Shown piece after piece: positions 1 through 64,000 of a stretch of DNA of 64,000 nt. The notes beneath the pieces are model-generated. The model was not told the DNA's origin and did not search any database. It saw only the letters and a list, made by a program, of their open reading frames with translations. This stretch comes from Candidatus Binatia bacterium. GTDB lineage: Bacteria > Desulfobacterota > Binatia > Bin18. Position 1 is the first letter of the stretch, and every line of letters begins with the position of its first letter. Position numbers and translations under genes: made by a program. Location: positions 32,001-96,000 of the forward strand of contig CAXXHG010000039.1 in the NCBI GenBank assembly GCA_963666315.2, given 5' to 3'.

Positions 1-864
1 TGAGCAGGCTGATTACGCTGATCAGAATCAAGAGCAGCCGAATGGCTGGGGTATGTAAGACGTAGGTGATGCCCTCCCGAATAAAGGTAGCGGTGGAGCC
101 TGTGGGTAGCCCTGTCTTGGGACGTGGAGGCAGACGCATGGCCAGAAAACCACCAGTGATAGGCAGGTAGGACAGGCCGTTAAAAACAAAACAGACGCCT
201 TCGCCAAATTGCGCCACAAAGAGGCCGGCCAGTGCGGGACCGAGAATACGTGCGCCACTGACCACGGTCGAGTTCAGCGCCACGGCACTGGTGATATCGT
301 CGCGGCCGACAATTTCCATTAAGAAACTCTGCCGGGCAGGCATCTCAAAGGCTTGTATCGTCCCGGCAATCAGAGCAAGGGCAAACACCTGCCAGACTGT
401 AATCCAGCCGCCCATGGTCAGGATACCGAGAACAAGAGCTTGCAGCAGAGCCAGAATGAGCGAGAAAAGAATAACCTGGTAGCGGTTACAACGGTCGGCC
501 ACCACCCCGGCGAATAGCCCGAACAGCAGGGTCGGCACCTGGCCAGCAAAGGCAACCAGGCCGAGCATGAGCGAGGAGTCGGTCAGCCGGTAAACGAGCC
601 AGGCCTGGGCCATGTTCTGCATCCAGAACCCGACTCGCGAGACAAATTGACCCATGAAAAAGAGGCGAAAATTGCGGTGGTTGAGGGCGCGAAAGGCATA
701 CGACAGACGCACACCGAAAACCGTGTTATCCGGCTTCTCTCGGCTGTCTGATGTCGATGCCTGAGCATGCTGCGGGGCGCTCAACGCGGGGCGCTCCCGA
801 CTGAACGAAAGACCTGAGACTGGAATGCGGCGGCGCGAAGAATGAAAACTTTCTGGTGATGCAT
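1..864 (-). CDS. MFS transporter (MFS_3/EntS-like), runs off the window start
   Basis: Manual translation of the minus strand from ATG 864: FRALNHRNFRLFFMGQFVSRVGFWMQNMAQAWLVYRLTDS...GVVADRCNR...FEMPARQSF. Hydrophobic helices and MFS motif A. Absent from the ORF track because there is no stop in the window. Start uncertain. Confidence 0.85.
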
Positions 865-962
865 AGGCCGCCAAGCTATCTGGGGCTTGAGAAGCCTGTC
901 AAGGAAAGGCTTGTCCGGTTGCTTACAATATGGTGTTTTGGGTGCCGACAAAGGAGGGGATT

Positions 963-1865
963 ATGGATATTGGAGTACTGGTAACGGCAACGGCTGAGAG
1001 CGGGGACCTGGCCGCTGTGGCGCGCCGGGCGGAAGCGCTGGGATTTGATTCATTGTGGATTCCGGAACATCCGGTCATCCCGGTTGGCCATCAGACGCCG
1101 TTTCCCGGTGCAGCGGATGGGGCTTTACCCGACCACTACAACCGTTGGGCCGACCCGTTTATTGCATTGACCGTGGCTGCCGGAGTGACGAATCGGATCA
1201 AGCTCGGTACGGGGATCTGTCTCCTCCCGGAACGGGATCCGATCGTCACGGCCAAGGTCATTGCCAGTCTGGATCTGTACTCAAACGGCCGGGTGATCTT
1301 GGGCATTGGCGGCGGCTGGCTGCGTGAAGAGATTGAGGTTATGGGAACGACGTTTCGTGTGCGCTGGAAACGCCTGCGTGAGACGGTCGAGGCCATGCGT
1401 CTGCTGTGGACACAGACAGAAGCCAGCTACGAGGGGGAATTGATACAGTTTCCTGCCGTGCGCTGTGAACCCAAGCCGGTGCAAAAAAATGGGCCGCCAG
1501 TATTGCTTGGCGCGCATGGGCGGAGAGCGATTGAACGCGTTGCGCGGTCGTACGACGGCTGGTTTCCGCTGGCGCAGAGTCCGCAAGCGTTAGCCACTGA
1601 GATCGCAGCGCTGAGAAAGCTGGTGAAAGAAGCCGGCCGTGATCCTGACAGTGTACCGGTGACTCCGATTGTGGATCCGGAAAATGGCAATCTCTCAGCG
1701 GACAGACTCAAACAGTATCAGGCCGCCGGTGTGAGTGGGGTCGTGGTCTTCAATCAAAAGATGGGAACCGATATTTCTGATGGCAAAGCGCATGAATGGC
1801 TGGATCGGGTCGCTCCCATTGTTGAGCGCGCGCACGGGTGTAAAGGCGAAGCATTTCTCTATTAA
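963..1865 (+). CDS. LLM-class (probably F420-dependent) oxidoreductase
   Basis: AEALGFDSLWIPEH, DPFIALT..A..T.RIKLGTG and LGIGGGW motifs. GGAGG RBS before ATG 963. Confidence 0.88.
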   Translation: MDIGVLVTATAESGDLAAVARRAEALGFDSLWIPEHPVIPVGHQTPFPGAADGALPDHYNRWADPFIALTVAAGVTNRIKLGTGICLLPERDPIVTAKVIASLDLYSNGRVILGIGGGWLREEIEVMGTTFRVRWKRLRETVEAMRLLWTQTEASYEGELIQFPAVRCEPKPVQKNGPPVLLGAHGRRAIERVARSYDGWFPLAQSPQALATEIAALRKLVKEAGRDPDSVPVTPIVDPENGNLSADRLKQYQAAGVSGVVVFNQKMGTDISDGKAHEWLDRVAPIVERAHGCKGEAFLY

Positions 1866-1910
1866 CGAGGAAGGAGTGATGACCTTGGAACAGAAATGCT
1901 TTGCCCCTAC
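1840..1910. repeat. GTAG-type REP doublet (inverted pair)
   Basis: GTAAAGGCGAAGCATTTCT (1840-1858) matches the reverse complement of AGAAATGCTTTGCCCCTAC (1892-1910) at 16/19. Lies between convergent genes. Confidence 0.7.
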
Positions 1911-3022
1911 GGGGCCAACAATTCATCTATGTCCGCCCAGGGTAAGCCAAACGCCCCGGCAACACCGGGATGGATGACCTGACCGGTCATGGTATTCAAG
2001 CCACGTCGCAGGCTAGGGTTATCGTGCAAGGCGTGCAGGCCTTTATCTGCAAGTTCCAATGCATACGACAAGGTGACATTGGTCAGCGCATAGGTCGAGG
2101 TATGTGGCACGATGGCGGGCATATTGGTGACGCAATAATGCACCACGTCTTCTGCACGGTAGATCGGATCGTGGTGTGTTGTTGGCCGTGAGGTTTCGGC
2201 GCTGCCGCCTTGATCTATTGAAATATCAACAAAGGCTGCACCCGCGCGCATATTCTGAAATAAGCTCTGGGTCAGCAGTTTTGGCGTGCGGGCACCGGGA
2301 ACCAACACTGAGCTGATGACGAGATCGGCTGCGGTTACTTCTTCCTCAATATTGGCCCGGTTCGACATGACGGTTGTTACATGGCCGCCAAGGATGTCAT
2401 GCACGTAGCGCAAGCGGGCAGGATTCACATCAAGGATGCTGACATAGGCGCCCATGCCTACGGCCACCTGACACGCACTTGTACCAGAAATGCCTGCCCC
2501 CAGAATCACCACGTGGCCCGGCTTGACCCCAGCCGTGCCACTGAGTAACACCCCCCGGCCACCATTCTGGGCTTGCAGACTCCACGCACCGACTTGAATG
2601 GCCAAGCGCCCCGCCACCTCACTCATAGGTGCAAGCAGCGGCAATGAGCCGTCATCCAGCTGAATAGTCTCATAGCCCAGCGCGGTGACCTGATTTTCCA
2701 GGAGGGCGTGCGTGAGCTGTTCTTCCGCTGCCAGATGGAGGTAGGTAAACAGGAGTAAGCCTGAACGTAGGAAAGCATATTCAGCCGGCAGAGGCTCTTT
2801 GACTTTGAGGATGAGATCCGCTTGTTGCCAGACTTCTCGGGCTGAGTCCTGAATGTGGGCTCCGGCCGCTCTATACTGGTCGTCGGGAAGGCTACTCCCG
2901 GCGCCAGCGCGGGTTTCAACCACAACCTGGTGGCCGTGGGCGACCAGGGCGGCGACGCCACTCGGCGTGATAGCGACCCGAGTCTCTTCAACCTTGATTT
3001 CCTTGGGAATGCCGATCACCAT
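1907..3022 (-). CDS. ald: alanine dehydrogenase
   Basis: MVIGIPKEIK.EETRVA, KVKEP, FTYLHLAA, PMSEVAGR, IDQGG, HYCVTNMP motifs. 371 aa. Confidence 0.95.
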   Translation of the reverse strand: MVIGIPKEIKVEETRVAITPSGVAALVAHGHQVVVETRAGAGSSLPDDQYRAAGAHIQDSAREVWQQADLILKVKEPLPAEYAFLRSGLLLFTYLHLAAEEQLTHALLENQVTALGYETIQLDDGSLPLLAPMSEVAGRLAIQVGAWSLQAQNGGRGVLLSGTAGVKPGHVVILGAGISGTSACQVAVGMGAYVSILDVNPARLRYVHDILGGHVTTVMSNRANIEEEVTAADLVISSVLVPGARTPKLLTQSLFQNMRAGAAFVDISIDQGGSAETSRPTTHHDPIYRAEDVVHYCVTNMPAIVPHTSTYALTNVTLSYALELADKGLHALHDNPSLRRGLNTMTGQVIHPGVAGAFGLPWADIDELLAP

Positions 3023-3053
3023 GAGTGATCTCCTCCGTCAGCTTTACATAAAG

Positions 3054-3084
3054 GAAGCCCTTCGCGTATACAGGGAAGGGCTTC
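3054..3084. promoter_or_regulatory. inverted repeat in the ald/folD divergent intergenic region
   Basis: GAAGCCCTTC-N11-GAAGGGCTTC, perfect 10-bp arms. Function unknown. Confidence 0.4.
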
Positions 3085-3122
3085 GCTGATAAGGGAAGTC
3101 CTGCGCATATCTTGAGTGTAAC

Positions 3123-3986
3123 ATGGGAACGGTACTTGATGGAAAGCAGTTTGCCCAGACCCTGCGCAGTGGTCTGAAGGATCATATTGTACACATCCGC
3201 CAACGGCCGGGGCTGCAAGCATGGCAGCCCGGACTGGCGACCATCCTGATAGGCGAGGACTCCGCCTCGCGTGTCTATGTCGGCATGAAAGAAAAAGCCT
3301 GCCGAGAGGTAGGCATCGCTTCGTTTGGCCACCCTCTGCCTGCAACCATCTCGGTTGACAAGGTTTTTGCCCTGATAGCTGAGCTCAATACGCGACCTGA
3401 GGTGCACGGTATTCTCCTCCAACTTCCGCTGCCGGGCCATCTGGACGCCGAGGCTCTTCTTGAAGCGATCGCTCCGGAGAAAGACGTTGACGGACTCCAT
3501 CCCGTCAACCAAGGCCGCTTGCTGCTGGGACAGGACGGCCCTCGACCGTGTACACCGCTCGGAGTGATGCATCTTATCGACCAAAGCGGAATGGATATCG
3601 CAGGCAAACGTGCGGTCGTCATTGGTCGTAGTAACTTAGTTGGGAAACCGCTGGCCCTGCTTTTATTAGAGCGGCACGCTACGGTGACCACCTGTCACTC
3701 ACATACGGCAAATTTGGCGGACCAAGTCCGTCAGGCTGATATTGTAGTGGCGGCGATGGGGCAGCCTGAAGCGATCAAAGGTGCATGGATTAAAGATGGT
3801 GCCATTGTTATTGACGTTGGCATTACTCGTGTCGCGGACGGATCGCTCACGGGCGATGTTGAGTTTGCCATAGCCAAAGAACGCGCCGCCTATATCTCTC
3901 CTGTTCCTGGCGGGGTAGGACCGCTGACGGTTGCCATGCTGCTTGCAAACACAGTCAAAGCCGCTGAAAAGCAGACGAATCTCTAA
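3123..3986 (+). CDS. folD: methylenetetrahydrofolate dehydrogenase/cyclohydrolase
   Basis: LDGK, YVGMK, HGILLQLPLP, KDVDGLHP, PCTP, GRSNLVGKP, PVPGGVGPLT motifs. Confidence 0.96.
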   Translation: MGTVLDGKQFAQTLRSGLKDHIVHIRQRPGLQAWQPGLATILIGEDSASRVYVGMKEKACREVGIASFGHPLPATISVDKVFALIAELNTRPEVHGILLQLPLPGHLDAEALLEAIAPEKDVDGLHPVNQGRLLLGQDGPRPCTPLGVMHLIDQSGMDIAGKRAVVIGRSNLVGKPLALLLLERHATVTTCHSHTANLADQVRQADIVVAAMGQPEAIKGAWIKDGAIVIDVGITRVADGSLTGDVEFAIAKERAAYISPVPGGVGPLTVAMLLANTVKAAEKQTNL

Positions 3987-3989
3987 CCC

Positions 3990-5078
3990 GTGCCCAAACA
4001 CACGCCGCTGTATAACGCCCAGCGTGCCATGGGTGCGCGCATGATCACATTCGGCGGCTGGCAGATGCCCGTGCGCTACTCCGGCATTCTGGCCGAACAC
4101 CGGGCGGTGCGCGCTCAGGTTGGATTGTTTGATTTAAGCCATATGGGAGAGCTCGAAATCAGCGGGCCCCGGGCGCTTGAGGTCTGCCAAGAGCTTTTCG
4201 TGACCGATGTGGCGCGTGTCCAGATTGCTCAGGCCCAGTACACGCCGATGTGTTTTCCCCATGGTGGGATCGTTGATGATGTCATTGTCTATCGTCTGGC
4301 TGAGGATCGATATTTCCTGTGTGTCAATGCCGCAAATACCGAGACGGACTGTGACTGGATCGTCGAGTACAATTACAGCCGAGCTGAGATCATCAACCGC
4401 AGCGACGCCTACTCGCTCATCGCCCTGCAAGGCCCACAGTCGCAAGCAGTCCTGTGTAAACTCACGGCTCTGGACCTGACTCAGATTCGTCGCTATTGGT
4501 CAGCGAGAGGAGAGGTTGCGGGAGTATCTGGTCTCATCGCCCGAACTGGATATACCGGAGAGGACGGATTTGAGTTATTCATCCCGGCCGAGCAAGCCGA
4601 ACACGTCTGGAATGCCTGCTTGGAAGTAGGCCAGGCAGCCGAGCTTATGCCGATTGGATTAGGCGCGCGAGATACGCTCCGGCTTGAAGCGGGCTATCTC
4701 TTGTACGGCAATGATATTGATGCTGAAACAACACCGCTGGAGGCTGGGCTGCAACGCTTGGTCCGCTTTGGGGACGAACCCTTCCAGGGCCGCGAGGCCT
4801 TGCGCAAGCAACAGGGTGAAGGGATAAAAAAACAACTGGTTGGGATCAGGATGGCAGGTGCGGGAATCCCGCGCCAGGGGTATACCATCTGGGACGATAT
4901 ACTGGAGGTTGGTGTCGTGACCAGTGGGACGCAATCGCCCATGCTGGGTGTCGGTATTGCCTTAGGCTATGTTCCGCCATTGTGCGCGGATGTCGGGACG
5001 CAGCTCTCGATTGCAATCCGGAACCGACGTGTTCCGGCCACCGTTGTGGCACGACCATTTTATCAAGCAGGCACATAG
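3990..5078 (+). CDS. gcvT: glycine cleavage system aminomethyltransferase T
   Basis: FGGWQMPVRY, GLFDLSHMGE, RTGYTGEDGFE, GLGARDTLRLEAG motifs. Appears intact. Confidence 0.95.
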   Translation: MPKHTPLYNAQRAMGARMITFGGWQMPVRYSGILAEHRAVRAQVGLFDLSHMGELEISGPRALEVCQELFVTDVARVQIAQAQYTPMCFPHGGIVDDVIVYRLAEDRYFLCVNAANTETDCDWIVEYNYSRAEIINRSDAYSLIALQGPQSQAVLCKLTALDLTQIRRYWSARGEVAGVSGLIARTGYTGEDGFELFIPAEQAEHVWNACLEVGQAAELMPIGLGARDTLRLEAGYLLYGNDIDAETTPLEAGLQRLVRFGDEPFQGREALRKQQGEGIKKQLVGIRMAGAGIPRQGYTIWDDILEVGVVTSGTQSPMLGVGIALGYVPPLCADVGTQLSIAIRNRRVPATVVARPFYQAGT

Positions 5079-5110
5079 ACAAAGAGACAAAGAGGTAAAG
5101 AGGTAAAGAG
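5079..5110 (+). repeat. imperfect 8-mer tandem repeat ACAAAGAG x2, GTAAAGAG x2
   Basis: Read directly between gcvT and the gcvH RBS. Confidence 0.7.
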
Positions 5111-5120
5111 GGAGGAGGGT

Positions 5121-5521
5121 ATGGAATTGCCAAAGGGCTACGCTACTCGCGCGAACATGAATGGGTCTTAGTGGAGGAGGACACTGCAACCATAGGGATT
5201 ACCGATTACGCTCAGGAGCAGCTGGGTGATGTGGTGTTTGTCGAACTCCCGGAACTGGATACGCAGCTCACCAAAGATGAACCTTTTAGTGTTGTGGAAT
5301 CGGTGAAAGCCGTCTCCGACATTTATGCCCCGGTCAGTGGCAGGGTGGCGGAAGTCAATGCTGAGCTGTCGCACAGCCCGAAGACGGTGAACGAAGGTCC
5401 CTACGGAGACGCGTGACTGGTTCAGATTGAACTCGGCGAGCCGGAAGAGCTGGATGATCTGATGACTGCAGAAGAGTACGAACAATTTGTTGGAAAAGAG
5501 CAAGAAGGCAACGACGATTAA
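5121..5521 (+). pseudogene. gcvH: glycine cleavage H protein pseudogene
   Basis: MELPKG, then a frameshift, then RYSREHEWV...[19 protein letters not shown]...ESVKAVSD. In-frame TGA at 5414-5416 at the conserved Trp of PYGDAW. Homology continues to TAA 5521. Confidence 0.92.
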
Positions 5522-5552
5522 GGACGATCCACTATCCGGCGTCCACGCCACT

Positions 5553-5989
5553 ATGCGCTATATTCCGCACACCGAGCATGACCTTGCCGAGATGCTGACC
5601 GTCCTGGGCGTACAGACTCTGGATGATCTGATCGCCCACTTGCCCGAGCATCTGCGGACACAAGCCACACTCGACCTTGCACCCGGCATATCCGAGTATG
5701 AGGTCATAGCACACCTGTCTCGCCTGTCCGAAAAGCATACAGGCAGTTCCCGCGCCGTCTCTTTTCTCGGGGCTGGGGCATTTGCACATATTGTTCCGGT
5801 CGTTGTTGACCACATTTTGCAGCGTGCCGAGTTTGCAACTGCGTACACGCCGTATCAGCCGGAAGTCAGTCAGGGCACTCTGCAGGTCATTTTTGAATTT
5901 CGATCTTTAGATCGCGTCTCTGCTGGGTTTAGCCGTTGCCAATGCGAGTATGTACGATGGCGCATCAGCGACTGCAGAAGCTGTGCTGA
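5553..5989 (+). pseudogene. gcvPA: glycine dehydrogenase subunit 1, 5' remnant
   Basis: MRYIPHT, SFLGAG, TAYTPYQPEVSQGTLQ.IFEF, frameshift near 5905, then ANASMYDGASATAEAVL. Homology ends there. Confidence 0.9.
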
Positions 5990-7444
5990 ACGAACCGCTC
6001 ATCTACGAGCGTGGTTCACCCGGCCGCATAGGCTATTCACTGCCCCAAGACGACGTGCCGGTGCGTGATCTGAATACTGATCTGCCGCCGGAATTGTGTC
6101 GAGATGCTTTGGATGACTTTCCTGAGGTGTCTGAAGGCGAAGTGGTGCGGCATTTTATCCGTCTGTCCCAGTGGAATCTGAGTGCGGCAACCACGCTGTA
6201 CCCGCTGGGCGCATGTACGATGAAGTATAATCCAGTGGTGAACGAGTCTATGGCTCGCCTACCCGGTTTCGCTGGACTGCATCCGCTGGCACCGGAGGAC
6301 CAGGCGCAGGGCGCGCTGATGCTCTTGGCCGATCTTGAGCGATGTTTGGCCGAGATCAGCGGCATGGATGCCATTAGTCTACAGCCGGCTGCGGGCGCGC
6401 AGGGTGAGCTGACCGGCATGAAGCTCATCCGAGCGTATCACCAAGACCAAGGCCATCCACGTAAGAAAGTACTGATTCCCGCCAGTGCGCATGGGACCAA
6501 TCCCGCTTCTGCTGCCTTGTGCGGATATGACATCGTGCAGGTCACAACCGGTCAGGACGGTATGTTACATGCCGAAGAAGTGGCCAAGTGTACTGACTCT
6601 GACGTGGCTGCCCTCATGGTGACCAATCCGAACACGCTCGGACTCTTTGAACGTGAAATTCTCCAGATAACGAACGCGCTGCATGACCAGGGTGCCCTGG
6701 TCTATATGGACGGGGCCAATCTCAACGCGCTCATGGGCGTGGCCAAGCCGGGCCATATGGGTTCAGATGTTATTCATTATTAATTTGTATAGAACTTTCT
6801 CCACTCCGCACGGTGGCGGCGGGCCTGGGGCCGGGCCGATTGGGGTCAAGACAATTTTGGAACCCTATCTGCCTATTCCGCGCATCGTTCAGGAGAACGA
6901 TGTCTAATCTTGGAGTGAAGACTATCCTCAGTCTATTGGGCGGGTCCGCTCGTTCTACGGCAACTTCGGCATTCTGGTTCGCGCCTGTGCGTATATATTG
7001 GCGATGGGCGGCGATGGTTTGACCCAGGCCACGCGTATGGCCATTCTGAACGCGAATTATCTCCGCAAGCGACTCGAATCCACCTACAGCTTAGCCACGC
7101 ATGAACCCTGCATGCACGAGTGTGTATTCTCTGACCGCTTGTTTCAGCATACCGGGGTCAAGACCTTAGATATTGCCAAGCGTCTGCTCGATTATGGTTT
7201 TTATGCGCCGACGATCTATTTCCCGCTGGTTGTGAGCGGGGCGCTGATGATTGAGCCGACGGAAACCGAAACCAAAGAAACGTTGGATGAATTTGTGGAT
7301 GCCTTGCTGGCGATTGCACGAGAGATCAAAGACCAACCCAACCTGCTCAAGTAGGCGCCGTTCACCACCCCCGTCAGCCGCCTGGACGAAACCCGCGCCG
7401 CCCGGAGGCAGGTGTTGCGCTGGAAGGGTGTAGAAGAAAAGTAG
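5983..7444 (+). pseudogene. gcvPB: glycine dehydrogenase subunit 2 pseudogene
   Basis: NEPLIYERGSPGR, YPLGACTMKYNP, QPAAGAQGE, TNPNTLG motifs. Frameshift near 6780, stops at 6905 and 7352. PLP motif NLHKTF reads NLYRTF. Confidence 0.92.
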
Positions 7445-7469
7445 GCTGGCAAATTGTATAGTTTAAACA

Positions 7470-7715
7470 ATGTGCAACGCCCTTGACCTGCATGCAGTTA
7501 TCGCGCTCCTTGAGGACATGCCGACACGCCACTTTGAGACTGGTCAGCCAATTCTGTTGCGCCGTGGACAAATCGGCACGGTGGTCATGGCCTACGATGG
7601 CACGGCTTATGAAGTCGAGTTTGCCGATCGAGATGGCCACGCCTATGCCATACTGTCGGTCAGCACTGATAAACTCATACTGCTCCACGACGCGCCGGAA
7701 TATATCGCTGCCTAG
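7470..7715 (+). CDS. DUF4926 domain protein
   Basis: VIALLEDMP...[10 protein letters not shown]....[12 protein letters not shown] pattern. Confidence 0.75.
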
Positions 7716-7798
7716 CTATGCAGTGCTCCCTCCGGAGAGGGCTAGCCTGACATCGAAAGCTGCTGTTCCCGATTCCGCTTTCTGGTAGGCTGGCCGGT

Positions 7799-10339
7799 GT
7801 GGATACGATTACCATTCGGGGCGCCCGCGAACATAATCTCAAAAATATTACTGTTGAGATTCCGCGTAATAAACTCGTAGTCATTACCGGCGTATCGGGC
7901 TCGGGCAAATCGACGCTGGCTTTTGATGTGCTGTATGCCGAAGGACGGCGGCGCTATGTGGAGTCCCTATCGGCCTATGCCCGCCAGTTTCTGGCTCAGC
8001 GTGCCAAGCCGGCTGTCGATTCTATCGATGGACTGTCCCCTGCGGTGGCAATTGAACAACGCCGCACGACGACCTCGCCGCGTTCAACCATTGGGACCGT
8101 TACCGAGATAGCCGATTATCTCCGTCTGTTGTATGCACGCGTTGGCACCCCGCATTGTTTAGAGTGTGGGCGGACCATCGAATGTCAGAGTGTGCCCCAA
8201 ATTGTGGATCAGCTGCTCGATCTGCCTGAGGGCAGTAGGCTCCAGCTCCTTGCCCCTATCCGGCTTTTCCACCCTGACGATTTTGATGTCGCTATCCAAG
8301 AGCTGCGCAAAGCGGGCTTTGTCCGAGTGCGGGTCAATGGCAAGGTATGGGATCTGGCAGAGGATATTCCACGTCCGGACCAGCTTGATGATCTTGACGA
8401 TCCGCAGCTTGACGTCATTATTGATCGGCTTGTGGTCAGAAGTGGTATTGCCCAGCGGCTGGCCGATTCATTGCAGATGGCCCTCCGCTACGGCAAAGAC
8501 ATTGTGAACGTTCTCATTGAAAACGTCCTCGGAGAGGACGAGGAACGGCTTTTTACTCAACGACTCATTTGTCCCAGCTGTGGTTTTACGTACCCGGAGC
8601 TAAGCCCTGCCTTTTTTTCGCCCAATAGTCCTGACGGTGCGTGTTCAGGCTGTGATGGTCTTGGGGTTCAGACCTCGAAGAAAGCGGCCCAAAAAGGGAA
8701 AGCCGCGAAACAAGAAACGACTGATTCCCAACCCTGTGCCGAATGTCAAGGCAGACGGCTCAGGCCGGAGACCCAAGGCATCCATGTGGGGGGTTGGAGT
8801 CTGGGTGAACTCAGTGATCATTCCATTGCCGAGGTTGCTCATTTCTTTACTCAGCTCACTTTTGAGACTCAGGCTGAGCAGATTGCCCGGCCGCTGTGTA
8901 AGGACATTTCTGCACGTTTGCAGGCGCTGACCGATCTCGGCTTGGAATATCTGACTCTTGACCGACGGATGACCTCACTGTCGGGTGGTGAGATGCAACG
9001 GGCACGGTTGGCTACGCTGCTTGGCAATGGCCTGTCCGAGGTCGTTTACATTCTTGATGAGCCGTCGATTGGTCTCCATCCTCGTGATACGCAGCGACTT
9101 TTGCGCATCCTGAAGCAGCTCCGAGATAAAGGCAATACGGTGGTTGTCGTGGAGCATGATCCGGAAACGATGCGAGCTGCGGATTACATGATTGATCTGG
9201 GTCCCGGAGCAGGCGAACACGGTGGACATGTGCGCGCCGAGGGAGCACCACAGGAAGTAGCGCAGGCCTCGGGCTCTCTCACTGGGCAATACCTATCTGG
9301 CGAGCTGACCATCCCCTTCTCTCCTCGACGGCGGACTTCGGAAGACTCCCTGACACTCTCTCATGTGACGTTGCATAATCTCCAAGATGTGACCGTTGCC
9401 TTCCCCCTGGGGGCGCTGACGTGTGTGACCGGTGTGTCAGGCTCGGGCAAGAGTTCACTCGTGATGGATGCTCTGGCCCCTGTGCTTGCCCATGCCCTTG
9501 CCGGCACGAAACCTGCCGACCGACGTATAGGCGAGCTCTCCGGTTGGCAGCTGATTGACAAAATGATCCAGGTCAATCAAGCCCCTATTGGGCGTACGCC
9601 TAGTTCCAATCCGGCCACGTATATCGGGCTTTTAAACCCGTTGCGCGAGCTGTTTGCGCAACTGCCTGAGGCTCGGATGCGCGGCTATGGGCCGAGTCGG
9701 TTCTCTTTTAATGTCAGAGGTGGACGGTGCGAGGCGTGTGAGGGCAATGGTGTCCTGACGGTGGAGATGAACTTTTTGCCGGATGTGTATGTGACGTGTG
9801 ATGTATGCCGTGGTCAGCGCTACAACCGGGATACTTTGGAAATCCGATTTCGTGGCAAGAGTATCGCCGAAATTTTGGACATGACTGTTGCTGAGGTACT
9901 GGTTGTGTGTGGTGATATTCCCAAAATCCGGCCTCGCCTGGAAACGCTGCGCGAGGTTGGGCTGGAGTATCTGCGCCTTGGCCAACCGGCACCTAGCCTG
10001 TCTGGTGGAGAAGCCCAAAGGCTCAAGCTGGCAAAAGAACTCAGCCGCAAGACTACGGGGCGAACCGTGTTTATCTTTGACGAGCCGACAACAGGATTGC
10101 ACCTGGCCGATATTCAGCGACTGTTGGACATCTTCACCTTGTTGGTCGAAGCGGGCAATACCGTGGTGGTGATTGAACATAATCTTGAGGTGGTGAAAAC
10201 GGTGGATTTTGTGGTTGACCTGGGCCCGGAGGGGGGGGAGGCCGGAGGGCACATCGTTGCTATTGGAACGCCTGAACAGATTGCCCAGGCTGGGAAATCG
10301 TATACTGGTCGGCTGCTGAAAGGCTTCCTGGCGCAGTAG
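7799..10339 (+). CDS. uvrA: excinuclease ABC subunit A (short variant, 846 aa)
   Basis: [11 protein letters not shown], two Walker A (GVSGSGKS), two LSGGE signatures, [16 protein letters not shown], Zn-finger Cys pairs. Confidence 0.95.
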
Positions 10340-10360
10340 AGGCAACCCGTGTGGGTGCCC
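10336..10360 (+). repeat. GTAG-type REP overlapping the uvrA stop codon
   Basis: GTAG-A-GGCAACCC-GTGT-GGGTGCCC hairpin. Confidence 0.55.
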
Positions 10361-10399
10361 AAAGGAGGGTGAGACGATTCCTCGACCTCCTTGTGCAGC

Positions 10400-10428
10400 T
10401 TGACAGGCTGACAGAGAAGTTTTAAGGT
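10400..10428 (+). promoter_or_regulatory. sigma70-like promoter of the isc operon
   Basis: TTGACA-17 nt-TAAGGT, overlapped by an AGAAGT..ACTTCT dyad. Confidence 0.55.
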
Positions 10429-10484
10429 AGACTTCTAAAGTCTGTTTTAAGAACTTCCGACATTTTACTAAGTGAGGGACGAAT

Positions 10485-11705
10485 ATGGAGCGAGCACCGA
10501 TCTATATGGACAATCAAGCCACGACACCGGTGGACCCAAGGGTGGTGGAGGCAATGGTGCCGTATTTGGGGGAAGTGTATGGGAATGCGGCCAGTCGGAA
10601 CCATGCATTTGGCTGGGCGGCAGAAGAGGCCGTCGACCAGGGACGGAGTCAGATTGCAGAGTTGGTCGGCGCGCGGCCCAAAGAGATCATTTTCACCAGC
10701 GGAGCGACGGAATCGGATAATCTGGCGATTAAGGGTGTTGTGGAGTTCTATGCAGATAAGGGTAATCATATTATTACCGCAGTAACAGAGCACAAAGCAG
10801 TCTTAGATACGTGTAAAGCGCTGGAGCGTTCCAACGCCGCCGAAGTGACGTACCTGCCGGTCGATCAATATGGACGGGTGGATCCTGACGATGTGAAAAA
10901 CGCCATCCGAGAGAAGACTATCCTGATTTCATTGATGTATGCGAATAATGAGATTGGGACGTTGCATCCGATTCGAGCAATCGGCAAATTAGCGAAGGAG
11001 CGGGGGGTTCTCTTCCACTCTGATGCGACCCAGGGAGTGGGGAAAGTTCCTGTTAATGTTGATGCAGATGGCATCGACCTCATGTCTATGAGTGCGCATA
11101 AGATATATGGGCCGAAGGGGTGTGGGGCACTCTACGTACGATCGAGAGGCCCACGGGTTCGTCTCAGAGCGCAAGTGGACGGCGGGGGTCATGAGCGCGG
11201 TATGCGCTCGGGGACACTGAATGTGGCGGGCATTGTGGGGTTTGGGAAAGCGTGTGAGCTGTGTGGGCAGGGGTTAGAGGGAGAAGCCGGGCGTTTACTC
11301 ACGCTCCGGCAACGCCTGTACGACGGGCTGACCAGTAACCTAGACGAGCTGTATTTGAATGGGCATCCGACCGAGCGGATACCGGGCAACCTCAATGTGA
11401 GTTTCTCGTATGTAGAGGGGGAGTCGTTCCTGATGGGGCTGAATCGAGAAATCGCGCTCTCGTCAGGCTCAGCGTGCACGTCGGCGTCACTGGAGCCGTC
11501 CTATGTGCTCAAGGCCTTAGGCGTTGGTGAGGAGTTGGCCCATACCTCGATTCGGTTTGGGTTGGGACGGTTTAACACGGAGGAGGAGGTCGACTACGTG
11601 GTCGAGCGGGTGTCCGAGGTAGTGATCCGTCTCAGAGAGATGTCGCCCCTGTATGAGATGGCCAAGGAGGGCATCGACCTGAAGTCTGTTCAGTGGAAAG
11701 CCTGA
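10485..11705 (+). CDS. iscS: cysteine desulfurase
   Basis: [50 protein letters not shown] motifs. Confidence 0.96.
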
Positions 11706-11761
11706 GGCTGGCAAAGAATTTAGGATATTTGGATACTTTGTATTAAGATTAGGACAAAGCG

Positions 11762-12175
11762 ATGGCATACACAGCGAAAGTCATAGAGCATTTTGAGCGG
11801 CCGAAGAATGTGGGGAGTTTTGGGAAAGACGAGGAGAACGTAGGGACGGGCGTGGTGGGGGCGCCGGAGTGCGGGGACGTGATGAAGCTGCAGCTGAAGA
11901 TCAATCCGGTTACGGAAGTGATCGAGGATGCGAAGTTTAAGACGTTTGGGTGCGGGTCGGCGATTGCGTCGTCGAGTTATGTGACGGAGTTAGTGAAGGG
12001 GAAGACGGTCGCGGAGGCGTATGAGATCCGGAACACGCAGATCGTGACAGAGCTGTCGCTGCCGCCGGTGAAGATACATTGTTCGGTGTTAGCAGAGGAT
12101 GCGATCAAGGCGGCGGTGGCGGACTGGCGGGAGAAAGGTCCTGTGGACGTCCCCAAATCCGACAAAGCCGCGTAA
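11762..12175 (+). CDS. iscU: Fe-S cluster scaffold
   Basis: GAPECGDVM, FKTFGCGSAIASSS, LPPVKIHCS motifs. Confidence 0.96.
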   Translation: MAYTAKVIEHFERPKNVGSFGKDEENVGTGVVGAPECGDVMKLQLKINPVTEVIEDAKFKTFGCGSAIASSSYVTELVKGKTVAEAYEIRNTQIVTELSLPPVKIHCSVLAEDAIKAAVADWREKGPVDVPKSDKAA

Positions 12176-12196
12176 TACACCTCTAAGGAAACAGGC

Positions 12197-12541
12197 ATGG
12201 TAAGCGCGAAAGCAAAACTCAAGATTGAAATTAGTGAAACCGCAGCCAAGAAGATCGAAGATCTCACGCTGCAGGACGAACGGGAAGAGAGCGGACTGCG
12301 GGTCAAAGTTGTCGGTGGGGGCTGTTCCGGCCTTTCCTATAAGATGGACCTGGATATCCCACGCGATGGCGACCGCGTCTTCGAGCGGGAAAGAGCGAAG
12401 GTTATTGTTGACCGCAAGAGTTTTATCTATTTGCGGGGGACTGAGCTGGATTTTTCTGAGACGCTGATGGACGCAGGTTTCAAATTGACCAATCCCAACG
12501 TCAAACGGTCGTGCGGCTGCGGCAGTTCATTCTCTGTCTAA
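12197..12541 (+). CDS. iscA: HesB/IscA family Fe-S carrier
   Basis: GGGCSGLSY and NPN...SCGCGSSF motifs. Confidence 0.93.
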   Translation: MVSAKAKLKIEISETAAKKIEDLTLQDEREESGLRVKVVGGGCSGLSYKMDLDIPRDGDRVFERERAKVIVDRKSFIYLRGTELDFSETLMDAGFKLTNPNVKRSCGCGSSFSV

Positions 12542-12551
12542 TCTCCACATC

Positions 12552-13220
12552 ATGTCCACGACTGCGGTGGTGCAGTGCTGGCGGTGTCAGGATGAACATG
12601 CAGCTCAGGCGTTCTGTCCTGCTTGCCACGTCATTCAGGTCCTCCCTGCTGATGTTGATTACTTTAGCGTCTTCGGTCTTGCCCGAAATCCGGTTCTTGA
12701 TGAAGTCAACCTGACTCAGATGTATTACGATCTCAGCCGTCAGTTGCATCCCGATCTGCATCAAACTGGAACGGCTGAGGAGCAAGAAGCCAGCCTCAAG
12801 AATACGGCACTGCTGAATCGGGCCTATTGGATTCTGCGCGACCCTGTTCAGCGTGGTCAGTATTGGCTGGAGCTGAACGGCGAACAGCTTGGCAAGGCAA
12901 ATAACCGGGTACCTGCCCAGCTGGCTGTGCTGGTGTTCGAGGTGCAGGAAAAACTGGCAGAGTTGAGAGAGGTCCGCACTACGCAGGCCGCTGCTACCCT
13001 TGCTGATCTAAAATCTGAACTTGAGCAGATCAGGGCCGATCTGGATGAACAGATGCAGAGCTTCCAGCAGAAACTGACCACCAATTTTGCCAAATGGGAG
13101 CATCCTGACAGGCCGCAAGATCTCTTGAGTGAACTCAAACGGGTGCTGTCAGATATGGCGTATCTGCGCACCTTGGGACGCGATGTGGAAAAGGAATATA
13201 GTGTATCGTGGAACACATAG
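12552..13220 (+). CDS. hscB: Fe-S co-chaperone with N-terminal CxxC/CxxC module
   Basis: [17 protein letters not shown]-domain HPD, LNRAY..LRDP motifs. Operon position. Confidence 0.92.
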
Positions 13221-15019
13221 TTGGTATTGATCTTGGGACAACAAATAGTCTGATTGCCTATGTGGACGAGGATGGCCCACGCATCATTGCGGATGCCAAA
13301 ACCGGGCACAAGATCGTCCCTTCCATTGTCAGTTTTTTATCGGATGGAAAGATTGTCGTTGGCCGCGAAGCCGGCGAGCTGGCGCGGACTCAGCCTTTGA
13401 GCACTATTCGGTCGGTCAAACGTTTTATGGGCCTCGGCATGGAACACGTCAGCCCGGACGACCAACAACGCTACCGTTTTGCTAACGATCAAGGCATGGT
13501 GCGCTTTGCCATACACGACCGTCAATATACGTCACCAGAGGTCTCGGCAGTGATTCTGCGTGCGTTGCGAGAGCAGGCCGAAGCTGCGCTCAAAGAAGAA
13601 GTCCACAAGGTTGTGATTACTGTGCCGGCCTATTTCAACGATTCGCAGCGCCAGGCTACAAAAGACGCGGGAAAGCTCGCCGGCTTGGATGTCATTCGCC
13701 TCTTGAACGAACCCACCGCGGCCTCCCTTGCCTATGGCCTGAATACAAAGCAAGAGGGATTGATCGCCGTGTATGATTTTGGTGGCGGAACGTTTGATGT
13801 ATCCATTCTGCGCCTCCATACCGGGATCTTTGAGGTGCTGTCGACGAGTGGGGATATGCGCTTGGGTGGCGACGATATAGATCAATGCCTAGCCGCGCGC
13901 TTTCTCCTGTCGGATCTGTCAGAAGAGCTGCGCCGCGACCCGCAGGTGCTGAGCATTGCGCACAGCGTTGCGGAACGTGCCAAGTCGGCTCTGTCAGAAC
14001 AGGATGAAACCGTTCTGGATTTTTCCGTCGCTGAAAAAGGGATTCGCGTCTCGCGCAGCCTGACGCGTCAAGAGCTGGAGGAAGCGGTTGACGAGATTGT
14101 TACGCGGACGCTCGGGCCGTGTCGTCAGGCACTTAAAGATGCCGGGCTTGAACCGCATGAGATCGAAGAAGTTGTTGTAGTGGGCGGCTCTACACGCATG
14201 CCGCTGGTCCGCCAGCGGGTTGGTGAGTTTTTTGGGCGCAGCCCGCTGACCGATCTTGATCCTGATGAAGTGGTTGCCCTGGGCGCGGCAGTTCAGGCCG
14301 ATACGCTGTCCGGACGCCGGCGAGACATGCTCCTCCTTGACGTTGTGCCACTGTCCTTAGGTATCGAGACCATGGGCGGAGTGCTGAGCCACTTGATTGA
14401 GCGTAATACAACGATCCCGGCGAGTGTGAAAGAAATGTTTACGACTGCAGTAGATGATCAGACCGCAGTTGATGTTCATGTTCTTCAGGGCGAGCGTGAA
14501 CTCGTACAGGATTGTCGTAGTCTGGCTCGGTTTACGATTCCTATTGAACCTAAGCCGGCCGGAGTGCCCCGCGTCGAAGTCACCTTTATGATCGACGCTA
14601 ACGGTATTTTGAGTGTCTCGGCCCTAGACTTAAGGACCGGGCTGGAACGGTCCGTTGAAGTAAAGCCGTCGTACGGCCTTACTGACGACGAGGTTGAGCA
14701 GCTTCTTGAGGAGTCCATCGATTTTGCAGAAGAAGATATAGAGCAACGTTTACTCATCGAAGCCCGTACAGAGGCGGATACTGTTCTCAATGCGACACAC
14801 AAAGCGCTGCATAAGAATGCGTCATTTTTGCGGCAAGGCGAAGAAGAACAGATTGCACAGGCAGTGCAAAAACTACGTGAGGCGCGGGATGGCAAGGATT
14901 ACGATTTGATCCGAGATTTGACTGAGGAATTGAGCGAAGCGACTACTCCCTTTGCCCAGAGGATTATGGACTCTTCGATCCAAGAAGTGCTGGGGGAAAA
15001 ACGCCTGTCTGAGCTATAG
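13208..15019 (+). CDS. hscA: Fe-S chaperone Hsp70
   Basis: [48 protein letters not shown] motifs. Located in the isc operon. Confidence 0.93.
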
Positions 15020-15042
15020 CGCCTGAGAAGCTGGAGGCTGAG

Positions 15043-15255
15043 ATGCAGCTATATTGGGATAACGTCGAAGATCTTGCTGAGCAGCTTTTTGAAGCGCAAC
15101 CAGAGACGGATCCTCTGAGTGTGCGCTTTACTGATCTACATCAATGGGTGACGGAACTGGCAGACTTTAGCGATAATCCGCAAGACTCGAGTGAGGGGAA
15201 ACTCGAAGCCATTCAGATGGCCTGGCTTGAACTCTATAAAGAAGAGCATGAGTAG
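15043..15255 (+). CDS. iscX: Fe-S assembly protein IscX
   Basis: DPLSVRFTDLHQWV..L..F.D.P..S.E.KLEAIQMAW pattern. Confidence 0.92.
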   Translation: MQLYWDNVEDLAEQLFEAQPETDPLSVRFTDLHQWVTELADFSDNPQDSSEGKLEAIQMAWLELYKEEHE

Positions 15256-15295
15256 CCGGCGACTCGCTTAGGTTGAATTTTTGTGAAGAAATACT

Positions 15296-15325
15296 TTGAC
15301 ATTCGGCGCGTACCTTTGGTATGCG
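15296..15325 (+). promoter_or_regulatory. putative sigma70 promoter
   Basis: TTGACA-18 nt-TATGCG with a TG extension, upstream of the GGAGG RBS of ORF 15388. Confidence 0.4.
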
Positions 15326-15387
15326 AAAAGAAAGATAGTATTGCCCGTCAGAAGCGCACGAAAACGTAACCGTGGTGGAGGTGGAAT

Positions 15388-15900
15388 ATGGTGGGGGCGA
15401 ACGAACAGGGACGAACGAGCAGCGCGCGCAGACTCTCGGAGCGAGAGAAACTGCTTGCGGAGGGGGGTACACATATCTTCCAGCCTGATACGATCCTGCC
15501 CGCACAATTTTTTTCGACCCTGAGACAACGGACTGCCTCGCAGGGTGAACGACGCTTAGTCGCTGCTGTTCTAGAGGATGCTGTCGCGTGCTTTCAGAAA
15601 CATCTTGGGGCAGAGGACCGGAGAAACCGCAAACTCTACGCGGATGCTGAGGCCTGGCTTTTCTCTGATGACGATAGCTGGCCCTTTGCGTTTGTGAATG
15701 TGTGTGAAGCCCTCGATATCCAGCCACCCTTCCTCCGGCGCGGTTTGCTCCTGTGGCGCAGCGGCCAGCGCGCGCAATACCAGCGTGCGGCTCGGCGCGT
15801 TGAGAGCGCCTCCCTTGTGAGCCCCTGGCGGGCGCGCAGTGAGCGGGCGCACAGTGAACACGTATGCCCGCACTTGCTGAAGCAGGCGAGTGGGGCATAG
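15388..15900 (+). CDS. conserved hypothetical protein
   Basis: Strong GGAGGT RBS. FQPDTILPAQFF/ERRLVAAVLEDAV/WPFAFVNVCEAL pattern, recalled as an unannotated family. Confidence 0.7.
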   Translation: MVGANEQGRTSSARRLSEREKLLAEGGTHIFQPDTILPAQFFSTLRQRTASQGERRLVAAVLEDAVACFQKHLGAEDRRNRKLYADAEAWLFSDDDSWPFAFVNVCEALDIQPPFLRRGLLLWRSGQRAQYQRAARRVESASLVSPWRARSERAHSEHVCPHLLKQASGA

Positions 15901-17594
15901 GGTATTTCGTATTCGTGTTACACTTCCTGCTGCGTGGTATTACCCGCTGTGTTCTCTGGACGATTGAGTTTCTTGGCCGTCTGACCGGACGGTACGGTCC
16001 GTATAATACCCTCCAGCTCGAATTGACAGGCTCTCTTGCCGAGGACGGGGTCCTTGGCTTCCTGCCTTTCCGACGCACGGCAGCCCCGGATCTTTTAGCA
16101 TTTACCTCTCTGCTGCGCTGGGCGCGTGAGGATGATCAGATCAAGGCGGTTGTGTTAACCATCGACGATCTGGACATGGGTTGGGCCCGGCTGCAGAGTC
16201 TGCGTCGTTCCCTCCTGGCCCTACGCCAGGCCGGGAAATACATTCTGGTCTACCTCTCTGAGGCGGGGACTCAGGAGTACTATCTGGCCAGTGTGGCAAA
16301 TGCGATTGCCTTGGCACCGGCCGGCCATCTCACTGTGACCGGCATTGCCACGGAAACGCTGTTCTTTAAGGGCGCTCTGGATAAGCTGGGGATTGAAGCC
16401 CAGGTGAGCCAGGCCGGGCAATATAAATCTGCCGGCGAACCCTTTACACGGACCTCACTCTCCGAGCCGCATCGGGAGATGATGAACAGTCTCCTCGACG
16501 ATCTGTATGATCAGATTGTTGAAGCTATTGCCTCGGCTCGAAACAAAGAGAAGACCGCTGTGCGTGAGCTCATTGATCGTGGCCTTTTTCTGTCTCAGGA
16601 GGCACAAGAAGCCGGTTTAGTCGACCATATTGGGTATGAAGACGAGATCCCGACGTGGTTAGAGGAACACGTTGGGCAAGCTGGCTCGATTGAAACGATT
16701 GAGGCCGGGCAGTACCAGCGTCGACGCGGGCGTCTCATTCGTCGGCACGCGCTCAAACATGCCCCGTTTCGCATTGCGCTGATGACAATAGGCGGAACGA
16801 TTATTCGTGGCGAGAGCGTAACCGGGCGTGACAGTATCCAGTCGACCGGGTCGACGAGTTTTATTCGTGATCTCAAGCAGGTACGCGGAGATCCGAGCGT
16901 CGCGGGAGTGGTCGTGCGGGTGACGAGCCCGGGTGGATCTGGACTGGCGTCTGATCTGGTTTGGCACGAACTCCAGCAAACGCGAGAGGAGAAACCTGTT
17001 ATCATTTCACTGGGGGATGTTGCTGCTTCTGGGGGGTATTATGTTGCTCTTGCTGGCAATACGGTTTTTGCCGAGGAAGGGACGATCACCGGCTCCATCG
17101 GCGTGATTGCGGGTAAGGCCGTGTTGCAGGGATTATATGCGCAGCTCGGCCTGGAAAAGGAAATCCTGACACGCGGGAAACGGGCTGCCTTGTTTTCGGA
17201 CTATCTCGCCTTTGGGCCTGCTGAACAAGAACGTGTGAACGTCGAAGTTCAAAGCTTTTATCGAGATTTTGTTGAGAAAGTCGCTCAGTGTCGGTCGCTG
17301 AGTTATGAGATCGTCGATGCTTGTGCGCAAGGTCGTGTATGGAGCGGACGGCAGGCCTTGGCGCGTGGTCTGGTCGACGCGATAGGCGGGCTGGAAGAGG
17401 CAATAGCCGAGGTCAAACATCAGGTTGGGGTGCCGGACAACTGGCCTGTCGGCATCGAACGATTTCCCAAGCCTTCATCCCTGCTGCACTTGCCAACGAT
17501 TTTGCGTCTTCTTCCCAGGGGCAATACGGCGACCTGGCCGGGAGCGAGGGACCGGGTATGGGCAATTATGCCGTTTTCTCTGCATTTTTTGTAA
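15864..17594 (+). CDS. sppA: signal peptide peptidase SppA (67K type)
   Basis: Tandem S49 domains, [35 protein letters not shown] motifs. Start uncertain. Confidence 0.92.
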
Positions 17595-17742
17595 CCTAGG
17601 TGACAGTCCACAGGGAGGCTGAACTTGTAATGCTTCAGAACGTCGGATATTGTACCGATCATATAACCGTCCGTATCTCACTACTTGTCCATAATAATTT
17701 TGAGCGAAAAAATTGATTAGCAGCAGCTGAGGAGGAGATTCC

Positions 17743-19602
17743 ATGGCGACAAATCCAGGGGGCGTTCCCCTGCAAAAATCGACACAAGAACGTGAAGGTG
17801 TCGTCATTCGCTTTGCCGGAGACTCTGGCGACGGAATGCAGCTCACCGGGACCCGCTTTACATCTGAATCCGTTCTGGCCGGTAACGATGTTGGGACCCT
17901 GCCCGACTTTCCAGCAGAAATACGGGCGCCTACCGGCACGCTATACGGAGTCAGCGCCTTTCAAGTCAATTTCAGTAATAAAAATGTGTATACCCCTGGC
18001 GATGAGTTGGATACGCTGGTGTGCATGAATCCCGCTGCTCTTAAGACCAATATTGCCGATTTGAAACAAAATGGCATCCTGATCGTGGATCCGGCTGAGT
18101 TCAGCAGCGCTAATCTGAGAAAGGCCGAGTACAAAGAGAACCCACTCGAGGGGAACTCGCTCGATAAGTATCAGGTCTATAAAGTCGAAGTCACAAAGAT
18201 GACGACGCTGGCCCTCAAAGATACCGGGCTGCCGAACCGGTCGGTTATGCGGAGTCGCAACTTCTTCGCTTTGGGCGTTGTCTCCTGGCTTTTTAATCGC
18301 CCGATTGAGCCCACGTTGGAGTGGATCCAGCAAAAATTTGGCAAGAATCCGGTTGTAGCCGACGCCAACAGTCTTGCCATCAAAGGTGGCTATAATTTCG
18401 GTGAAAACACCGACATGTTTGCCTCGTCGTATGAAATCAAGCCCGCCAAGATTGCACCCGGCGTCTATCGCAATATCACTGGCAACTCAGCAACCGCGCT
18501 GGGTTTTGTTATTGCCGCACAGAAGGCCGGACTCCCGCTCTTCTTGGGCAGTTATCCCATTACTCCGGCCAGCGATGTGTTGCACGAATTGGCTGAGTAT
18601 AAAAACTACAACGTCTATACGTTTCAAGCCGAAGACGAAATCGCTGGGGTCGGCGCAGCGCTGGGTGCTGCTTTTGGTGGGGCACTCGGCATTACGACGA
18701 CGAGTGGTCCCGGCATGAATCTCAAGGGCGAGACGATAGGTTTGGCTGCTACAGTCGAATTACCACTGGTGATCACCAATATTCAGCGTGCCGGCCCGAG
18801 TACGGGTATGCCGACCAAGCCCGAGCAAACCGACCTCATGCAGGCGATCTACGGACGTCACGGTGAATCACCGATCCCCGTCATTGCCGCCTCGACTCCG
18901 GTAGATTGTTTTTGTGCTGCTTTTGAGGCTGCCCGTATCGCGATGAAGTATATGACCCCGGTAATTCTTTTGACTGACGGTTTTCTGGCCAACGCGTCAG
19001 AACCGTGGCTGCTGCCGTCGGCAGATGATCTGCCGAGTATCCCTGTTGAATTTCGGACTGATCCGCAAGGCTTTTTCCCGTATCTGCGTGATGAAGCAAC
19101 CCTCGCCCGCCCATGGGCCACGCCTGGCACGCCAGGCCTTGAACACCGTATTGGCGGCATTGAAAAAGACTATCTGACTGGAAACATCAGCTATGCTCCC
19201 GCCAACCACGAACAAATGGTGAGGGTTCGGCATCAGAAAGTGCAGAAGATTACCCAGGAGATTCCACCGATCAAGGTGGATGGCCCTGAGCAGGGGAAGT
19301 TGCTGGTCTTGGGTTGGGGCAGTACCTACGGCCCCATTGCGGCTGCAGTCGAAGACGCCCAGGCGCGAGGCCACTCCGTCGCACATCTGCATCTGCGTTA
19401 TTTGAACCCCCTGCCGGCTGATCTGGGTGAGGTCCTGGGCCGGTACGACAAGGTCCTCGTTCCGGAAATGAATATGGGCCAATTGGTGAAGTTGATCCGA
19501 GCGGAATACCTGATTGATGCGGTGGGGCTCAACAAGATCCAAGGCCGTCCGTTCAAGGTGTCTGAAGTTGCGACCCGAATTGCGCGCATGCTGGAGGGAT
19601 AA
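17743..19602 (+). CDS. korA: 2-oxoacid:acceptor oxidoreductase alpha subunit (gamma-alpha fusion)
   Basis: IRFAGDSGDGMQLTG, YPITPAS, QAEDE, TSGPG, QRAGPSTGMPTK motifs. Confidence 0.93.
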   Translation: MATNPGGVPLQKSTQEREGVVIRFAGDSGDGMQLTGTRFTSESVLAGNDVGTLPDFPAEIRAPTGTLYGVSAFQVNFSNKNVYTPGDELDTLVCMNPAALKTNIADLKQNGILIVDPAEFSSANLRKAEYKENPLEGNSLDKYQVYKVEVTKMTTLALKDTGLPNRSVMRSRNFFALGVVSWLFNRPIEPTLEWIQQKFGKNPVVADANSLAIKGGYNFGENTDMFASSYEIKPAKIAPGVYRNITGNSATALGFVIAAQKAGLPLFLGSYPITPASDVLHELAEYKNYNVYTFQAEDEIAGVGAALGAAFGGALGITTTSGPGMNLKGETIGLAATVELPLVITNIQRAGPSTGMPTKPEQTDLMQAIYGRHGESPIPVIAASTPVDCFCAAFEAARIAMKYMTPVILLTDGFLANASEPWLLPSADDLPSIPVEFRTDPQGFFPYLRDEATLARPWATPGTPGLEHRIGGIEKDYLTGNISYAPANHEQMVRVRHQKVQKITQEIPPIKVDGPEQGKLLVLGWGSTYGPIAAAVEDAQARGHSVAHLHLRYLNPLPADLGEVLGRYDKVLVPEMNMGQLVKLIRAEYLIDAVGLNKIQGRPFKVSEVATRIARMLEG

Positions 19603-19607
19603 GGATC

Positions 19608-20621
19608 ATGAGTACAGAAGCTGCGGTAAAACTCACACGGAAAGATTTTGTCTCCGACCAGGATGTACGCTGGTGTCCTGGCTGCGGAGACTATGCCATT
19701 CTAGCCCAGGTCCAAAAAATCTTTCCTGAGCTTGGCATTCCAAAAGAAAAAGCGGTATTCATCTCGGGCATCGGCTGTGCCAGCCGCTTCCCGTATTACA
19801 TGAACACATACGGCTTTCATACTATTCATGGTCGTGCTCCTGCAATTGCAACTGGACTGAAGATATCCAGGCCCGACCTGCATATTTGGGTCGTCACTGG
19901 TGACGGCGATGGTTTGAGTATTGGGGGTAATCATCTCATCCACGCCCTGCGCCGTAATGTTGAGCTGAAAATCATGCTCTTCAACAACCGCATCTATGGT
20001 CTGACCAAGGGCCAATATTCTCCGACCTCTGAATTAGGAAAAGTAGCCAAGTCCACACCCATGGGCTCGGTCGACCATCCGCTCAACCCGATGACTTTGG
20101 TGTTGGGCGCAGAAGCCACGTTTATTGCGCGCACTATCGACACTGAAGCCAAACACCAGCAAGAGACACTCAGACGGGCTGCCGCCCATAAAGGCGGCAC
20201 TTTTCTTGAGATCCTGCAGAACTGCAATGTCTATAATGACGGGGTATGGGAACGTCTGAAGGATAAAGACTCCAAAGCCGACACGCAATTGCTGCTTGAG
20301 CATGGCAAACCCCTGGTTTTTGGAAAGAACAAAGAGCGCGGTATTCGCCTCAACGGGTTGAAGCCGGAAGTGGTCAGCATACGCAACGGCGTGAGCATCT
20401 CAGATCTCTTGGTGCACGATGAACACGATCAAACCCTGGCGTATGTACTCAGTCGTATGACGCCGCCCAACTTCCCAACACCGCTGGGCGTCCTGTTTTC
20501 AACGGAAAGGCCGACGATTGAAGCCCTGATGGCCCAACAAATTAAGACTGCAGTTGAAAAGTCCGGACCGGGCAAGCTTGACGATCTCCTCCGCCGCGGT
20601 GATGTGTGGACTGTGGAATAG
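19608..20621 (+). CDS. korB: 2-oxoacid:ferredoxin oxidoreductase beta subunit
   Basis: RWCPGCGD, SGIGC, HGRA, GDGD TPP motif, YGLTKGQYSPT. Confidence 0.93.
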   Translation: MSTEAAVKLTRKDFVSDQDVRWCPGCGDYAILAQVQKIFPELGIPKEKAVFISGIGCASRFPYYMNTYGFHTIHGRAPAIATGLKISRPDLHIWVVTGDGDGLSIGGNHLIHALRRNVELKIMLFNNRIYGLTKGQYSPTSELGKVAKSTPMGSVDHPLNPMTLVLGAEATFIARTIDTEAKHQQETLRRAAAHKGGTFLEILQNCNVYNDGVWERLKDKDSKADTQLLLEHGKPLVFGKNKERGIRLNGLKPEVVSIRNGVSISDLLVHDEHDQTLAYVLSRMTPPNFPTPLGVLFSTERPTIEALMAQQIKTAVEKSGPGKLDDLLRRGDVWTVE

Positions 20622-20637
20622 ACGCCTGATAGATAGG

Positions 20638-20685
20638 GAAGGCCCTAGCTTATGCATTGTTCTATAAGCCGGGGCCTTCGTGTTT
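20638..20685 (+). terminator. hairpin downstream of korB
   Basis: GAAGGCCCTAGCTTAT/ATAAGCCGGGGCCTTC arms (14/16) with a weak U-tail. Confidence 0.55.
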
Positions 20686-20692
20686 CTAGCCT

Positions 20693-21004
20693 ATGCCACT
20701 TCGCCTCCGAATTCCTTGCCCACAGTGCGGGAAGATTCTGTATCGAAAGCGAGACGGGCGGTGCCCGTCGTGTGCAGCGCCCGTCAGTGCCCATGTAGAA
20801 GAAGTCCGCGACCGGGAAGAGCGGATCGAAAAGATCGTTGCCATCATAGGCACAGCCCTCGTTCTGCTGGTATTCATGTTGGCTGGCGGAGTCGGATTAT
20901 TCGAGGGCGTGGTGATGTACGGGGTGGCTGGCGCGGCGATGTTTTATCTGGCAAAGAAGACGTTTAAGCCAAACGCAGAATCAGAGGAAGAGAGTGGAGA
21001 TTAG
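20693..21004 (+). CDS. small membrane protein with N-terminal Zn ribbon
   Basis: CPQC...CPSC followed by two hydrophobic helices. Confidence 0.65.
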   Translation: MPLRLRIPCPQCGKILYRKRDGRCPSCAAPVSAHVEEVRDREERIEKIVAIIGTALVLLVFMLAGGVGLFEGVVMYGVAGAAMFYLAKKTFKPNAESEEESGD

Positions 21005-21007
21005 ATT

Positions 21008-21298
21008 ATGGCGGAGAAAGCCGAACTAAAAAAGCAGATGAAAGAGCTCAAAGTCCAGCGCGCTCGCGCGTTGGAGCAGAAGGAGCACAAAGAACTCAAG
21101 AAAGTTCGGCGAGATATCCGCTCTGTGAAGCGCCAGTTGCGTGCCTTAGCGCGAGAGGCGGCTATAGCACAGGTGCAAGCGGCAGCAGCCCAAGCTCGGG
21201 AAACCGCCGCTTCAGCTAAAGTTGAAGCGACCGCGGCTGCTGAGGCTGAAGCGGCTGCTGAGCCGGCGCCAGAACCTGAGGCAACTCCGGCTTCGTAA
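21008..21298 (+). CDS. hypothetical basic coiled-coil protein with Ala/Glu/Pro tail
   Basis: GGAG RBS, operon-like spacing, composition. Confidence 0.65.
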   Translation: MAEKAELKKQMKELKVQRARALEQKEHKELKKVRRDIRSVKRQLRALAREAAIAQVQAAAAQARETAASAKVEATAAAEAEAAAEPAPEPEATPAS

Positions 21299-21461
21299 GT
21301 CTTCCTCTTTGCCCTGGCACCAACTGGGGCGTCTACCGGGGCGAGGGCATGCGGGGGAACCTCTCCATCTTTCTTTTGCGCTGCGCAGCTCTTTTCTTTC
21401 CCCTCGCGGTTTTCAAACGTATCTGCGTACCTACGCACTTGCCCACGAAAGGAAGAACAGC

Positions 21462-22940
21462 ATGAATGTTCGTGTTCAGTCTCAACCGATTGTTGCCGTG
21501 AGAAGTGAACTCCTGGTCGTCCCCGTTCTTCAGGGAGGGCAAAATGGATCGGGGATTAAAGAACTTGATGTCCGTGTTGGTGGCGTACTTCGGGAGCAAC
21601 TGAGGCGTAACCGCTTTCAAGGCAAACGTGGCGAGACGGTGTTATTCCAGACCCAGAGACGCCTTCCGAGCGTAGCTATTCTCTTTATTGGGTTAGGCAA
21701 ACGAGACAGTCTTGAGCCCGCGACGTGGCGGCAGAGCGCGGCCTACGCCCGCAAACAAGCCCAGGTGCAACGGGCCAAAGGGATCGCTTGGTTTGTGGCA
21801 GAAGACACGGGCGGGACAGCAGCCTGCGCTGCTGTGCACGAAGGTCTGCTGTTATCAGGCTATGCGTTTCAGAAATATAAATCCGACAACGGGAAAAAAA
21901 CGCAGGTTGAGACGCTGACGTTTGTCGGCCCCAAACTCAAGAAAAACGCGAAACTGGCACAGACGCTCGAAGCCGTCCAGAACACCGTATCGGGTGTTTT
22001 TCTGGCGCGAGATTTGGTCAATGAGCCAGCCTCGGTCTCGACGCCGACCTATCTCGCCAATCAGGCCAAAAAGCTGTCTGAAGGCAACGGGCTGAAAACC
22101 GAAGTCTGGGGCGTGCATAAGATCAAAGCAGCCAAGATGAATGGGCTGCTGGCGGTTGCGCGCGGCAGCCTGGAAGAGCCACGCTTTATCAAGCTGAGCT
22201 ATAAGCCGTCAGGCAAGCCCAAGAAGAAAGTTGCCCTGGTGGGTAAAGGACTGACCTTTGACTCCGGTGGTCTCTCTCTCAAGTCGGCCAAGTCCATGGA
22301 GACCATGAAGATCGATATGGCAGGCGGGGCAACCGTGCTTGGCACTATGCGCGCGATTACGCAACTTAAGCCTCAAGTCCAGGTCACTGGCTATATCCCT
22401 GCGTCTGAAAACATGCCAAGCGGGACAGCTCAGAAACCGGGCGATATTATCAGCTACCGGAACGGGAAAACGGTGGAGGTGCTTAACACTGACGCCGAGG
22501 GACGTCTGATTCTGGCCGACGCGCTCATCTGTGCCGTAGAAGAAAAACCCGACGTCATTATTGACCTGGCAACTCTGACCGGTGCCTGCATGGTCGCGTT
22601 GGGCTCCCAAGTCGCTGGGCTGTTTAGCAATAATCAGCAGCTGGCTGACGCGCTGCTCAAGTGCAGCAAAGAGACGGGGGAACAGCTGTGGCAGATGCCG
22701 CTGGTCAAGGAATACAAGGGCGATATTAGGAGCGCGATTGCCGATATCAAGAATATCGGTGGGGGCTACGGCGGTGCTATTACGGCCGCTCTCTTTTTGG
22801 AAGAGTTTGTCTCCGACGTCCCTTGGGCGCACCTTGATATTGCAGGTCCGGCCTTTTCGGAACGCGAATTACCCTATACTCCGAGAGGCGGAACCGGCTT
22901 TGGAGTCCGCACCCTGGTGCAGTATGTGCTGAGTTTGTAG
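21462..22940 (+). CDS. pepA: leucyl aminopeptidase (M17)
   Basis: LVGKGLTFDSGG, MKIDMAG, NTDAEGRL, DLATLTGA, WAHLDIAG motifs. Start set at ATG 21462. Confidence 0.95.
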   Translation: MNVRVQSQPIVAVRSELLVVPVLQGGQNGSGIKELDVRVGGVLREQLRRNRFQGKRGETVLFQTQRRLPSVAILFIGLGKRDSLEPATWRQSAAYARKQAQVQRAKGIAWFVAEDTGGTAACAAVHEGLLLSGYAFQKYKSDNGKKTQVETLTFVGPKLKKNAKLAQTLEAVQNTVSGVFLARDLVNEPASVSTPTYLANQAKKLSEGNGLKTEVWGVHKIKAAKMNGLLAVARGSLEEPRFIKLSYKPSGKPKKKVALVGKGLTFDSGGLSLKSAKSMETMKIDMAGGATVLGTMRAITQLKPQVQVTGYIPASENMPSGTAQKPGDIISYRNGKTVEVLNTDAEGRLILADALICAVEEKPDVIIDLATLTGACMVALGSQVAGLFSNNQQLADALLKCSKETGEQLWQMPLVKEYKGDIRSAIADIKNIGGGYGGAITAALFLEEFVSDVPWAHLDIAGPAFSERELPYTPRGGTGFGVRTLVQYVLSL

Positions 22941-23025
22941 ACGCTCGCTATTTTTTCTTGTGTCGGGGCAATGCATACATTGCCCCGACTGCTTCCATGC
23001 GTCAATACACAACGATGCGACAACG

Positions 23026-23712
23026 ATGCGTACCATCGTCCAACTCCAACGCCACGTTATTCACTGTCAACGGTGTCCCCGGCTCATTCAGCACTGTCAG
23101 CGTACGGCCCAAGAAAAAGTGAAACGCTACTGCGACTGGGACTACTGGGGGAAACCCGTGCCGAGTCTCGGCGACCGATACGCTCGCCTCTCTATTGTCG
23201 GTCTTGCGCCAGCCGCCCACGGCGGAAACCGGACAGGCCGGGTGTTTACTGGTGACCGCAGTGGGCACTGGGTTTTCGGAGCACTGCATGCCTACGGATT
23301 TTCCAACCAGCCGACCTCGACGCATATCGACGACGGGCTCATCTTACAGGATGCTTATATCACGGCGGCTGTGCATTGCGCACCACCAGACAACAAGCCG
23401 CTCCGGGAAGAATTTTATGCTTGCCAGCCGTATTTATTGCGCGAACTCCAGTTGCTGCAGCAGGTTCGCATTGTGGTTGCGCTCGGGCAGATCGCTTTCG
23501 TCTCCTACCTCAGGGAGCGGCGGCAAATTGGGCTGGCTGTTCCTTCTCCAGCCCCAAAGTTTGGGCACGCCAAGAAGTATGATCTTGACGGCGTCACCCT
23601 CATCGGCTCTTACCATCTAAGCCAGCAGAATACCTTCACGGGTCGACTCACGCGGCGAATGTTCCATTCGGTCTTCCGCACGGCACGCAAGATTATTGAG
23701 CAGGCAGCGTAA
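23026..23712 (+). CDS. uracil-DNA glycosylase family 5 (UdgB-like, Fe-S)
   Basis: CQRCPRL, GLAPAAHGGNRTGRVFTGD, HCAPPDNKP motifs. YHLSQQN where HPS is canonical. Start uncertain. Confidence 0.88.
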   Translation: MRTIVQLQRHVIHCQRCPRLIQHCQRTAQEKVKRYCDWDYWGKPVPSLGDRYARLSIVGLAPAAHGGNRTGRVFTGDRSGHWVFGALHAYGFSNQPTSTHIDDGLILQDAYITAAVHCAPPDNKPLREEFYACQPYLLRELQLLQQVRIVVALGQIAFVSYLRERRQIGLAVPSPAPKFGHAKKYDLDGVTLIGSYHLSQQNTFTGRLTRRMFHSVFRTARKIIEQAA

Positions 23713-23756
23713 CGCGCGCGCAACGCACGCTGGCCCTGATCGCCGCTCACGCAGCG

Positions 23757-24581
23757 CTACTCCGGAAAGATGGCGTTAATGACTTCATCAATCGCCCGCT
23801 GCGAATCGTTGTCATCCGTCAGCGAACGGGAGACGGCGACTGTACAGGCGCGGCGCGGCGCTACACCTTGGCGCATGAGTTGGCCGGAATAAATGAGCAG
23901 CCGGGTGCTGACGCCTTCTTCCAGGCCACTGGCCTTCAAATGGCGCACCTTTTCGCCCAGCTTGGCCAGATCAAGCGTCGTTTCGAGCGGGAGTTGGCTC
24001 TCATGCGCAATGATCTCAGCCTCTTTATCCCGTGGCGGATAGGTGAACTCAATAGTTACAAAGCGCTGCCGGGTGGAGTGCTTGAGGTCTTTGAGTATGC
24101 TCTGGTAGCCGGGGTTATACGATATCACCAAGAGGAAATTTTCGTGTGCCTTAAGAATCTCAGTTTTTTTATCAATCGGAAGAATACGCCGATGGTCGGT
24201 CAACGGGTGGATAAGGACAATAGTATCCTTGCGGGCTTCTACGATCTCATCCAGGTAGCAAATCGCGCCGGTTCGTACGGCTTGAGTCAAAGGGCCGTCC
24301 ACCCACACCGTATCGTCACCTTTGATGAGATACCGGCCAACCAAGTCACTGCCTGTTAAATCTTCATGACAGGCAACCGTGACAATATTTTCCGGAATAT
24401 CTTCATCGCGATCTGACATGAGTATATGCGCCATATGTTCGACAAAGCGTGTCTTGCCGCAGCCGGTCGGGCCTTTGAGCAAGACCGGCAGACGACATTC
24501 ATACGCGGCGCGAAAAATATCGACCTCGTCGCCTATGGGGAGATAAAACGGGACGGCACCATTCTTAGTATCTTGACTCAT
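23757..24581 (-). CDS. CbbQ/NirQ/NorQ family AAA+ ATPase
   Basis: [52 protein letters not shown] motifs. Confidence 0.92.
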
Positions 24582-24613
24582 AATCGTGATTCTTTTTCTA
24601 TGACGTGGTCATG

Positions 24614-25816
24614 TTATGACGTGGTCGTAGTGATGGTCTCCATGACCTGCTGTGTATCGATATCAACGAGCTCAACAGTCACCTGGCCGCTGACCCCATT
24701 TTTTTGCTGCGCGTCAGTAATTTGGCTGTGGAGCTTCTTTCGGAAACCCTCGCGCACGGTCGGAGGCATCCCCGCCATAGGAAAATGTCGAAAGAACACC
24801 TTGGCTTCGGTTTGCGACGGCCACTCGATGCGGACGATCTTGGGTGCCATCATTTCATGCGTGAGGAAGAGGGATTCTACGGCTTGCTGAAACGGGGGAG
24901 TAGCAGAACTGGTTGGCGGTGCAGTCTGGGCTGCACTCGCTCCATTCCTAAATTGAGCCAGGATCTGATCGATCAGGGTCCGGATATTGGCATTGTCCGT
25001 TAAGGTTTTAGCCTTGTGAAAAGATGCCCGGGCTTGTTCGAGCAGGCCTTTGTCTTGATAGGCAATGCCGAGGTTAAAATGGGCTTGGAAGAAGTTCGGC
25101 TGCATCTCTAGGACGTCTTGATATGAAGAGATCGCCTGGTCGACCTGGCCGGTGTAGAGATACATCGTCCCGAGGTCCGTTTGCGTGCCTGGGTCATCCG
25201 GCTTCAGGGTGAGATAGCGCTGATAGTGGTCAATCGCTTTGGGATATTCTTCCAAGTCGTAGTACACATTGCCAAGGCCGCGCAGCGCATCCAGGTTATC
25301 GGGCGCAAGCTCAGACAGACGGCTATACGAGGCCAGGGCAGCACTCCGGTAACTGGCGTCAATCTGTGACGCGCGGAACTGAACCTCAGCAAGAGTACGC
25401 CAGGCTTCCGGGTCTTGTGGTGCCGCGTTGGCTTGGGCGACGAGTTCGACAATGCGAGTAGTGACTTCTTCCGGCAGCGCGATCTGGGGATGATCTTGGG
25501 GCAATGCGGACCCACCGGTACTTGCGGGTCTACTCGTGGATGCGGGTGACGAATCGGCGCGAGGCGCAAAGCGCTCAGTCTGGAGCACGAAAACCCATAA
25601 GCCTATTCCAACAACCAGATACAGAGACAGGACGACGAGTCCAGGGACAGGCAGCCTTCGTTCGACTGATGCTGCTGGGGCGGTAGGTTTTTTACCTTTT
25701 TCCCCACCCCCCTTGCTCCCCTTAGCCGAGAGGGTTGCTCCACATTCCGTACAGAAATTGGCTTTGGGAATAGTCTGTATACCGCACTGCGGGCAAAAAC
25801 GTGCTGCTGCCACCAT
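24614..25816 (-). CDS. Zn-ribbon/TM/TPR protein
   Basis: CPQC..CTEC, one TM helix, LPQDHP motif, several TPR repeats. Confidence 0.8.
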   Translation of the reverse strand: MVAAARFCPQCGIQTIPKANFCTECGATLSAKGSKGGGEKGKKPTAPAASVERRLPVPGLVVLSLYLVVGIGLWVFVLQTERFAPRADSSPASTSRPASTGGSALPQDHPQIALPEEVTTRIVELVAQANAAPQDPEAWRTLAEVQFRASQIDASYRSAALASYSRLSELAPDNLDALRGLGNVYYDLEEYPKAIDHYQRYLTLKPDDPGTQTDLGTMYLYTGQVDQAISSYQDVLEMQPNFFQAHFNLGIAYQDKGLLEQARASFHKAKTLTDNANIRTLIDQILAQFRNGASAAQTAPPTSSATPPFQQAVESLFLTHEMMAPKIVRIEWPSQTEAKVFFRHFPMAGMPPTVREGFRKKLHSQITDAQQKNGVSGQVTVELVDIDTQQVMETITTTTS

Positions 25817-25956
25817 GGCCTCCGTTTCTTGGTAAACTACCTAACAACAATATCATACGTGGGCTAGACCAGGCAGAGAGAGTGTTTACTCCGCAACGCA
25901 GGGGACCCCTCCGATTTGTAGACATATTGTTGCTTTCCAAAAGCCCGTATACACTA

Positions 25957-26109
25957 TATGACCTGTGTCTGTATCTGGAGCAGATCGTGCAAAACTTCTC
26001 ACGCTATCACAAGTATACCCTGGGCGCCGATCTGCGGGATACGGCCAGGCGCGCGTTAAAGCTGGTTGTCCGCGCCAATGCTCAACGCGAGAAGGTGCCG
26101 GTGTTGCTT
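25957..26109 (+). pseudogene. four-helix-bundle (Avd/IVS-like) protein fragment
   Basis: YDLCLYLEQIVQNFSRYHKYTLGADLRDTARRALKLVVRAN. Both ends missing. Confidence 0.65.
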
Positions 26110-26190
26110 CATGTCAGCCTAAGAAGGCGCAAGGAAGATGGTCCAGAAGGATTGACAGGAATAGCTCTTCCTGCCATCTCTTGATTGACT

Positions 26191-26441
26191 ATGAAAGCCA
26201 TCAAAGTTGAGACGACGGTGGAGAAAAAAGGCGAGTTGCATCTCTCGAATTTGCCTGTCCAGACCGAGCAGCGCATCGAAGTAATTGTTCTGATACCAGA
26301 GGAAAATCGTTCTGTTTCTTCTGCTTCCTCGTCTCCGGTGGACACAAGGAATGGGAGAATCTTGTTGACACGATCCGCCACACTGAGCCGGTCTTCCCCA
26401 CGCTGGATGAAGCGACGGGCTTTTCTCGTAGTCGTCCATGA
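26191..26441 (+). pseudogene. putative antitoxin, apparently frameshifted
   Basis: MKAIKVETTVEKKGELHLSNLP..IEVIVL N-terminus. An alternative frame EWENLVDTIRHTEPVFPTLDEA..* ends in an ATGA overlap with the PIN gene. Confidence 0.55.
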
Positions 26442-26902
26442 TCCTTCTGGATGCGGACATCCTCTTGCTCGATATCCGCTACCCAAGGGATTCCCGCTTC
26501 GACATCAATGCACGGCTCCTCAAGATCCTGCAGGAGCAAGCACTGGAACGAGGCATTACGCTATACGCCTTGCTCGAAGTTGTCGGGGTTCTGAGCTTTA
26601 ATCTTCCAACGGATCAGATCCAACGATTTTACACCTTGCATCCTGGGCGATACGGCTTGCACGTCGTGCCAGCCTTGGAGGTCAGTCAAACGATTCCCAC
26701 CTTTGCGCTTACCGCGATGCTTACTCAAATTGAGAAGAAGATGGCTTTAGGCGATGCCTACCAGGCTTTGTACATCCAACAGCATGCTCCTCAGGCGACC
26801 TGCCTGTTTTCCTGGAATGCGCGCCATTTCCTCGATAAATTGCCGGTTTCTGTTCTGACTCCAGAAGAATGGTTGGTTCAGAATCCCTCCGAGGATGCAT
26901 GA
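26438..26902 (+). CDS. PIN-domain protein (putative VapC-like toxin)
   Basis: MILLDADILL, LLEV, GDA, SWNARHF: the acidic PIN pattern. Confidence 0.7.
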   Translation: MILLDADILLLDIRYPRDSRFDINARLLKILQEQALERGITLYALLEVVGVLSFNLPTDQIQRFYTLHPGRYGLHVVPALEVSQTIPTFALTAMLTQIEKKMALGDAYQALYIQQHAPQATCLFSWNARHFLDKLPVSVLTPEEWLVQNPSEDA

Positions 26903-27087
26903 GGCTCGTTTGAGCTCTACTATCAGCCAAAGCCCGGATCATCCGATTATCCTTAATAAAGGGCTTGGTAAAGCCGAAACGAGGAACCGTCAACTCAAGA
27001 TGCAAAGGTTATCGCTCCTTGCTGTGAATCCTGTTGACAGTCAAAGAGTCGGCTGGGTAAGGTACTCGCAGCACTGCGGAGGAAAAC

Positions 27088-28308
27088 ATGGCGAAAAAAG
27101 GCGCGAAGCGCGATCCACGACTCACTCAAGGAGCAAAAGTCCTGGAAGAATGGGGGATTAGCCTCGCTGTCTTACAAGCCAACAAGACAGCCGTTGCAAG
27201 CCTGAATGAGCGGATAGGCGAGAATGCTGATGCCGATCTGGCGTTAGCCGCATTGCTTGGCGACCTCCAGACTGCTGAGTCAGCCCAGTTTCTAGTGAGT
27301 TGGGAAGAGAATGCCAGTGACAAGCGGCTCCGGAAAGAAATCAGTCGTTCCCTCTATAGACTCTCCCAAAAAGGCATCCAGGCTGACCGCCCAGAAAAGG
27401 CAGCACCGCGCTCAGTCCTCACTCCGGTTGAACCCGAGGGCTATATCTCACCACTGGACGGACGGGGTGACCGTTTAGTCTGGCTCGTCAAATCGCGCAT
27501 TGGTAGTGGGCTACATTTCCTATCTTCGCTTATCAACGAACCCGAAGGCATGCGCTATATTGACGGCACTGAAGTCACACGGAAAATGCTGCGTCATGCG
27601 CGCCAGGACCTCAGTGACACGCATCAGATTACGATGGTCGAAGCGCCGTGGCAGTACTGTGACTTCCTCATGCACGAGGGGTATGAACGGGCTCAGGCGC
27701 AGGGCAAAAAAGAAGTTGAGTCCTATCCGGCTGCCCGGTCACATCTCCTGGGTGAGCCCACAGAATCGCAGGAAGTTCCGCTGCCGGCTAATCTGGACCG
27801 GGAGACCATTGCCGCAGACGAAAATTTGTTAGTAACGTCTCTTGAGCTGTTTGAAGAAAAAGAACTCCAGCGCTGGCTGTTTGACGCGCAACAAGCCCAA
27901 CCCTATGTCGAAAAGATCACCAGCGCCCAGGAGAGTCCGCTCGTCCTTAACCCGCAACAACAACACGACCGTGTCGAAGACGTTATCAAGGAGGCTGTTG
28001 TCGAAACCTTCTCGGGCGAAAAAGGTCAGACTTATGCCCGGCGTTTAGAAGAGACTGCGCTATATCTCTGTGCGACTGATCGGCTTGAAGCCGCGAAACG
28101 AGCCTTGGCGGTTGCTCTTGCGCTCCAAAAAGAAGGGTCGAACGGAAGCCAGATTCCCTTTTGTGAGGGTCTGGTGCAGCGGAGTATCAGTATGCACTAC
28201 GCGGAAGAAAAACAACAAGAGCAAGAGGAGGCGAAAGGCTCCTTGATTATGAAGCCGTCGGAATTCGCCGCGCGTGTACAGCAGTCGCAGCGGCAGCGCC
28301 GAGTCTAA
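27088..28308 (+). CDS. conserved hypothetical helical protein
   Basis: 406-aa ORF with GGAGG RBS and host-like codon usage. Confidence 0.8.
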   Translation: MAKKGAKRDPRLTQGAKVLEEWGISLAVLQANKTAVASLNERIGENADADLALAALLGDLQTAESAQFLVSWEENASDKRLRKEISRSLYRLSQKGIQADRPEKAAPRSVLTPVEPEGYISPLDGRGDRLVWLVKSRIGSGLHFLSSLINEPEGMRYIDGTEVTRKMLRHARQDLSDTHQITMVEAPWQYCDFLMHEGYERAQAQGKKEVESYPAARSHLLGEPTESQEVPLPANLDRETIAADENLLVTSLELFEEKELQRWLFDAQQAQPYVEKITSAQESPLVLNPQQQHDRVEDVIKEAVVETFSGEKGQTYARRLEETALYLCATDRLEAAKRALAVALALQKEGSNGSQIPFCEGLVQRSISMHYAEEKQQEQEEAKGSLIMKPSEFAARVQQSQRQRRV

Positions 28309-28328
28309 CCTGTTATGCTCCTTGCATC

Positions 28329-28598
28329 ATGCCTCAACCATCACCAGACCAAATCACCCCCTTCCCTTTTTTAAACTCCGGGACCATTCTGTCCTGCCCG
28401 TCGTGTGGCATGGGTCTCTACCTGCTGACCAAGAAAGTGACTCGGGACGGAACTTTTGAGGGGGCGGTAAAGGCGATGGCCGGTGTGCCGGAATACACAC
28501 GTGACGCCATGCCCAAGAACTGCCCTTTGTGTCACACCGGCGAATGGTGGTATCCGCCTGGAACGATCCACACCTTCCAGCACGGCTGGGTTGCATAG
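28329..28598 (+). CDS. small Zn-ribbon protein
   Basis: CPSC...CPLC. 89 aa. Confidence 0.6.
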   Translation: MPQPSPDQITPFPFLNSGTILSCPSCGMGLYLLTKKVTRDGTFEGAVKAMAGVPEYTRDAMPKNCPLCHTGEWWYPPGTIHTFQHGWVA

Positions 28599-28670
28599 TA
28601 CACTGCGGCGGAAGTTCCTCCTCAGTTATCCGAAAGGAAGCCCTCGCAGCCTGTCCTACCCGTCTTCCCC

Positions 28671-28742
28671 TGTCATTCCCAACTTGATTGGGAATCCAGT
28701 GCCGTGCCGGGGGATGGATTCCTGCCTGCGCAGGAATGGCAG
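28671..28742. repeat. GTCATTCCC...GGAATCCA-type REP/palindromic element (degenerate doublet)
   Basis: TGTCATTCCCAACTTGATTGGGAATCCA ... TGGATTCCTGCCTGCGCAGGAATGGCA: two hairpins in inverted arrangement. Confidence 0.75.
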
Positions 28743-28879
28743 CAATCGGAACTGGCGGGAAACTTCTGCCAACCAGTACTCGCGCGCTCTGTCCCCGCTT
28801 TGTTTTGAGTTGACAATGCTTTGTGAGGGCTATACGTGGAGGGCTGTAATAATTTCGACAACAAAAATGGAGGTGCAGT

Positions 28880-29764
28880 ATGGCGAGTCCGCAATTACAG
28901 CAAGTGATCGACATGTTCAAACAGATGGGGCAGGCGATGGCCGAGGCAAAAGATATGAACGCCATGCGCGCTGTCATGATCGAAGCGCAAGCTCCTGCTG
29001 GCGTGACGTGTACCCCAGTTGAAGCTGGCGGTGTATCTGCTGAGTGGAGCGTCGCCGACGGCTCGGCCGAAGACAAGGTCATCCTGTACCTGCACGGCGG
29101 TGGCTATGTTATGGGTTCTGCCGGTTCGCATCGTGATGTGACGGGCCGCTTGTCCAAGGCATCAGGCGCACGCGTTTTGTCGCTCAATTACCGCTTGGCA
29201 CCTGAGCATCCCTTTCCGGCGCCAGTTGATGATGCTGTGGGTGCCTATCGTTGGTTGCTGGCGCAGGATATTAGTCCGTCAGATATCGCGATTGCTGGAG
29301 ACTCCGCCGGCGGCGGACTGGCTTTTGCTACGCTCTTGGCCTTACGCGATGCCGGTGATCCTCTGCCGGCTGCCGGCGTGGGCATCTCGCCGTGGGTTGA
29401 TATGGAAGGCACAGGAGAGTCGATGACGACACGCGCTGCCGTCGATCCTGTGGTCCAGAAGGAAGGCCTGCTTGAGATGGCCAAACTATACCTGGGTGAT
29501 ACCGAGCCAAAAAATCCGCTCGCTGCACCTTTACATGCCAACCTTGCTGGTCTGCCGCCACTCTTGATTCAGGTTGGTGATGCGGAGACGCTGCTTGACG
29601 ACGCCACTCGGATTACTGAACGGGCCCGCAAAGCAGGTGTGGATGTGACGCTGAAAATCTGGGATGAGATGCCCCATGTTTGGCATCTGTTCGCACCGAT
29701 TCTTCCTGAAGGCCAGCAGGCTATTGAAGAGATTGGCACGTTTTTCAAAGAACGCACGGCGTAG
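28880..29764 (+). CDS. alpha/beta hydrolase, HSL-family esterase
   Basis: HGGG, YRLAPEHPFPA, GDSAGG nucleophile elbow, Glu/Asp and HVW. Confidence 0.93.
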   Translation: MASPQLQQVIDMFKQMGQAMAEAKDMNAMRAVMIEAQAPAGVTCTPVEAGGVSAEWSVADGSAEDKVILYLHGGGYVMGSAGSHRDVTGRLSKASGARVLSLNYRLAPEHPFPAPVDDAVGAYRWLLAQDISPSDIAIAGDSAGGGLAFATLLALRDAGDPLPAAGVGISPWVDMEGTGESMTTRAAVDPVVQKEGLLEMAKLYLGDTEPKNPLAAPLHANLAGLPPLLIQVGDAETLLDDATRITERARKAGVDVTLKIWDEMPHVWHLFAPILPEGQQAIEEIGTFFKERTA

Positions 29765-29788
29765 AGATAATCCAGGCAGCAACGTTAT

Positions 29789-29816
29789 AGGGCAGCCCCA
29801 TGGGGCTGCCCTTTTT
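29789..29816 (+). terminator. perfect 24-bp palindrome plus U-tract
   Basis: AGGGCAGCCCCA-TGGGGCTGCCCT-TTTT. Confidence 0.75.
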
Positions 29817-29830
29817 GTACAAGCCGCATT

Positions 29831-30904
29831 ATGGCCCAAAAACTACACCTCAGCATCGCTGACCAGTCACCCGTGCGCGAAGGCGGGACGGCTGCCCAAG
29901 CACTGCAAGAGACGGTTGCTCTTGCTGAGGCGGCTGAGGCACTTGGGTATCAACGTTTCTGGGTGGCCGAGCATCACAACTTACCCGGATTCGCAGGAAC
30001 GAGTCCTGAGATTCTTGTCGGCCAGATTGCTGCCCGCACCAAGACTATCCGAGTCGGCAGTGGTGGTGTGATGCTGTCCCATTACAGCGCGCTGAAAGTA
30101 GCTGAGACCTTTCGAGTCCTGGAGTCCTTTTATCCAGGTCGGATTGATCTCGGACTCGGCCGCGCGCCGGGCAGCGATCAGCGGACGGCCGCCGCGCTAT
30201 CGTATCCGGGCCAGCCGCGCGATATCCGCTATTATCCCGAGCAGGTTGATGATTTGATTACGTATCTCGCCGATGATCTCCCCCCGGATCATCGTTTTGC
30301 GGATGTTCATGCCGGGCCAACCGCCGGGACAATGCCGGAAGTGTGGTTGCTTGGCTCAGGCATAGATTCTGCGCATATTGCCGCAGAACGTGGCTTGCCG
30401 TTTAGCTACGCCTATTTTTTTGGTGTTGGCGTTCAGCACGGGCCGCCCATTGTTGAAAGCTACCGCCAGCATTTTCGTCCATCAGAGTTTCTGACTGAGC
30501 CCAAAGTCAACGTCGCCATTCAGGTTCTCTGTGCAGAGACCGAAGAAGAAGCCCGGCACCTGGCCGCCAGCCGAAACCTGGTTCGACTGAATATTGTCCG
30601 CGGTCGCCGCCGAGGTGTCCCAACGCCTGAAGAGGCGCTTGCCTACCCGTACAGCCACGACGAGCTGGCCTATCTTGAACAGTATCTACGCACGAATGTT
30701 GACGGAGATCCGCAACAGGTCAAAGAAAAGCTCGAACGCCTGGCCGAAGTGTTTCAGACCAACGACCTGGGTATTGTTACGATCTGCTATGACTTTGCCA
30801 AGCGAATACGGTCGTGTGAACTCGTGGCAGAAGCATGTGGGTTGGTTGCACCAAAGCCCGAACGGATTGACCCTATACCCGCCTCTCTCACACAACGTAG
30901 CTGA
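29831..30904 (+). CDS. LLM-class flavin-dependent oxidoreductase (YhbW-like)
   Basis: GYQRFWVAEHH, IRVGSGGVML.HYS.LKVAE.F, PGRIDLGLGRAPG motifs. Confidence 0.92.
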   Translation: MAQKLHLSIADQSPVREGGTAAQALQETVALAEAAEALGYQRFWVAEHHNLPGFAGTSPEILVGQIAARTKTIRVGSGGVMLSHYSALKVAETFRVLESFYPGRIDLGLGRAPGSDQRTAAALSYPGQPRDIRYYPEQVDDLITYLADDLPPDHRFADVHAGPTAGTMPEVWLLGSGIDSAHIAAERGLPFSYAYFFGVGVQHGPPIVESYRQHFRPSEFLTEPKVNVAIQVLCAETEEEARHLAASRNLVRLNIVRGRRRGVPTPEEALAYPYSHDELAYLEQYLRTNVDGDPQQVKEKLERLAEVFQTNDLGIVTICYDFAKRIRSCELVAEACGLVAPKPERIDPIPASLTQRS

Positions 30905-31133
30905 TCCGCATAGTCTGACAGCTCTCCGCCTCTTTCCTCTCGCCGAGAGCAGTCTCTTGCCCAGTATGATAATATAACTCCTTTTTGTATATTCGATAAG
31001 ATTCTGATATAAAAGCATTTTATCGAATTTAGAGATAATAACTCCCCTCTCAAGTTCTCCCCGTCTGGGAGGTAAATGGGATCTATTAAGAGCTCCCTGA
31101 ATCATATCCGTAATAATGATATAAGATAGAAAT

Positions 31134-31646
31134 ATGGAGAGGAAAGAAAGTAAGAAGCCGGGGACGAAGGGGCCGAAAAAGAAGACGGCTCAGCCAAAAA
31201 CGGCCCAACGCGCGACGGGAAAGAAAGCAGTAGTAAAAAAGAAGACGGCGCCGAAGAAGACGGCGCCGAAGCGGACGGCAGCGCCTCAGGCGACGGCGAA
31301 GAAGACCAAGCGGGCGATCCCTACACGAGAGATGACCTCCCGGGAATGGCTAGAGGCCTTCTCTTTTAGCCTTTTTGTTAGTCAACTCCAGGATTTTTTT
31401 AAATGGTGTTGGGAAAATATTTATAAAGAAAAAACCCGAGACCTTGTTGTCGGGCTCTTTCGTACGATATTTTTCCCCTTCGAGTCCATGCCTGTACATG
31501 AACCCCTTCCGATCTGGCGCCAGCGGCAAGTGTTGGGTTTTTTGAAAAGCCTGACAAGCCCAAATGCTGCAGCATTAGAAAAAATTATCAAACAATGGGC
31601 GCGAGAGACTAACCGGGATCTCGACCTGCTCGGCGGTGGTGGGTAG
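31134..31646 (+). CDS. hypothetical protein with Lys/Ala/Thr-rich histone-H1-like N-terminus
   Basis: KKTAP-type repeats, AT-rich upstream region, AT-richer 3' half. Confidence 0.55.
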   Translation: MERKESKKPGTKGPKKKTAQPKTAQRATGKKAVVKKKTAPKKTAPKRTAAPQATAKKTKRAIPTREMTSREWLEAFSFSLFVSQLQDFFKWCWENIYKEKTRDLVVGLFRTIFFPFESMPVHEPLPIWRQRQVLGFLKSLTSPNAAALEKIIKQWARETNRDLDLLGGGG

Positions 31647-31764
31647 CGACAGTGTGATAGCCTGCCTCAGGTTCGCAGGGGGCAAAGGCCGTGTGCAACA
31701 AATTCAGCGAGAAATATGAAAAAAGGGGCACAGCATGCTGCACCCCTACTCAGACGCCTGGACT

Positions 31765-32616
31765 CTATTCCCGTCCCTGCGTTTCGGCAAAGACGTATTG
31801 TCCCTCACGTTTTTCTATCCACTGTCCGCGGCCGGTGGTTTGGCCATCGGTGTCAAGCTGAGTACGGATGATTTCCAGCTCTTCCTCAGTCGGCGGATCA
31901 AGCGTCTCGATCTTGGCTGCGAGCTTAGGCGTAAAGGACATTTCTTCGAGAACCATATCTACCGTAACAAACGGGGAGATGGCCATGAGCATGAGTTCAC
32001 ACGATTTGTCCTCGTAGCCAAACATGGCCCACGGGGTGAATACGCGCCATGGGCCGGTTCCTACCGGCAGGCCTACTTTCTCACGTGCACCTGGACCGTC
32101 GAGAAACCCGGGAGAAGAGATAAAATCGACCCGATCAACAAATTTTCGCTTTTGCTGGTCGGTCATCAGAATCGTCCGCCAACACTGAGCCGCGATCGTA
32201 TCTGCCCCGCCTGGACCTCCAAAGCGCCGGCCTCGTCCACCCTCGTATTCGCCCAGCACGGTGGAATTCACATTCCCGTACCGATCAACCTGGAGGGTGT
32301 TGAGGATGCCCACATCGACATAGCCGAGTTGAGCGAAGTTGCCCGCAGTGTTCATGCTCCCCCATTGTAGAGCCCGGTATCCGGCTCGAGAGGCGACCAT
32401 GGTCATGAGTGGGTCCAAGGGCATCATGGATTGCGGAGCAATCACTCCATCCTCAGTCATATATTGGACGCCCGAGCTATAGAGCCGTTGCGCCAGCAAA
32501 ATACTGTACAGTGGCTCCCCTCCACCGCCGACCCAGTAGCTCTTTTCCTCTTCAATGATCCGAGAGACCGTACAGATCAGATGCTCCCGTTCTGCAAAAT
32601 GTGTGGCCGGTGTCAT
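31765..32616 (-). CDS. family I CoA-transferase beta subunit (GctB-like)
   Basis: TEDG (candidate catalytic Glu), QVDRYGNVNST, GPGGA, FVDRVDFISSPG motifs. ATGA overlap with the alpha subunit. Confidence 0.87.
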   Translation of the reverse strand: MTPATHFAEREHLICTVSRIIEEEKSYWVGGGGEPLYSILLAQRLYSSGVQYMTEDGVIAPQSMMPLDPLMTMVASRAGYRALQWGSMNTAGNFAQLGYVDVGILNTLQVDRYGNVNSTVLGEYEGGRGRRFGGPGGADTIAAQCWRTILMTDQQKRKFVDRVDFISSPGFLDGPGAREKVGLPVGTGPWRVFTPWAMFGYEDKSCELMLMAISPFVTVDMVLEEMSFTPKLAAKIETLDPPTEEELEIIRTQLDTDGQTTGRGQWIEKREGQYVFAETQGRE

Positions 32617-33584
32617 ATCGAGTAGCCCTCCCGAATAGTTTCGCGTCGTTGCAGCGCTTGCAGATTTTTCCAACCTACGCGTTTCTCCAACATTTCAGTA
32701 TGCGAGTCCACACTATACACCCATTTCTCAAGATAGGGGTGGAGATCTCCGCGCATCATGCCGCCGAAGCACTCGACCACGTGCTTCACATCAGAAGCAT
32801 AGTGCCCTTGGACCGTGCCTGGATAGGCACCAAAGGGTACATGCACAACGGCATCAACCGTAAAATGCGCAATAGCCGTTCGGGCCGGATCGCGTCGAAA
32901 TTCATCCGTCTCGATAATTTCCTCGGCTGAAAGAATGACTCTTTTTGAGGCTAAGGCACAATCAACATGGGAGATGCCTGTGCCGAAAATGCGCGCATTG
33001 CCATACACATCGGCCTGATGCACATGAATGATCGAGACATCCGGATTCAGCGCAGGCAAAAGTACCACGGGCTTCCCGGAGAAGGGGTCGTTGACTAATT
33101 TAGCACCGGATTTCAGAAATCCGTCTGTTCCGCCAAATGACCGGACCCCGATAAACGGCAGGCCCTGGGCCCCAGCCTGCAATCGATAGGTCATGACCAC
33201 ATTCGAATATTCATAGGTTTGGAGCCGTCCTTCTGCGACTGCTTTCGATAGCCATGGACCAAAGCCGACAAAGCCGATATCCGCTTTGCGGGCGCAGCCG
33301 CCTTCAACGAGCAGAGCCAGAGCCACATAGGTGAATTTCCCGCAGATCCAGAGGTCTTTTTTCTTTTGGCGAATGACCTCACGGATGAGTGAACTCGGCC
33401 CGCGCTGAAAGTAGTTGCAATCATAGGCCAGATAGTCGCCATCGGACACAAATTTCTCAATGGCTTCATGCTCGTTCATCATTTTATTGACGAGTGTACG
33501 CGGCTTATGGTCTCGGACCCACGCGCGGAATCCGTCAGGATCAGGTGGAAAGTATTCGCCTTGACCCTCTGCAAGAATCTCCAT
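32613..33584 (-). CDS. family I CoA-transferase alpha subunit (GctA-like)
   Basis: FVSDGD, LIREVIRQ, PALNPDVSIIHVHQADVYGN, VVHVPFGAYP motifs. Confidence 0.88.
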   Translation of the reverse strand: MEILAEGQGEYFPPDPDGFRAWVRDHKPRTLVNKMMNEHEAIEKFVSDGDYLAYDCNYFQRGPSSLIREVIRQKKKDLWICGKFTYVALALLVEGGCARKADIGFVGFGPWLSKAVAEGRLQTYEYSNVVMTYRLQAGAQGLPFIGVRSFGGTDGFLKSGAKLVNDPFSGKPVVLLPALNPDVSIIHVHQADVYGNARIFGTGISHVDCALASKRVILSAEEIIETDEFRRDPARTAIAHFTVDAVVHVPFGAYPGTVQGHYASDVKHVVECFGGMMRGDLHPYLEKWVYSVDSHTEMLEKRVGWKNLQALQRRETIREGYSI

Positions 33585-33826
33585 GTCTGTCAGCCTCCTT
33601 AGGTAGCCTCAGGCTTAGATACCACAGCAACGCCGGACGTGCCAAGGCCGATGTGCCAGGGTACGTCCTGGGCACATCCATATGATGTATAATAGAGCAA
33701 CTTGGGCTTGCAATCCGGAGGGCCTTCCTCTATCCATGGGCCAGCTCGGGAATTGGTCATATCCCTACACTGATCTGTGTACGATATAGGGCTGAGGGGG
33801 AGAGGGTGTAGGGTTGAGGGGAGAAG

Positions 33827-34582
33827 ATGAGTGTTGCTGGGTTTATCTGTCTACTTATATTTAGTGCACCGCTCAACGTAGCGGCTGAACCCGAAGACGG
33901 CATTCAGCAGGTATTGCTGCGCTTGTCACTGTTTCAGGAGACGTTTCAGCAAGATTCTCCTGGTGAGTTTCCATCACGCTGGAAAGTCCGTGGCAAAAAA
34001 TCGGTCGCCCAGGCCGTGTACCGGATTGCTGAAGAAGAGGGTAATCGATTTCTGCATGCCTATGCCAATAATCAAGATGTACAAATCGGCATGGAATATT
34101 CCTTTGAACCGAGAGACTATCCCATTTTGCGCTGGCGTTGGCGGGCAACAAGACTCCCTTCCGGTGCGAATGAACGAGCCAAAAGGACGAATGATTCCGC
34201 TGCTGCGGTCTATGTAATTTTTGATAGCGGGATCCTGCCTCGGGCGATCAAGTATGTCTGGAGCTCGAGCCTGCCGGTCGGGACACGTTTCGACAGTCCG
34301 GTTTATTGGCGGGCCAAGGTCGTGGTCTTGCAGCACGGGCCGGCTGGGCCTGGTGAGTGGCGGCAGGAGACTGTTAATTTTCACCAGGACTATAAGATTC
34401 TGTTCGGCTTTGAACCTGGAGAAGTGCGCGGCATAGCTCTGCTCACCGATTCCGATACGATGACGAGCGTAGCTGAGGCCGCGTATGACGATTTTATGCT
34501 GCTACCGGCAGAAGCGCTGCCCGTGCTCGCCGCAGAAAAGGCCGCTGTCGAGCTGTCGTCGATACGGCAAGAAGAACAGTAG
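33827..34582 (+). CDS. DUF3047 domain exported protein
   Basis: Signal peptide, YPILRWRW, NDSAAAVYV, IKYVWS, IALLTDSD motifs. Confidence 0.82.
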   Translation: MSVAGFICLLIFSAPLNVAAEPEDGIQQVLLRLSLFQETFQQDSPGEFPSRWKVRGKKSVAQAVYRIAEEEGNRFLHAYANNQDVQIGMEYSFEPRDYPILRWRWRATRLPSGANERAKRTNDSAAAVYVIFDSGILPRAIKYVWSSSLPVGTRFDSPVYWRAKVVVLQHGPAGPGEWRQETVNFHQDYKILFGFEPGEVRGIALLTDSDTMTSVAEAAYDDFMLLPAEALPVLAAEKAAVELSSIRQEEQ

Positions 34583-34644
34583 AGCAGGAGGGGCAGTTCC
34601 CGAATTGCCAGGGTGCAGTTACGCGCCAACTTCGCAACTTCGCC

Positions 34645-35262
34645 TTACTCGTTGTCGTAATGCAGATCGTGTGCGATCTGCTCGACCGTTTGAGCCACTG
34701 GATCAAAATAGTTCAGCGTCTCGGTGCTGATATCTCCCCCGTAGATATGAACGCTTACCACCGGCTCATTGGTTTGATTGATAAAATCGTGGACCTCTTC
34801 GCTCGGGGACAATACATGGGAGACGTTCCCCGGATGGAGATCTAACGAGGCGGTTTCCTTGAGCTCTGCGTAGCCCGTGTGTGTGCCATCATCCAGACGT
34901 TGATAGCGGATAGTACGGAGCTGATTGCGGTAGACACCTTCGACCACCCATTTCCCGGCATGGTCGTGTACGCCGCTCGATCCGCCCGGGGGCCAGATGG
35001 CCACCATAATATTAAAGCAATCTTTCGGACCACGATGGAGGCGGTAGAGCGTAAAGTCCTGATGCTCTGTGGTAATGCGCCCGGGGGCCGGCTGACAGTA
35101 TTCTTCAGGCAGACTGTTTGCGGTAAGAAACCGTTCAAGTAGGGGCTCAGCTGCGGCAACAATGTTGGCATGCTCCTGCTCGTCTACAACAATCGCTTCG
35201 ACGTCTGCTGCGAGTTGCTGCAGGGTATAGGGTGATTCGTTCTGATAAGCAAGATTACTCAT
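34645..35262 (-). CDS. cysteine dioxygenase-type thiol dioxygenase (cupin)
   Basis: WPPG.SSGVHDH, third His in EVH, SVHIYG outer-sphere triad. Confidence 0.8.
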   Translation of the reverse strand: MSNLAYQNESPYTLQQLAADVEAIVVDEQEHANIVAAAEPLLERFLTANSLPEEYCQPAPGRITTEHQDFTLYRLHRGPKDCFNIMVAIWPPGGSSGVHDHAGKWVVEGVYRNQLRTIRYQRLDDGTHTGYAELKETASLDLHPGNVSHVLSPSEEVHDFINQTNEPVVSVHIYGGDISTETLNYFDPVAQTVEQIAHDLHYDNE

Positions 35263-35424
35263 GAGATTCCCTCCTTATTGCCCTTTTGGCTGACTTGGCG
35301 CTGAAAAGCAAGAGCTACGGTTGTTGTATGTACTCCCTTGACAAGCCGGTCCAGCATGGCAGAAATGGCCCAGCGGATACCCGCGTGTCTAGATAATGTT
35401 CTGGGTGAAGGAGTTTATATTTTC

Positions 35425-36297
35425 ATGGCCCAAGCGCAATCGTTACGGACACTACTTTCCCAGGATAAATTCCTCATGGCCGCAGGTGCCTATGATGTCA
35501 TTTCGGCTCGGCTGGTTGAGGAAGCCGGCTTTCCTCTGGTCTATTACTCCGGTGGCGTGTCTGCCGGGGCGCTCGGCTATCCAGACTTTGGCATGCGGAC
35601 GTTGACAGAAATGATTATCCAGCTTGAAGGGGTATGCCGTGCGGTGAGTGTGCCCGTGATCGCCGATGCCGAAGCGGGTTTTGGGTCGGTGTTGAACGTT
35701 GTACGCATGGTGCAGGAGTACGAACGGGCGAATGTGGCCGGTCTGCATATCGAAGATCAAGATTTGCCTCGGCGGTGTGGACATCTGGGCGGAAAACGTC
35801 TCGTCTCTGCGACCGATCATGCAGCCAAGATTCGGGCAGCGGCCGAGAACCGTACGGATGCTGATACGGTGATTATTGCGCGCATTGATGCCATAGCTGT
35901 CAACGGCCTCGATGATGCAATGGCGCGCGCGGTTGTCTATCTGAAGGCGGGCGCGGACATGTTGTTCTTTGAGGCGTTTGAATCGGTCAAACAGATGGAG
36001 CAGGTGTGTCGCGAGTTTTCTTCTACGCCGCTTATGGTCAACATGGTGGAGGGCGGAAAAACGCCCTTCCTGCCTGCCCGGGATCTTGAACACTTAGGCT
36101 TTTGTCTGGCCATATATCCGGTGACGAATGTTTTAGCCGCTACCTACCAGATGAAGAAAACGCTCCAGATCCTACGAACAAGTGGGAGCACCCAAGGCGC
36201 GTGGCACGAAATGCTGCCGTTTAATGACGTGTTTAATGGGTTGCTCGGCTGGGATCAAGCTTTGGCTTTTATTGATCATTATACTCAATCCGAGTGA
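35425..36297 (+). CDS. isocitrate lyase/PEP mutase family protein
   Basis: GAYD..SAR, GYPD.G, PVIADAEAGFG, HIEDQ..PRRCGH, NMVEGGKTP motifs. Confidence 0.9.
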   Translation: MAQAQSLRTLLSQDKFLMAAGAYDVISARLVEEAGFPLVYYSGGVSAGALGYPDFGMRTLTEMIIQLEGVCRAVSVPVIADAEAGFGSVLNVVRMVQEYERANVAGLHIEDQDLPRRCGHLGGKRLVSATDHAAKIRAAAENRTDADTVIIARIDAIAVNGLDDAMARAVVYLKAGADMLFFEAFESVKQMEQVCREFSSTPLMVNMVEGGKTPFLPARDLEHLGFCLAIYPVTNVLAATYQMKKTLQILRTSGSTQGAWHEMLPFNDVFNGLLGWDQALAFIDHYTQSE

Positions 36298-36302
36298 GAT
36301 GT

Positions 36303-37964
36303 ATGGCAGACCCGGAGAACGTGCTGTCGCCCCAACTGTCCGTCTCGGGGCAGGCCGCCCAACTCGTGCAGGTTGATGCCAAAAGTCGTCAAGAGATGAT
36401 TCTTGCGGCACCTAACAGTCTTGACCTCGTACGGGCGCTGTCTTCGGAGACGCTCCTGTACACGATCAAAGAGATTGGAGCCAACGATGCCGTCGACCTG
36501 CTTGCGTTGGCGGCTCCCGATCAGGTGCGTGACATACTGGACCTCGACTGCTGGCGCAAGGACAGTCTGGATGACGAACGCCTGATTCATTGGCTGCTGC
36601 TGCTGGATGAAGGCGGCAGCAGCCAACTCGCCGAGTGGTTCCTGCACACCGACATTGAACTTCTGGTGCTGTTGGTGAAGCGCCACTTCGAGGTCGTCCG
36701 CCAGGTTGATATTGAAGATGATCGGGATTTTGACCACACAGAATATTTCACGGTTGACGATCAATATCTGCTCCGTTTTCGTGGCGAACCGGAACCGATT
36801 TTACACGTGCTGATCGAGCGTATACGGACGCTGGACTACCGGATGTATCTTTATGTCCTTGAAAACAGCCTGTTTGAACTCGAAAGCGGCCTTGAAGAGG
36901 CTTCCTTCCGCTGGCGAACTGCCCGGCTGGAAGACCGCGGCTATCCGACATATAAGGAAGCTCAGGATCTCTTTCGCTTTGTCCCTCCAGAGTCCGTCCA
37001 TTTGCAGCCATATACACGTACGACACTCCAGATGCATTTTGCTTCAGGAGACGATGTCGTTACGCCGCCTGATCATGCCTTGGCCCTGTTGTCGCAGACC
37101 GCTTCATTTTTTTCCCGCGTCTTGGCAGCCCTTCCCGCTGAGTCTCTCGAACAGATCGGGCAGGAGTTAGCCTACCTGACCAATATTATTGTGGCTGCGG
37201 AAGGACGGGATACCGGCGAAATCGGAGAAATTCGGCGGTGTGTAGAAATGGCGCATGACTATGTCAATATTGGTCTGGCGTTTACTGCCAAGGAGAATGA
37301 GAAGGACGCGCAACACCTGCTCCAGTCGACGCAAGTCCGCCCGTTTTTCCAAGCGGGCCGGGGCTTGATCCAACGTCTCCAGCACCAGGCCGACAAAATG
37401 GCCGCTCAGTTGCATGAAAAAGGTCTGCCGGAATGGGCGAGCTATCTCGATACCCCGTTTCGGGAGATGGCTGTCGGGGTTCGGAGGAGGATGCCGCTCT
37501 TCTTTGTGGGTCTGGAGACTCCGGGCGAGATTGTGTCTCGACGCTTTAGCCGGTTGTCCGAAGTCAAACAGGTGCAAGCTTTGCTCGCTCAGATTCCGAT
37601 GTGGCTGGTAGCCCTACAGCGGTGGGAACTTTTACCTGAGGGAAAAGCGCCTGAGGGTGTCACGTTGGCCGTGCTGTGGAATACGGCGTTTGCCCACTGG
37701 GTCCTCGAAAGGCAGGTCGACGTCCGTGTGCTGAAACGTCAAGAACTCGAAACCTTGCACGAGCAATTGCCGCCTGCCTCGTTAGAAGAACGCTGGAATG
37801 CCTTTCTTGTCTTTGCCGCTGAGCAGATTCGGTTCACGCACGAAGAACAAGCCGCACTTGGAACGCTTGCCCGCCACGCCCGAGACAAGATCGAAGAGGT
37901 TCTGGTTGTGGATGCCAAGACCGTAGATTTACGATTCATTGCAGGACTCCTGGTTGAAGAGTAG
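36303..37964 (+). CDS. DUF6178-like conserved protein
   Basis: IKEIGANDA..LL, ILDLDCW, WRTARLEDRGYP, FFQAG motifs. Confidence 0.75.
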   Translation: MADPENVLSPQLSVSGQAAQLVQVDAKSRQEMILAAPNSLDLVRALSSETLLYTIKEIGANDAVDLLALAAPDQVRDILDLDCWRKDSLDDERLIHWLLLLDEGGSSQLAEWFLHTDIELLVLLVKRHFEVVRQVDIEDDRDFDHTEYFTVDDQYLLRFRGEPEPILHVLIERIRTLDYRMYLYVLENSLFELESGLEEASFRWRTARLEDRGYPTYKEAQDLFRFVPPESVHLQPYTRTTLQMHFASGDDVVTPPDHALALLSQTASFFSRVLAALPAESLEQIGQELAYLTNIIVAAEGRDTGEIGEIRRCVEMAHDYVNIGLAFTAKENEKDAQHLLQSTQVRPFFQAGRGLIQRLQHQADKMAAQLHEKGLPEWASYLDTPFREMAVGVRRRMPLFFVGLETPGEIVSRRFSRLSEVKQVQALLAQIPMWLVALQRWELLPEGKAPEGVTLAVLWNTAFAHWVLERQVDVRVLKRQELETLHEQLPPASLEERWNAFLVFAAEQIRFTHEEQAALGTLARHARDKIEEVLVVDAKTVDLRFIAGLLVEE

Positions 37965-37997
37965 AGCAGGCTAAAAGTATTAAGGGATTGAAGCAGG

Positions 37998-38813
37998 ATG
38001 GAACAACTTACAGACAAAGTCGCCGTCATCACCGGCGGAGCAAGTGGAATCGGACTGGCTACGGCGCGTGTACTTGCCAGCCGAGGCGTACGGCTGGTGT
38101 TGGCAGATGTAGAAGCCTCGGCCTTGGACCAGGCGGTTGCTGAGCTGTCTGCAAATGGGACGACGGTCCAAGGTGTGGTGTGTGATGTCGGCGACTTGAA
38201 GGCGGTGCAACGACTGGCTGATACGGCCTTCGACTCAATGGGCGCCGTGCACCTTGTGTTTCATAATGCCGGGGTGGCGGTTGGCGGTCCGATTGTTGAC
38301 ATGAAACACAGTGACTGGGAATGGACCCTGCGGGTGAACCTGTGGGGCCCCATACACGGCGTTGAAGTGTTTGTGACACGCATGATCGCGCAGGGCACAG
38401 GCGGCCACATGGTGTTTACCGCGTCGTTTGCCGGTCTGGTCCCAAACGAAGGACTTGGGCCGTATTGTGTGTCCAAATATGGTGTTGTGGCCTTAGCTGA
38501 GGTATTGCGCCGAGAACTGCGAGCCCATGATATTGGGGTGTCGGTCCTATGTCCGATGCGTGTCGCAACGAATATCGGCCACTCCGAGCGTAACCGTCCC
38601 GCTGCGTTGGGAGGCGCAGGAGCTTCCCCTCAGGTGCAAGACCAAGGTGAAGACAATAGCAATCTTGCCGGACGAGTGCTGAACGTGGACGATGTAGCGT
38701 CTCAAGTCGTTGATGCTATTTTCGCCAATCGGCTGTATATTCTGCCGCACGAAGAAAGCCGGCAGTCCGTCCGGCGTCGCTTCGAGCGTATCGATCGGAC
38801 GTATGATGAGTAG
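37998..38813 (+). CDS. short-chain dehydrogenase/reductase
   Basis: TGGASGIG, HNAG, TAS, YCVSK motifs. Confidence 0.93.
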   Translation: MEQLTDKVAVITGGASGIGLATARVLASRGVRLVLADVEASALDQAVAELSANGTTVQGVVCDVGDLKAVQRLADTAFDSMGAVHLVFHNAGVAVGGPIVDMKHSDWEWTLRVNLWGPIHGVEVFVTRMIAQGTGGHMVFTASFAGLVPNEGLGPYCVSKYGVVALAEVLRRELRAHDIGVSVLCPMRVATNIGHSERNRPAALGGAGASPQVQDQGEDNSNLAGRVLNVDDVASQVVDAIFANRLYILPHEESRQSVRRRFERIDRTYDE

Positions 38814-38821
38814 CGGGCGAA

Positions 38822-38872
38822 ATGATGAAAGGGCTGGCAACGATTACGCCCCACCCGATTGTCCAGATGTAA
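38822..38872 (+). pseudogene. 5' end of the VOC/glyoxalase-family gene interrupted by the element
   Basis: MMKGLATITPHPIVQM, then a TAA created at the junction. Continues in frame as CWVVDDMEASAQQW after the right repeat. Confidence 0.75.
38852..38870 (+). repeat. attL core, CACCCGATTGTCCAGATGT
   Basis: Identical 19-mer at 52179-52197. Confidence 0.92.
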
Positions 38873-38885
38873 ACAAGCTGTGAGA

Positions 38886-38958
38886 TTTCAATAACTTAGC
38901 GGGTTGTGCTGCGCAGAATCGCGCAACCCCACGCACAATCCGCAACCTATCCGCAACC
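38886..38958 (+). promoter_or_regulatory. IHF-like site and integrase arm-type repeats
   Basis: TTTCAATAACTTA (near WATCAAN4TTR). ATCCGCAACC x2 at 38938 and 38949, also present at 52105-52114. Confidence 0.6.
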
Positions 38959-39116
38959 AACATCCTGCAATGAGGAGGTCTGGAATCCCGACCTTCCTCA
39001 AGCTACCATAACCCCAACCGGGAGGGCCTAGCCTTGGCCAGCGAAAAGGTGGTGTCTCTCCTGCCCGCCCTGGCCCTCCTGTCTCACAGCAGGAGCGTGC
39101 CTGACAGGAGACAGGT

Positions 39117-39930
39117 GTGGGACATTCCAAATCTAAGCAGGCGGCCGAGGTATCCGAGGCCCAACGCGCGTCGGACCATCTAATCAATGTCGTCACCAAA
39201 AGAGGAAAGCTGCTGAGCATGGCAGCGGCTTACGTTGTTGCAACGATGACGTATCCACAGGATGAGGATGGGAGGCGGCGCTGCATCCTCATCCTACTGA
39301 CCGGAGTAAGTGGACGCGCACAAAAGAGGGTGCCGCGCAGTACCGACAAGATCAGCCGAACGTTAGGAGACCAGATCAGTCACTATGGAGGCTATGCCGC
39401 CCTCAGTGACGTGCCCGCACACGCGGAAATGATGCAAGCCTATAGGGACAGGAGCAGGCATGGCCTCCTCGCGGGTGATGTCCTGTTGAACGTGTATCGC
39501 ATAGACAATACGGGCATGCCAGCCAGCGTAAACAAAGCGGTATTCCTTCGCGCATCACAAGACAACGACGCGCCGGTCAGCGAGAGAAAGGTCCGCCATG
39601 CATGGAGCGACTACAGGTCCGTCGCTCCGTTCTGGGCTGCGTTACGGCTGCGGCAACAAGCCAACAGTCCCGGAGGAAAAATCCCTCAAGCTTCTCCTAC
39701 AGAGATCCTCCCAAAAAGAATTGCCCGCGTTCCTAGCGGAGTGTGAAGCTTTCCGTTTATTTGCCATCACCTTCCACGCCCGTGGTATGTCTAATCCCCT
39801 CCTCGATGCCGCCAAAGTCTGGTGCATACCTGCGAACGTACACTTGCCCGATGGCCCGCTGTGGCATGCGCAGCTTTCCCCGCCGGAACTGCTGATTCTC
39901 GCAGGCTACCACGCACGACAGCGGTCCTAA
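39117..39930 (+). pseudogene. element-borne hypothetical protein, frameshifted
   Basis: ORFs 39117-39746 and 39598-39930 join at the A-run near 39713-39717 (EILPK/ELPAFLAECEAFR). Confidence 0.55.
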
Positions 39931-40052
39931 CGCAAGCAGCCGAGCGTCTCTGCGCTGCCTGTCTGAAGACGCACCGGCCCCTTATCTACAGTACTGCAGG
40001 CCCACTCTGCATGAATTACAGCTGTTTTCTCCATTGATATCATCCTCTCGCT

Positions 40053-40322
40053 ATGACACGAATCGAAACGAGCCTACAAGCCGACGGGTTTCTCAGCAAG
40101 CGAGAAGCCGCAGAATATCTTTCTCTTTCCGCCCGCTCAATAGATAATCTCCTGGCCAAAGGCGAGCTACCGGCCTTTAGACCTCCCATCGGGACGGAAC
40201 ACGGGCGCAAACTGCTTTTCCGGCGATGCGACTTGGACGCATGGGTCGAGCGCTATCCGGCGAACCAGGATCTCGATCAGATCGTGGAAGAGGCCCTTGT
40301 CGGAATGGGTCGAGAGAAATAG
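40053..40322 (+). CDS. excisionase-like HTH (HTH_17) DNA-binding protein
   Basis: FLSKREAAEYLSLSARSIDNLLAKGELPAFR..GRKLLFRR.DLDAW pattern. Confidence 0.85.
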   Translation: MTRIETSLQADGFLSKREAAEYLSLSARSIDNLLAKGELPAFRPPIGTEHGRKLLFRRCDLDAWVERYPANQDLDQIVEEALVGMGREK

Positions 40323-40493
40323 ACCTCGTGTCTTACTGCTGGCGGGGAGGTGTACTTACATTCTTTGCCAATCAACCACCGGTTTGTGTGAGAACACCTC
40401 CCACGTGGAACTCATAGGCCTCGTGAGAAGGTCAGAACGACGCACCATAGGACGTTCATTTGGGAGACCATAACCGCCCAAGGAGGGAGAGAG

Positions 40494-40793
40494 ATGCCGC
40501 GCAGAATGAAGAAGTTTGAACTCGGATCATTATATCTCAAAGCCCAAAATTGCCGCTTCGATATAGAGGCAGTGAGAACGATCCTAAATCAGGAACTAAA
40601 GCCGTTGATCATTGGCGATGAGGCGGCAATGGATGCATGGCGCGACGCATTTATATTCACCTTACGGCTCTGTGGCTATCTACGAGAAACCACCGAAGCG
40701 CTCCGTTACGCTTACAACGACGCCCAAGGCCACCCTCATCCTGAATTTGGGAGGAAGATCGAATGCCAGCCTGCTCCAAAGCTAGGTGACTAG
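40494..40793 (+). CDS. hypothetical protein
   Basis: AGGAGG RBS, 99 aa, co-oriented within the element. Confidence 0.6.
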   Translation: MPRRMKKFELGSLYLKAQNCRFDIEAVRTILNQELKPLIIGDEAAMDAWRDAFIFTLRLCGYLRETTEALRYAYNDAQGHPHPEFGRKIECQPAPKLGD

Positions 40794-40934
40794 ACACCAG
40801 CTACAGAGGCGTGTGGTCCCTCAGCGCAAAAAAGCCCGACCCGGTGGGAGCCAGGCAGGGCAAAAATAAATTACGACTGTGGCTTGGGACGCCTTCCACA
40901 AAAGCCCCAGGCCACCGGTCAAAAGGAAATAATT

Positions 40935-41050
40935 ATGAGAGACGATAACATAAATGCCGGTACAACCCAAGACGGCCTACCGCTCCAATGGGCGCCCTAC
41001 TACGCGAGCCTAAGGTACCCTGTCTTGCCCGTTCACACGCCCACGACCAG
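40935..41050 (+). pseudogene. Prim-Pol (bifunctional primase/polymerase) N-terminal remnant
   Basis: LQWAPYYASLRYPVLPVH resembles the Prim-Pol start motif A..YA..G.PV.P. No continuation. Confidence 0.5.
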
Positions 41051-41084
41051 CACTGTAGCCAGACGAACCATACGGGAGGGAAAA

Positions 41085-41279
41085 ATGGACGATGGCAGGC
41101 TAAGCTGCGATCAGTGTCCGTACACGATCGCGGTTTCTCTGGAAGACATCGACGCGGACATTCACCAGGCCGGAGACGTGCGCTCGTGCGGAGACAATGC
41201 TGGTTTTCTCTGCGCCTCCTGCCACAGCGAACTGGTGTTTGAGGATCCACAGCCTTTCCCGGAGGAGCCAAGTGTCTAG
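41085..41279 (+). CDS. small CxxC..CxxC protein
   Basis: Own GGAGG RBS. CDQC...CASC. Confidence 0.5.
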   Translation: MDDGRLSCDQCPYTIAVSLEDIDADIHQAGDVRSCGDNAGFLCASCHSELVFEDPQPFPEEPSV

Positions 41280-42351
41280 CTCGCCACCTCGCCGCCGTAT
41301 TGTTCCAGTGCATCTGATCCCCAGTACAGTTGAAGAGATCGACCCGGTCTCAGACTGGCACGAGGAGGAGTCAGAGGAACCGTTAAGTAGCCGAGAACCT
41401 GTGATCTTATCTGATGAACGCCGGGACTTGGGGCTTGTCACTGCCGGAGAGTTATTAGCCCAGCCGGATAGAGACACTCAGTGGCTAGTCGATGGTCTCC
41501 TGCCTGTCGGCGGTACCTCCGTTATGGTAGCCAAACCGAAAGTGGGCAAAACCGTCACCGTACGAAATCTCGCCAAGGCAGTCTCCCGTGGCAGTCCTTT
41601 TCTCAATCGCGGCACCCTACAAGGCACGGTCATCTACCTGGCGATGGAAGAGATCGAAGAAATGGTGAAGCAGTCTTTCAGAAAGATGGGTGTTACTGAC
41701 TCGGATCCCATCATGATCCGATGCAGCATGATGGATGAAACATCGGCCAGGCGACTACACGCCAGTATACGAAACGATCCCCCAGCGCTGTTGATCGTGG
41801 ATACGTTGTTTCGATTCGCAAGAATAAGAGACGAGAACAAGTACGCGGAGGTCACCAGGGCGCTGAATCCTCTGATCAATCTGGCCCGCGAGACCGGTAC
41901 GCACATATTGGCCACACACCACGCGAAGAAGGAGATCGCAATTGGGGACCCTATGGACGCGGTGCTCGGATCAACGGCGATATTTGGCTCGGTTGATACC
42001 GCCATTATGCTCCAAAAAAACTCGCAGGGCATTCGGACGATCTGGTCCGGTCAACGTTATGGCACTGCAATACCGAAAACAATTTTGCGTTTAAACACGG
42101 AAAGGGAACGTACCTGGATAGTCTCCGAGACAGTCCATGTGGAACCCGCAGGGGAGATGCGCCAGGAGCGAAAGGAACTGCTCAATATCGTCATCAATTC
42201 CAAGGATCCGCTATCAGCCAAACAAGTCGCACAACGTGCCAATAAAAACGAAAGTACGACGCGGAACATGCTAGAGAAGCTCATTTTGGCAGGAGATATT
42301 GAAAAGTGCAAAGAAGAAGGCCACGTAACATATGCCCCAAGAACTTCGTAA
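41272..42351 (+). CDS. RepA/AAA_25-type (SF4) replicative helicase with C-terminal winged HTH
   Basis: QWLVDGLLP.GG, AKPKVGKT, YLAMEE, LLIVDT, HHAKK, GSTAIFG motifs. GTG start after GGAGG. Confidence 0.85.
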   Translation: MSSSPPRRRIVPVHLIPSTVEEIDPVSDWHEEESEEPLSSREPVILSDERRDLGLVTAGELLAQPDRDTQWLVDGLLPVGGTSVMVAKPKVGKTVTVRNLAKAVSRGSPFLNRGTLQGTVIYLAMEEIEEMVKQSFRKMGVTDSDPIMIRCSMMDETSARRLHASIRNDPPALLIVDTLFRFARIRDENKYAEVTRALNPLINLARETGTHILATHHAKKEIAIGDPMDAVLGSTAIFGSVDTAIMLQKNSQGIRTIWSGQRYGTAIPKTILRLNTERERTWIVSETVHVEPAGEMRQERKELLNIVINSKDPLSAKQVAQRANKNESTTRNMLEKLILAGDIEKCKEEGHVTYAPRTS

Positions 42352-42525
42352 AGAAGTGTAGCAGGTATAGTAAAGAAGTGTCGTATAGGAACCGTAGTAG
42401 CCGTAGTAAGCCATGGTAGATTGAAACTGACGACGACAGCGTAGTAGGTAGCGTAGTAAACCAAAATCAAATGAATTCCATGTGTTAGAGGAGGATTACT
42501 ACGTTACTACACCTACCATGGCTTA
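42348..42525. repeat. putative replication origin with inverted iterons
   Basis: CGTAGTA x4, an AT-rich spacer, then TTACTAC x2. Perfect 13-bp inverted repeat at 42407-42419/42513-42525. GTAAAGAAGTGT x2. Confidence 0.7.
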
Positions 42526-42710
42526 TGCATGTTGACTGGAATGGCGGTCCACGTCGCCGGTTATCAGCATACGCTGGCCTCGGCGACGCTATGCTTCTTG
42601 CCGTCCTATCTGATTTGGCAGGTTGGCAAGTATCCCGTCGAAAATGGAAGATGTGACCTTGATGACTAACTTAACCCATATTACATGACAGGAAATCGGA
42701 GGACCCTCAT

Positions 42711-43181
42711 ATGCAGAGATTAAGCCTTGAGGCTGACGAAGAGGAACGAGTCCGTATGGAACGAGCCTGCCACAATGTGGACGATTGGCTCAGATCACAC
42801 CCTCGTGTTCCCGCTACGAAAACAGAGTTGCAGCATATCATGAACATCCACAGTGCCCTCGTCAGCGGATTCCAGCATGTGTCTCGACACGAACGGGAAC
42901 GCCTTGAACGAGGCATCGTTGATCACCTCTGGTATTATATCTCCCATCCGCCGAAACAAGCCGAGCCGCCCAGAAAATTAGGCCATGCGGCACCTATCCA
43001 GAAGGCCGTATTGCGCTTCCTGCACATGAATGAATATCCGATGGGCGCTGGCGAGATCGCTGTCGCGCTAGATAAGACACCGAACAACATGGCGCAGAGA
43101 CTCCTGTCATTGCACAAAGCCGGGAAAATAATCCGTGTGAGCCCTGGGCGTTATATTCCAGCTGGGCCTCCAGAGGCATAG
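42711..43181 (+). CDS. hypothetical protein with C-terminal winged HTH
   Basis: GGAGG RBS. PMGAGEIAVALDK.PNNMAQRL.SL.KAGKIIRVSPGRY. Confidence 0.7.
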   Translation: MQRLSLEADEEERVRMERACHNVDDWLRSHPRVPATKTELQHIMNIHSALVSGFQHVSRHERERLERGIVDHLWYYISHPPKQAEPPRKLGHAAPIQKAVLRFLHMNEYPMGAGEIAVALDKTPNNMAQRLLSLHKAGKIIRVSPGRYIPAGPPEA

Positions 43182-43351
43182 CTGGTCGCACTAGGCACAC
43201 GACTTATCCGCCAGAGCATAGACCGAGTAGTCGAGAAGCGCGATTTGATACATATTTCGCGACTACCCAGCCACTCGTTGCTCTTGCAGGTCACAAACCG
43301 CATGGATACTGATGGACAGGCGAGGTGGGGTCGTAAAAGGAGGGCCATTGA

Positions 43352-43918
43352 ATGCACGCTCTTTTCCACTTCAGTATTGCTGTCCTTTTGCTGTCTTCGG
43401 CAAGTTGCGAAGTCGTCTCGGACCTAGCGAAAGATGCTCGGTACAGGGGAACAAACGTGGGCTACCAACGATGTATTGACCGAAACGAAGATGTCGCTCT
43501 CAGCGCTGAGTCAGTCAAATCGCAGTGTAGCGCTGAGCATAGCCGGGTGATTAGGATCCTCCACGAGGCCAGCGCTTCCTATCAAAAACCACGATACAAG
43601 AGCGGCTCCTTGAGTGCGATCTTGCAGAGAAGCATTTATTTTGCTGGATTTGTTACAAACCTGTCCCGGGATCAGATAGTCACCGCTGTGGAGATCACCC
43701 TCACGCATCAGGATAATATCGATGAAGCAGGGCAACCGATCGGCGAAGTCGTTCGATCGGAGAACCTCTGGATTGAACCTGGAGCGATTGGGGGGTTTAG
43801 GATCGAAGGCTACGATCTGGATTTTAAACCAGCAGATGGGAGACTGAAGGACGGCGAGAAGTTTCTCTATTCATGGTCAATCAACAAAATCCGAGGGCTA
43901 CGGATAAAACTCCGTTAG
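43352..43918 (+). CDS. putative lipoprotein
   Basis: AGGAGG RBS. Hydrophobic signal ending in SASC. Confidence 0.6.
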   Translation: MHALFHFSIAVLLLSSASCEVVSDLAKDARYRGTNVGYQRCIDRNEDVALSAESVKSQCSAEHSRVIRILHEASASYQKPRYKSGSLSAILQRSIYFAGFVTNLSRDQIVTAVEITLTHQDNIDEAGQPIGEVVRSENLWIEPGAIGGFRIEGYDLDFKPADGRLKDGEKFLYSWSINKIRGLRIKLR

Positions 43919-44009
43919 CCTGAGTAGTACAAGATTGTGATGGCGGGCAACCGCGTATGACGTGCTGGCCGCCCACAACCCAATGACGGTGCGGCATGCT
44001 GCTGAGAGA

Positions 44010-44200
44010 TACCGGGCGCGACAGGCACAGCTGTACTGTATTTTCAGATTTCGATCCCAGCGGGGAGCCGTGCGCTGCGGATATTACGCAGTACAATTTA
44101 CCCCCGGACTTGGCGAAACCAACCGACTCGCGGCGCAAGGCGTTTGTGCATAAATATGGCGATGTGTCAGTCGAGTTGGACGCGATACCCGTGGATAGTG
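44010..44200 (+). pseudogene. Toprim-like phage protein fragment
   Basis: SDFDPSG ... QYNLPP..AKPTDSR..AFVHKYGDVSVELDAIP, internally shortened. Confidence 0.55.
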
Positions 44201-44589
44201 GATACTGGAACAATGAGTGCGAGCGTGAGGCCCCAAGGGAAAATTTCTTGGCCTGGTTTGATCGCCCGCAGGCTTTCAATGCGAGCCGTCTTCCAACGGG
44301 TTGAGATAATCAACTCCGCGTTCGGTTTTTCACCGTGATTAATATAACGGGTATAATTGGACTTCGGCCCGACCGCGTTGATCCAACGGTTCTTGCAGGC
44401 CCACATCAAGTAGAGTGATGATACATAGGGTTCTCGGTTCGCATGCCAATCACGAATAATCTCGCCAACATAATAGCCTATGGTTTCACCCTTCTTGATC
44501 ATAGTTTTGGCAAACACGCCTTTTCCGCGTCCGGGAGAATTTTTGATGATGAAGCTATCAAAAGTATGCACTACCTTCTTCCTTGGCAT
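44167..44589 (-). pseudogene. SET-domain protein-lysine methyltransferase, C-terminally truncated
   Basis: SPGRGKGVFAK, GYYVGE, TRYINH, RAIKPGQEIF motifs. The expected DY motif is absent. Confidence 0.8.
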
Positions 44590-44621
44590 TAGTCCTCCCC
44601 GCCTCAACCCTCATACGTCTT

Positions 44622-45509
44622 TTATGAATAGATCAGCGTCCCATGCGCTCCGGATTCACGCAACCGCCAATATAAGGCATCAAGCTTTTGTGTAATCGGA
44701 CCAGGGGTCGCTCCTTGGAGCGGGCGCCCTGAGACTTCCCGTACGGCTAACGCCCCGCCGGCCGTGCTGCAAGTAAAGACTTCGTCCGCCGAGTATAGAT
44801 CAAAGGCCGTTAAATCTCGCTCAACGGCAAGAATGCCAGCTTCTTCGGCAAGGTCAAGAAAAGTCTGGCGGGTAATGCCATGCAGCACCTCCCGTCCGGG
44901 TGTATACAGCGTCCCTTTACTGACCATAAAAATATTTGATGCCGGCCCCTCGCTCACATACCCGCCAGTTGAAAGCCAAATAACATCATCATATCCCGCC
45001 TCCAGCGCCTCAATCTTAGCCAGTTGAAAATGGAGACGATCCAGGCATTTATAACGCGGGTCAAGTGTGTCAGGCGTAAAGCTGCGTAAATGGCTAATGA
45101 AAAGGCGAATACCCGTATTCCGTTTTTCCTCGTCCGCGAGGAAAACATACGGTGCAGCCCAGATGATAACGGTTGGATCGTAATCACGCGGGTCAGCGAC
45201 CACCTGCTTCGCAACTCCACGTGTCACAATAAAGCGGATGCTCGCATCCTGCATCTCGTTGCAGCGTACGGTTTCAATGATCGCTTTACGCCACTGTTCC
45301 CTCGTCATAGACGTGGTCAGCCGTGCTGCCTGCAGCGACTGAAAAAATCGATCAAGGTGTTCGTCCAGCTTAAAGATGCTTCCCTTCCAGGCTGAGACCA
45401 CATCAAACACCCCATCGCCTAAGAGAAAACCTTGATCGAGTACAGAGATGTTTGCCTGACTCAGGGGCTTGAAGTCTCCGTTTATGTAAAGGAGGGGTTC
45501 GTTCGGCAT
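44622..45509 (-). CDS. class IV PLP aminotransferase (IlvE/Dat-like)
   Basis: ISVLDQGFLLGDGVF, HLDRF, PRYK (PLP Lys), SEGPASNIF, LHGITR, ADEVFTCST motifs. Confidence 0.92.
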   Translation of the reverse strand: MPNEPLLYINGDFKPLSQANISVLDQGFLLGDGVFDVVSAWKGSIFKLDEHLDRFFQSLQAARLTTSMTREQWRKAIIETVRCNEMQDASIRFIVTRGVAKQVVADPRDYDPTVIIWAAPYVFLADEEKRNTGIRLFISHLRSFTPDTLDPRYKCLDRLHFQLAKIEALEAGYDDVIWLSTGGYVSEGPASNIFMVSKGTLYTPGREVLHGITRQTFLDLAEEAGILAVERDLTAFDLYSADEVFTCSTAGGALAVREVSGRPLQGATPGPITQKLDALYWRLRESGAHGTLIYS

Positions 45510-45738
45510 GGTTTGGTTTACCTCTTCGACCTTAGTGCAAGTAGCGCGCCCTTCGCATCTGGAGTCATCTATACTACGCGTCTTAACAAGGGAACTAGGG
45601 GAAGGACAATGAGATATCCTTATCGAATCTAAATCAGGTAGGCGGTCGAGATAAAAATGGGAACAGCAATCGAACAGGAATGGCCAGCCTCCGGCTTAGG
45701 AGAAAGTGCTGGAGGGGGATAAAGAAAGAAGCGCTCGC

Positions 45739-46419
45739 TTACTTACGAGCCTTCGCTGGCAGGGCAAAGTTAAGGACTTCACCAGCCGCCCACATACCAA
45801 CGGCAATTGCAGCTCCGACAGGACCACCAGTCAGGGCCCCAATCCCGGCAGACGTACCAGCACCCACAGCCTGGCCGGTGCGTTTCGCGTCATTCTTATC
45901 TCGGCCCAAAGCGGAGGCGGTGGATTCGGCAATAAGCTGTGCGGCATCTGCAGCAATCAGCCAGGGTGTTGTTGCCGCTCGACTGGCAGCTTTACTCGAA
46001 AGCTTTGCGGACGCTTTTACTGCAAGTTTGGCAGCACCGGTGGTAACCATGCTCACCACAACTTTTGATACAGCGTCAGATGCGCTTTCTATAAACCGAT
46101 CAACCTGCTGACTTTCGCGTTTGCCAGTGCGACACCAATTGACAAAATGCTCACAGTTATTCCACAGAATGTGATATTCCTGTTCACCGATACAATTCAA
46201 CGCTCGGAGGGCGATCTCATCGGCATCAAAAGAAGTGGGAGTAGAGTGAACCTCAATCGAGTGGCCTTTGGAGAATTTTTCGCCAGACGTGACGTGAACG
46301 GACGCCGTCACCCCATCCGATAGGCCTCGCCCATATTGGACGACATAGCCATCGCCAAGATCGATGGCGTGGTGCGTATACCAGCCACGTCGGGCGATGA
46401 GATGGTCGCCTTTTGCCAT
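45739..46419 (-). CDS. LRAT/NC-domain (permuted NlpC/P60) protein with Gly/Ala-rich tail
   Basis: GDHL....YTHHAIDLGDG, YHILWNNCEHFVNWCRTG motifs. Confidence 0.88.
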   Translation of the reverse strand: MAKGDHLIARRGWYTHHAIDLGDGYVVQYGRGLSDGVTASVHVTSGEKFSKGHSIEVHSTPTSFDADEIALRALNCIGEQEYHILWNNCEHFVNWCRTGKRESQQVDRFIESASDAVSKVVVSMVTTGAAKLAVKASAKLSSKAASRAATTPWLIAADAAQLIAESTASALGRDKNDAKRTGQAVGAGTSAGIGALTGGPVGAAIAVGMWAAGEVLNFALPAKARK

Positions 46420-46479
46420 AGTGCTTACCAAATCCTCTTTACCAGAATGCCACGACTAAAGCCCTCAACAAAGACCTTA

Positions 46480-47156
46480 TTAGGTAACAGTTTCGGCTGA
46501 CGAATCATGAGGGGCATCGGCGCTCTGCGATCTTTTATAAATCGTCACGGCACACGGACGCCCCACCACTTCGCCCTTCTCGTTGAACTCGCCATACTCT
46601 GATTGAAACAGATCCATGCCCCATTCGCGAGGCTGGGTATCAAACCACAGCTTGGTATGCGCAGTAATACAGGACGTCTTTTTGATTGAAACTCCATTTT
46701 GCGGCTTCTTGGTCACACCGAGCTGACTCGGATGGCGCGTTGATGTTTCGGCCTTGCCCTCTTGAAGCATGCGGCCTCCACTGGGGCAGTAGTGCAGCAA
46801 GAACTGGAACTTCTCATCGTCTTCTTCGCATGTGAAGTCATAGCCGTGAGAGCGCAGGAACATGGCATATGTTTCAGCCAGCAGGGCGGGGTCTTTATCT
46901 CGATGGGCTTCCAGGACGTGCGCCACAGTTTTTCGCCTACATAACGCCAGGCTTCCTCAACCGCATCTTCGCCGAGTTTTTCTTTGACGTAGTCAAGAAA
47001 TACGGCAGACATGTCGCCGTACAGATCGTGGATCGGACGGCCCTCTTCCCAAATTTCGTCGACCGCCTTCAGCGCCTGTTCCGTTTGTCCTGCTTCGATG
47101 GCCGCCTTGGCCCGGTCACGAGCCGTTTTCATGAAGTCGTGACGGATGCGTTTCAT
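46480..47156 (-). pseudogene. conserved hypothetical protein (CPSGGR / YYC.H motifs), multiply frameshifted
   Basis: Two overlapping ORFs join near 46925. A further out-of-frame block WSFNQKDVLYYC lies near 46660-46700. Confidence 0.65.
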
Positions 47157-47161
47157 AATGC

Positions 47162-47602
47162 TTACACAAAAATATCGAGCGGCAAAAATGCAGAGACAAG
47201 GAAGTTGGGGACATCCACGAGTTCACTGACCTTGAGATCCACGGCTACGCTGCAGATGGCGTAGGCCTGTTGGCGGGTATAGCCACGCTCATCAACCAGA
47301 TGATCGATCATATTCAGCAGCGCGTTCCGGGCCGCGAGCGTAGCGTCTTCTGAATGCGCAACGCCTTCACGTGTATAGGGCTGCCCCGTTGTTGCAAAAA
47401 AGCGCTTGGGAACGGCCATCCCTGGTGTAGTAAAATAATCTTCGCGATAGAACTGAATATCCCGAATATTGTGTTTTGCCGCCATTCCTTTGAGAACCAT
47501 AAACGAACAGTAACACGTGGCCGCCATCTCAACCGCGGTACCGCAGCTCTCGCCATCTCCTTGAGCAAAGTGTGCATCACCGACGGAGAACAACGCACCC
47601 GG
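47162..47602 (-). pseudogene. acetamidase/formamidase, 3' remnant
   Basis: GALFSVGDAHFAQGDGE..GTAVE, QAYAICSVAVDLKVSELVDVPN motifs. 5' part missing. Confidence 0.85.
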
Positions 47603-49949
47603 CTACACTCTTGGTGAACGTCTCCGGCAGCGGCGTCTACAGAAGCACGGATGGAGCGACGAGTTGGGCTCCCGTCAACCTGGACGTTGGTGATCTCGGA
47701 ATCACGTCGTTCCTCTTCGACCGTGTCTACCCGCAGACGGTCTATGCGCGCACGGCCAGCGGCGTACTCAAAAGTGTTGACGCCGGCGTTTCATGGATAC
47801 CGACAAACAGCGGACTGACGAACGCCTCAGTACGTTCTGTAACGGTTGACCCGCTCTCTCCTACTACTCTGTATGTCATCACCAGTGGTGACGTATTCAA
47901 AAGTACAAACGCCGGTGAATCCTGGACTAACCTGGACACTGGCATCCCCACCCTCACCGTTCTCGCGATCGACCCGGTTGATCCGACCATACTGTATGCT
48001 GGCATAGCAAAACTGTACGGCACCGAGGGGGGCGTATTTAAGAGTATCGATGCAGGAGAAACGTGGACGGCGGCGAATGTCGGCATCAGAAACCATTCAG
48101 TCAGGGGACTCGTGATCGACCCTGATAGGCCAACAACGCTATATGCTGGGGCCACACCGGACTTCTCCGCGGAAGTGACAGACGTGTTTAAGAGTATCAA
48201 CGGTGGAGCAAGCTGGGGACAGGTCAACGACATCGATTATGTTTCCTCTTTGGCCATAGACCCCAATTCTCCGACGACTGTGTATGCCGGCGGACTTGAT
48301 CGGGTCTACAAATCGGTAGACGGCGGCGAGACGTGGACTTCGACAGTTATTGGAGCAGTCTTTGGTGAACTCTATGTTGGCGCCTTAGCAATTCCACCCT
48401 CAACCACCACGATAGTGTACGCCGGTACGTCCAGAGGCGTCTTCAAGAGCACGAATGGCGGAGACAGCTGGGTAGAGGTGAACAGAGGGCTCCCATCATT
48501 CCAGCGACACCCATTGGGCTCTGGATATAGCAACGTCGCGACGTTGGATGCGCTAACAGTTGATCCCACCACCCCAATGACTCTGTATGCAGGAACCGAC
48601 AGAGGGGTATTCCGGAGTACCGACGGCGCCAGTAGCTGGAATGCAATAAACATGGGGCTCCCAAATGCTTATGTAAGTGGACTCGCGATTGTTCCATCGG
48701 GCACCATACTGTATACGGCTACCGGTGCTGGTGTTGGCAGTTTCGAGTTTTCCGGAGAAGAGCTGCCGAGGATCATTGCCCATTTGGAGACCCCGGAAAA
48801 AGAACGAGACCATTTTTTTCTATCTATTTTACCTTGGTTTCTGGCATTGGCATAATTCAGGGGTGGGCCTTTCCCACCCAGGCAGGCAGTCAGATCAGCG
48901 GTGTGTACATAGATGCCAGCAGCCGTAGAATCCGCGTCCCCTGTTGCTCAGAGCGGGCGCACGTGAGCGCAGTATATCCGGAATTCTCTCCTCACAACAC
49001 ACGCAATAGCGGTTGGAGTACAACCCTTAATTGGAACATAAACTTTGTTCTATCGTATCCGGATTTGGTAAACGTCGAAATACGGGGTACGCGAGGGGAG
49101 TTCTTCTTCGCCGAGACACGTACCACTATGGCTATCAGTGCAGGCCAGTTCGAATTTGTCGATCAATTTCTCTTGTCGGAGGCAAATGTTGCAATCCGGG
49201 ATGGGCAACTCGCGGTGGCGGGAGTGATCGTTCGAGATAAGGTCACGCAGAAGCGGGTGAAGATCAATACGCGGTTTCGCTGGTCCGAGAGTGCGCAAGG
49301 CTTCCAAATGGTCGCAGCCGTGACCACGGGCAGTCTTGCCTCTCAACGATCCCCCGTGTTTGATTTCTTCGCTTCCCTCTCTTCCTGGTTCCCGGGTGCA
49401 AGGGCATTGGTCTCTTCTGCGTTCGCTGCCACTGGCATACGCGCTGTAGTCGAGAGTCCTCAATCGGGAGAAACCGTCTCTGGTGTTACGGTCATGCACG
49501 GGTGGGCGTTTTCAGAAGACAGCACGATAGCGCAGGTTCGCCAACTGATCGATGGGAAGCCTATTAGCAACGTACCGTGCTGTTCAGAGCGACGTGATGT
49601 CGCAGAGGCGTTCCCTGACAGCCCCAACGCGCTCCTAAGCGGGTGGGGGGTTTTATTTAACTACGGACTGCTCGGTTCCGGCGCCCACACCGTGACGATT
49701 GAAATCGAGGATACGGAGGGTAGCGTAACGACAAAGCATCATTCAATCGAAGTGGTCCGACTCGGTGGATTTGAGTTTGTCGATCAGTTTGATCTCTCGA
49801 TAGCGACGGCGCGTCTTGATGGAGAGCTGATCATCATAGAGGGGGTGAAGATTCGGGATAAAATCAGTCAGCAGACCAAAGTGATTGACGTTCACCTCCG
49901 GTGGTTTGAGAACTCCCAAAGTCTAGGCGTGGTGGCTACAAGCGAGTAG
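47597..49949 (+). pseudogene. BNR/Asp-box beta-propeller exported protein with duplicated C-terminal Ig-like module; 5'-truncated and frameshifted
   Basis: About seven KSxDGGxxW repeats with DPxxPxTLYAG. Frameshift near the T-run at 48813-48840. Two copies of VSG..GWAF..PCCSER..SGW..FEFVDQF. Confidence 0.78.
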
Positions 49950-50196
49950 AGCATCCAAGGTCTGTGATGCGTTGCAAGCGGTGTTCATCTTGCTCAGACG
50001 TTGACACTGTTTAAGACAACAATATTTTTGCAAATTTTTTTCGTATATGAAGAGACGCTTCAGGGCCATGGACAGAGTCTGGAGGGGGGGCCTACCCCTC
50101 TGATTACGGAAGCACCTCATCGGGAGACGAGCTGAAATACTGTAGTTTCTACGAGGCAGAAATCCCACCCCTGCACCGATCGCTCGCTAAACGGCC

Positions 50197-50225
50197 TTGA
50201 CAAATATCACTGTATGTTCTATAAC
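50197..50225 (+). promoter_or_regulatory. near-consensus sigma70 promoter upstream of radC-int
   Basis: TTGACA-17 nt-TATAAC. A CTATAAC..GTTATAG dyad overlaps the -10/+1 region. Confidence 0.7.
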
Positions 50226-50327
50226 TATGTGTTCCTATTTCGTTATAGCAATCGCCGTTGTGGAGTCTCTTTCCACGGCACGACGAATCACAGAAAGGAG
50301 GGCAACAATATAACGCGGCGTGAAGTC

Positions 50328-50432
50328 GGCCACCCGAGGTGTATCGAGCACCCCGAGTAGCCTAGCAGCCCTCAGCACAGCGGGTACTGACAGCTGTTCC
50401 TTCGATTCCTAACCCGCCGGAGGAGTTCCGGC
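50328..50432 (-). ncRNA. candidate cis-antisense RNA / structured leader of radC
   Basis: Two hairpins whose four C-A mismatches become G-U pairs on the minus strand. A third hairpin occludes the RBS. Confidence 0.45.
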
Positions 50433-50433
50433 A

Positions 50434-50910
50434 ATGACACAGACTATCCACGAGTCACCACACTACGACATCCCCGTCTATAAAGTCACTCTCGTTAGGG
50501 AGAACAACTTGACCCAGCAACAACGCCCCATCGTTCGCGATGCCCAGAGCGCGGCCACCATCCTCGCAGCCTATCTGGCAGGGGAAGATAGAGAGCATTT
50601 CGTGGTCATGATGTTAAACGCCAAGAATCGCATCATCGGGATTAATACAGTCTCAGTAGGGAATTTAACGGCGTCTCTGGCTCATCCCCGGGATGTCTTC
50701 AAGCCGGCGATTCTCGCCAATGCGGCCGCTATCCTCCTGGCCCATAACCACCCGAGCGGAGACACTTCACCCTCCCGGGAAGATATTGCGTTGACTCGTA
50801 AGCTCTACGAGGGGGGCCAACTCCCGGGCATCACCTTACTCGATCACATTATCGTTGGGGATCATGACCACTGGTACTCGTTCCAAGATGACGGCATAGG
50901 CCTGGCGTAA
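50434..50910 (+). CDS. radC: RadC/JAB-domain protein (short mobile-element type)
   Basis: DREHF, HPRDVFK, HNHPSGD.SPSREDI, LLDHIIVG motifs. Confidence 0.92.
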   Translation: MTQTIHESPHYDIPVYKVTLVRENNLTQQQRPIVRDAQSAATILAAYLAGEDREHFVVMMLNAKNRIIGINTVSVGNLTASLAHPRDVFKPAILANAAAILLAHNHPSGDTSPSREDIALTRKLYEGGQLPGITLLDHIIVGDHDHWYSFQDDGIGLA

Positions 50911-50986
50911 GCGTCAACCTTTGATCTGGACGTACGGCTTCCCTTTGTGGGCCTGTACGTCCACACAGTTACCGAGAGGAGTCTAT

Positions 50987-52125
50987 ATGGCAGTCAAGGT
51001 CAGAAAGCGCAGAGACAAATGGTGGGTGTACATTGACCACAACAACAAACGGAAGGCCAAGTGTATCGGCCCGAGTAAACGCGCGGCGGATCAGGTAGCC
51101 GAGAAGATCCGGGCGAAGCTGGCACTGGGGGAAATGGGCATCCTCGACACAGAGAAAGAAGCTCCGTCCATCACCTTTGCAGAGTACCATCGGCATTGGT
51201 TCCAGCAGTACGTGGTGACAACGAAGAAGATACGGACGCAAGAGCAATACGAGATGATCGGCCGACTCCACCTGCTCCCAGTCTTTGGCGACGCCCGCTA
51301 CGTGACATCAAGGCAAAAGAGATCCGTCAGTTGGCCTTCCGCCTCCTCGCCGAGGGTCGAGCGCCCAATACTGTACGCAGGGTCCTGGTGGCGCTGAGTA
51401 GCCTCTTTCAGTTTGCGTGTAAGGACGAGGAAGTAGACCACAACCCTGTACGGGGTATTGCCGGCGAGATTCGGTCCAGCAATACCGAGGAGCGGAGTCC
51501 GGCAGATTTCTTGACACGCGAGGAACTTGGTCACGTGCTCCGGACTTGCCAAGAACAGATGTCCCGTCACTACCCTTTGGTCTCGCTCCTTGCGCGGACA
51601 GGGGTACGCATCGGGGAAGCGCTCGCCTTACGCTGGGACTGCGTGGACTTCCACGGCCGGTGCCTCATTATCAAGCATTCGGCTGATCGCGGCAGGATTG
51701 GGACACCGAAGTCGGGAAAAACGAGACGAGTGGATATGAGTCGAGGGCTGACCGAGACCCTCCAGGCGTATCATCTTCAGCAGCGGAAACGGGCGCTGCA
51801 GCAGGGCACGACGCAACCGTCGTTTCTGTTTACGACGCGTACCGGCGCCATGATGGACCGCGCTACCGTCCATCGGACCGTCTGGCAGCCACTCTTGCGG
51901 AAAGCGGAGATGCGGCATATCCGGGTCCATGACCTGCGGCATACGTTTGCGTCCTTGCTGATCCAGAACGGCGAGTCCTTGGCCTACGTAAAAGAGCAGA
52001 TGGGGCACAGTACGATTAAGATGACGGTGGACACCTACGGACACCTCGTACCCGGCGGGAATAGACAGGCAGTAGACCGGCTGGATGGGCTCGAAAAGGC
52101 AACCATCCGCAACCATACACTCTGA
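50987..52125 (+). pseudogene. int: tyrosine integrase split by a single frameshift
   Basis: N-terminal arm-binding part up to LLPVFG, frameshift near 51290, then RPLRDI... with intact catalytic R (TGVRIGE), K, HDLRH, MGH and Y. Confidence 0.9.
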
Positions 52126-52178
52126 GGGAGGGAAAAAGCGTGCTAAGTCCTGAGAAAGTCTCACTGTGTAGCGAACAA

Positions 52179-52197
52179 CACCCGATTGTCCAGATGT
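52179..52197 (+). repeat. attR core, CACCCGATTGTCCAGATGT
   Basis: Identical to 38852-38870, 54 bp after the integrase stop. Confidence 0.92.
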
Positions 52198-52435
52198 GTT
52201 GGGTTGTCGATGATATGGAAGCATCGGCCCAGCAGTGGGCCGCGACAATGGGGGCGGGACCGTTTTCCTGATCCCACATATTCAACTCGACGCGCTGACC
52301 TATCGGGGTAAACCTGCCACGCTGGATCAGTCGTCCGCCGTCGGCCAATGGGGCACGCTCCAAGTCGAGCGGTTTCAACAGCATTGCACCAACCCGTCCG
52401 GCGCGCGGGAAATGTACGCACCGGGAGAGACGGGG
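52179..52435 (+). pseudogene. VOC/glyoxalase-family gene, 3' portion; frameshifted and truncated
   Basis: HPIVQMCWVVDDMEASAQQWAATMGAGPF, frameshift at T4 52263, then FLIPHI..YRGKP..GQWGTLQVE..MYAPGETG. Confidence 0.75.
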
Positions 52436-53348
52436 TCGGCGGCTCATACGTCCACTGTCACATCAGTAGCGTTGGCGATAACGAGGCAAAAGACGACGAG
52501 GATTGCCTACGCATTATCCGGCGCTATCTGAGCTATTTCCCGACCAATGTATATACATCGCCGCCGCACGTTGAGCCGAGTGATGATCCAGAGCGCCGTG
52601 ATGAAGAGCTGCTTGCTATTGTGCCGCGTAACCGCAAGTGGCCGTATAATATGCTCTACGTGATGCGGCATCTGGTCGACCACGGCACGCTGTTCGAGCT
52701 CAAACCTCACTTCGGAAACTCGGTGGTGACCTGTTTGGCCCGTATGGACGGTGCAGTCGTTGGGCTAGTGGGCAATCAACCGCTGAATAGGTCTGGCATT
52801 ATTGATGGGGCGGCTGCCGATAAGGTGACCCACTTTATCCAGCTGTGTGACGCCTTCCACATCCCGCTCATCTTTCTGTCCGATGGGCCAGGCTTTATGA
52901 CCGGTTCTGTATCAGAACGCGAGGCGACCCTCCGTCGCGGGCTGCGTATTGCCTATGTCATGGCATATATCACTGTTCCTACAATCTCGGTTGTCTTACG
53001 CAAGGCCTATGGCATGGGCGCGGTTGCCATGTGTGGGCACAACAGCGGACAGATCCTGACCTTGGTCTGGCCATCCGGAGAGTTTGGCGCACTGCCGGTC
53101 GAAGGCGGTGTAGATGCGGGCCATAGACGTGCGTTGGCTGAGACCGAAGAGGGCGGGTGGACGCGCGAGGAACTGGAAGCGTACTACACGCAATTTGGGG
53201 TCCTCTCTCAACGGCGGAGACATCTAATTTCGACGATATTATTGACCCGCGTGAGACACGCCCGCGTATTATTCGAGCGCTGCGTGCTGCCCGTGCGCGT
53301 AACGCTGCGCCCCTCGGTCCGAAAATGCGACATGGGATTATGCCATAG
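52436..53348 (+). pseudogene. acyl-CoA carboxylase carboxyltransferase, C-terminal half
   Basis: GGSYVH, RRYLSYFP, LARMDG..VG.VGNQP, CDAFHIPLIFL.DGPGF, RKAYG motifs. Frameshift near 53197, then DDIIDPRETR..HGIMP. Confidence 0.85.
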
Positions 53349-53404
53349 TAGAGGCATCCCTTGTACCCGTGTGTCCGGGCGGGAAGTGGGCCGGAGGCGG
53401 GAGC

Positions 53405-54094
53405 CTATGCCTCCTCAGTCCTGTTCTGCCGCAATGCAGAAAGTGCACTTTCTACTCGGTCTAGGCGCTGAAGAATTTCCTGTTGCGGATCGGCGCGCAG
53501 ATAGCCCTGCTCAACAAGTTGGATGAAATTGCGAGCGACTTCATCCGCCGACAACGGTCCGTCGGGCTGGTACCACTGGTACAGCCAATTGCACATACCG
53601 AGAATGGCAAAAGAGACCAGCTTAGCAGGCAGTGGAGCCAGCCGCCCGGCTTGTATGCCTTCGGTAATCACCCCTTCAATCAGGCCGTCATACACGCGGC
53701 GTTCGGTTCGCGCCCGTTGGGCTATCTCTTCGGGCAGGTTGCTCTCTTCACTGAAAAAGACCCTCAGAAAATTCCCTTGGTCGGCCATCAACCGGACTTG
53801 ATGCCGGATAATTTGGCGCAACTTTTCTTCAGGCACTATGGCCTGGGAACAAATCTGACGCAAATCCCGCTGAAAGATCGCAATCGTACGCTCAAACACA
53901 CGAATAAGGAGCTCTTCTTTACTGGGACAATAACGGTAGAGGGTGACGCGCGAGATGCCCAGCCGCTCGGCGATGGTTTCGAGCGTAGTTGCCCGATAAC
54001 CCTGCTCCCCAAAGCAGTCCGCCGCCGCCTGCAAGATGGCTTCTTCACGCACAGCCTGCTTGCTGCCCCGTTCCCGTCCGTTCTTCGTAGCCAT
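53405..54094 (-). CDS. TetR family regulator (KstR2-like C-terminus)
   Basis: ILQAAADCFGEQGYRATTLETIAERLGIS..TLYRY..SKEEL, GMCNWLYQWYQPDG motifs. Confidence 0.92.
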   Translation of the reverse strand: MATKNGRERGSKQAVREEAILQAAADCFGEQGYRATTLETIAERLGISRVTLYRYCPSKEELLIRVFERTIAIFQRDLRQICSQAIVPEEKLRQIIRHQVRLMADQGNFLRVFFSEESNLPEEIAQRARTERRVYDGLIEGVITEGIQAGRLAPLPAKLVSFAILGMCNWLYQWYQPDGPLSADEVARNFIQLVEQGYLRADPQQEILQRLDRVESALSALRQNRTEEA

Positions 54095-54246
54095 GCCCTG
54101 CGCTTACTGGATTCGCCCCGGTCGTGCAAGCCGCCTCCTGTCGTCCGATCTTTCTCTTCTTTTCCCTTTGCCCCCCTTGTCAGGGGACGCTTGGACTTGG
54201 TATGCGCGAAAAAAGAGAAAGGGCATTCTAGTGCGAGGAGGTGGAG

Positions 54247-54804
54247 ATGCCGCGATCCCGGTTGCCGAAGGAAAGTGTGCTCGTCCTGGGAGGCGCGCGC
54301 TCAGGAAAGAGCGACTACGCCTTACAGCGAACACTCAAGTGGAAAGGCCAGCTGGTCTATTTTGCGACGGCCGAGGCGAAAGATGAGGAGATGAAAGAGC
54401 GTATTGCCCGCCATCGTGCTGAGCGTCGCAGCCGACGCTGGGTGACAGTAGAGGAGCCTCTAGAAGTCGTCTGGCGGCTGAAGGAAATGGACGACGATAT
54501 TGGGGCGGTGATCCTCGACTGTGTGACCCTGTGGGTCTCGAATGCCCTGCTCAATGACCAAAAAGATGATTTGGAGAGCCAGGTTGCTGAGCTTGTCGAG
54601 GAACTCCCCCTTTTCCCTTTCCACTTTCTTGCTGTGAGCAATGAGGTGGGCTTAGGCATCGTTCCGGATTCGCTTCTCGGTCGGGAGTATCGCGATTTGC
54701 TTGGCTCGGTAAACCAACGACTGGCCCGAGTGTGTAATGAGGTTGTGTTTATGACTGCCGGGATTCCCATGCAGCTGAAAGGCAGCTCAAAGGAGAGTCC
54801 GTGA
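54247..54804 (+). CDS. cobU: adenosylcobinamide kinase / guanylyltransferase
   Basis: GGARSGKS, EMKERIARH, DCVTLW.SN, SNEVGLGIVP, RDLLG.VNQ motifs. Confidence 0.94.
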   Translation: MPRSRLPKESVLVLGGARSGKSDYALQRTLKWKGQLVYFATAEAKDEEMKERIARHRAERRSRRWVTVEEPLEVVWRLKEMDDDIGAVILDCVTLWVSNALLNDQKDDLESQVAELVEELPLFPFHFLAVSNEVGLGIVPDSLLGREYRDLLGSVNQRLARVCNEVVFMTAGIPMQLKGSSKESP

Positions 54805-55868
54805 GATTAATGCAAGAGACACTGGGCCAGATCACTCCAATTCTTTCTGATTTGGCCGACACCGTCCAAGCCCGTCTTGATCAACTCACCAAGCCGCAGG
54901 GCAGCCTGGGACGGTTAGAAGATATTGCCCGGTGCTGTGTGATGATCACTGGACGCGAACATCCGCAGGTGACGAAAAAAGTCCTCTTTGTCTTCTGTGG
55001 CGATCATGGCGTGGCAGCCGAAGGCGTGAGTGCGTACCCACGAGAAGTAACGGCCCAAATGGTGCTCAACTGTCTCCACGGCGGGGCAGCTATTTGCGTG
55101 CTGGCTCGTCAGCTTGGTATCGATGTGAATATTGTTGATGTCGGGGTTGATGCAGATTTTTCTCCTGAACAACCTGAACAATTTGGGTTCATCAACAAAA
55201 AGATTGGACGTGGAACAGCAAATTTTACTCAGCAGCCCGCCATGACTCAGGAAGCAGCGGTGCGGGCTATTGAAGTTGGGATTGCTCTGACCGCTAAGGC
55301 GATACACAATGGTGCCCAGCTCATCGGCGCGGGGGAGATGGGCATAGGCAATACCACATCGGCGACCGCGCTGTTGTGTGCGTTGAGTGGATTCAGTCCG
55401 GAAGAGCTGACCGGGGTGGGAACCGGAATACATGAAGAGGCGCGGCAGAAGAAAATCGCAGTTATTCGCACTGCCCTCGCTCTTCACACGCTTGAGCGAG
55501 CCGACCCTCTCGGTATTCTGGCTCACCTTGGTGGATATGAAATCGCTGCTATGGTCGGTGTCTATCTCGCCGGAGCGGCGCAAAAGGTTCCGCTCCTTGT
55601 TGACGGTTTTATCGCGACCAGTGCCGCCTGGATTGCCTGCGGCCTGAGCCCCGCAGTAAAAGGCCATCTCATATTTGCGCATTGTTCTGCGGAGCAGGGC
55701 CATCAAAAAGTTCTGGATGCACTCCACGTACAGGCGTTGCTGGATCTCAAGATGAGGTTGGGTGAAGGAACCGGCGCAGCACTGGGGATGAGTATCGTCG
55801 AGTCTGCCGTCCGACTGTACAGTGAAATGGCGACTTTTGCTGAAGCGGCAGTCTCAGAAAAAGCGTAA
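54801..55868 (+). CDS. cobT: nicotinate-nucleotide:DMB phosphoribosyltransferase
   Basis: LTKPQGSLGRLE, GDHGVAAEGVSAYP, GEMGIGNTT, DGFIA, MRLGEGTGA motifs. Confidence 0.95.
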   Translation: MRLMQETLGQITPILSDLADTVQARLDQLTKPQGSLGRLEDIARCCVMITGREHPQVTKKVLFVFCGDHGVAAEGVSAYPREVTAQMVLNCLHGGAAICVLARQLGIDVNIVDVGVDADFSPEQPEQFGFINKKIGRGTANFTQQPAMTQEAAVRAIEVGIALTAKAIHNGAQLIGAGEMGIGNTTSATALLCALSGFSPEELTGVGTGIHEEARQKKIAVIRTALALHTLERADPLGILAHLGGYEIAAMVGVYLAGAAQKVPLLVDGFIATSAAWIACGLSPAVKGHLIFAHCSAEQGHQKVLDALHVQALLDLKMRLGEGTGAALGMSIVESAVRLYSEMATFAEAAVSEKA

Positions 55869-56450
55869 TGGCTGCTCCTCAAGACGGACAAGATGGGCAA
55901 GATAAGCAAAATGGGAAAAACGGGCAAGACAAGCGTGCGACTCCGTGGGCTGTGAAAGTGCAGGGCGCAACGCTTGTTGTCTCTCTGCCTGTTCCGTATC
56001 GAGTCCTGAGTTGGGCGCCTCTCAATCCTGGATTCGTAGAAGCTCGAACCATCATCAACCATCACGTCAGCATCAAAAATCCGATACCCGACGAACCGGC
56101 GTATGCTTTGACGCAGCACGCCCAACAGTTACATCTTGCCTTCCCGGTTGTTGGGCTGATGACCGGAGTACGCATGGAGCGGCTCGTACGACAGACCGAA
56201 CAGCTCGACGCGCTGATGCTTGAATGTTGCGCGACGGTTGGATTGACGAATGCCCTGGCGGTAGGCGATCACGCGACCTATGAGGAGAGGCCGGGGACTA
56301 TCAACCTGATTGTCTTGCTCGATCAGCCGCTCACTGCAGGTGCGATGGTCGAAGCTATTTCCCTTGTGACCGAGGCAAAGCTGCAATCTCTACAAGCTGC
56401 TGACGTGCGCAGTACAGTTTCTCACTCGCTCGCAACGGGCACAGGAACGG
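55868..56450 (+). pseudogene. cbiZ: adenosylcobinamide amidohydrolase, 3'-truncated
   Basis: LSWAPLN.G, VGLMTG, ATVGLTNA, GTINLIV, VTEAK, ATGTGT motifs. Homology stops at the conserved TGTxTD motif. Confidence 0.85.
55880..55933 (+). repeat. imperfect 9-bp coding repeat (QDG/QDK/QNG x6)
   Basis: CAAGACGGA CAAGATGGG CAAGATAAG CAAAATGGG AAAAACGGG CAAGACAAG. Confidence 0.7.
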
Positions 56451-56798
56451 AACTTCGTTCCTGTGCGGCTGACTGCGTTGGCGATCATCGCTGCAGCCTG
56501 GCTGCTGCGCTGGGTCGGGCGGGGCTATGACGGCGCCGCAGCCTGGCGCATAACCCGGCGTGACGGTCACAAACACGCCAGCCCGAATGCCGGCTATCCT
56601 GAGGCGGCCTTGGCCGGCGCCTTAGGCGTCCAGTTCGGCGGTCCGAGCGGGTACTTTGGGACGGTCGTTGATAAACCGACATTGGGAGAGCCGAGTCCGT
56701 CACTGCCTCCTGCTCTTATATCGCAAAGTCTGACCTTAATCGATGCACCCAGTGTTGTGTCGGTGAGTCTCTGTACTGCTTTACTTCTCTTTTTTTAA
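56451..56798 (+). pseudogene. cbiB: adenosylcobinamide-phosphate synthase, 3' remnant
   Basis: NFVPVRLTA, RDGHKHASPNAGYPEAALAGALGVQFGG..YFG..VDKPTLG motifs. Confidence 0.88.
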
Positions 56799-56922
56799 GC
56801 TCCGGTAAGCCCTCTAAGCCCCTCTAAGTGCCTGTCAAGTCCGCTCTCTCTTGCGTCTATTGAGGAGGGCAGGATAAGGAGAAGGGAGCGCAAGAGAAGA
56901 AAGAGAAGCTAAGGAGGGAACC

Positions 56923-57447
56923 ATGGGTAACATTCACGTCTCAAAAGAAGATATGCTGAAACGGGTCGCGCGCTTTAAAGATCTGAAGTCCAGTGACCAG
57001 GCCTTTGTGGACAGCAAGATCCCCGGCCATGAACGGAACATCTTCAACGTCATTGGCCGGGGCGTCACTGAGGATACGAACCTCAGTCCTGCCATTACCG
57101 CGGTCCAGGATTTTAACGTCACCTATGTTGGCGCGAGTCCGGGAAAAGGTGCGGCCCTGCACAGTCATAGTACGGTGGAAGTCTTTATTCCCCTATCCGG
57201 GAAGTGGTCGATTTTCTGGGGGGATGAAGGTGAGCAAGAGATCATTCTCGAAACCTGGGATACGGTTTCGGTTCCAACTGGAATCATGCGCGGCTTCCGC
57301 AATGTCGGGACTGAAGATGCGCACTTGATGGCTATCCTAGGCGGGACAGATCCTGGCCATGTGGCCTGGGCTCCGCAGGTTCTGGAACAGGCGAAACAGA
57401 CCGAACTCACACTTGATGCGGAGGGGAATCTGCTGCCGGAAAATTAG
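56923..57447 (+). CDS. cupin domain protein
   Basis: AAGGAGG RBS. PGKGAALHSH..VEVFIPL.GKW, DTVSVPTG..RGFRN motifs. Confidence 0.85.
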   Translation: MGNIHVSKEDMLKRVARFKDLKSSDQAFVDSKIPGHERNIFNVIGRGVTEDTNLSPAITAVQDFNVTYVGASPGKGAALHSHSTVEVFIPLSGKWSIFWGDEGEQEIILETWDTVSVPTGIMRGFRNVGTEDAHLMAILGGTDPGHVAWAPQVLEQAKQTELTLDAEGNLLPEN

Positions 57448-57622
57448 AGTGTCCCCGTTACTTGTGAAGTAATCGTCTCAAGCAGTCCATGCTGTACTGC
57501 CACGCCGGACTGCCGTCTGAGAATCTAGGCGAGGTTGGAACCCTAACCAGTTTGGCTTTTTTGCCAGTTCAGTATAAACCTGCCCCTGCATCTCTACCGT
57601 TTCTCCGACCGACAAATCCCGG

Positions 57623-58689
57623 ATGCACGGTGGCAATGTCGTTGCCTTTGCACGGGAGCGGGGTGTTGCACAAGAACGCATCCTTGACTTTAGTGCGAGC
57701 ATCAACCCGCTTGGCCCTCCGTCAGCCGTGAAAGCAGCCTATCGACGGGCGGTGTCCGGCATGAGCCATTACCCACAGCCCTATGCCGATACGCTAGTCA
57801 CCGCCCTGGCCGCCTATCATGGTCTGGCGTCCTCCGCGATTTCGGCCGGCAATGGCTCGACCCAGTTGATCTATCTTGTGGCGCGCGTGTTTACGCCGCA
57901 GCGGGTCCTGTGTATTGCCCCGCTCTTTAGCGAGCATAGATATGCTTTTCATCTCGGTGGTGCACGGGTCAAGCAACTTGTCCTGCGACCTCCCCGATTT
58001 TCCCTGTCATTAGATCGTTTGCGCACAGCGCTAGACATTTGTTAGAACATGCTGGTGCTGACCAATCCCAATAGTCCAACCAGCCAGGTTATGCCCCGGG
58101 AACAGGTCAGGGATATCGTGCGCCTGTGTCGGCAGACTCAGACGCGATTGCTGATTGATGAAACATCTATGGATTGGCTGGAAGAAGAATCCACCAAACG
58201 TCTGGCTATTCGTAATCGTCACCTCATTGTTGTACGTTCGCTCACTAAATTTTTCGCTTTGCCGGGGCTGCGGGTGCGCTATCTGATTGCCTGCCCGTCC
58301 GTTGTGCGGCTGCTACGCAAACACCTCGAACCCTGGTCAGTAAACGGCGTAGCCATAGCAGTGGCCCGCGTCTGCTTGCAGGATCAAGGCTATGTTCGAC
58401 GCAGCAGAACATTTATGAGCCACGAACGGGCGTGGTTGCGGGAGCGTCTCAAAAAAATTTCAAACGTATCGGTTTTCCATCCTAAGCGAATTTTCTCCTT
58501 ACTCAATTGGCTATGAAGACTATTGCCGCACCTCAGCTCGCCAAGGAACTGGCGCAGCAGAATATGCTGATCCGGTCGTGTGAGGATTTCCACGGTCTTG
58601 ATACACGTTTCTTTCGCGTAGCGGTCAGGCTGCGCCAAGAGAATGGACGATTATTGGCGGCTTTGCGAGCGGTTCTGGGGAATACGTAG
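57623..58689 (+). pseudogene. cobD: threonine-phosphate decarboxylase pseudogene
   Basis: HGGN, DFSASINPLG, GNGSTQLI motifs. In-frame TAG at 58043, then NPNSPT, RSLTKFFALPGLR. Frameshift near 58485, then IRSCEDF.GL..FFRVAV. Confidence 0.88.
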
Positions 58690-58714
58690 CCTGACAGGCG
58701 ACACCGATACGCTC

Positions 58715-59464
58715 TTATTTTTTCTCGAAATGTTTACGCATCGCCGCAAAACTGAGGCGTTGGTGATACGCCAGCTCGTCGTCGGGATAGCGGTGCTCCC
58801 GGCCGTACACGCACTGGCAGCGGGCGTGACAGCGGCCAACACAATCGGTCGAGACTCGCACACGGTGCTGGACGCAAGACGGAATGTCCCAGCCTTTTGC
58901 AACGTCGATCGCACTGGCTGGGCATGCGGCCATGCAGGCCCGCTCTGTACAGCTTGGGCAGGGGTCAAAGCCTGGCGCAACAGGAGGGACCGAGAGTTCT
59001 TGGTCAATGAGAATGGCCGCCCGCAAAGCCATCCAGGGTCCATATTCTGGGTGTATCATCACCCCGAGAATACTCGGCCCCGCCAGCCCCGCTGCTTGTG
59101 TTAAATGCATGAAGGAGACGGTGAGGCCGTCAAAAAACTGGAATGGATAGATATAGCGATAACGGGCTTTTGTGAGATCCAAGTGGTGGGTAAGTGTGCC
59201 CTCGATGATGGCAACCGTATAGGCATCAAGCGGATGCTTGTGTTGCTGAAAATAGCCGGGTCTGGCATCCGCATAGTCGCGAAAGTGTTCCCAGAATTCT
59301 CCTCCGCCATTCCCAATAACGATCACCGTCTTTGCAGTGGGGAGGAGAGTGCCAATGTGATATTTGGGCGTGACTAATGCTTCGTAGTCGGCCACCGGGG
59401 TGGTCCCAATGAGGTTGAGGCCGGCTGGAGCGAGGGCGGTTGTAATGTTTTGGAGGAGATTCAT
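58715..59464 (-). CDS. Fe-S protein with MMACHC/QueG-like cobalamin-binding fold
   Basis: IGNGG, HPLD, IHPEYGPWMALRAA, CPSC....C...CP and C..C...CHARCQC motifs. Confidence 0.65.
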   Translation of the reverse strand: MNLLQNITTALAPAGLNLIGTTPVADYEALVTPKYHIGTLLPTAKTVIVIGNGGGEFWEHFRDYADARPGYFQQHKHPLDAYTVAIIEGTLTHHLDLTKARYRYIYPFQFFDGLTVSFMHLTQAAGLAGPSILGVMIHPEYGPWMALRAAILIDQELSVPPVAPGFDPCPSCTERACMAACPASAIDVAKGWDIPSCVQHRVRVSTDCVGRCHARCQCVYGREHRYPDDELAYHQRLSFAAMRKHFEKK

Positions 59465-59492
59465 CTCTCTCTTGGCCTTTCCTCGCTTTTCT

Positions 59493-60242
59493 TCATTTCT
59501 CATAATTCACTGCGATCAGAAATAATCCTTGCGGCGGGGCAGTACGTCCGGCCTGGGATCGATCCTGGGCTGCAAGGATCGCGGAAAAATCGTCGACGCT
59601 CAGTGCCCCGCGCCCGACTTCGACGAGCGCGCCGACAATATTCCGTACCATGTGGCGCAGAAACGATCGGGCTTCTACATCATACACGAGAAAGCCGTGC
59701 TGGAGACGGACCGTGCTCCGGATCATGGTCCGCCAGGGCGTACGTTCCACTGAGTCGGCCCCTTGAAAAGAGGAAAAGTCGTGGTGGCCGACAAGCACCG
59801 CAGCGGCTTGGTTCATGGCAGACTGGTCTAAGGCCAAGGCGACATGCCACGAGTAGCGAGCAAACAGGGCGGACGGATACGACTGATTCCACACACGATA
59901 GCGGTAGGTGCGGCTGGAGGCATCATAGCGCGGGTTAAATTCCTCAGAGATTTCCGTCATCTCTCGGATCACAATGTCAGGAGGGAGCAGGGAATTGACG
60001 CTGTGCTGAAAGCGCGGCAGGTTAAGCGGACCCGCTGCGTGGAAGGTGGCTACCTGGCCCAGTGCATGCACGCCTGCATCCGTTCGTCCAGCGACATGCA
60101 GGCGCGTAGGCGTATTCAGGATTTGTGATAGAACCGCCACAAGTGTACCTTGGACCGTAGCTCCATTGGGCTGGAGCTGCCAGCCGTGGTAGTTGGTGCC
60201 GTCATATTCGAGCAGCAGTTTATAATGCACTCCGTTCCTCAA
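59493..60242 (-). CDS. truA: tRNA pseudouridine(38-40) synthase
   Basis: EYDGTNYHGWQ.Q, AGRTDAGVHA.GQV, HDFSSF, SFLRHMVR, TAPPQGL motifs. Confidence 0.96.
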   Translation of the reverse strand: MRNGVHYKLLLEYDGTNYHGWQLQPNGATVQGTLVAVLSQILNTPTRLHVAGRTDAGVHALGQVATFHAAGPLNLPRFQHSVNSLLPPDIVIREMTEISEEFNPRYDASSRTYRYRVWNQSYPSALFARYSWHVALALDQSAMNQAAAVLVGHHDFSSFQGADSVERTPWRTMIRSTVRLQHGFLVYDVEARSFLRHMVRNIVGALVEVGRGALSVDDFSAILAAQDRSQAGRTAPPQGLFLIAVNYEK

Positions 60243-61341
60243 GAAGCTGAATAAAGGATTCCCAGCCGAACGCCTCGCATTTTGCCGCTATCGCTGCGTC
60301 ATAGGGCTTTGTAAGGAAATCGGTATATAAACGCTGAATCGCCCTGGCTACGTCATCCGAGTCTGGATCGGCGAGGACTCCCGTCTGTCCATCCTCAATA
60401 ATGTCGGGAAAGCCGCCGACCCGAGTCGCAATGACAGGTTTTCCAAAGCCATAGGCTAAGGCGATCGTCATGCTTTGGGACGCGGCGCGATACGGTAGAA
60501 CTAAGGCGTCGGTAGCCGCAAATAAGGCCGGCCACTCCGGCTTGCTGATATACCGATCAATAATCCGGACGCAATCATTGAGATGTAAAGATTGGACAAG
60601 ACTGCGGGTTACATCCACGGAAGTGTAAAACTCGCCAGCAACTAAGAGAGACACGCCCAGCTCTCGTGGCACCTTGGCCAAAGCGTGCAGCAGAATGTCC
60701 AACCCTTTGTAGGCACGCACATAACCAAAAAACAGAAGGACGCGGCCTGATACTCCAAGACGACGCTGGGCTTCTTCTCGGTCTGGTTGGGATTGTGAGG
60801 TCTCCAAAAGTGGATAGTCCAGAAAATGAACGCGTGTATCCGGAACAAGCGTTTTGATGAGATCGGAATCGGTGCGAGAGTGGACAATCACATCCGTACA
60901 GCGCTGGGCAACCCAGCGCAGCGCAAGGTCTTGGCCTGGAAGCGGCTCATGCGGGCGGGTATGGTGAGAGATCAAGATACGCGCCGTCCGAGGCAGGGCT
61001 GTGCGAAGAGCAGACAAAACGGAAATATAACACGGCGCAAAAAAAGGATGCCACCACTGAAAGGTTACGACGTCCGGAGCCCAGGCGACGATGTGTCGTG
61101 CCGTGCGCCACCAGCTGAGGGGATTGAGACTATCGAGGCAGGCGAGGGCCGAGGTCTGAGTGTGGTGAGGGGCAGCATCGTACTGGCTGCGGCCGGGGAA
61201 AAAAAATTGCGGATACAACCGAGAGAAATTGAGTTGTTCGACCCGGTGGCCGGCCAGCCGGAGTGCTTGGGCTCGGGCATCATTGTCAATGGCGATCCCT
61301 CCACGGAGCGGGGCTGAGGGGCCGACCAGAACACACTGCAT
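60220..61341 (-). CDS. glycosyltransferase family 4
   Basis: P.RGGIA, LYP..FFPG, QWWHPFF, LLFFGYVRAYKGLD, VLPY..ASQS, KPVIATRVGG motifs. Confidence 0.9.
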   Translation of the reverse strand: MQCVLVGPSAPLRGGIAIDNDARAQALRLAGHRVEQLNFSRLYPQFFFPGRSQYDAAPHHTQTSALACLDSLNPLSWWRTARHIVAWAPDVVTFQWWHPFFAPCYISVLSALRTALPRTARILISHHTRPHEPLPGQDLALRWVAQRCTDVIVHSRTDSDLIKTLVPDTRVHFLDYPLLETSQSQPDREEAQRRLGVSGRVLLFFGYVRAYKGLDILLHALAKVPRELGVSLLVAGEFYTSVDVTRSLVQSLHLNDCVRIIDRYISKPEWPALFAATDALVLPYRAASQSMTIALAYGFGKPVIATRVGGFPDIIEDGQTGVLADPDSDDVARAIQRLYTDFLTKPYDAAIAAKCEAFGWESFIQLLEERSAL

Positions 61342-61370
61342 AGCGCCGTTAACCAGAAGAGTTGCGCGAG

Positions 61371-62453
61371 TTATGAGGACGAGAGAGGCGACGGCGCCGT
61401 TCGAGCAGAAGCCGGATCGTGGGGCGCAGGCGGGTGCGGTCGATCGGCATCAATGCTGAGACGGCTGTTGTGTTGTGGGCTGTTGATGACCTCTACAATG
61501 CTACAGTCCTCACGCCGACCACTGAGGAAGATAAAGAGCTCAGCCATCAAACCAAAAAAGATGAACTGCAGGCCGGACAGGAGCAGAAAGATACCGACTA
61601 AGAAGAGCGGCCGGTTCCCAATCCACTGTCCGAATATCCATCCGAGCCCGAGGTAGACGATGATAGCGGTACCCAGGAGGCCACTGCTCAGTCCGATCAG
61701 GCCGAAGAAGTGCAGCGGCTTATGCGTATACCGCCCGAGCATCACCAGTGTGATGAGATCAAAAATACCGCTGAGCGAACGCGACCAGCCGTAGCGGGAA
61801 TGGCCATGTCGTCTGGGGAAATGCCGTACCGGCAGCTCCTCAATGCTAAAGCCGCGTTGGCGAGCAATGACGGGAACAAAGCGATGCATTTCGCCGTACA
61901 ATTTGAGTTCTTGTACCACCTGGTGGCGGTAGCCTTTGAGGCCGCAATTCATGTCGTGCAAAGTCAGGCCTGTCATAAACCGGGTACCGGCGTTGAACAG
62001 ATACGAACTGATAATCCGCGTCCAGTCGTCCTGGCGGTCTTGCTTCCAACCGCTCACGACATCTGTCCCTGCAGCCAATTGGTCGAGAAAACGTGGAATC
62101 TCTTCCGGAGCATCCTGCAGATCCGCGTCTATGGTGATGAGGAAATCCCCCTGGGCTCGGCTAAAGCCTTCTGACAATGCGGCTGCTTTTCCGTAATTGC
62201 GACGAAAGCGGATGGCGCACATATGTGGATACTGGGTTGAGAGCGTATGCAGGATCTCAGGCGTTTGATCCGTGCTGCCATCATCAATAATCAGGATTTC
62301 ATATGTATCGGAGCATTCTTGTAGCGTTCGGTCGATCCGCTCAAGAAGCTCGGGCAAGGCCTCAGCCTCATTAAACGCTGGGACAATGACTGAAACGTGC
62401 ATATTCTCCATTTCTGAGTATCTCTTCTCGTTTGGGGGCGAAACACAGCTCAA
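61371..62453 (-). CDS. GT2 polyprenol-phosphate glycosyltransferase (ArnC/GtrB-like)
   Basis: VPAFNE, DDGSTD, RRNYGKAAAL, DADLQD.PEEI, DMNCGLK, GEMHRF motifs. Two C-terminal TMs. Start uncertain. Confidence 0.9.
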   Translation of the reverse strand: MSCVSPPNEKRYSEMENMHVSVIVPAFNEAEALPELLERIDRTLQECSDTYEILIIDDGSTDQTPEILHTLSTQYPHMCAIRFRRNYGKAAALSEGFSRAQGDFLITIDADLQDAPEEIPRFLDQLAAGTDVVSGWKQDRQDDWTRIISSYLFNAGTRFMTGLTLHDMNCGLKGYRHQVVQELKLYGEMHRFVPVIARQRGFSIEELPVRHFPRRHGHSRYGWSRSLSGIFDLITLVMLGRYTHKPLHFFGLIGLSSGLLGTAIIVYLGLGWIFGQWIGNRPLFLVGIFLLLSGLQFIFFGLMAELFIFLSGRREDCSIVEVINSPQHNSRLSIDADRPHPPAPHDPASARTAPSPLSSS

Positions 62454-63421
62454 TCGGAGCGGGACTGCCGGACTACATCATCGGTTGGGGGCAAAGGATG
62501 ACGCAAGCCAGCGAGAAATCCCACCGTCCAGACAGTATAGCCTGGTATGAGAATGGGTAACAGAAGTGCGTACAGAACAAAAGACTGGAGGTGTGAAAGG
62601 AGGAGGCGGTGCGCGGTGCGTAGACTACGAATGAACGGCAGGCTGCAGGCTAGCCACGGATAGTCTTGGAACATCTGGCCGCGCAGGGGGACGATGCGGT
62701 GTGCAACCGCTGACCCAAACCCCAAGCGTCGCTGATGATGCAGGAAAGCGAGCAAGCCGGTCCGGTTCTGATGTGTGACCGTAATGTGAGGATCAAAGAG
62801 TATACGCTGTTTCTGCTGAGTAAGAAGAAAGTTAAATACCAGATCCTCAGCGCCAGGCGGCAGAGGACGAAATGGCCCGACCACGTCAAACACCTCTCGA
62901 CGAAAGCAAATATTACAGTGAGGAATCATCCCTACCAGGCGTGGCTGACCGAGAGGGAAGAACTCGTTGAATTCAATCAGATATGTGGCTGTCCCGACCA
63001 TGCTGCGCGGCGTTCCATTCGCAATTGCTCCGCCGACGGCGGCATAGTCTCCTGCCTGATGATGGGCGAGTAACCGTTTGAGCCAGTCTGCTGGGACCAC
63101 ACAATCTTGATCCGTAATGGCAATATACGCGGCTTGGGTATGTTGAATACCGATATTACGCGCGATCGACTGATGCGTTTGTTGCGCAAGTGGAACGACG
63201 GTTACCGTCGGGAAGTCGCGTTGAACGCGCTCGGCTGTGCCATCGGCAGAGCTATCAACAACAATAATCTCAAAGGCAGCGATCCCTTCTTGCTGTAAGA
63301 GTGCAGTCAGACAGTGATCAAGCAGTGGTCCTGGTTTAAATGCGGCAATGACCACGGCAACGTCTGGAGGCATACCTTTGCTCATGGTGGAGGTGGTGCT
63401 CGAAGATTGTTCCTGTGGCAT
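62450..63421 (-). CDS. glycosyltransferase family 2
   Basis: EIIVVDSS, ARNIG, TDQD, AED motifs. C-terminal hydrophobic segments. Confidence 0.88.
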   Translation of the reverse strand: MPQEQSSSTTSTMSKGMPPDVAVVIAAFKPGPLLDHCLTALLQQEGIAAFEIIVVDSSADGTAERVQRDFPTVTVVPLAQQTHQSIARNIGIQHTQAAYIAITDQDCVVPADWLKRLLAHHQAGDYAAVGGAIANGTPRSMVGTATYLIEFNEFFPLGQPRLVGMIPHCNICFRREVFDVVGPFRPLPPGAEDLVFNFLLTQQKQRILFDPHITVTHQNRTGLLAFLHHQRRLGFGSAVAHRIVPLRGQMFQDYPWLACSLPFIRSLRTAHRLLLSHLQSFVLYALLLPILIPGYTVWTVGFLAGLRHPLPPTDDVVRQSRSD

Positions 63422-63555
63422 TTCTTCCTCAGATCAGTCTCAATAGCAGTATGAAGAGAACGGTTCAAACCCTATACCTGCGTATTATCTAGTGCGAACA
63501 AGAGGGGTGTGGTAGAGAGGACAAGCTACTGCCGGCTTGCAGTCATAGGCGAAAT

Positions 63556-64000
63556 ATGCCGGACGATAAAAGACGCACGATGCAACGGCGCAGTCCGGTT
63601 CTCTCCCGGAAATCAATCGCCTTTGGACTCGAAAGGATGTTTGGCTGGCGGCTGTCGGCTTTCTATCAACACTGCCGTGTGTATGTGCGCCGTTGGCGCT
63701 CAAGACTTGCCCCTTATATTCGACCCTGGCTGGAACAACTGCGCCGTGATCCGTACCGTGTATGGGTGGGTGAGACGGACCGCCCGCAGGCTCAAATTGG
63801 GTCGTCCGGTTTCGATGCGATACCGTCTCAGCCTGTCCTGTCCATTGTATTGTTTGTCCAGGATCCAAACCGCAAATGGTTAAACGAGACGATCACCTCT
63901 ATTATACGCCAATCATCTCCCGACTGGGAGCTCTGGTTATGCCCAATCGGGGATGCGCAAACAACGCGTGCCGCCTGTGAACAGTACATGGCCCAAGATC
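63556..64000 (+). CDS. probable GT2-family protein, N-terminal part (runs off the window)
   Basis: Open frame from ATG 63556: ...YRVWV...QPVLSIVLFVQDPNRKWLNETITSIIRQSSPDWELWLC...EQYMAQD. Not in the ORF track. Confidence 0.6.
   Translation, partial: MPDDKRRTMQRRSPVLSRKSIAFGLERMFGWRLSAFYQHCRVYVRRWRSRLAPYIRPWLEQLRRDPYRVWVGETDRPQAQIGSSGFDAIPSQPVLSIVLFVQDPNRKWLNETITSIIRQSSPDWELWLCPIGDAQTTRAACEQYMAQD

Follow-up and report, generated by a model that had tools for sequence, protein, structure and literature searches.

This locus raises the question of how a VOC gene (glyoxalase fold, PF13669 type), located directly downstream of an SDR gene in a Candidatus Binatia-type genome, came to be interrupted, and what kind of DNA interrupts it. 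Within the window, i.e. the whole 64-kb stretch of DNA that was analysed, the explanation that best accounts for all observations is that a 13.3-kb site-specific integrative element integrated at codons 11-17 of the VOC gene and decayed in this genome (probability about 0.8). The element extends over 38871-52178 plus one 19-bp core, and its boundaries are defined by the following features.

38822..38872, + strand: native VOC 5' end, 16 codons reading MMKGLATITPHPIVQM followed by TAA, aligning to residues 1-16 of intact homologues
38852..38870, no strand: attL core, a 19-bp direct repeat, from an exact-repeat search
52179..52197, no strand: attR core, from the same search

The two cores are exact direct copies of the 19-mer CACCCGATTGTCCAGATGT, and the sequence identity between them ends precisely at both 19-mer edges. 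With up to three mismatches allowed on both strands, the 19-mer was found at these two sites only in the 64-kb window, which rules out there the common genomic repeat that the initial annotation had named as a way in which its proposal could fail; in shuffled sequences the mean number of matches was 0.04 and at least two matches were obtained in 0/100 shuffles. tRNA genes are absent from the window and are not the target; the repeat falls within the conserved ...HPIVQMC... coding segment of the VOC gene. The native frame starts at ATG 38822, 9 nt past the SDR stop, and terminates at a TAA (38870-38872) formed by the final core base and the first two element bases, and the same frame read from 52179 gives HPIVQMCWVVDDMEASAQQWAATMGAGPFS and then a stop.

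When one 19-mer copy is deleted together with the interval, the resulting VOC N-terminus agrees with that of uninterrupted homologues through the joint. Homologues of 179-183 aa align over it (e.g. P0054 with MIKELATITPHPIVQMCWVVDDMEASAQHW and P0003 with MKGLDAITPHPIVQMCWMVDD), the native ...PIVQMC... N-terminus is present in 45 of the 65 VOC-family proteins fetched, PF13669 was found in 46/50 matches of the VOC protein search, and the VOC fold was supported by a match of P0054 to PDB 3gm5 (E 1e-6). The proposed insertion into a VOC gene with exact flanking att-type repeats was in this respect borne out. The continuous frame that was said to be restored holds across the joint but is not fully open, due to a frameshift at ~52262-52268 and a 3' truncation at ~52437. 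Adjacency of SDR and VOC genes, on which the search for an empty site in relatives was to be based, was missing in 27/28 related loci: a VOC gene downstream of the SDR gene was seen in 0/27 other fetched loci, all found via the SDR, and no DNA-level empty site was seen there, so that the empty site was recovered at the protein level only.

The recombination functions are placed at the two ends of the element.

38880..38900, no strand: left half of an imperfect inverted repeat flanking the core (ACTTAGC at 38894-38900), weak in shuffles
38938..38958, + strand: tandem pair of exact ATCCGCAACC with 11-nt spacing, candidate arm-type integrase sites, from a repeat search
39021..39093, + strand: int-alpA RNA motif (Rfam RF02996, 36.3 bits), with a hairpin and then the first ORF's GTG downstream
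40053..40322, + strand: HTH_17/excisionase-family DNA-binding protein, Xis/AlpA-like directionality factor or regulator (PF12728 E 2.3e-11; phrog_66; TIGR01764)
50987..52125, + strand: tyrosine integrase (PF14659, PF00589), ORFs 50921-51397 and 51196-52125 split by one frameshift
52105..52114, + strand: third exact ATCCGCAACC, within the integrase codons for the conserved C-terminal ATIRN, from a repeat search and alignment

The integrase adjoins attR and the int-alpA RNA lies close to attL. The N part of the integrase aligns to residues 1-97 of P0071 and the C part to residues 94-373, with the frameshift near 51290-51300; no close relative of the integrase was found (best match 61% identical), and no intact copy of the element was found among the relatives examined. 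The excisionase-family protein scored 39.2 bits against TIGR01764 (cut-off 28.8), and the int-alpA RNA exceeded its gathering score of 35.8 by 0.5 bit, with an unremarkable fold (z = -1.63). The ATCCGCAACC repeats reported earlier near both ends were confirmed as exact copies at 38938, 38949 and 52105 only, all within 90 nt of a core (shuffle mean 0.10, at least three copies in 0/100), and we infer that they are arm-type integrase sites, although the copy at 52105 may be present solely because it encodes the conserved ATIRN. The inverted GCTAAGT pair that had been noted next to both cores is indeed present, at 38894-38900 (-) and 52142-52148 (+), but this 7-mer is not rare (5.02 expected), and the extended imperfect inverted repeat around it was modestly above chance, its score being equalled in 11/500 shuffles. 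Judging from this anatomy, the integrase would have recombined an attP, composed of the core, the ATCCGCAACC arm-type repeats and the imperfect inverted repeat, with the attB in the VOC gene; the HTH_17 excisionase-type protein would have served as directionality factor or regulator, and the int-alpA RNA would belong to the leader of the operon at the left end.

At the right end, a ribosome-binding site and a start codon are encoded within the element; the start codon is in the VOC frame, 39 nt ahead of the core.

52124..52142, + strand: element ribosome-binding site GAGGGAGGG, overlapping the int stop (52123-52125), and GTG start at 52140 in the VOC frame, from the sequence and homologue starts

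The closest relative, L001, has an ATG at the position equivalent to GTG 52140, and four of the 65 VOC proteins (P0002, P0052, P0059 and P0062; metagenomic, full-length, 183 aa) begin with MLSPEKV[SA]LCSEQHPIVQMC, which equals the translation from 52140 in the window and from 3652 in L001. Given the ribosome-binding site with an in-frame start at the right end and four VOC proteins with this peptide, the element appears to replace the VOC 5' end rather than to kill the gene: after integration the VOC protein would be re-expressed with 13 element residues, MLSPEKVSLCSEQ, in place of 10 native ones, probably co-transcribed with int. P0059, which is of the element type, shares 161-162/169 body residues with the native-type P0054, P0060 and P0064, and only 154-156/169 with the other element-type proteins. 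In this small protein sample, element occupancy thus seems to differ among close VOC alleles, and it is from this protein-level pattern that activity of the element family might be read.

SXT is reported by Hochhut & Waldor (1999) to keep prfC functional by bringing in a new promoter along with N-terminal codons. The element resembles SXT/R391 in targeting the 5' end of a conserved protein-coding gene, and a similar logic of 5' replacement is suggested here. Unlike SXT, which is ~100 kb, conjugative and gammaproteobacterial, the element spans 13.3 kb, lacks transfer genes and encodes a RepA-like helicase, and the integrases are unrelated in target. In the icd insertions of phage 21 and e14 the end of the target gene is duplicated. 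Insertions in tRNA genes and icd replace 3' ends with near-identical sequence, whereas this element replaces a 5' end with unrelated codons and must also supply translation signals. As a general rule, given in part of PMC3715440, site-specific elements bring along a copy of the gene end that they displace, and function is kept. A metabolic VOC gene had been considered an unusual target, and protein-coding 5' ends are uncommon as targets, but there is a precedent in the SXT/R391 elements, for which attP x attB recombination at the prfC 5' end by a tyrosine integrase with an Xis partner is described in sections of PMC4344509, PMC2791158 and PMC3715440.

In this genome the island looks like an old, broken relic. 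The decay marks are the frameshifted integrase, the frameshifted and 3'-truncated VOC gene and gene fragments in the cargo.

43352..50168, no strand: cargo and scar region, from profile searches, which also holds a 188-aa ORF
43996-44304: topoisomerase-like fragment
44167-44607, - strand: SET
44622-45509, - strand: class IV aminotransferase
45739-46431, - strand: LRAT-like
46480-47156, - strand: split ORF
47162-47593, - strand: formamidase 3' fragment
47572-48855: BNR/sortilin-repeat protein without N-terminus
48834-49949: 371-aa ORF
52140..52437, + strand: chimeric VOC remnant, 13 element codons followed by VOC codons 11 to ~105, from alignment
52431..53300, + strand: carboxyltransferase remnant fused to the VOC remnant, in the flank outside the element, from profile searches

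Near 47580, two 5'-truncated genes are joined head-to-head in a deletion scar. The last ~75 codons of the chimeric VOC gene are missing, and the carboxyltransferase remnant, with a frameshift near 53190-53215, lacks ~185 positions of the profile at its N-terminus. The same VOC frameshift and the same VOC::carboxyltransferase junction are present in P0050, from another contig. L001 aligns solely to 36589-38844 and 52110-52305 of the window (90-91% identity) and has only the right junction, i.e. the final 69 nt of the element (88% identical to the window) and attR, with one mismatch in the core and an in-frame TAA in the VOC gene. Given that L001 keeps these 69 nt and attR, the insertion is probably older than the divergence of the two species.

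Assembly errors could account for the single-base frameshifts, and if this applied to those in int and VOC, the element could still be functional, a reading that bears on its state alone and does not conflict with the integration mechanism. The two cores remain identical, the integrase has one lesion and an uninterrupted frame over its aligned catalytic region, no break is seen in the excisionase, helicase and RadC genes, genes are broken elsewhere in the window too (gcvP, 5.1-7.8 kb; cobalamin genes, 56.4-58.5 kb), and the P0050 contig has further indels relative to the window. However, deletions and not indel noise account for the loss of the VOC 3' end, for the junction with a truncated carboxyltransferase, and for the formamidase and topoisomerase-like fragments; the VOC frameshift and deletion junction recur in P0050, and L001, in which the VOC gene has a stop, has independently shed most of the element. 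Moreover, the lesions in the window are clustered rather than evenly spread, with none in ~27 ORFs with Pfam matches between 7.8 and 38.8 kb, and a functional element is in our judgement unlikely. Neither the replacement VOC start nor the broken int, VOC and cargo genes had been mentioned in the initial annotation.

As to the type of element, the left arm contains a replication module, and a RadC-like gene precedes int.

39117..39746, + strand: 209-aa ORFan of uncertain gene status, no family match
40884..41279, + strand: 131-aa Cys-rich ORF, DUF1451 zinc ribbon at E 0.049 only
41197..42351, + strand: AAA_25 RepA/DnaB-like replicative helicase with C-terminal winged helix (PF13481 E 3.1e-28; PHROG primase/helicase ATPase parts; 1g8y)
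42348..42530, no strand: iteron-like cluster, candidate origin or operator, from repeat counts
42711..43181, + strand: 156-aa protein with a weak C-terminal winged-helix signal (phrog_1123 E 2.5e-4; HTH_12 E 0.17)
50434..50910, + strand: RadC-like JAB domain protein (PF04002 E 5.7e-42; TIGR00608)

The 209-aa ORF had no match in Pfam, PHROGs, NCBIfam or PADLOC, matched only itself among 429 candidates and gave no atlas lead above 0.89, and the 156-aa protein had no PDB match. The RadC-like protein scored 139 bits against TIGR00608 (cut-off 133.85), and no PADLOC defence system was found in the cargo region. The 131-aa ORF had been called a primase, an identity that was not supported: no primase signal was obtained in Pfam (E up to 10), PHROGs or NCBIfam, an atlas similarity of 0.76 to a cluster with 11% Prim-Pol is a lead only, and the ORF has no similarity to P0188, the nearest relative of the helicase. 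P0188 itself lacks a primase domain, which is present in 9/16 sampled helicase relatives. The proposed layout hyp-xis-primase-helicase-ori-cargo-radC-int accordingly stands in its order and in its xis-like and ori-like parts, but not in its primase.

The helicase, whose true start is probably downstream of 41197, matched RSF1010 RepA (1g8y) at E 5.1e-5. Its ATPase/helicase domain is homologous to those of RSF1010 RepA-type plasmid helicases and of the AAA_25 part of phage primase-helicases, from which it differs in an added C-terminal winged helix and in having no primase domain. The adjacent iteron-like cluster holds two copies of GTAAAGAAGTGT, five of CGTAGTA (four direct and one inverted; 9 in the window against 2.37 expected) and a perfect inverted repeat with 13-nt arms at 42407-42419 and 42513-42525. 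With these parts, the circular form would be expected to replicate in a plasmid-like manner. Such a plasmid-type module would suit an integrated plasmid, or an integrative mobilizable or conjugative element, of which only a remnant is left after its relaxase, oriT and coupling protein were lost in the cargo deletions. RadC-like genes are common on conjugative elements, SXT/R391 share the 5'-end target logic, and the gene fragments and head-to-head junction in the cargo attest to deletions. Against this origin, which we regard as improbable, no relaxase, coupling-protein, FtsK-like or T4SS family was matched in Pfam, PHROGs or NCBIfam, no oriT was found, and 13.3 kb is small for a conjugative element.

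In P4, the C-terminal DNA-binding domain of the alpha replication protein recognises nearby iterons. The element resembles P4-like satellites in having an integrase, an AlpA-type regulator and a replication protein with a C-terminal DNA-binding domain near iterons, but psu, delta, sid and epsilon are unmatched, the helicase is of the RecA-fold AAA_25/RepA type and not the P4 alpha type, and a protein-coding gene, rather than a tRNA gene, is targeted. The initial annotation had gone further and suggested that the layout may define an undescribed satellite family in this lineage. On such a reading, the element is, or recently was, a Binatia-specific phage satellite with helper-induced excision, RepA-like replication and packaging in helper capsids, while encoding no capsid itself. 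Helicase relatives are chiefly from phages (240 phage against 10 plasmid records), and the name of the int-alpA RNA family ties it to int/alpA loci. The size of 13.3 kb with int, an AlpA/Xis-type HTH and a replication helicase fits minimal layouts in the parts of PMC10803314 and PMC9618062 that describe PICMIs and marine VEIMEs, which are likewise small, with short direct repeats (17 bp in PICMI115; PMC10803314), unknown genes and no capsid or terminase; a layout of this kind is therefore not undescribed. PF12728 is also one of the AlpA profiles of the PICMI model (PMC10803314, in part). However, that model needs a DUF3987/DUF5906 primase and a fis-adjacent site, both absent here, and VEIMEs are defined by concatemers in virions in the relevant part of PMC9618062; this element is also larger, broken, and carries metabolic-looking cargo and fragments. 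Capsid, terminase, portal, head-tail, size-determination, Sid/Psu/Delta, Ppi and other hijacking families gave no matches in Pfam, PHROGs, NCBIfam or PADLOC, and the window contains no helper prophage. Finally, as stated in a portion of PMC10085698, int, AlpA and a replicase alone, which is all that the PICI model sees of the P4-like core, are too little for a satellite call by SatelliteFinder, so that the satellite label is not upheld and this reading appears quite unlikely.

A site-specific integrative element also prevails over the reading in which chance or a generic genomic repeat explains the paired 19-mers and the interval is ordinary chromosome, which has in its favour the prior and the missing SDR-VOC adjacency, named as refuting in the initial annotation, and was rejected as practically without probability, being contradicted by the shuffles and the confinement of the repeat to two sites, by the conserved protein obtained across the VOC joint, by the integrase, excisionase-type gene and arm-type repeats placed exactly at the ends, and by the L001 alignment, in which synteny is broken at the same two points.

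The 19-mer CACCCGATTGTCCAGATGT was found as two exact copies, at 38852-38870 (attL core) and at 52179-52197 (attR core), and the identity ended sharply at both edges. These were the only two matches on both strands of the 64-kb window when up to three mismatches were allowed, so that it is not a common repeat within the window, and in dinucleotide-preserving shuffles the mean was 0.04 matches and two matches were reached in 0 of 100. The left copy lies within a short ORF that starts at an ATG at 38822, 9 nt past the SDR stop, and reads MMKGLATITPHPIVQM, with a TAA stop formed by the last core base and two element bases. From the right copy onward this frame gives HPIVQMCWVVDDMEASAQQWAATMGAGPFS before it meets a stop. 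The initial annotation had described this exact repeat and the continuous frame obtained by joining its flanks, and the coordinates and both readings were borne out.

The 58-aa piece downstream of the right core (52265-52438, frame continuing FLIPHIQLDALTYRGKPATLDQ...) was used as a query for longer proteins and gave 50 proteins at E <=0.001 among 52 candidates, with PF13669 present in 46. Adding the 15 proteins listed for one 90% cluster brought the set to 65 VOC proteins, of which 45 had the uninterrupted N-terminus M..(4-20 residues)..PIVQMCWVVDD, four had a different N-terminus and 16 were truncated, divergent or chimeric. In the alignment (A1), the left stub of the window covered residues 1-16 of intact proteins of 179-180 aa, and the right piece covered the sequence from residue 11 onward, both including HPIVQM. 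Given that the joined frame aligns with intact homologues, the insert lies within codons 11-17 of a genuine VOC-fold gene, and the insertion point coincides with the most conserved N-terminal segment of the protein. Homology to the VOC/glyoxalase superfamily was found with the intact relatives, one of which (P0054) matched PDB 3gm5 ('lactoylglutathione lyase and related lyases') at E 1e-6; the window's own VOC fragments are too short for Pfam. The 19-mer has the distribution of an att core, occurring twice at the island and, as its translation HPIVQM(C), once per uninterrupted homologue at the protein level. This provides a clean and checkable attB in the conserved 5' end of a protein-coding gene. 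The island and its borders contained the following features:

37998-38813, SDR gene upstream of the VOC gene (PF00106 at E 3.9e-46)
39021-39093, int-alpA RNA (RF02996)
after the int-alpA RNA and before the HTH_17 gene, 209-aa ORFan with no family match
40053-40322, HTH_17 protein
between the HTH_17 gene and the helicase, small ORFs without assigned function
41197-42351, helicase (AAA_25 and a C-terminal winged helix)
42348-42530, non-coding, iteron-like repeats
50434-50910, RadC, between the cargo region and the integrase
50987-52125, tyrosine integrase

The integrase carried PF00589 and PF14659, matched phrog_1 at E 8e-60 and ends 54 nt before attR; its closest relative in the protein collection was 61% identical (3100 proteins at E <=1e-20 among 7559 candidates). 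The HTH_17 protein belongs to an excisionase family (TIGR01764 with 39.2 bits, above the cut-off of 28.8; also PF12728) and, judged from that family, would act as a directionality factor or excisionase. A reading as site-specific integration is well supported.

Near attL, ATCCGCAACC occurs as two tandem exact repeats at 38938 and 38949, and the third and last exact copy in the window lies at 52105, 65 nt before attR (three copies against 0.10 expected; at least three in 0 of 100 shuffles). In the circular form these copies would flank the core on both sides, in the manner of arm-type sites. The copy at 52105 sits in the codons for ATIRN near the integrase C-terminus (window 52099-52116), and the segment LDGLE.ATIRN is kept in integrase homologues that are 55-61% identical (P0066, P0067 and P0071); constraints on a DNA site and on the protein may overlap at these codons. 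An inverted GCTAAGT motif next to both cores, pointed out in the initial annotation, is present, but the 7-mer is expected about 5 times in the window, is not significant and was dropped as a meaningful motif by itself. The score of the extended imperfect inverted repeat around it was reached by 11 of 500 shuffles, which is weak support.

The feature that appears most noteworthy, as read from the sequence and backed by natural chimeric proteins, is a putative replacement of the 5' end of the target gene. Directly after the integrase stop (52123-52125) lies GAGGGAGGG, followed after seven bases by a GTG at 52140 whose frame runs through the core into the VOC gene and gives the product (M)LSPEKVSLCSEQ-HPIVQMCWVVDD... 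In L001, the locus of the closest relative, ATG stands in place of this GTG and the peptide is identical apart from one change. The start MLSPEKV[SA]LCSEQHPIVQMC is seen in four full-length VOC proteins of 183 aa from metagenomes (P0002, P0052, P0059 and P0062), which indicates that the VOC gene is not simply put out of action when such an element has integrated. The element would exchange 10 native VOC codons for 13 of its own and would bring translation signals with it, and transcription of the VOC gene would presumably come by read-through from int. SXT in prfC reportedly brings a promoter along with replacement N-terminal codons. The VOC island would be, after SXT, a second natural example of an element that repairs its target from the 5' side. 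For annotators this serves as a warning that VOC proteins starting MLSPEKV... bear a leader of mobile-element origin.

In a pairwise table of 10 proteins, the body of the element-type protein P0059 shared 161-162 of 169 residues with the native-type proteins P0054, P0060 and P0064 and 154-156 of 169 with other element-type proteins. Given that P0059 is closer to native-type than to element-type proteins, occupied and empty alleles coexist within one VOC sub-lineage. Such coexistence needs repeated integration or precise excision and therefore argues for real site-specific mobility, as far as a small sample and a pairwise table can indicate.

The genome contigs with the SDR gene were gathered in one scan, which gave 28 loci. 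The source organism is related to Candidatus Binatia: its SDR shared 90% identity with the L001 protein and 72-84% with SDRs from further Binatia MAGs. The upstream DUF6178-SDR synteny was found in 7 of the 28 loci (L001-L005, L007 and L013), stops at the SDR stop, and is followed by a VOC gene only in L001 (0 of the 27 other SDR loci). At the DNA level no empty site was present among the 28 SDR loci, L001 being occupied; native and element-type VOC proteins do coexist among close alleles. A search of 38871-52178 against the 28 loci by blastn and tblastx for other copies of the element returned only the 69-nt right end in L001. Several Binatia MAGs kept the order CoA-transferase, cupin, PEP-mutase-like, DUF6178, SDR, and the DNA right after the SDR stop (L002-L027, from about 10814 onward) differs in almost every locus, marking a variable spot. 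Two of these loci, L004 and L005, have a small ORF in common (..RWVR.PERWQ..GGG.YKRGLFVL.G..), which in L005 is followed by an HNH-like-looking ORF.

L001 aligned to the window only at 36589-38844 and 52110-52305. Its order is the first nine VOC codons, a stretch of 1.36 kb that holds an AbrB/PIN-type pair, the last 69 element nucleotides (at 88% identity), an attR core that differs at one position, and a VOC gene with an in-frame TAA. The simplest reading is one old insertion that was inherited by the window species and L001 and has been decaying differently in each. Independent insertions in the two, followed by deletion, would be a less simple account of the same arrangement. In place of the 13.3-kb island L001 has, at 2258-3621, an AbrB/SpoVT-like ORF (2462-2737) and a PIN-like ORF (2734-3177), a toxin-antitoxin-type pair as named from reading the ORFs. 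In a protein from a 1771-nt ENA contig (P0048), SDR residues 1-41 are joined to the VOC protein from ...EASAQQW. This implies that a deletion in another genome took the rest of the SDR gene, the island and the 5' end of the VOC gene, at a microhomology in the shared EAS-coding sequence. Decay is thereby seen as a dated series of states: the copy in the window, the remnant in L001 and the deletion chimera P0048.

The copy in the window carries several lesions. The integrase has one frameshift near 51290-51300; its N part matches residues 1-97 of the intact 393-aa homologue P0071, whereas residues 94-373 are matched by its C part (55% identity). The VOC gene is frameshifted at about 52262-52268, where the window is one base short relative to L001, and ends at about codon 105, where it is fused to a carboxyltransferase gene (methylmalonyl-CoA decarboxylase alpha-like, 52431-53526) that is without about 185 N-terminal profile positions. 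The latter is itself frameshifted near 53190-53215, with its C-terminal motif FDDIIDPRETRP in another frame near 53200. A protein from another contig (P0050) shows the same VOC frameshift and the same joint between VOC and carboxyltransferase. Within the cargo, a 3' fragment of a formamidase gene lies head to head with a BNR-repeat gene that has lost its N-terminus (junction near 47580), and a topoisomerase-like fragment and an ORF broken into two parts (46480-47156) are present as well. Lesions are concentrated in three places, and about 27 Pfam-matched ORFs between 7.8 and 38.8 kb appear whole. Given that genes outside the island are broken as well, assembly indels are possible for the single-base lesions; the large deletions are not indel noise. 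The copy in hand is probably dead, an immobile relic.

Outside the island, the gcvP region (5100-7800), which follows an intact gcvT, is badly broken, with GDC-P matches over the overlapping ORFs 5487-6065 and 5950-6780 and no ORF above 290 aa, against two subunits of about 450 aa expected. A cobalamin salvage cluster (56463-58516) is damaged too. It contains a 111-aa C-terminal fragment resembling CbiB, named from reading the sequence, and a class I/II aminotransferase gene, CobD-like, that is broken into the pieces 57623-58042 and 58049-58513, the second of them covering profile positions 149-302 of 361.

In the replication module, the helicase matched only the ATPase part of phage primase-helicase families in PHROGs and matched the hexameric RepA of plasmid RSF1010 (1g8y) at E 5.1e-5, so that a helicase domain is present. 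An exhaustive search returned 25,472 relatives at E <=0.001, and the distant relatives included 240 phage and 10 plasmid records, the listed ones all having less than 32% identity. Apart from the helicase itself, the nearest relative was P0188, a 56% identical protein of 448 aa with AAA_25 and a winged helix and without a primase domain; among 16 relatives sampled from the best 150, an N-terminal primase-type domain was present in nine and absent in seven. The initial annotation had listed a primase before the helicase, but the ORF meant (40884-41279) gave no primase signal in Pfam (E <=10), PHROGs or NCBIfam and had no similarity to P0188. Its Atlas match (0.76, to a cluster with 11% Prim-Pol) was judged not usable. 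The N-terminus of the helicase ORF also lacked a primase domain at E <=10, and thus no primase was found joined or adjacent to the helicase. The name helicase stands and the name primase does not. The iteron-like repeats consist of five copies of CGTAGTA and a 13-nt perfect inverted repeat. Over the whole window CGTAGTA occurs nine times against 2.37 expected, a number reached by 0 of 100 shuffles; a longer unit, GTAGTAARCC, was not enriched.

The int-alpA RNA exceeded its gathering score by a narrow margin (36.3 against 35.8 bits), with E 8.1e-4 over the whole window and a full-length match (1-71 of 71). The usual context of this RNA is presumably the one in its family name. A circular form of the element would place it between int and the alpA-like gene, which fits that name. 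The Rfam scan found no further int-alpA RNA in L001 or L002-L008, and the motif is not mentioned in the main text of PMC5737381. Directly after the match, at 39094-39131, a hairpin is formed by the 8-bp inverted repeat CCTGTCTC ... GAGACAGG; it extends up to the start codon (GTG) of the 209-aa ORF, whose likely ribosome-binding site it would mask. Two other RNA matches were judged to be due to chance, one to MEG3_2 lncRNA at 39009-39112 (21.1 bits, with a gathering score of 60) and one to sR3 in L001.

The initial annotation had proposed a phage satellite of an undescribed family, and this was not supported. Pfam, PHROGs, NCBIfam and PADLOC gave no sign of packaging or capsid redirection, of helper sensing, or of conjugation or defence. 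From the P4-like set (int and alpA with psu, delta, sid, epsilon and alpha) the PHROG and Pfam searches of the 28 ORFs gave only int and the HTH_17 regulator, and from the PICI/cfPICI set (terS, ppi/cpm, capsid, head-tail adaptors) no family was matched in Pfam, PHROGs or NCBIfam. In PMC10085698, elements with int, AlpA and a primase/replicase alone are called 'Type C PICI' and are set aside as possibly defective or other mobile elements. The PICMI model, as given in PMC10803314, consists of int (PF00589), AlpA (PF05930 or PF12728), a DUF3987/DUF5906 primase and a fis-adjacent site; the island has int and PF12728, whereas DUF3987/DUF5906 is absent and the site is a VOC gene. Capsid-less satellites do exist, VEIMEs being defined in PMC9618062 by concatemers inside virus particles. 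Relaxase, coupling protein and T4SS families, which would indicate an ICE or IME, were not found in Pfam, PHROGs or NCBIfam. The layout would suit a satellite as well as a mobilizable element or an integrating plasmid, and it is assignable to none of the three in particular.

A joint reading is that the island is a relic of a Binatia-specific hitcher family, possibly of capsid-less phage satellites, with an HPIVQMC-coding attB, a portable ribosome-binding site, start codon and 13-codon leader, an int-alpA RNA and an ATIRN-coded arm site. Taken as a whole it is unlikely, with a probability of roughly 0.15. If it were true, the ribosome-binding site, start codon and 13-codon leader would re-arm the target gene from its 5' side, the ATIRN-coded arm site would tie the integrase sequence to the attP architecture, and the mixture of VOC alleles at 95% identity, some occupied and some native, would mean recent mobility and intact copies in uncultured Binatia. 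The int-alpA motif would then lie well outside the groups where it has been described. A full-text literature search gave no paper on 'Binatia' and 'integrase', and the mobile elements of Binatia (Binatota) therefore appear undescribed; the VOC island opens no long-standing question.

Among the minor observations, predicted promoters and terminators were about as numerous as expected from shuffled sequence, and the window contained no tRNA or tmRNA gene. Defence cargo was rejected, PADLOC's three sub-threshold-looking matches all being on the helicase. The homologue search with the 209-aa ORF returned only itself; its first Atlas match, a plant-virus coat protein, was taken as chance (Atlas scores on orphan ORFs were at most 0.89), and PDB sequence searches with orphan ORFs were empty or gave E 0.71. 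A 371-aa cargo ORF with no family match (48834-49949) is internally duplicated; both of its similar halves contain a ..VPCCSER..V... segment, with ..GGFEFVDQF.. in one and ..GQFEFVDQF... in the other.
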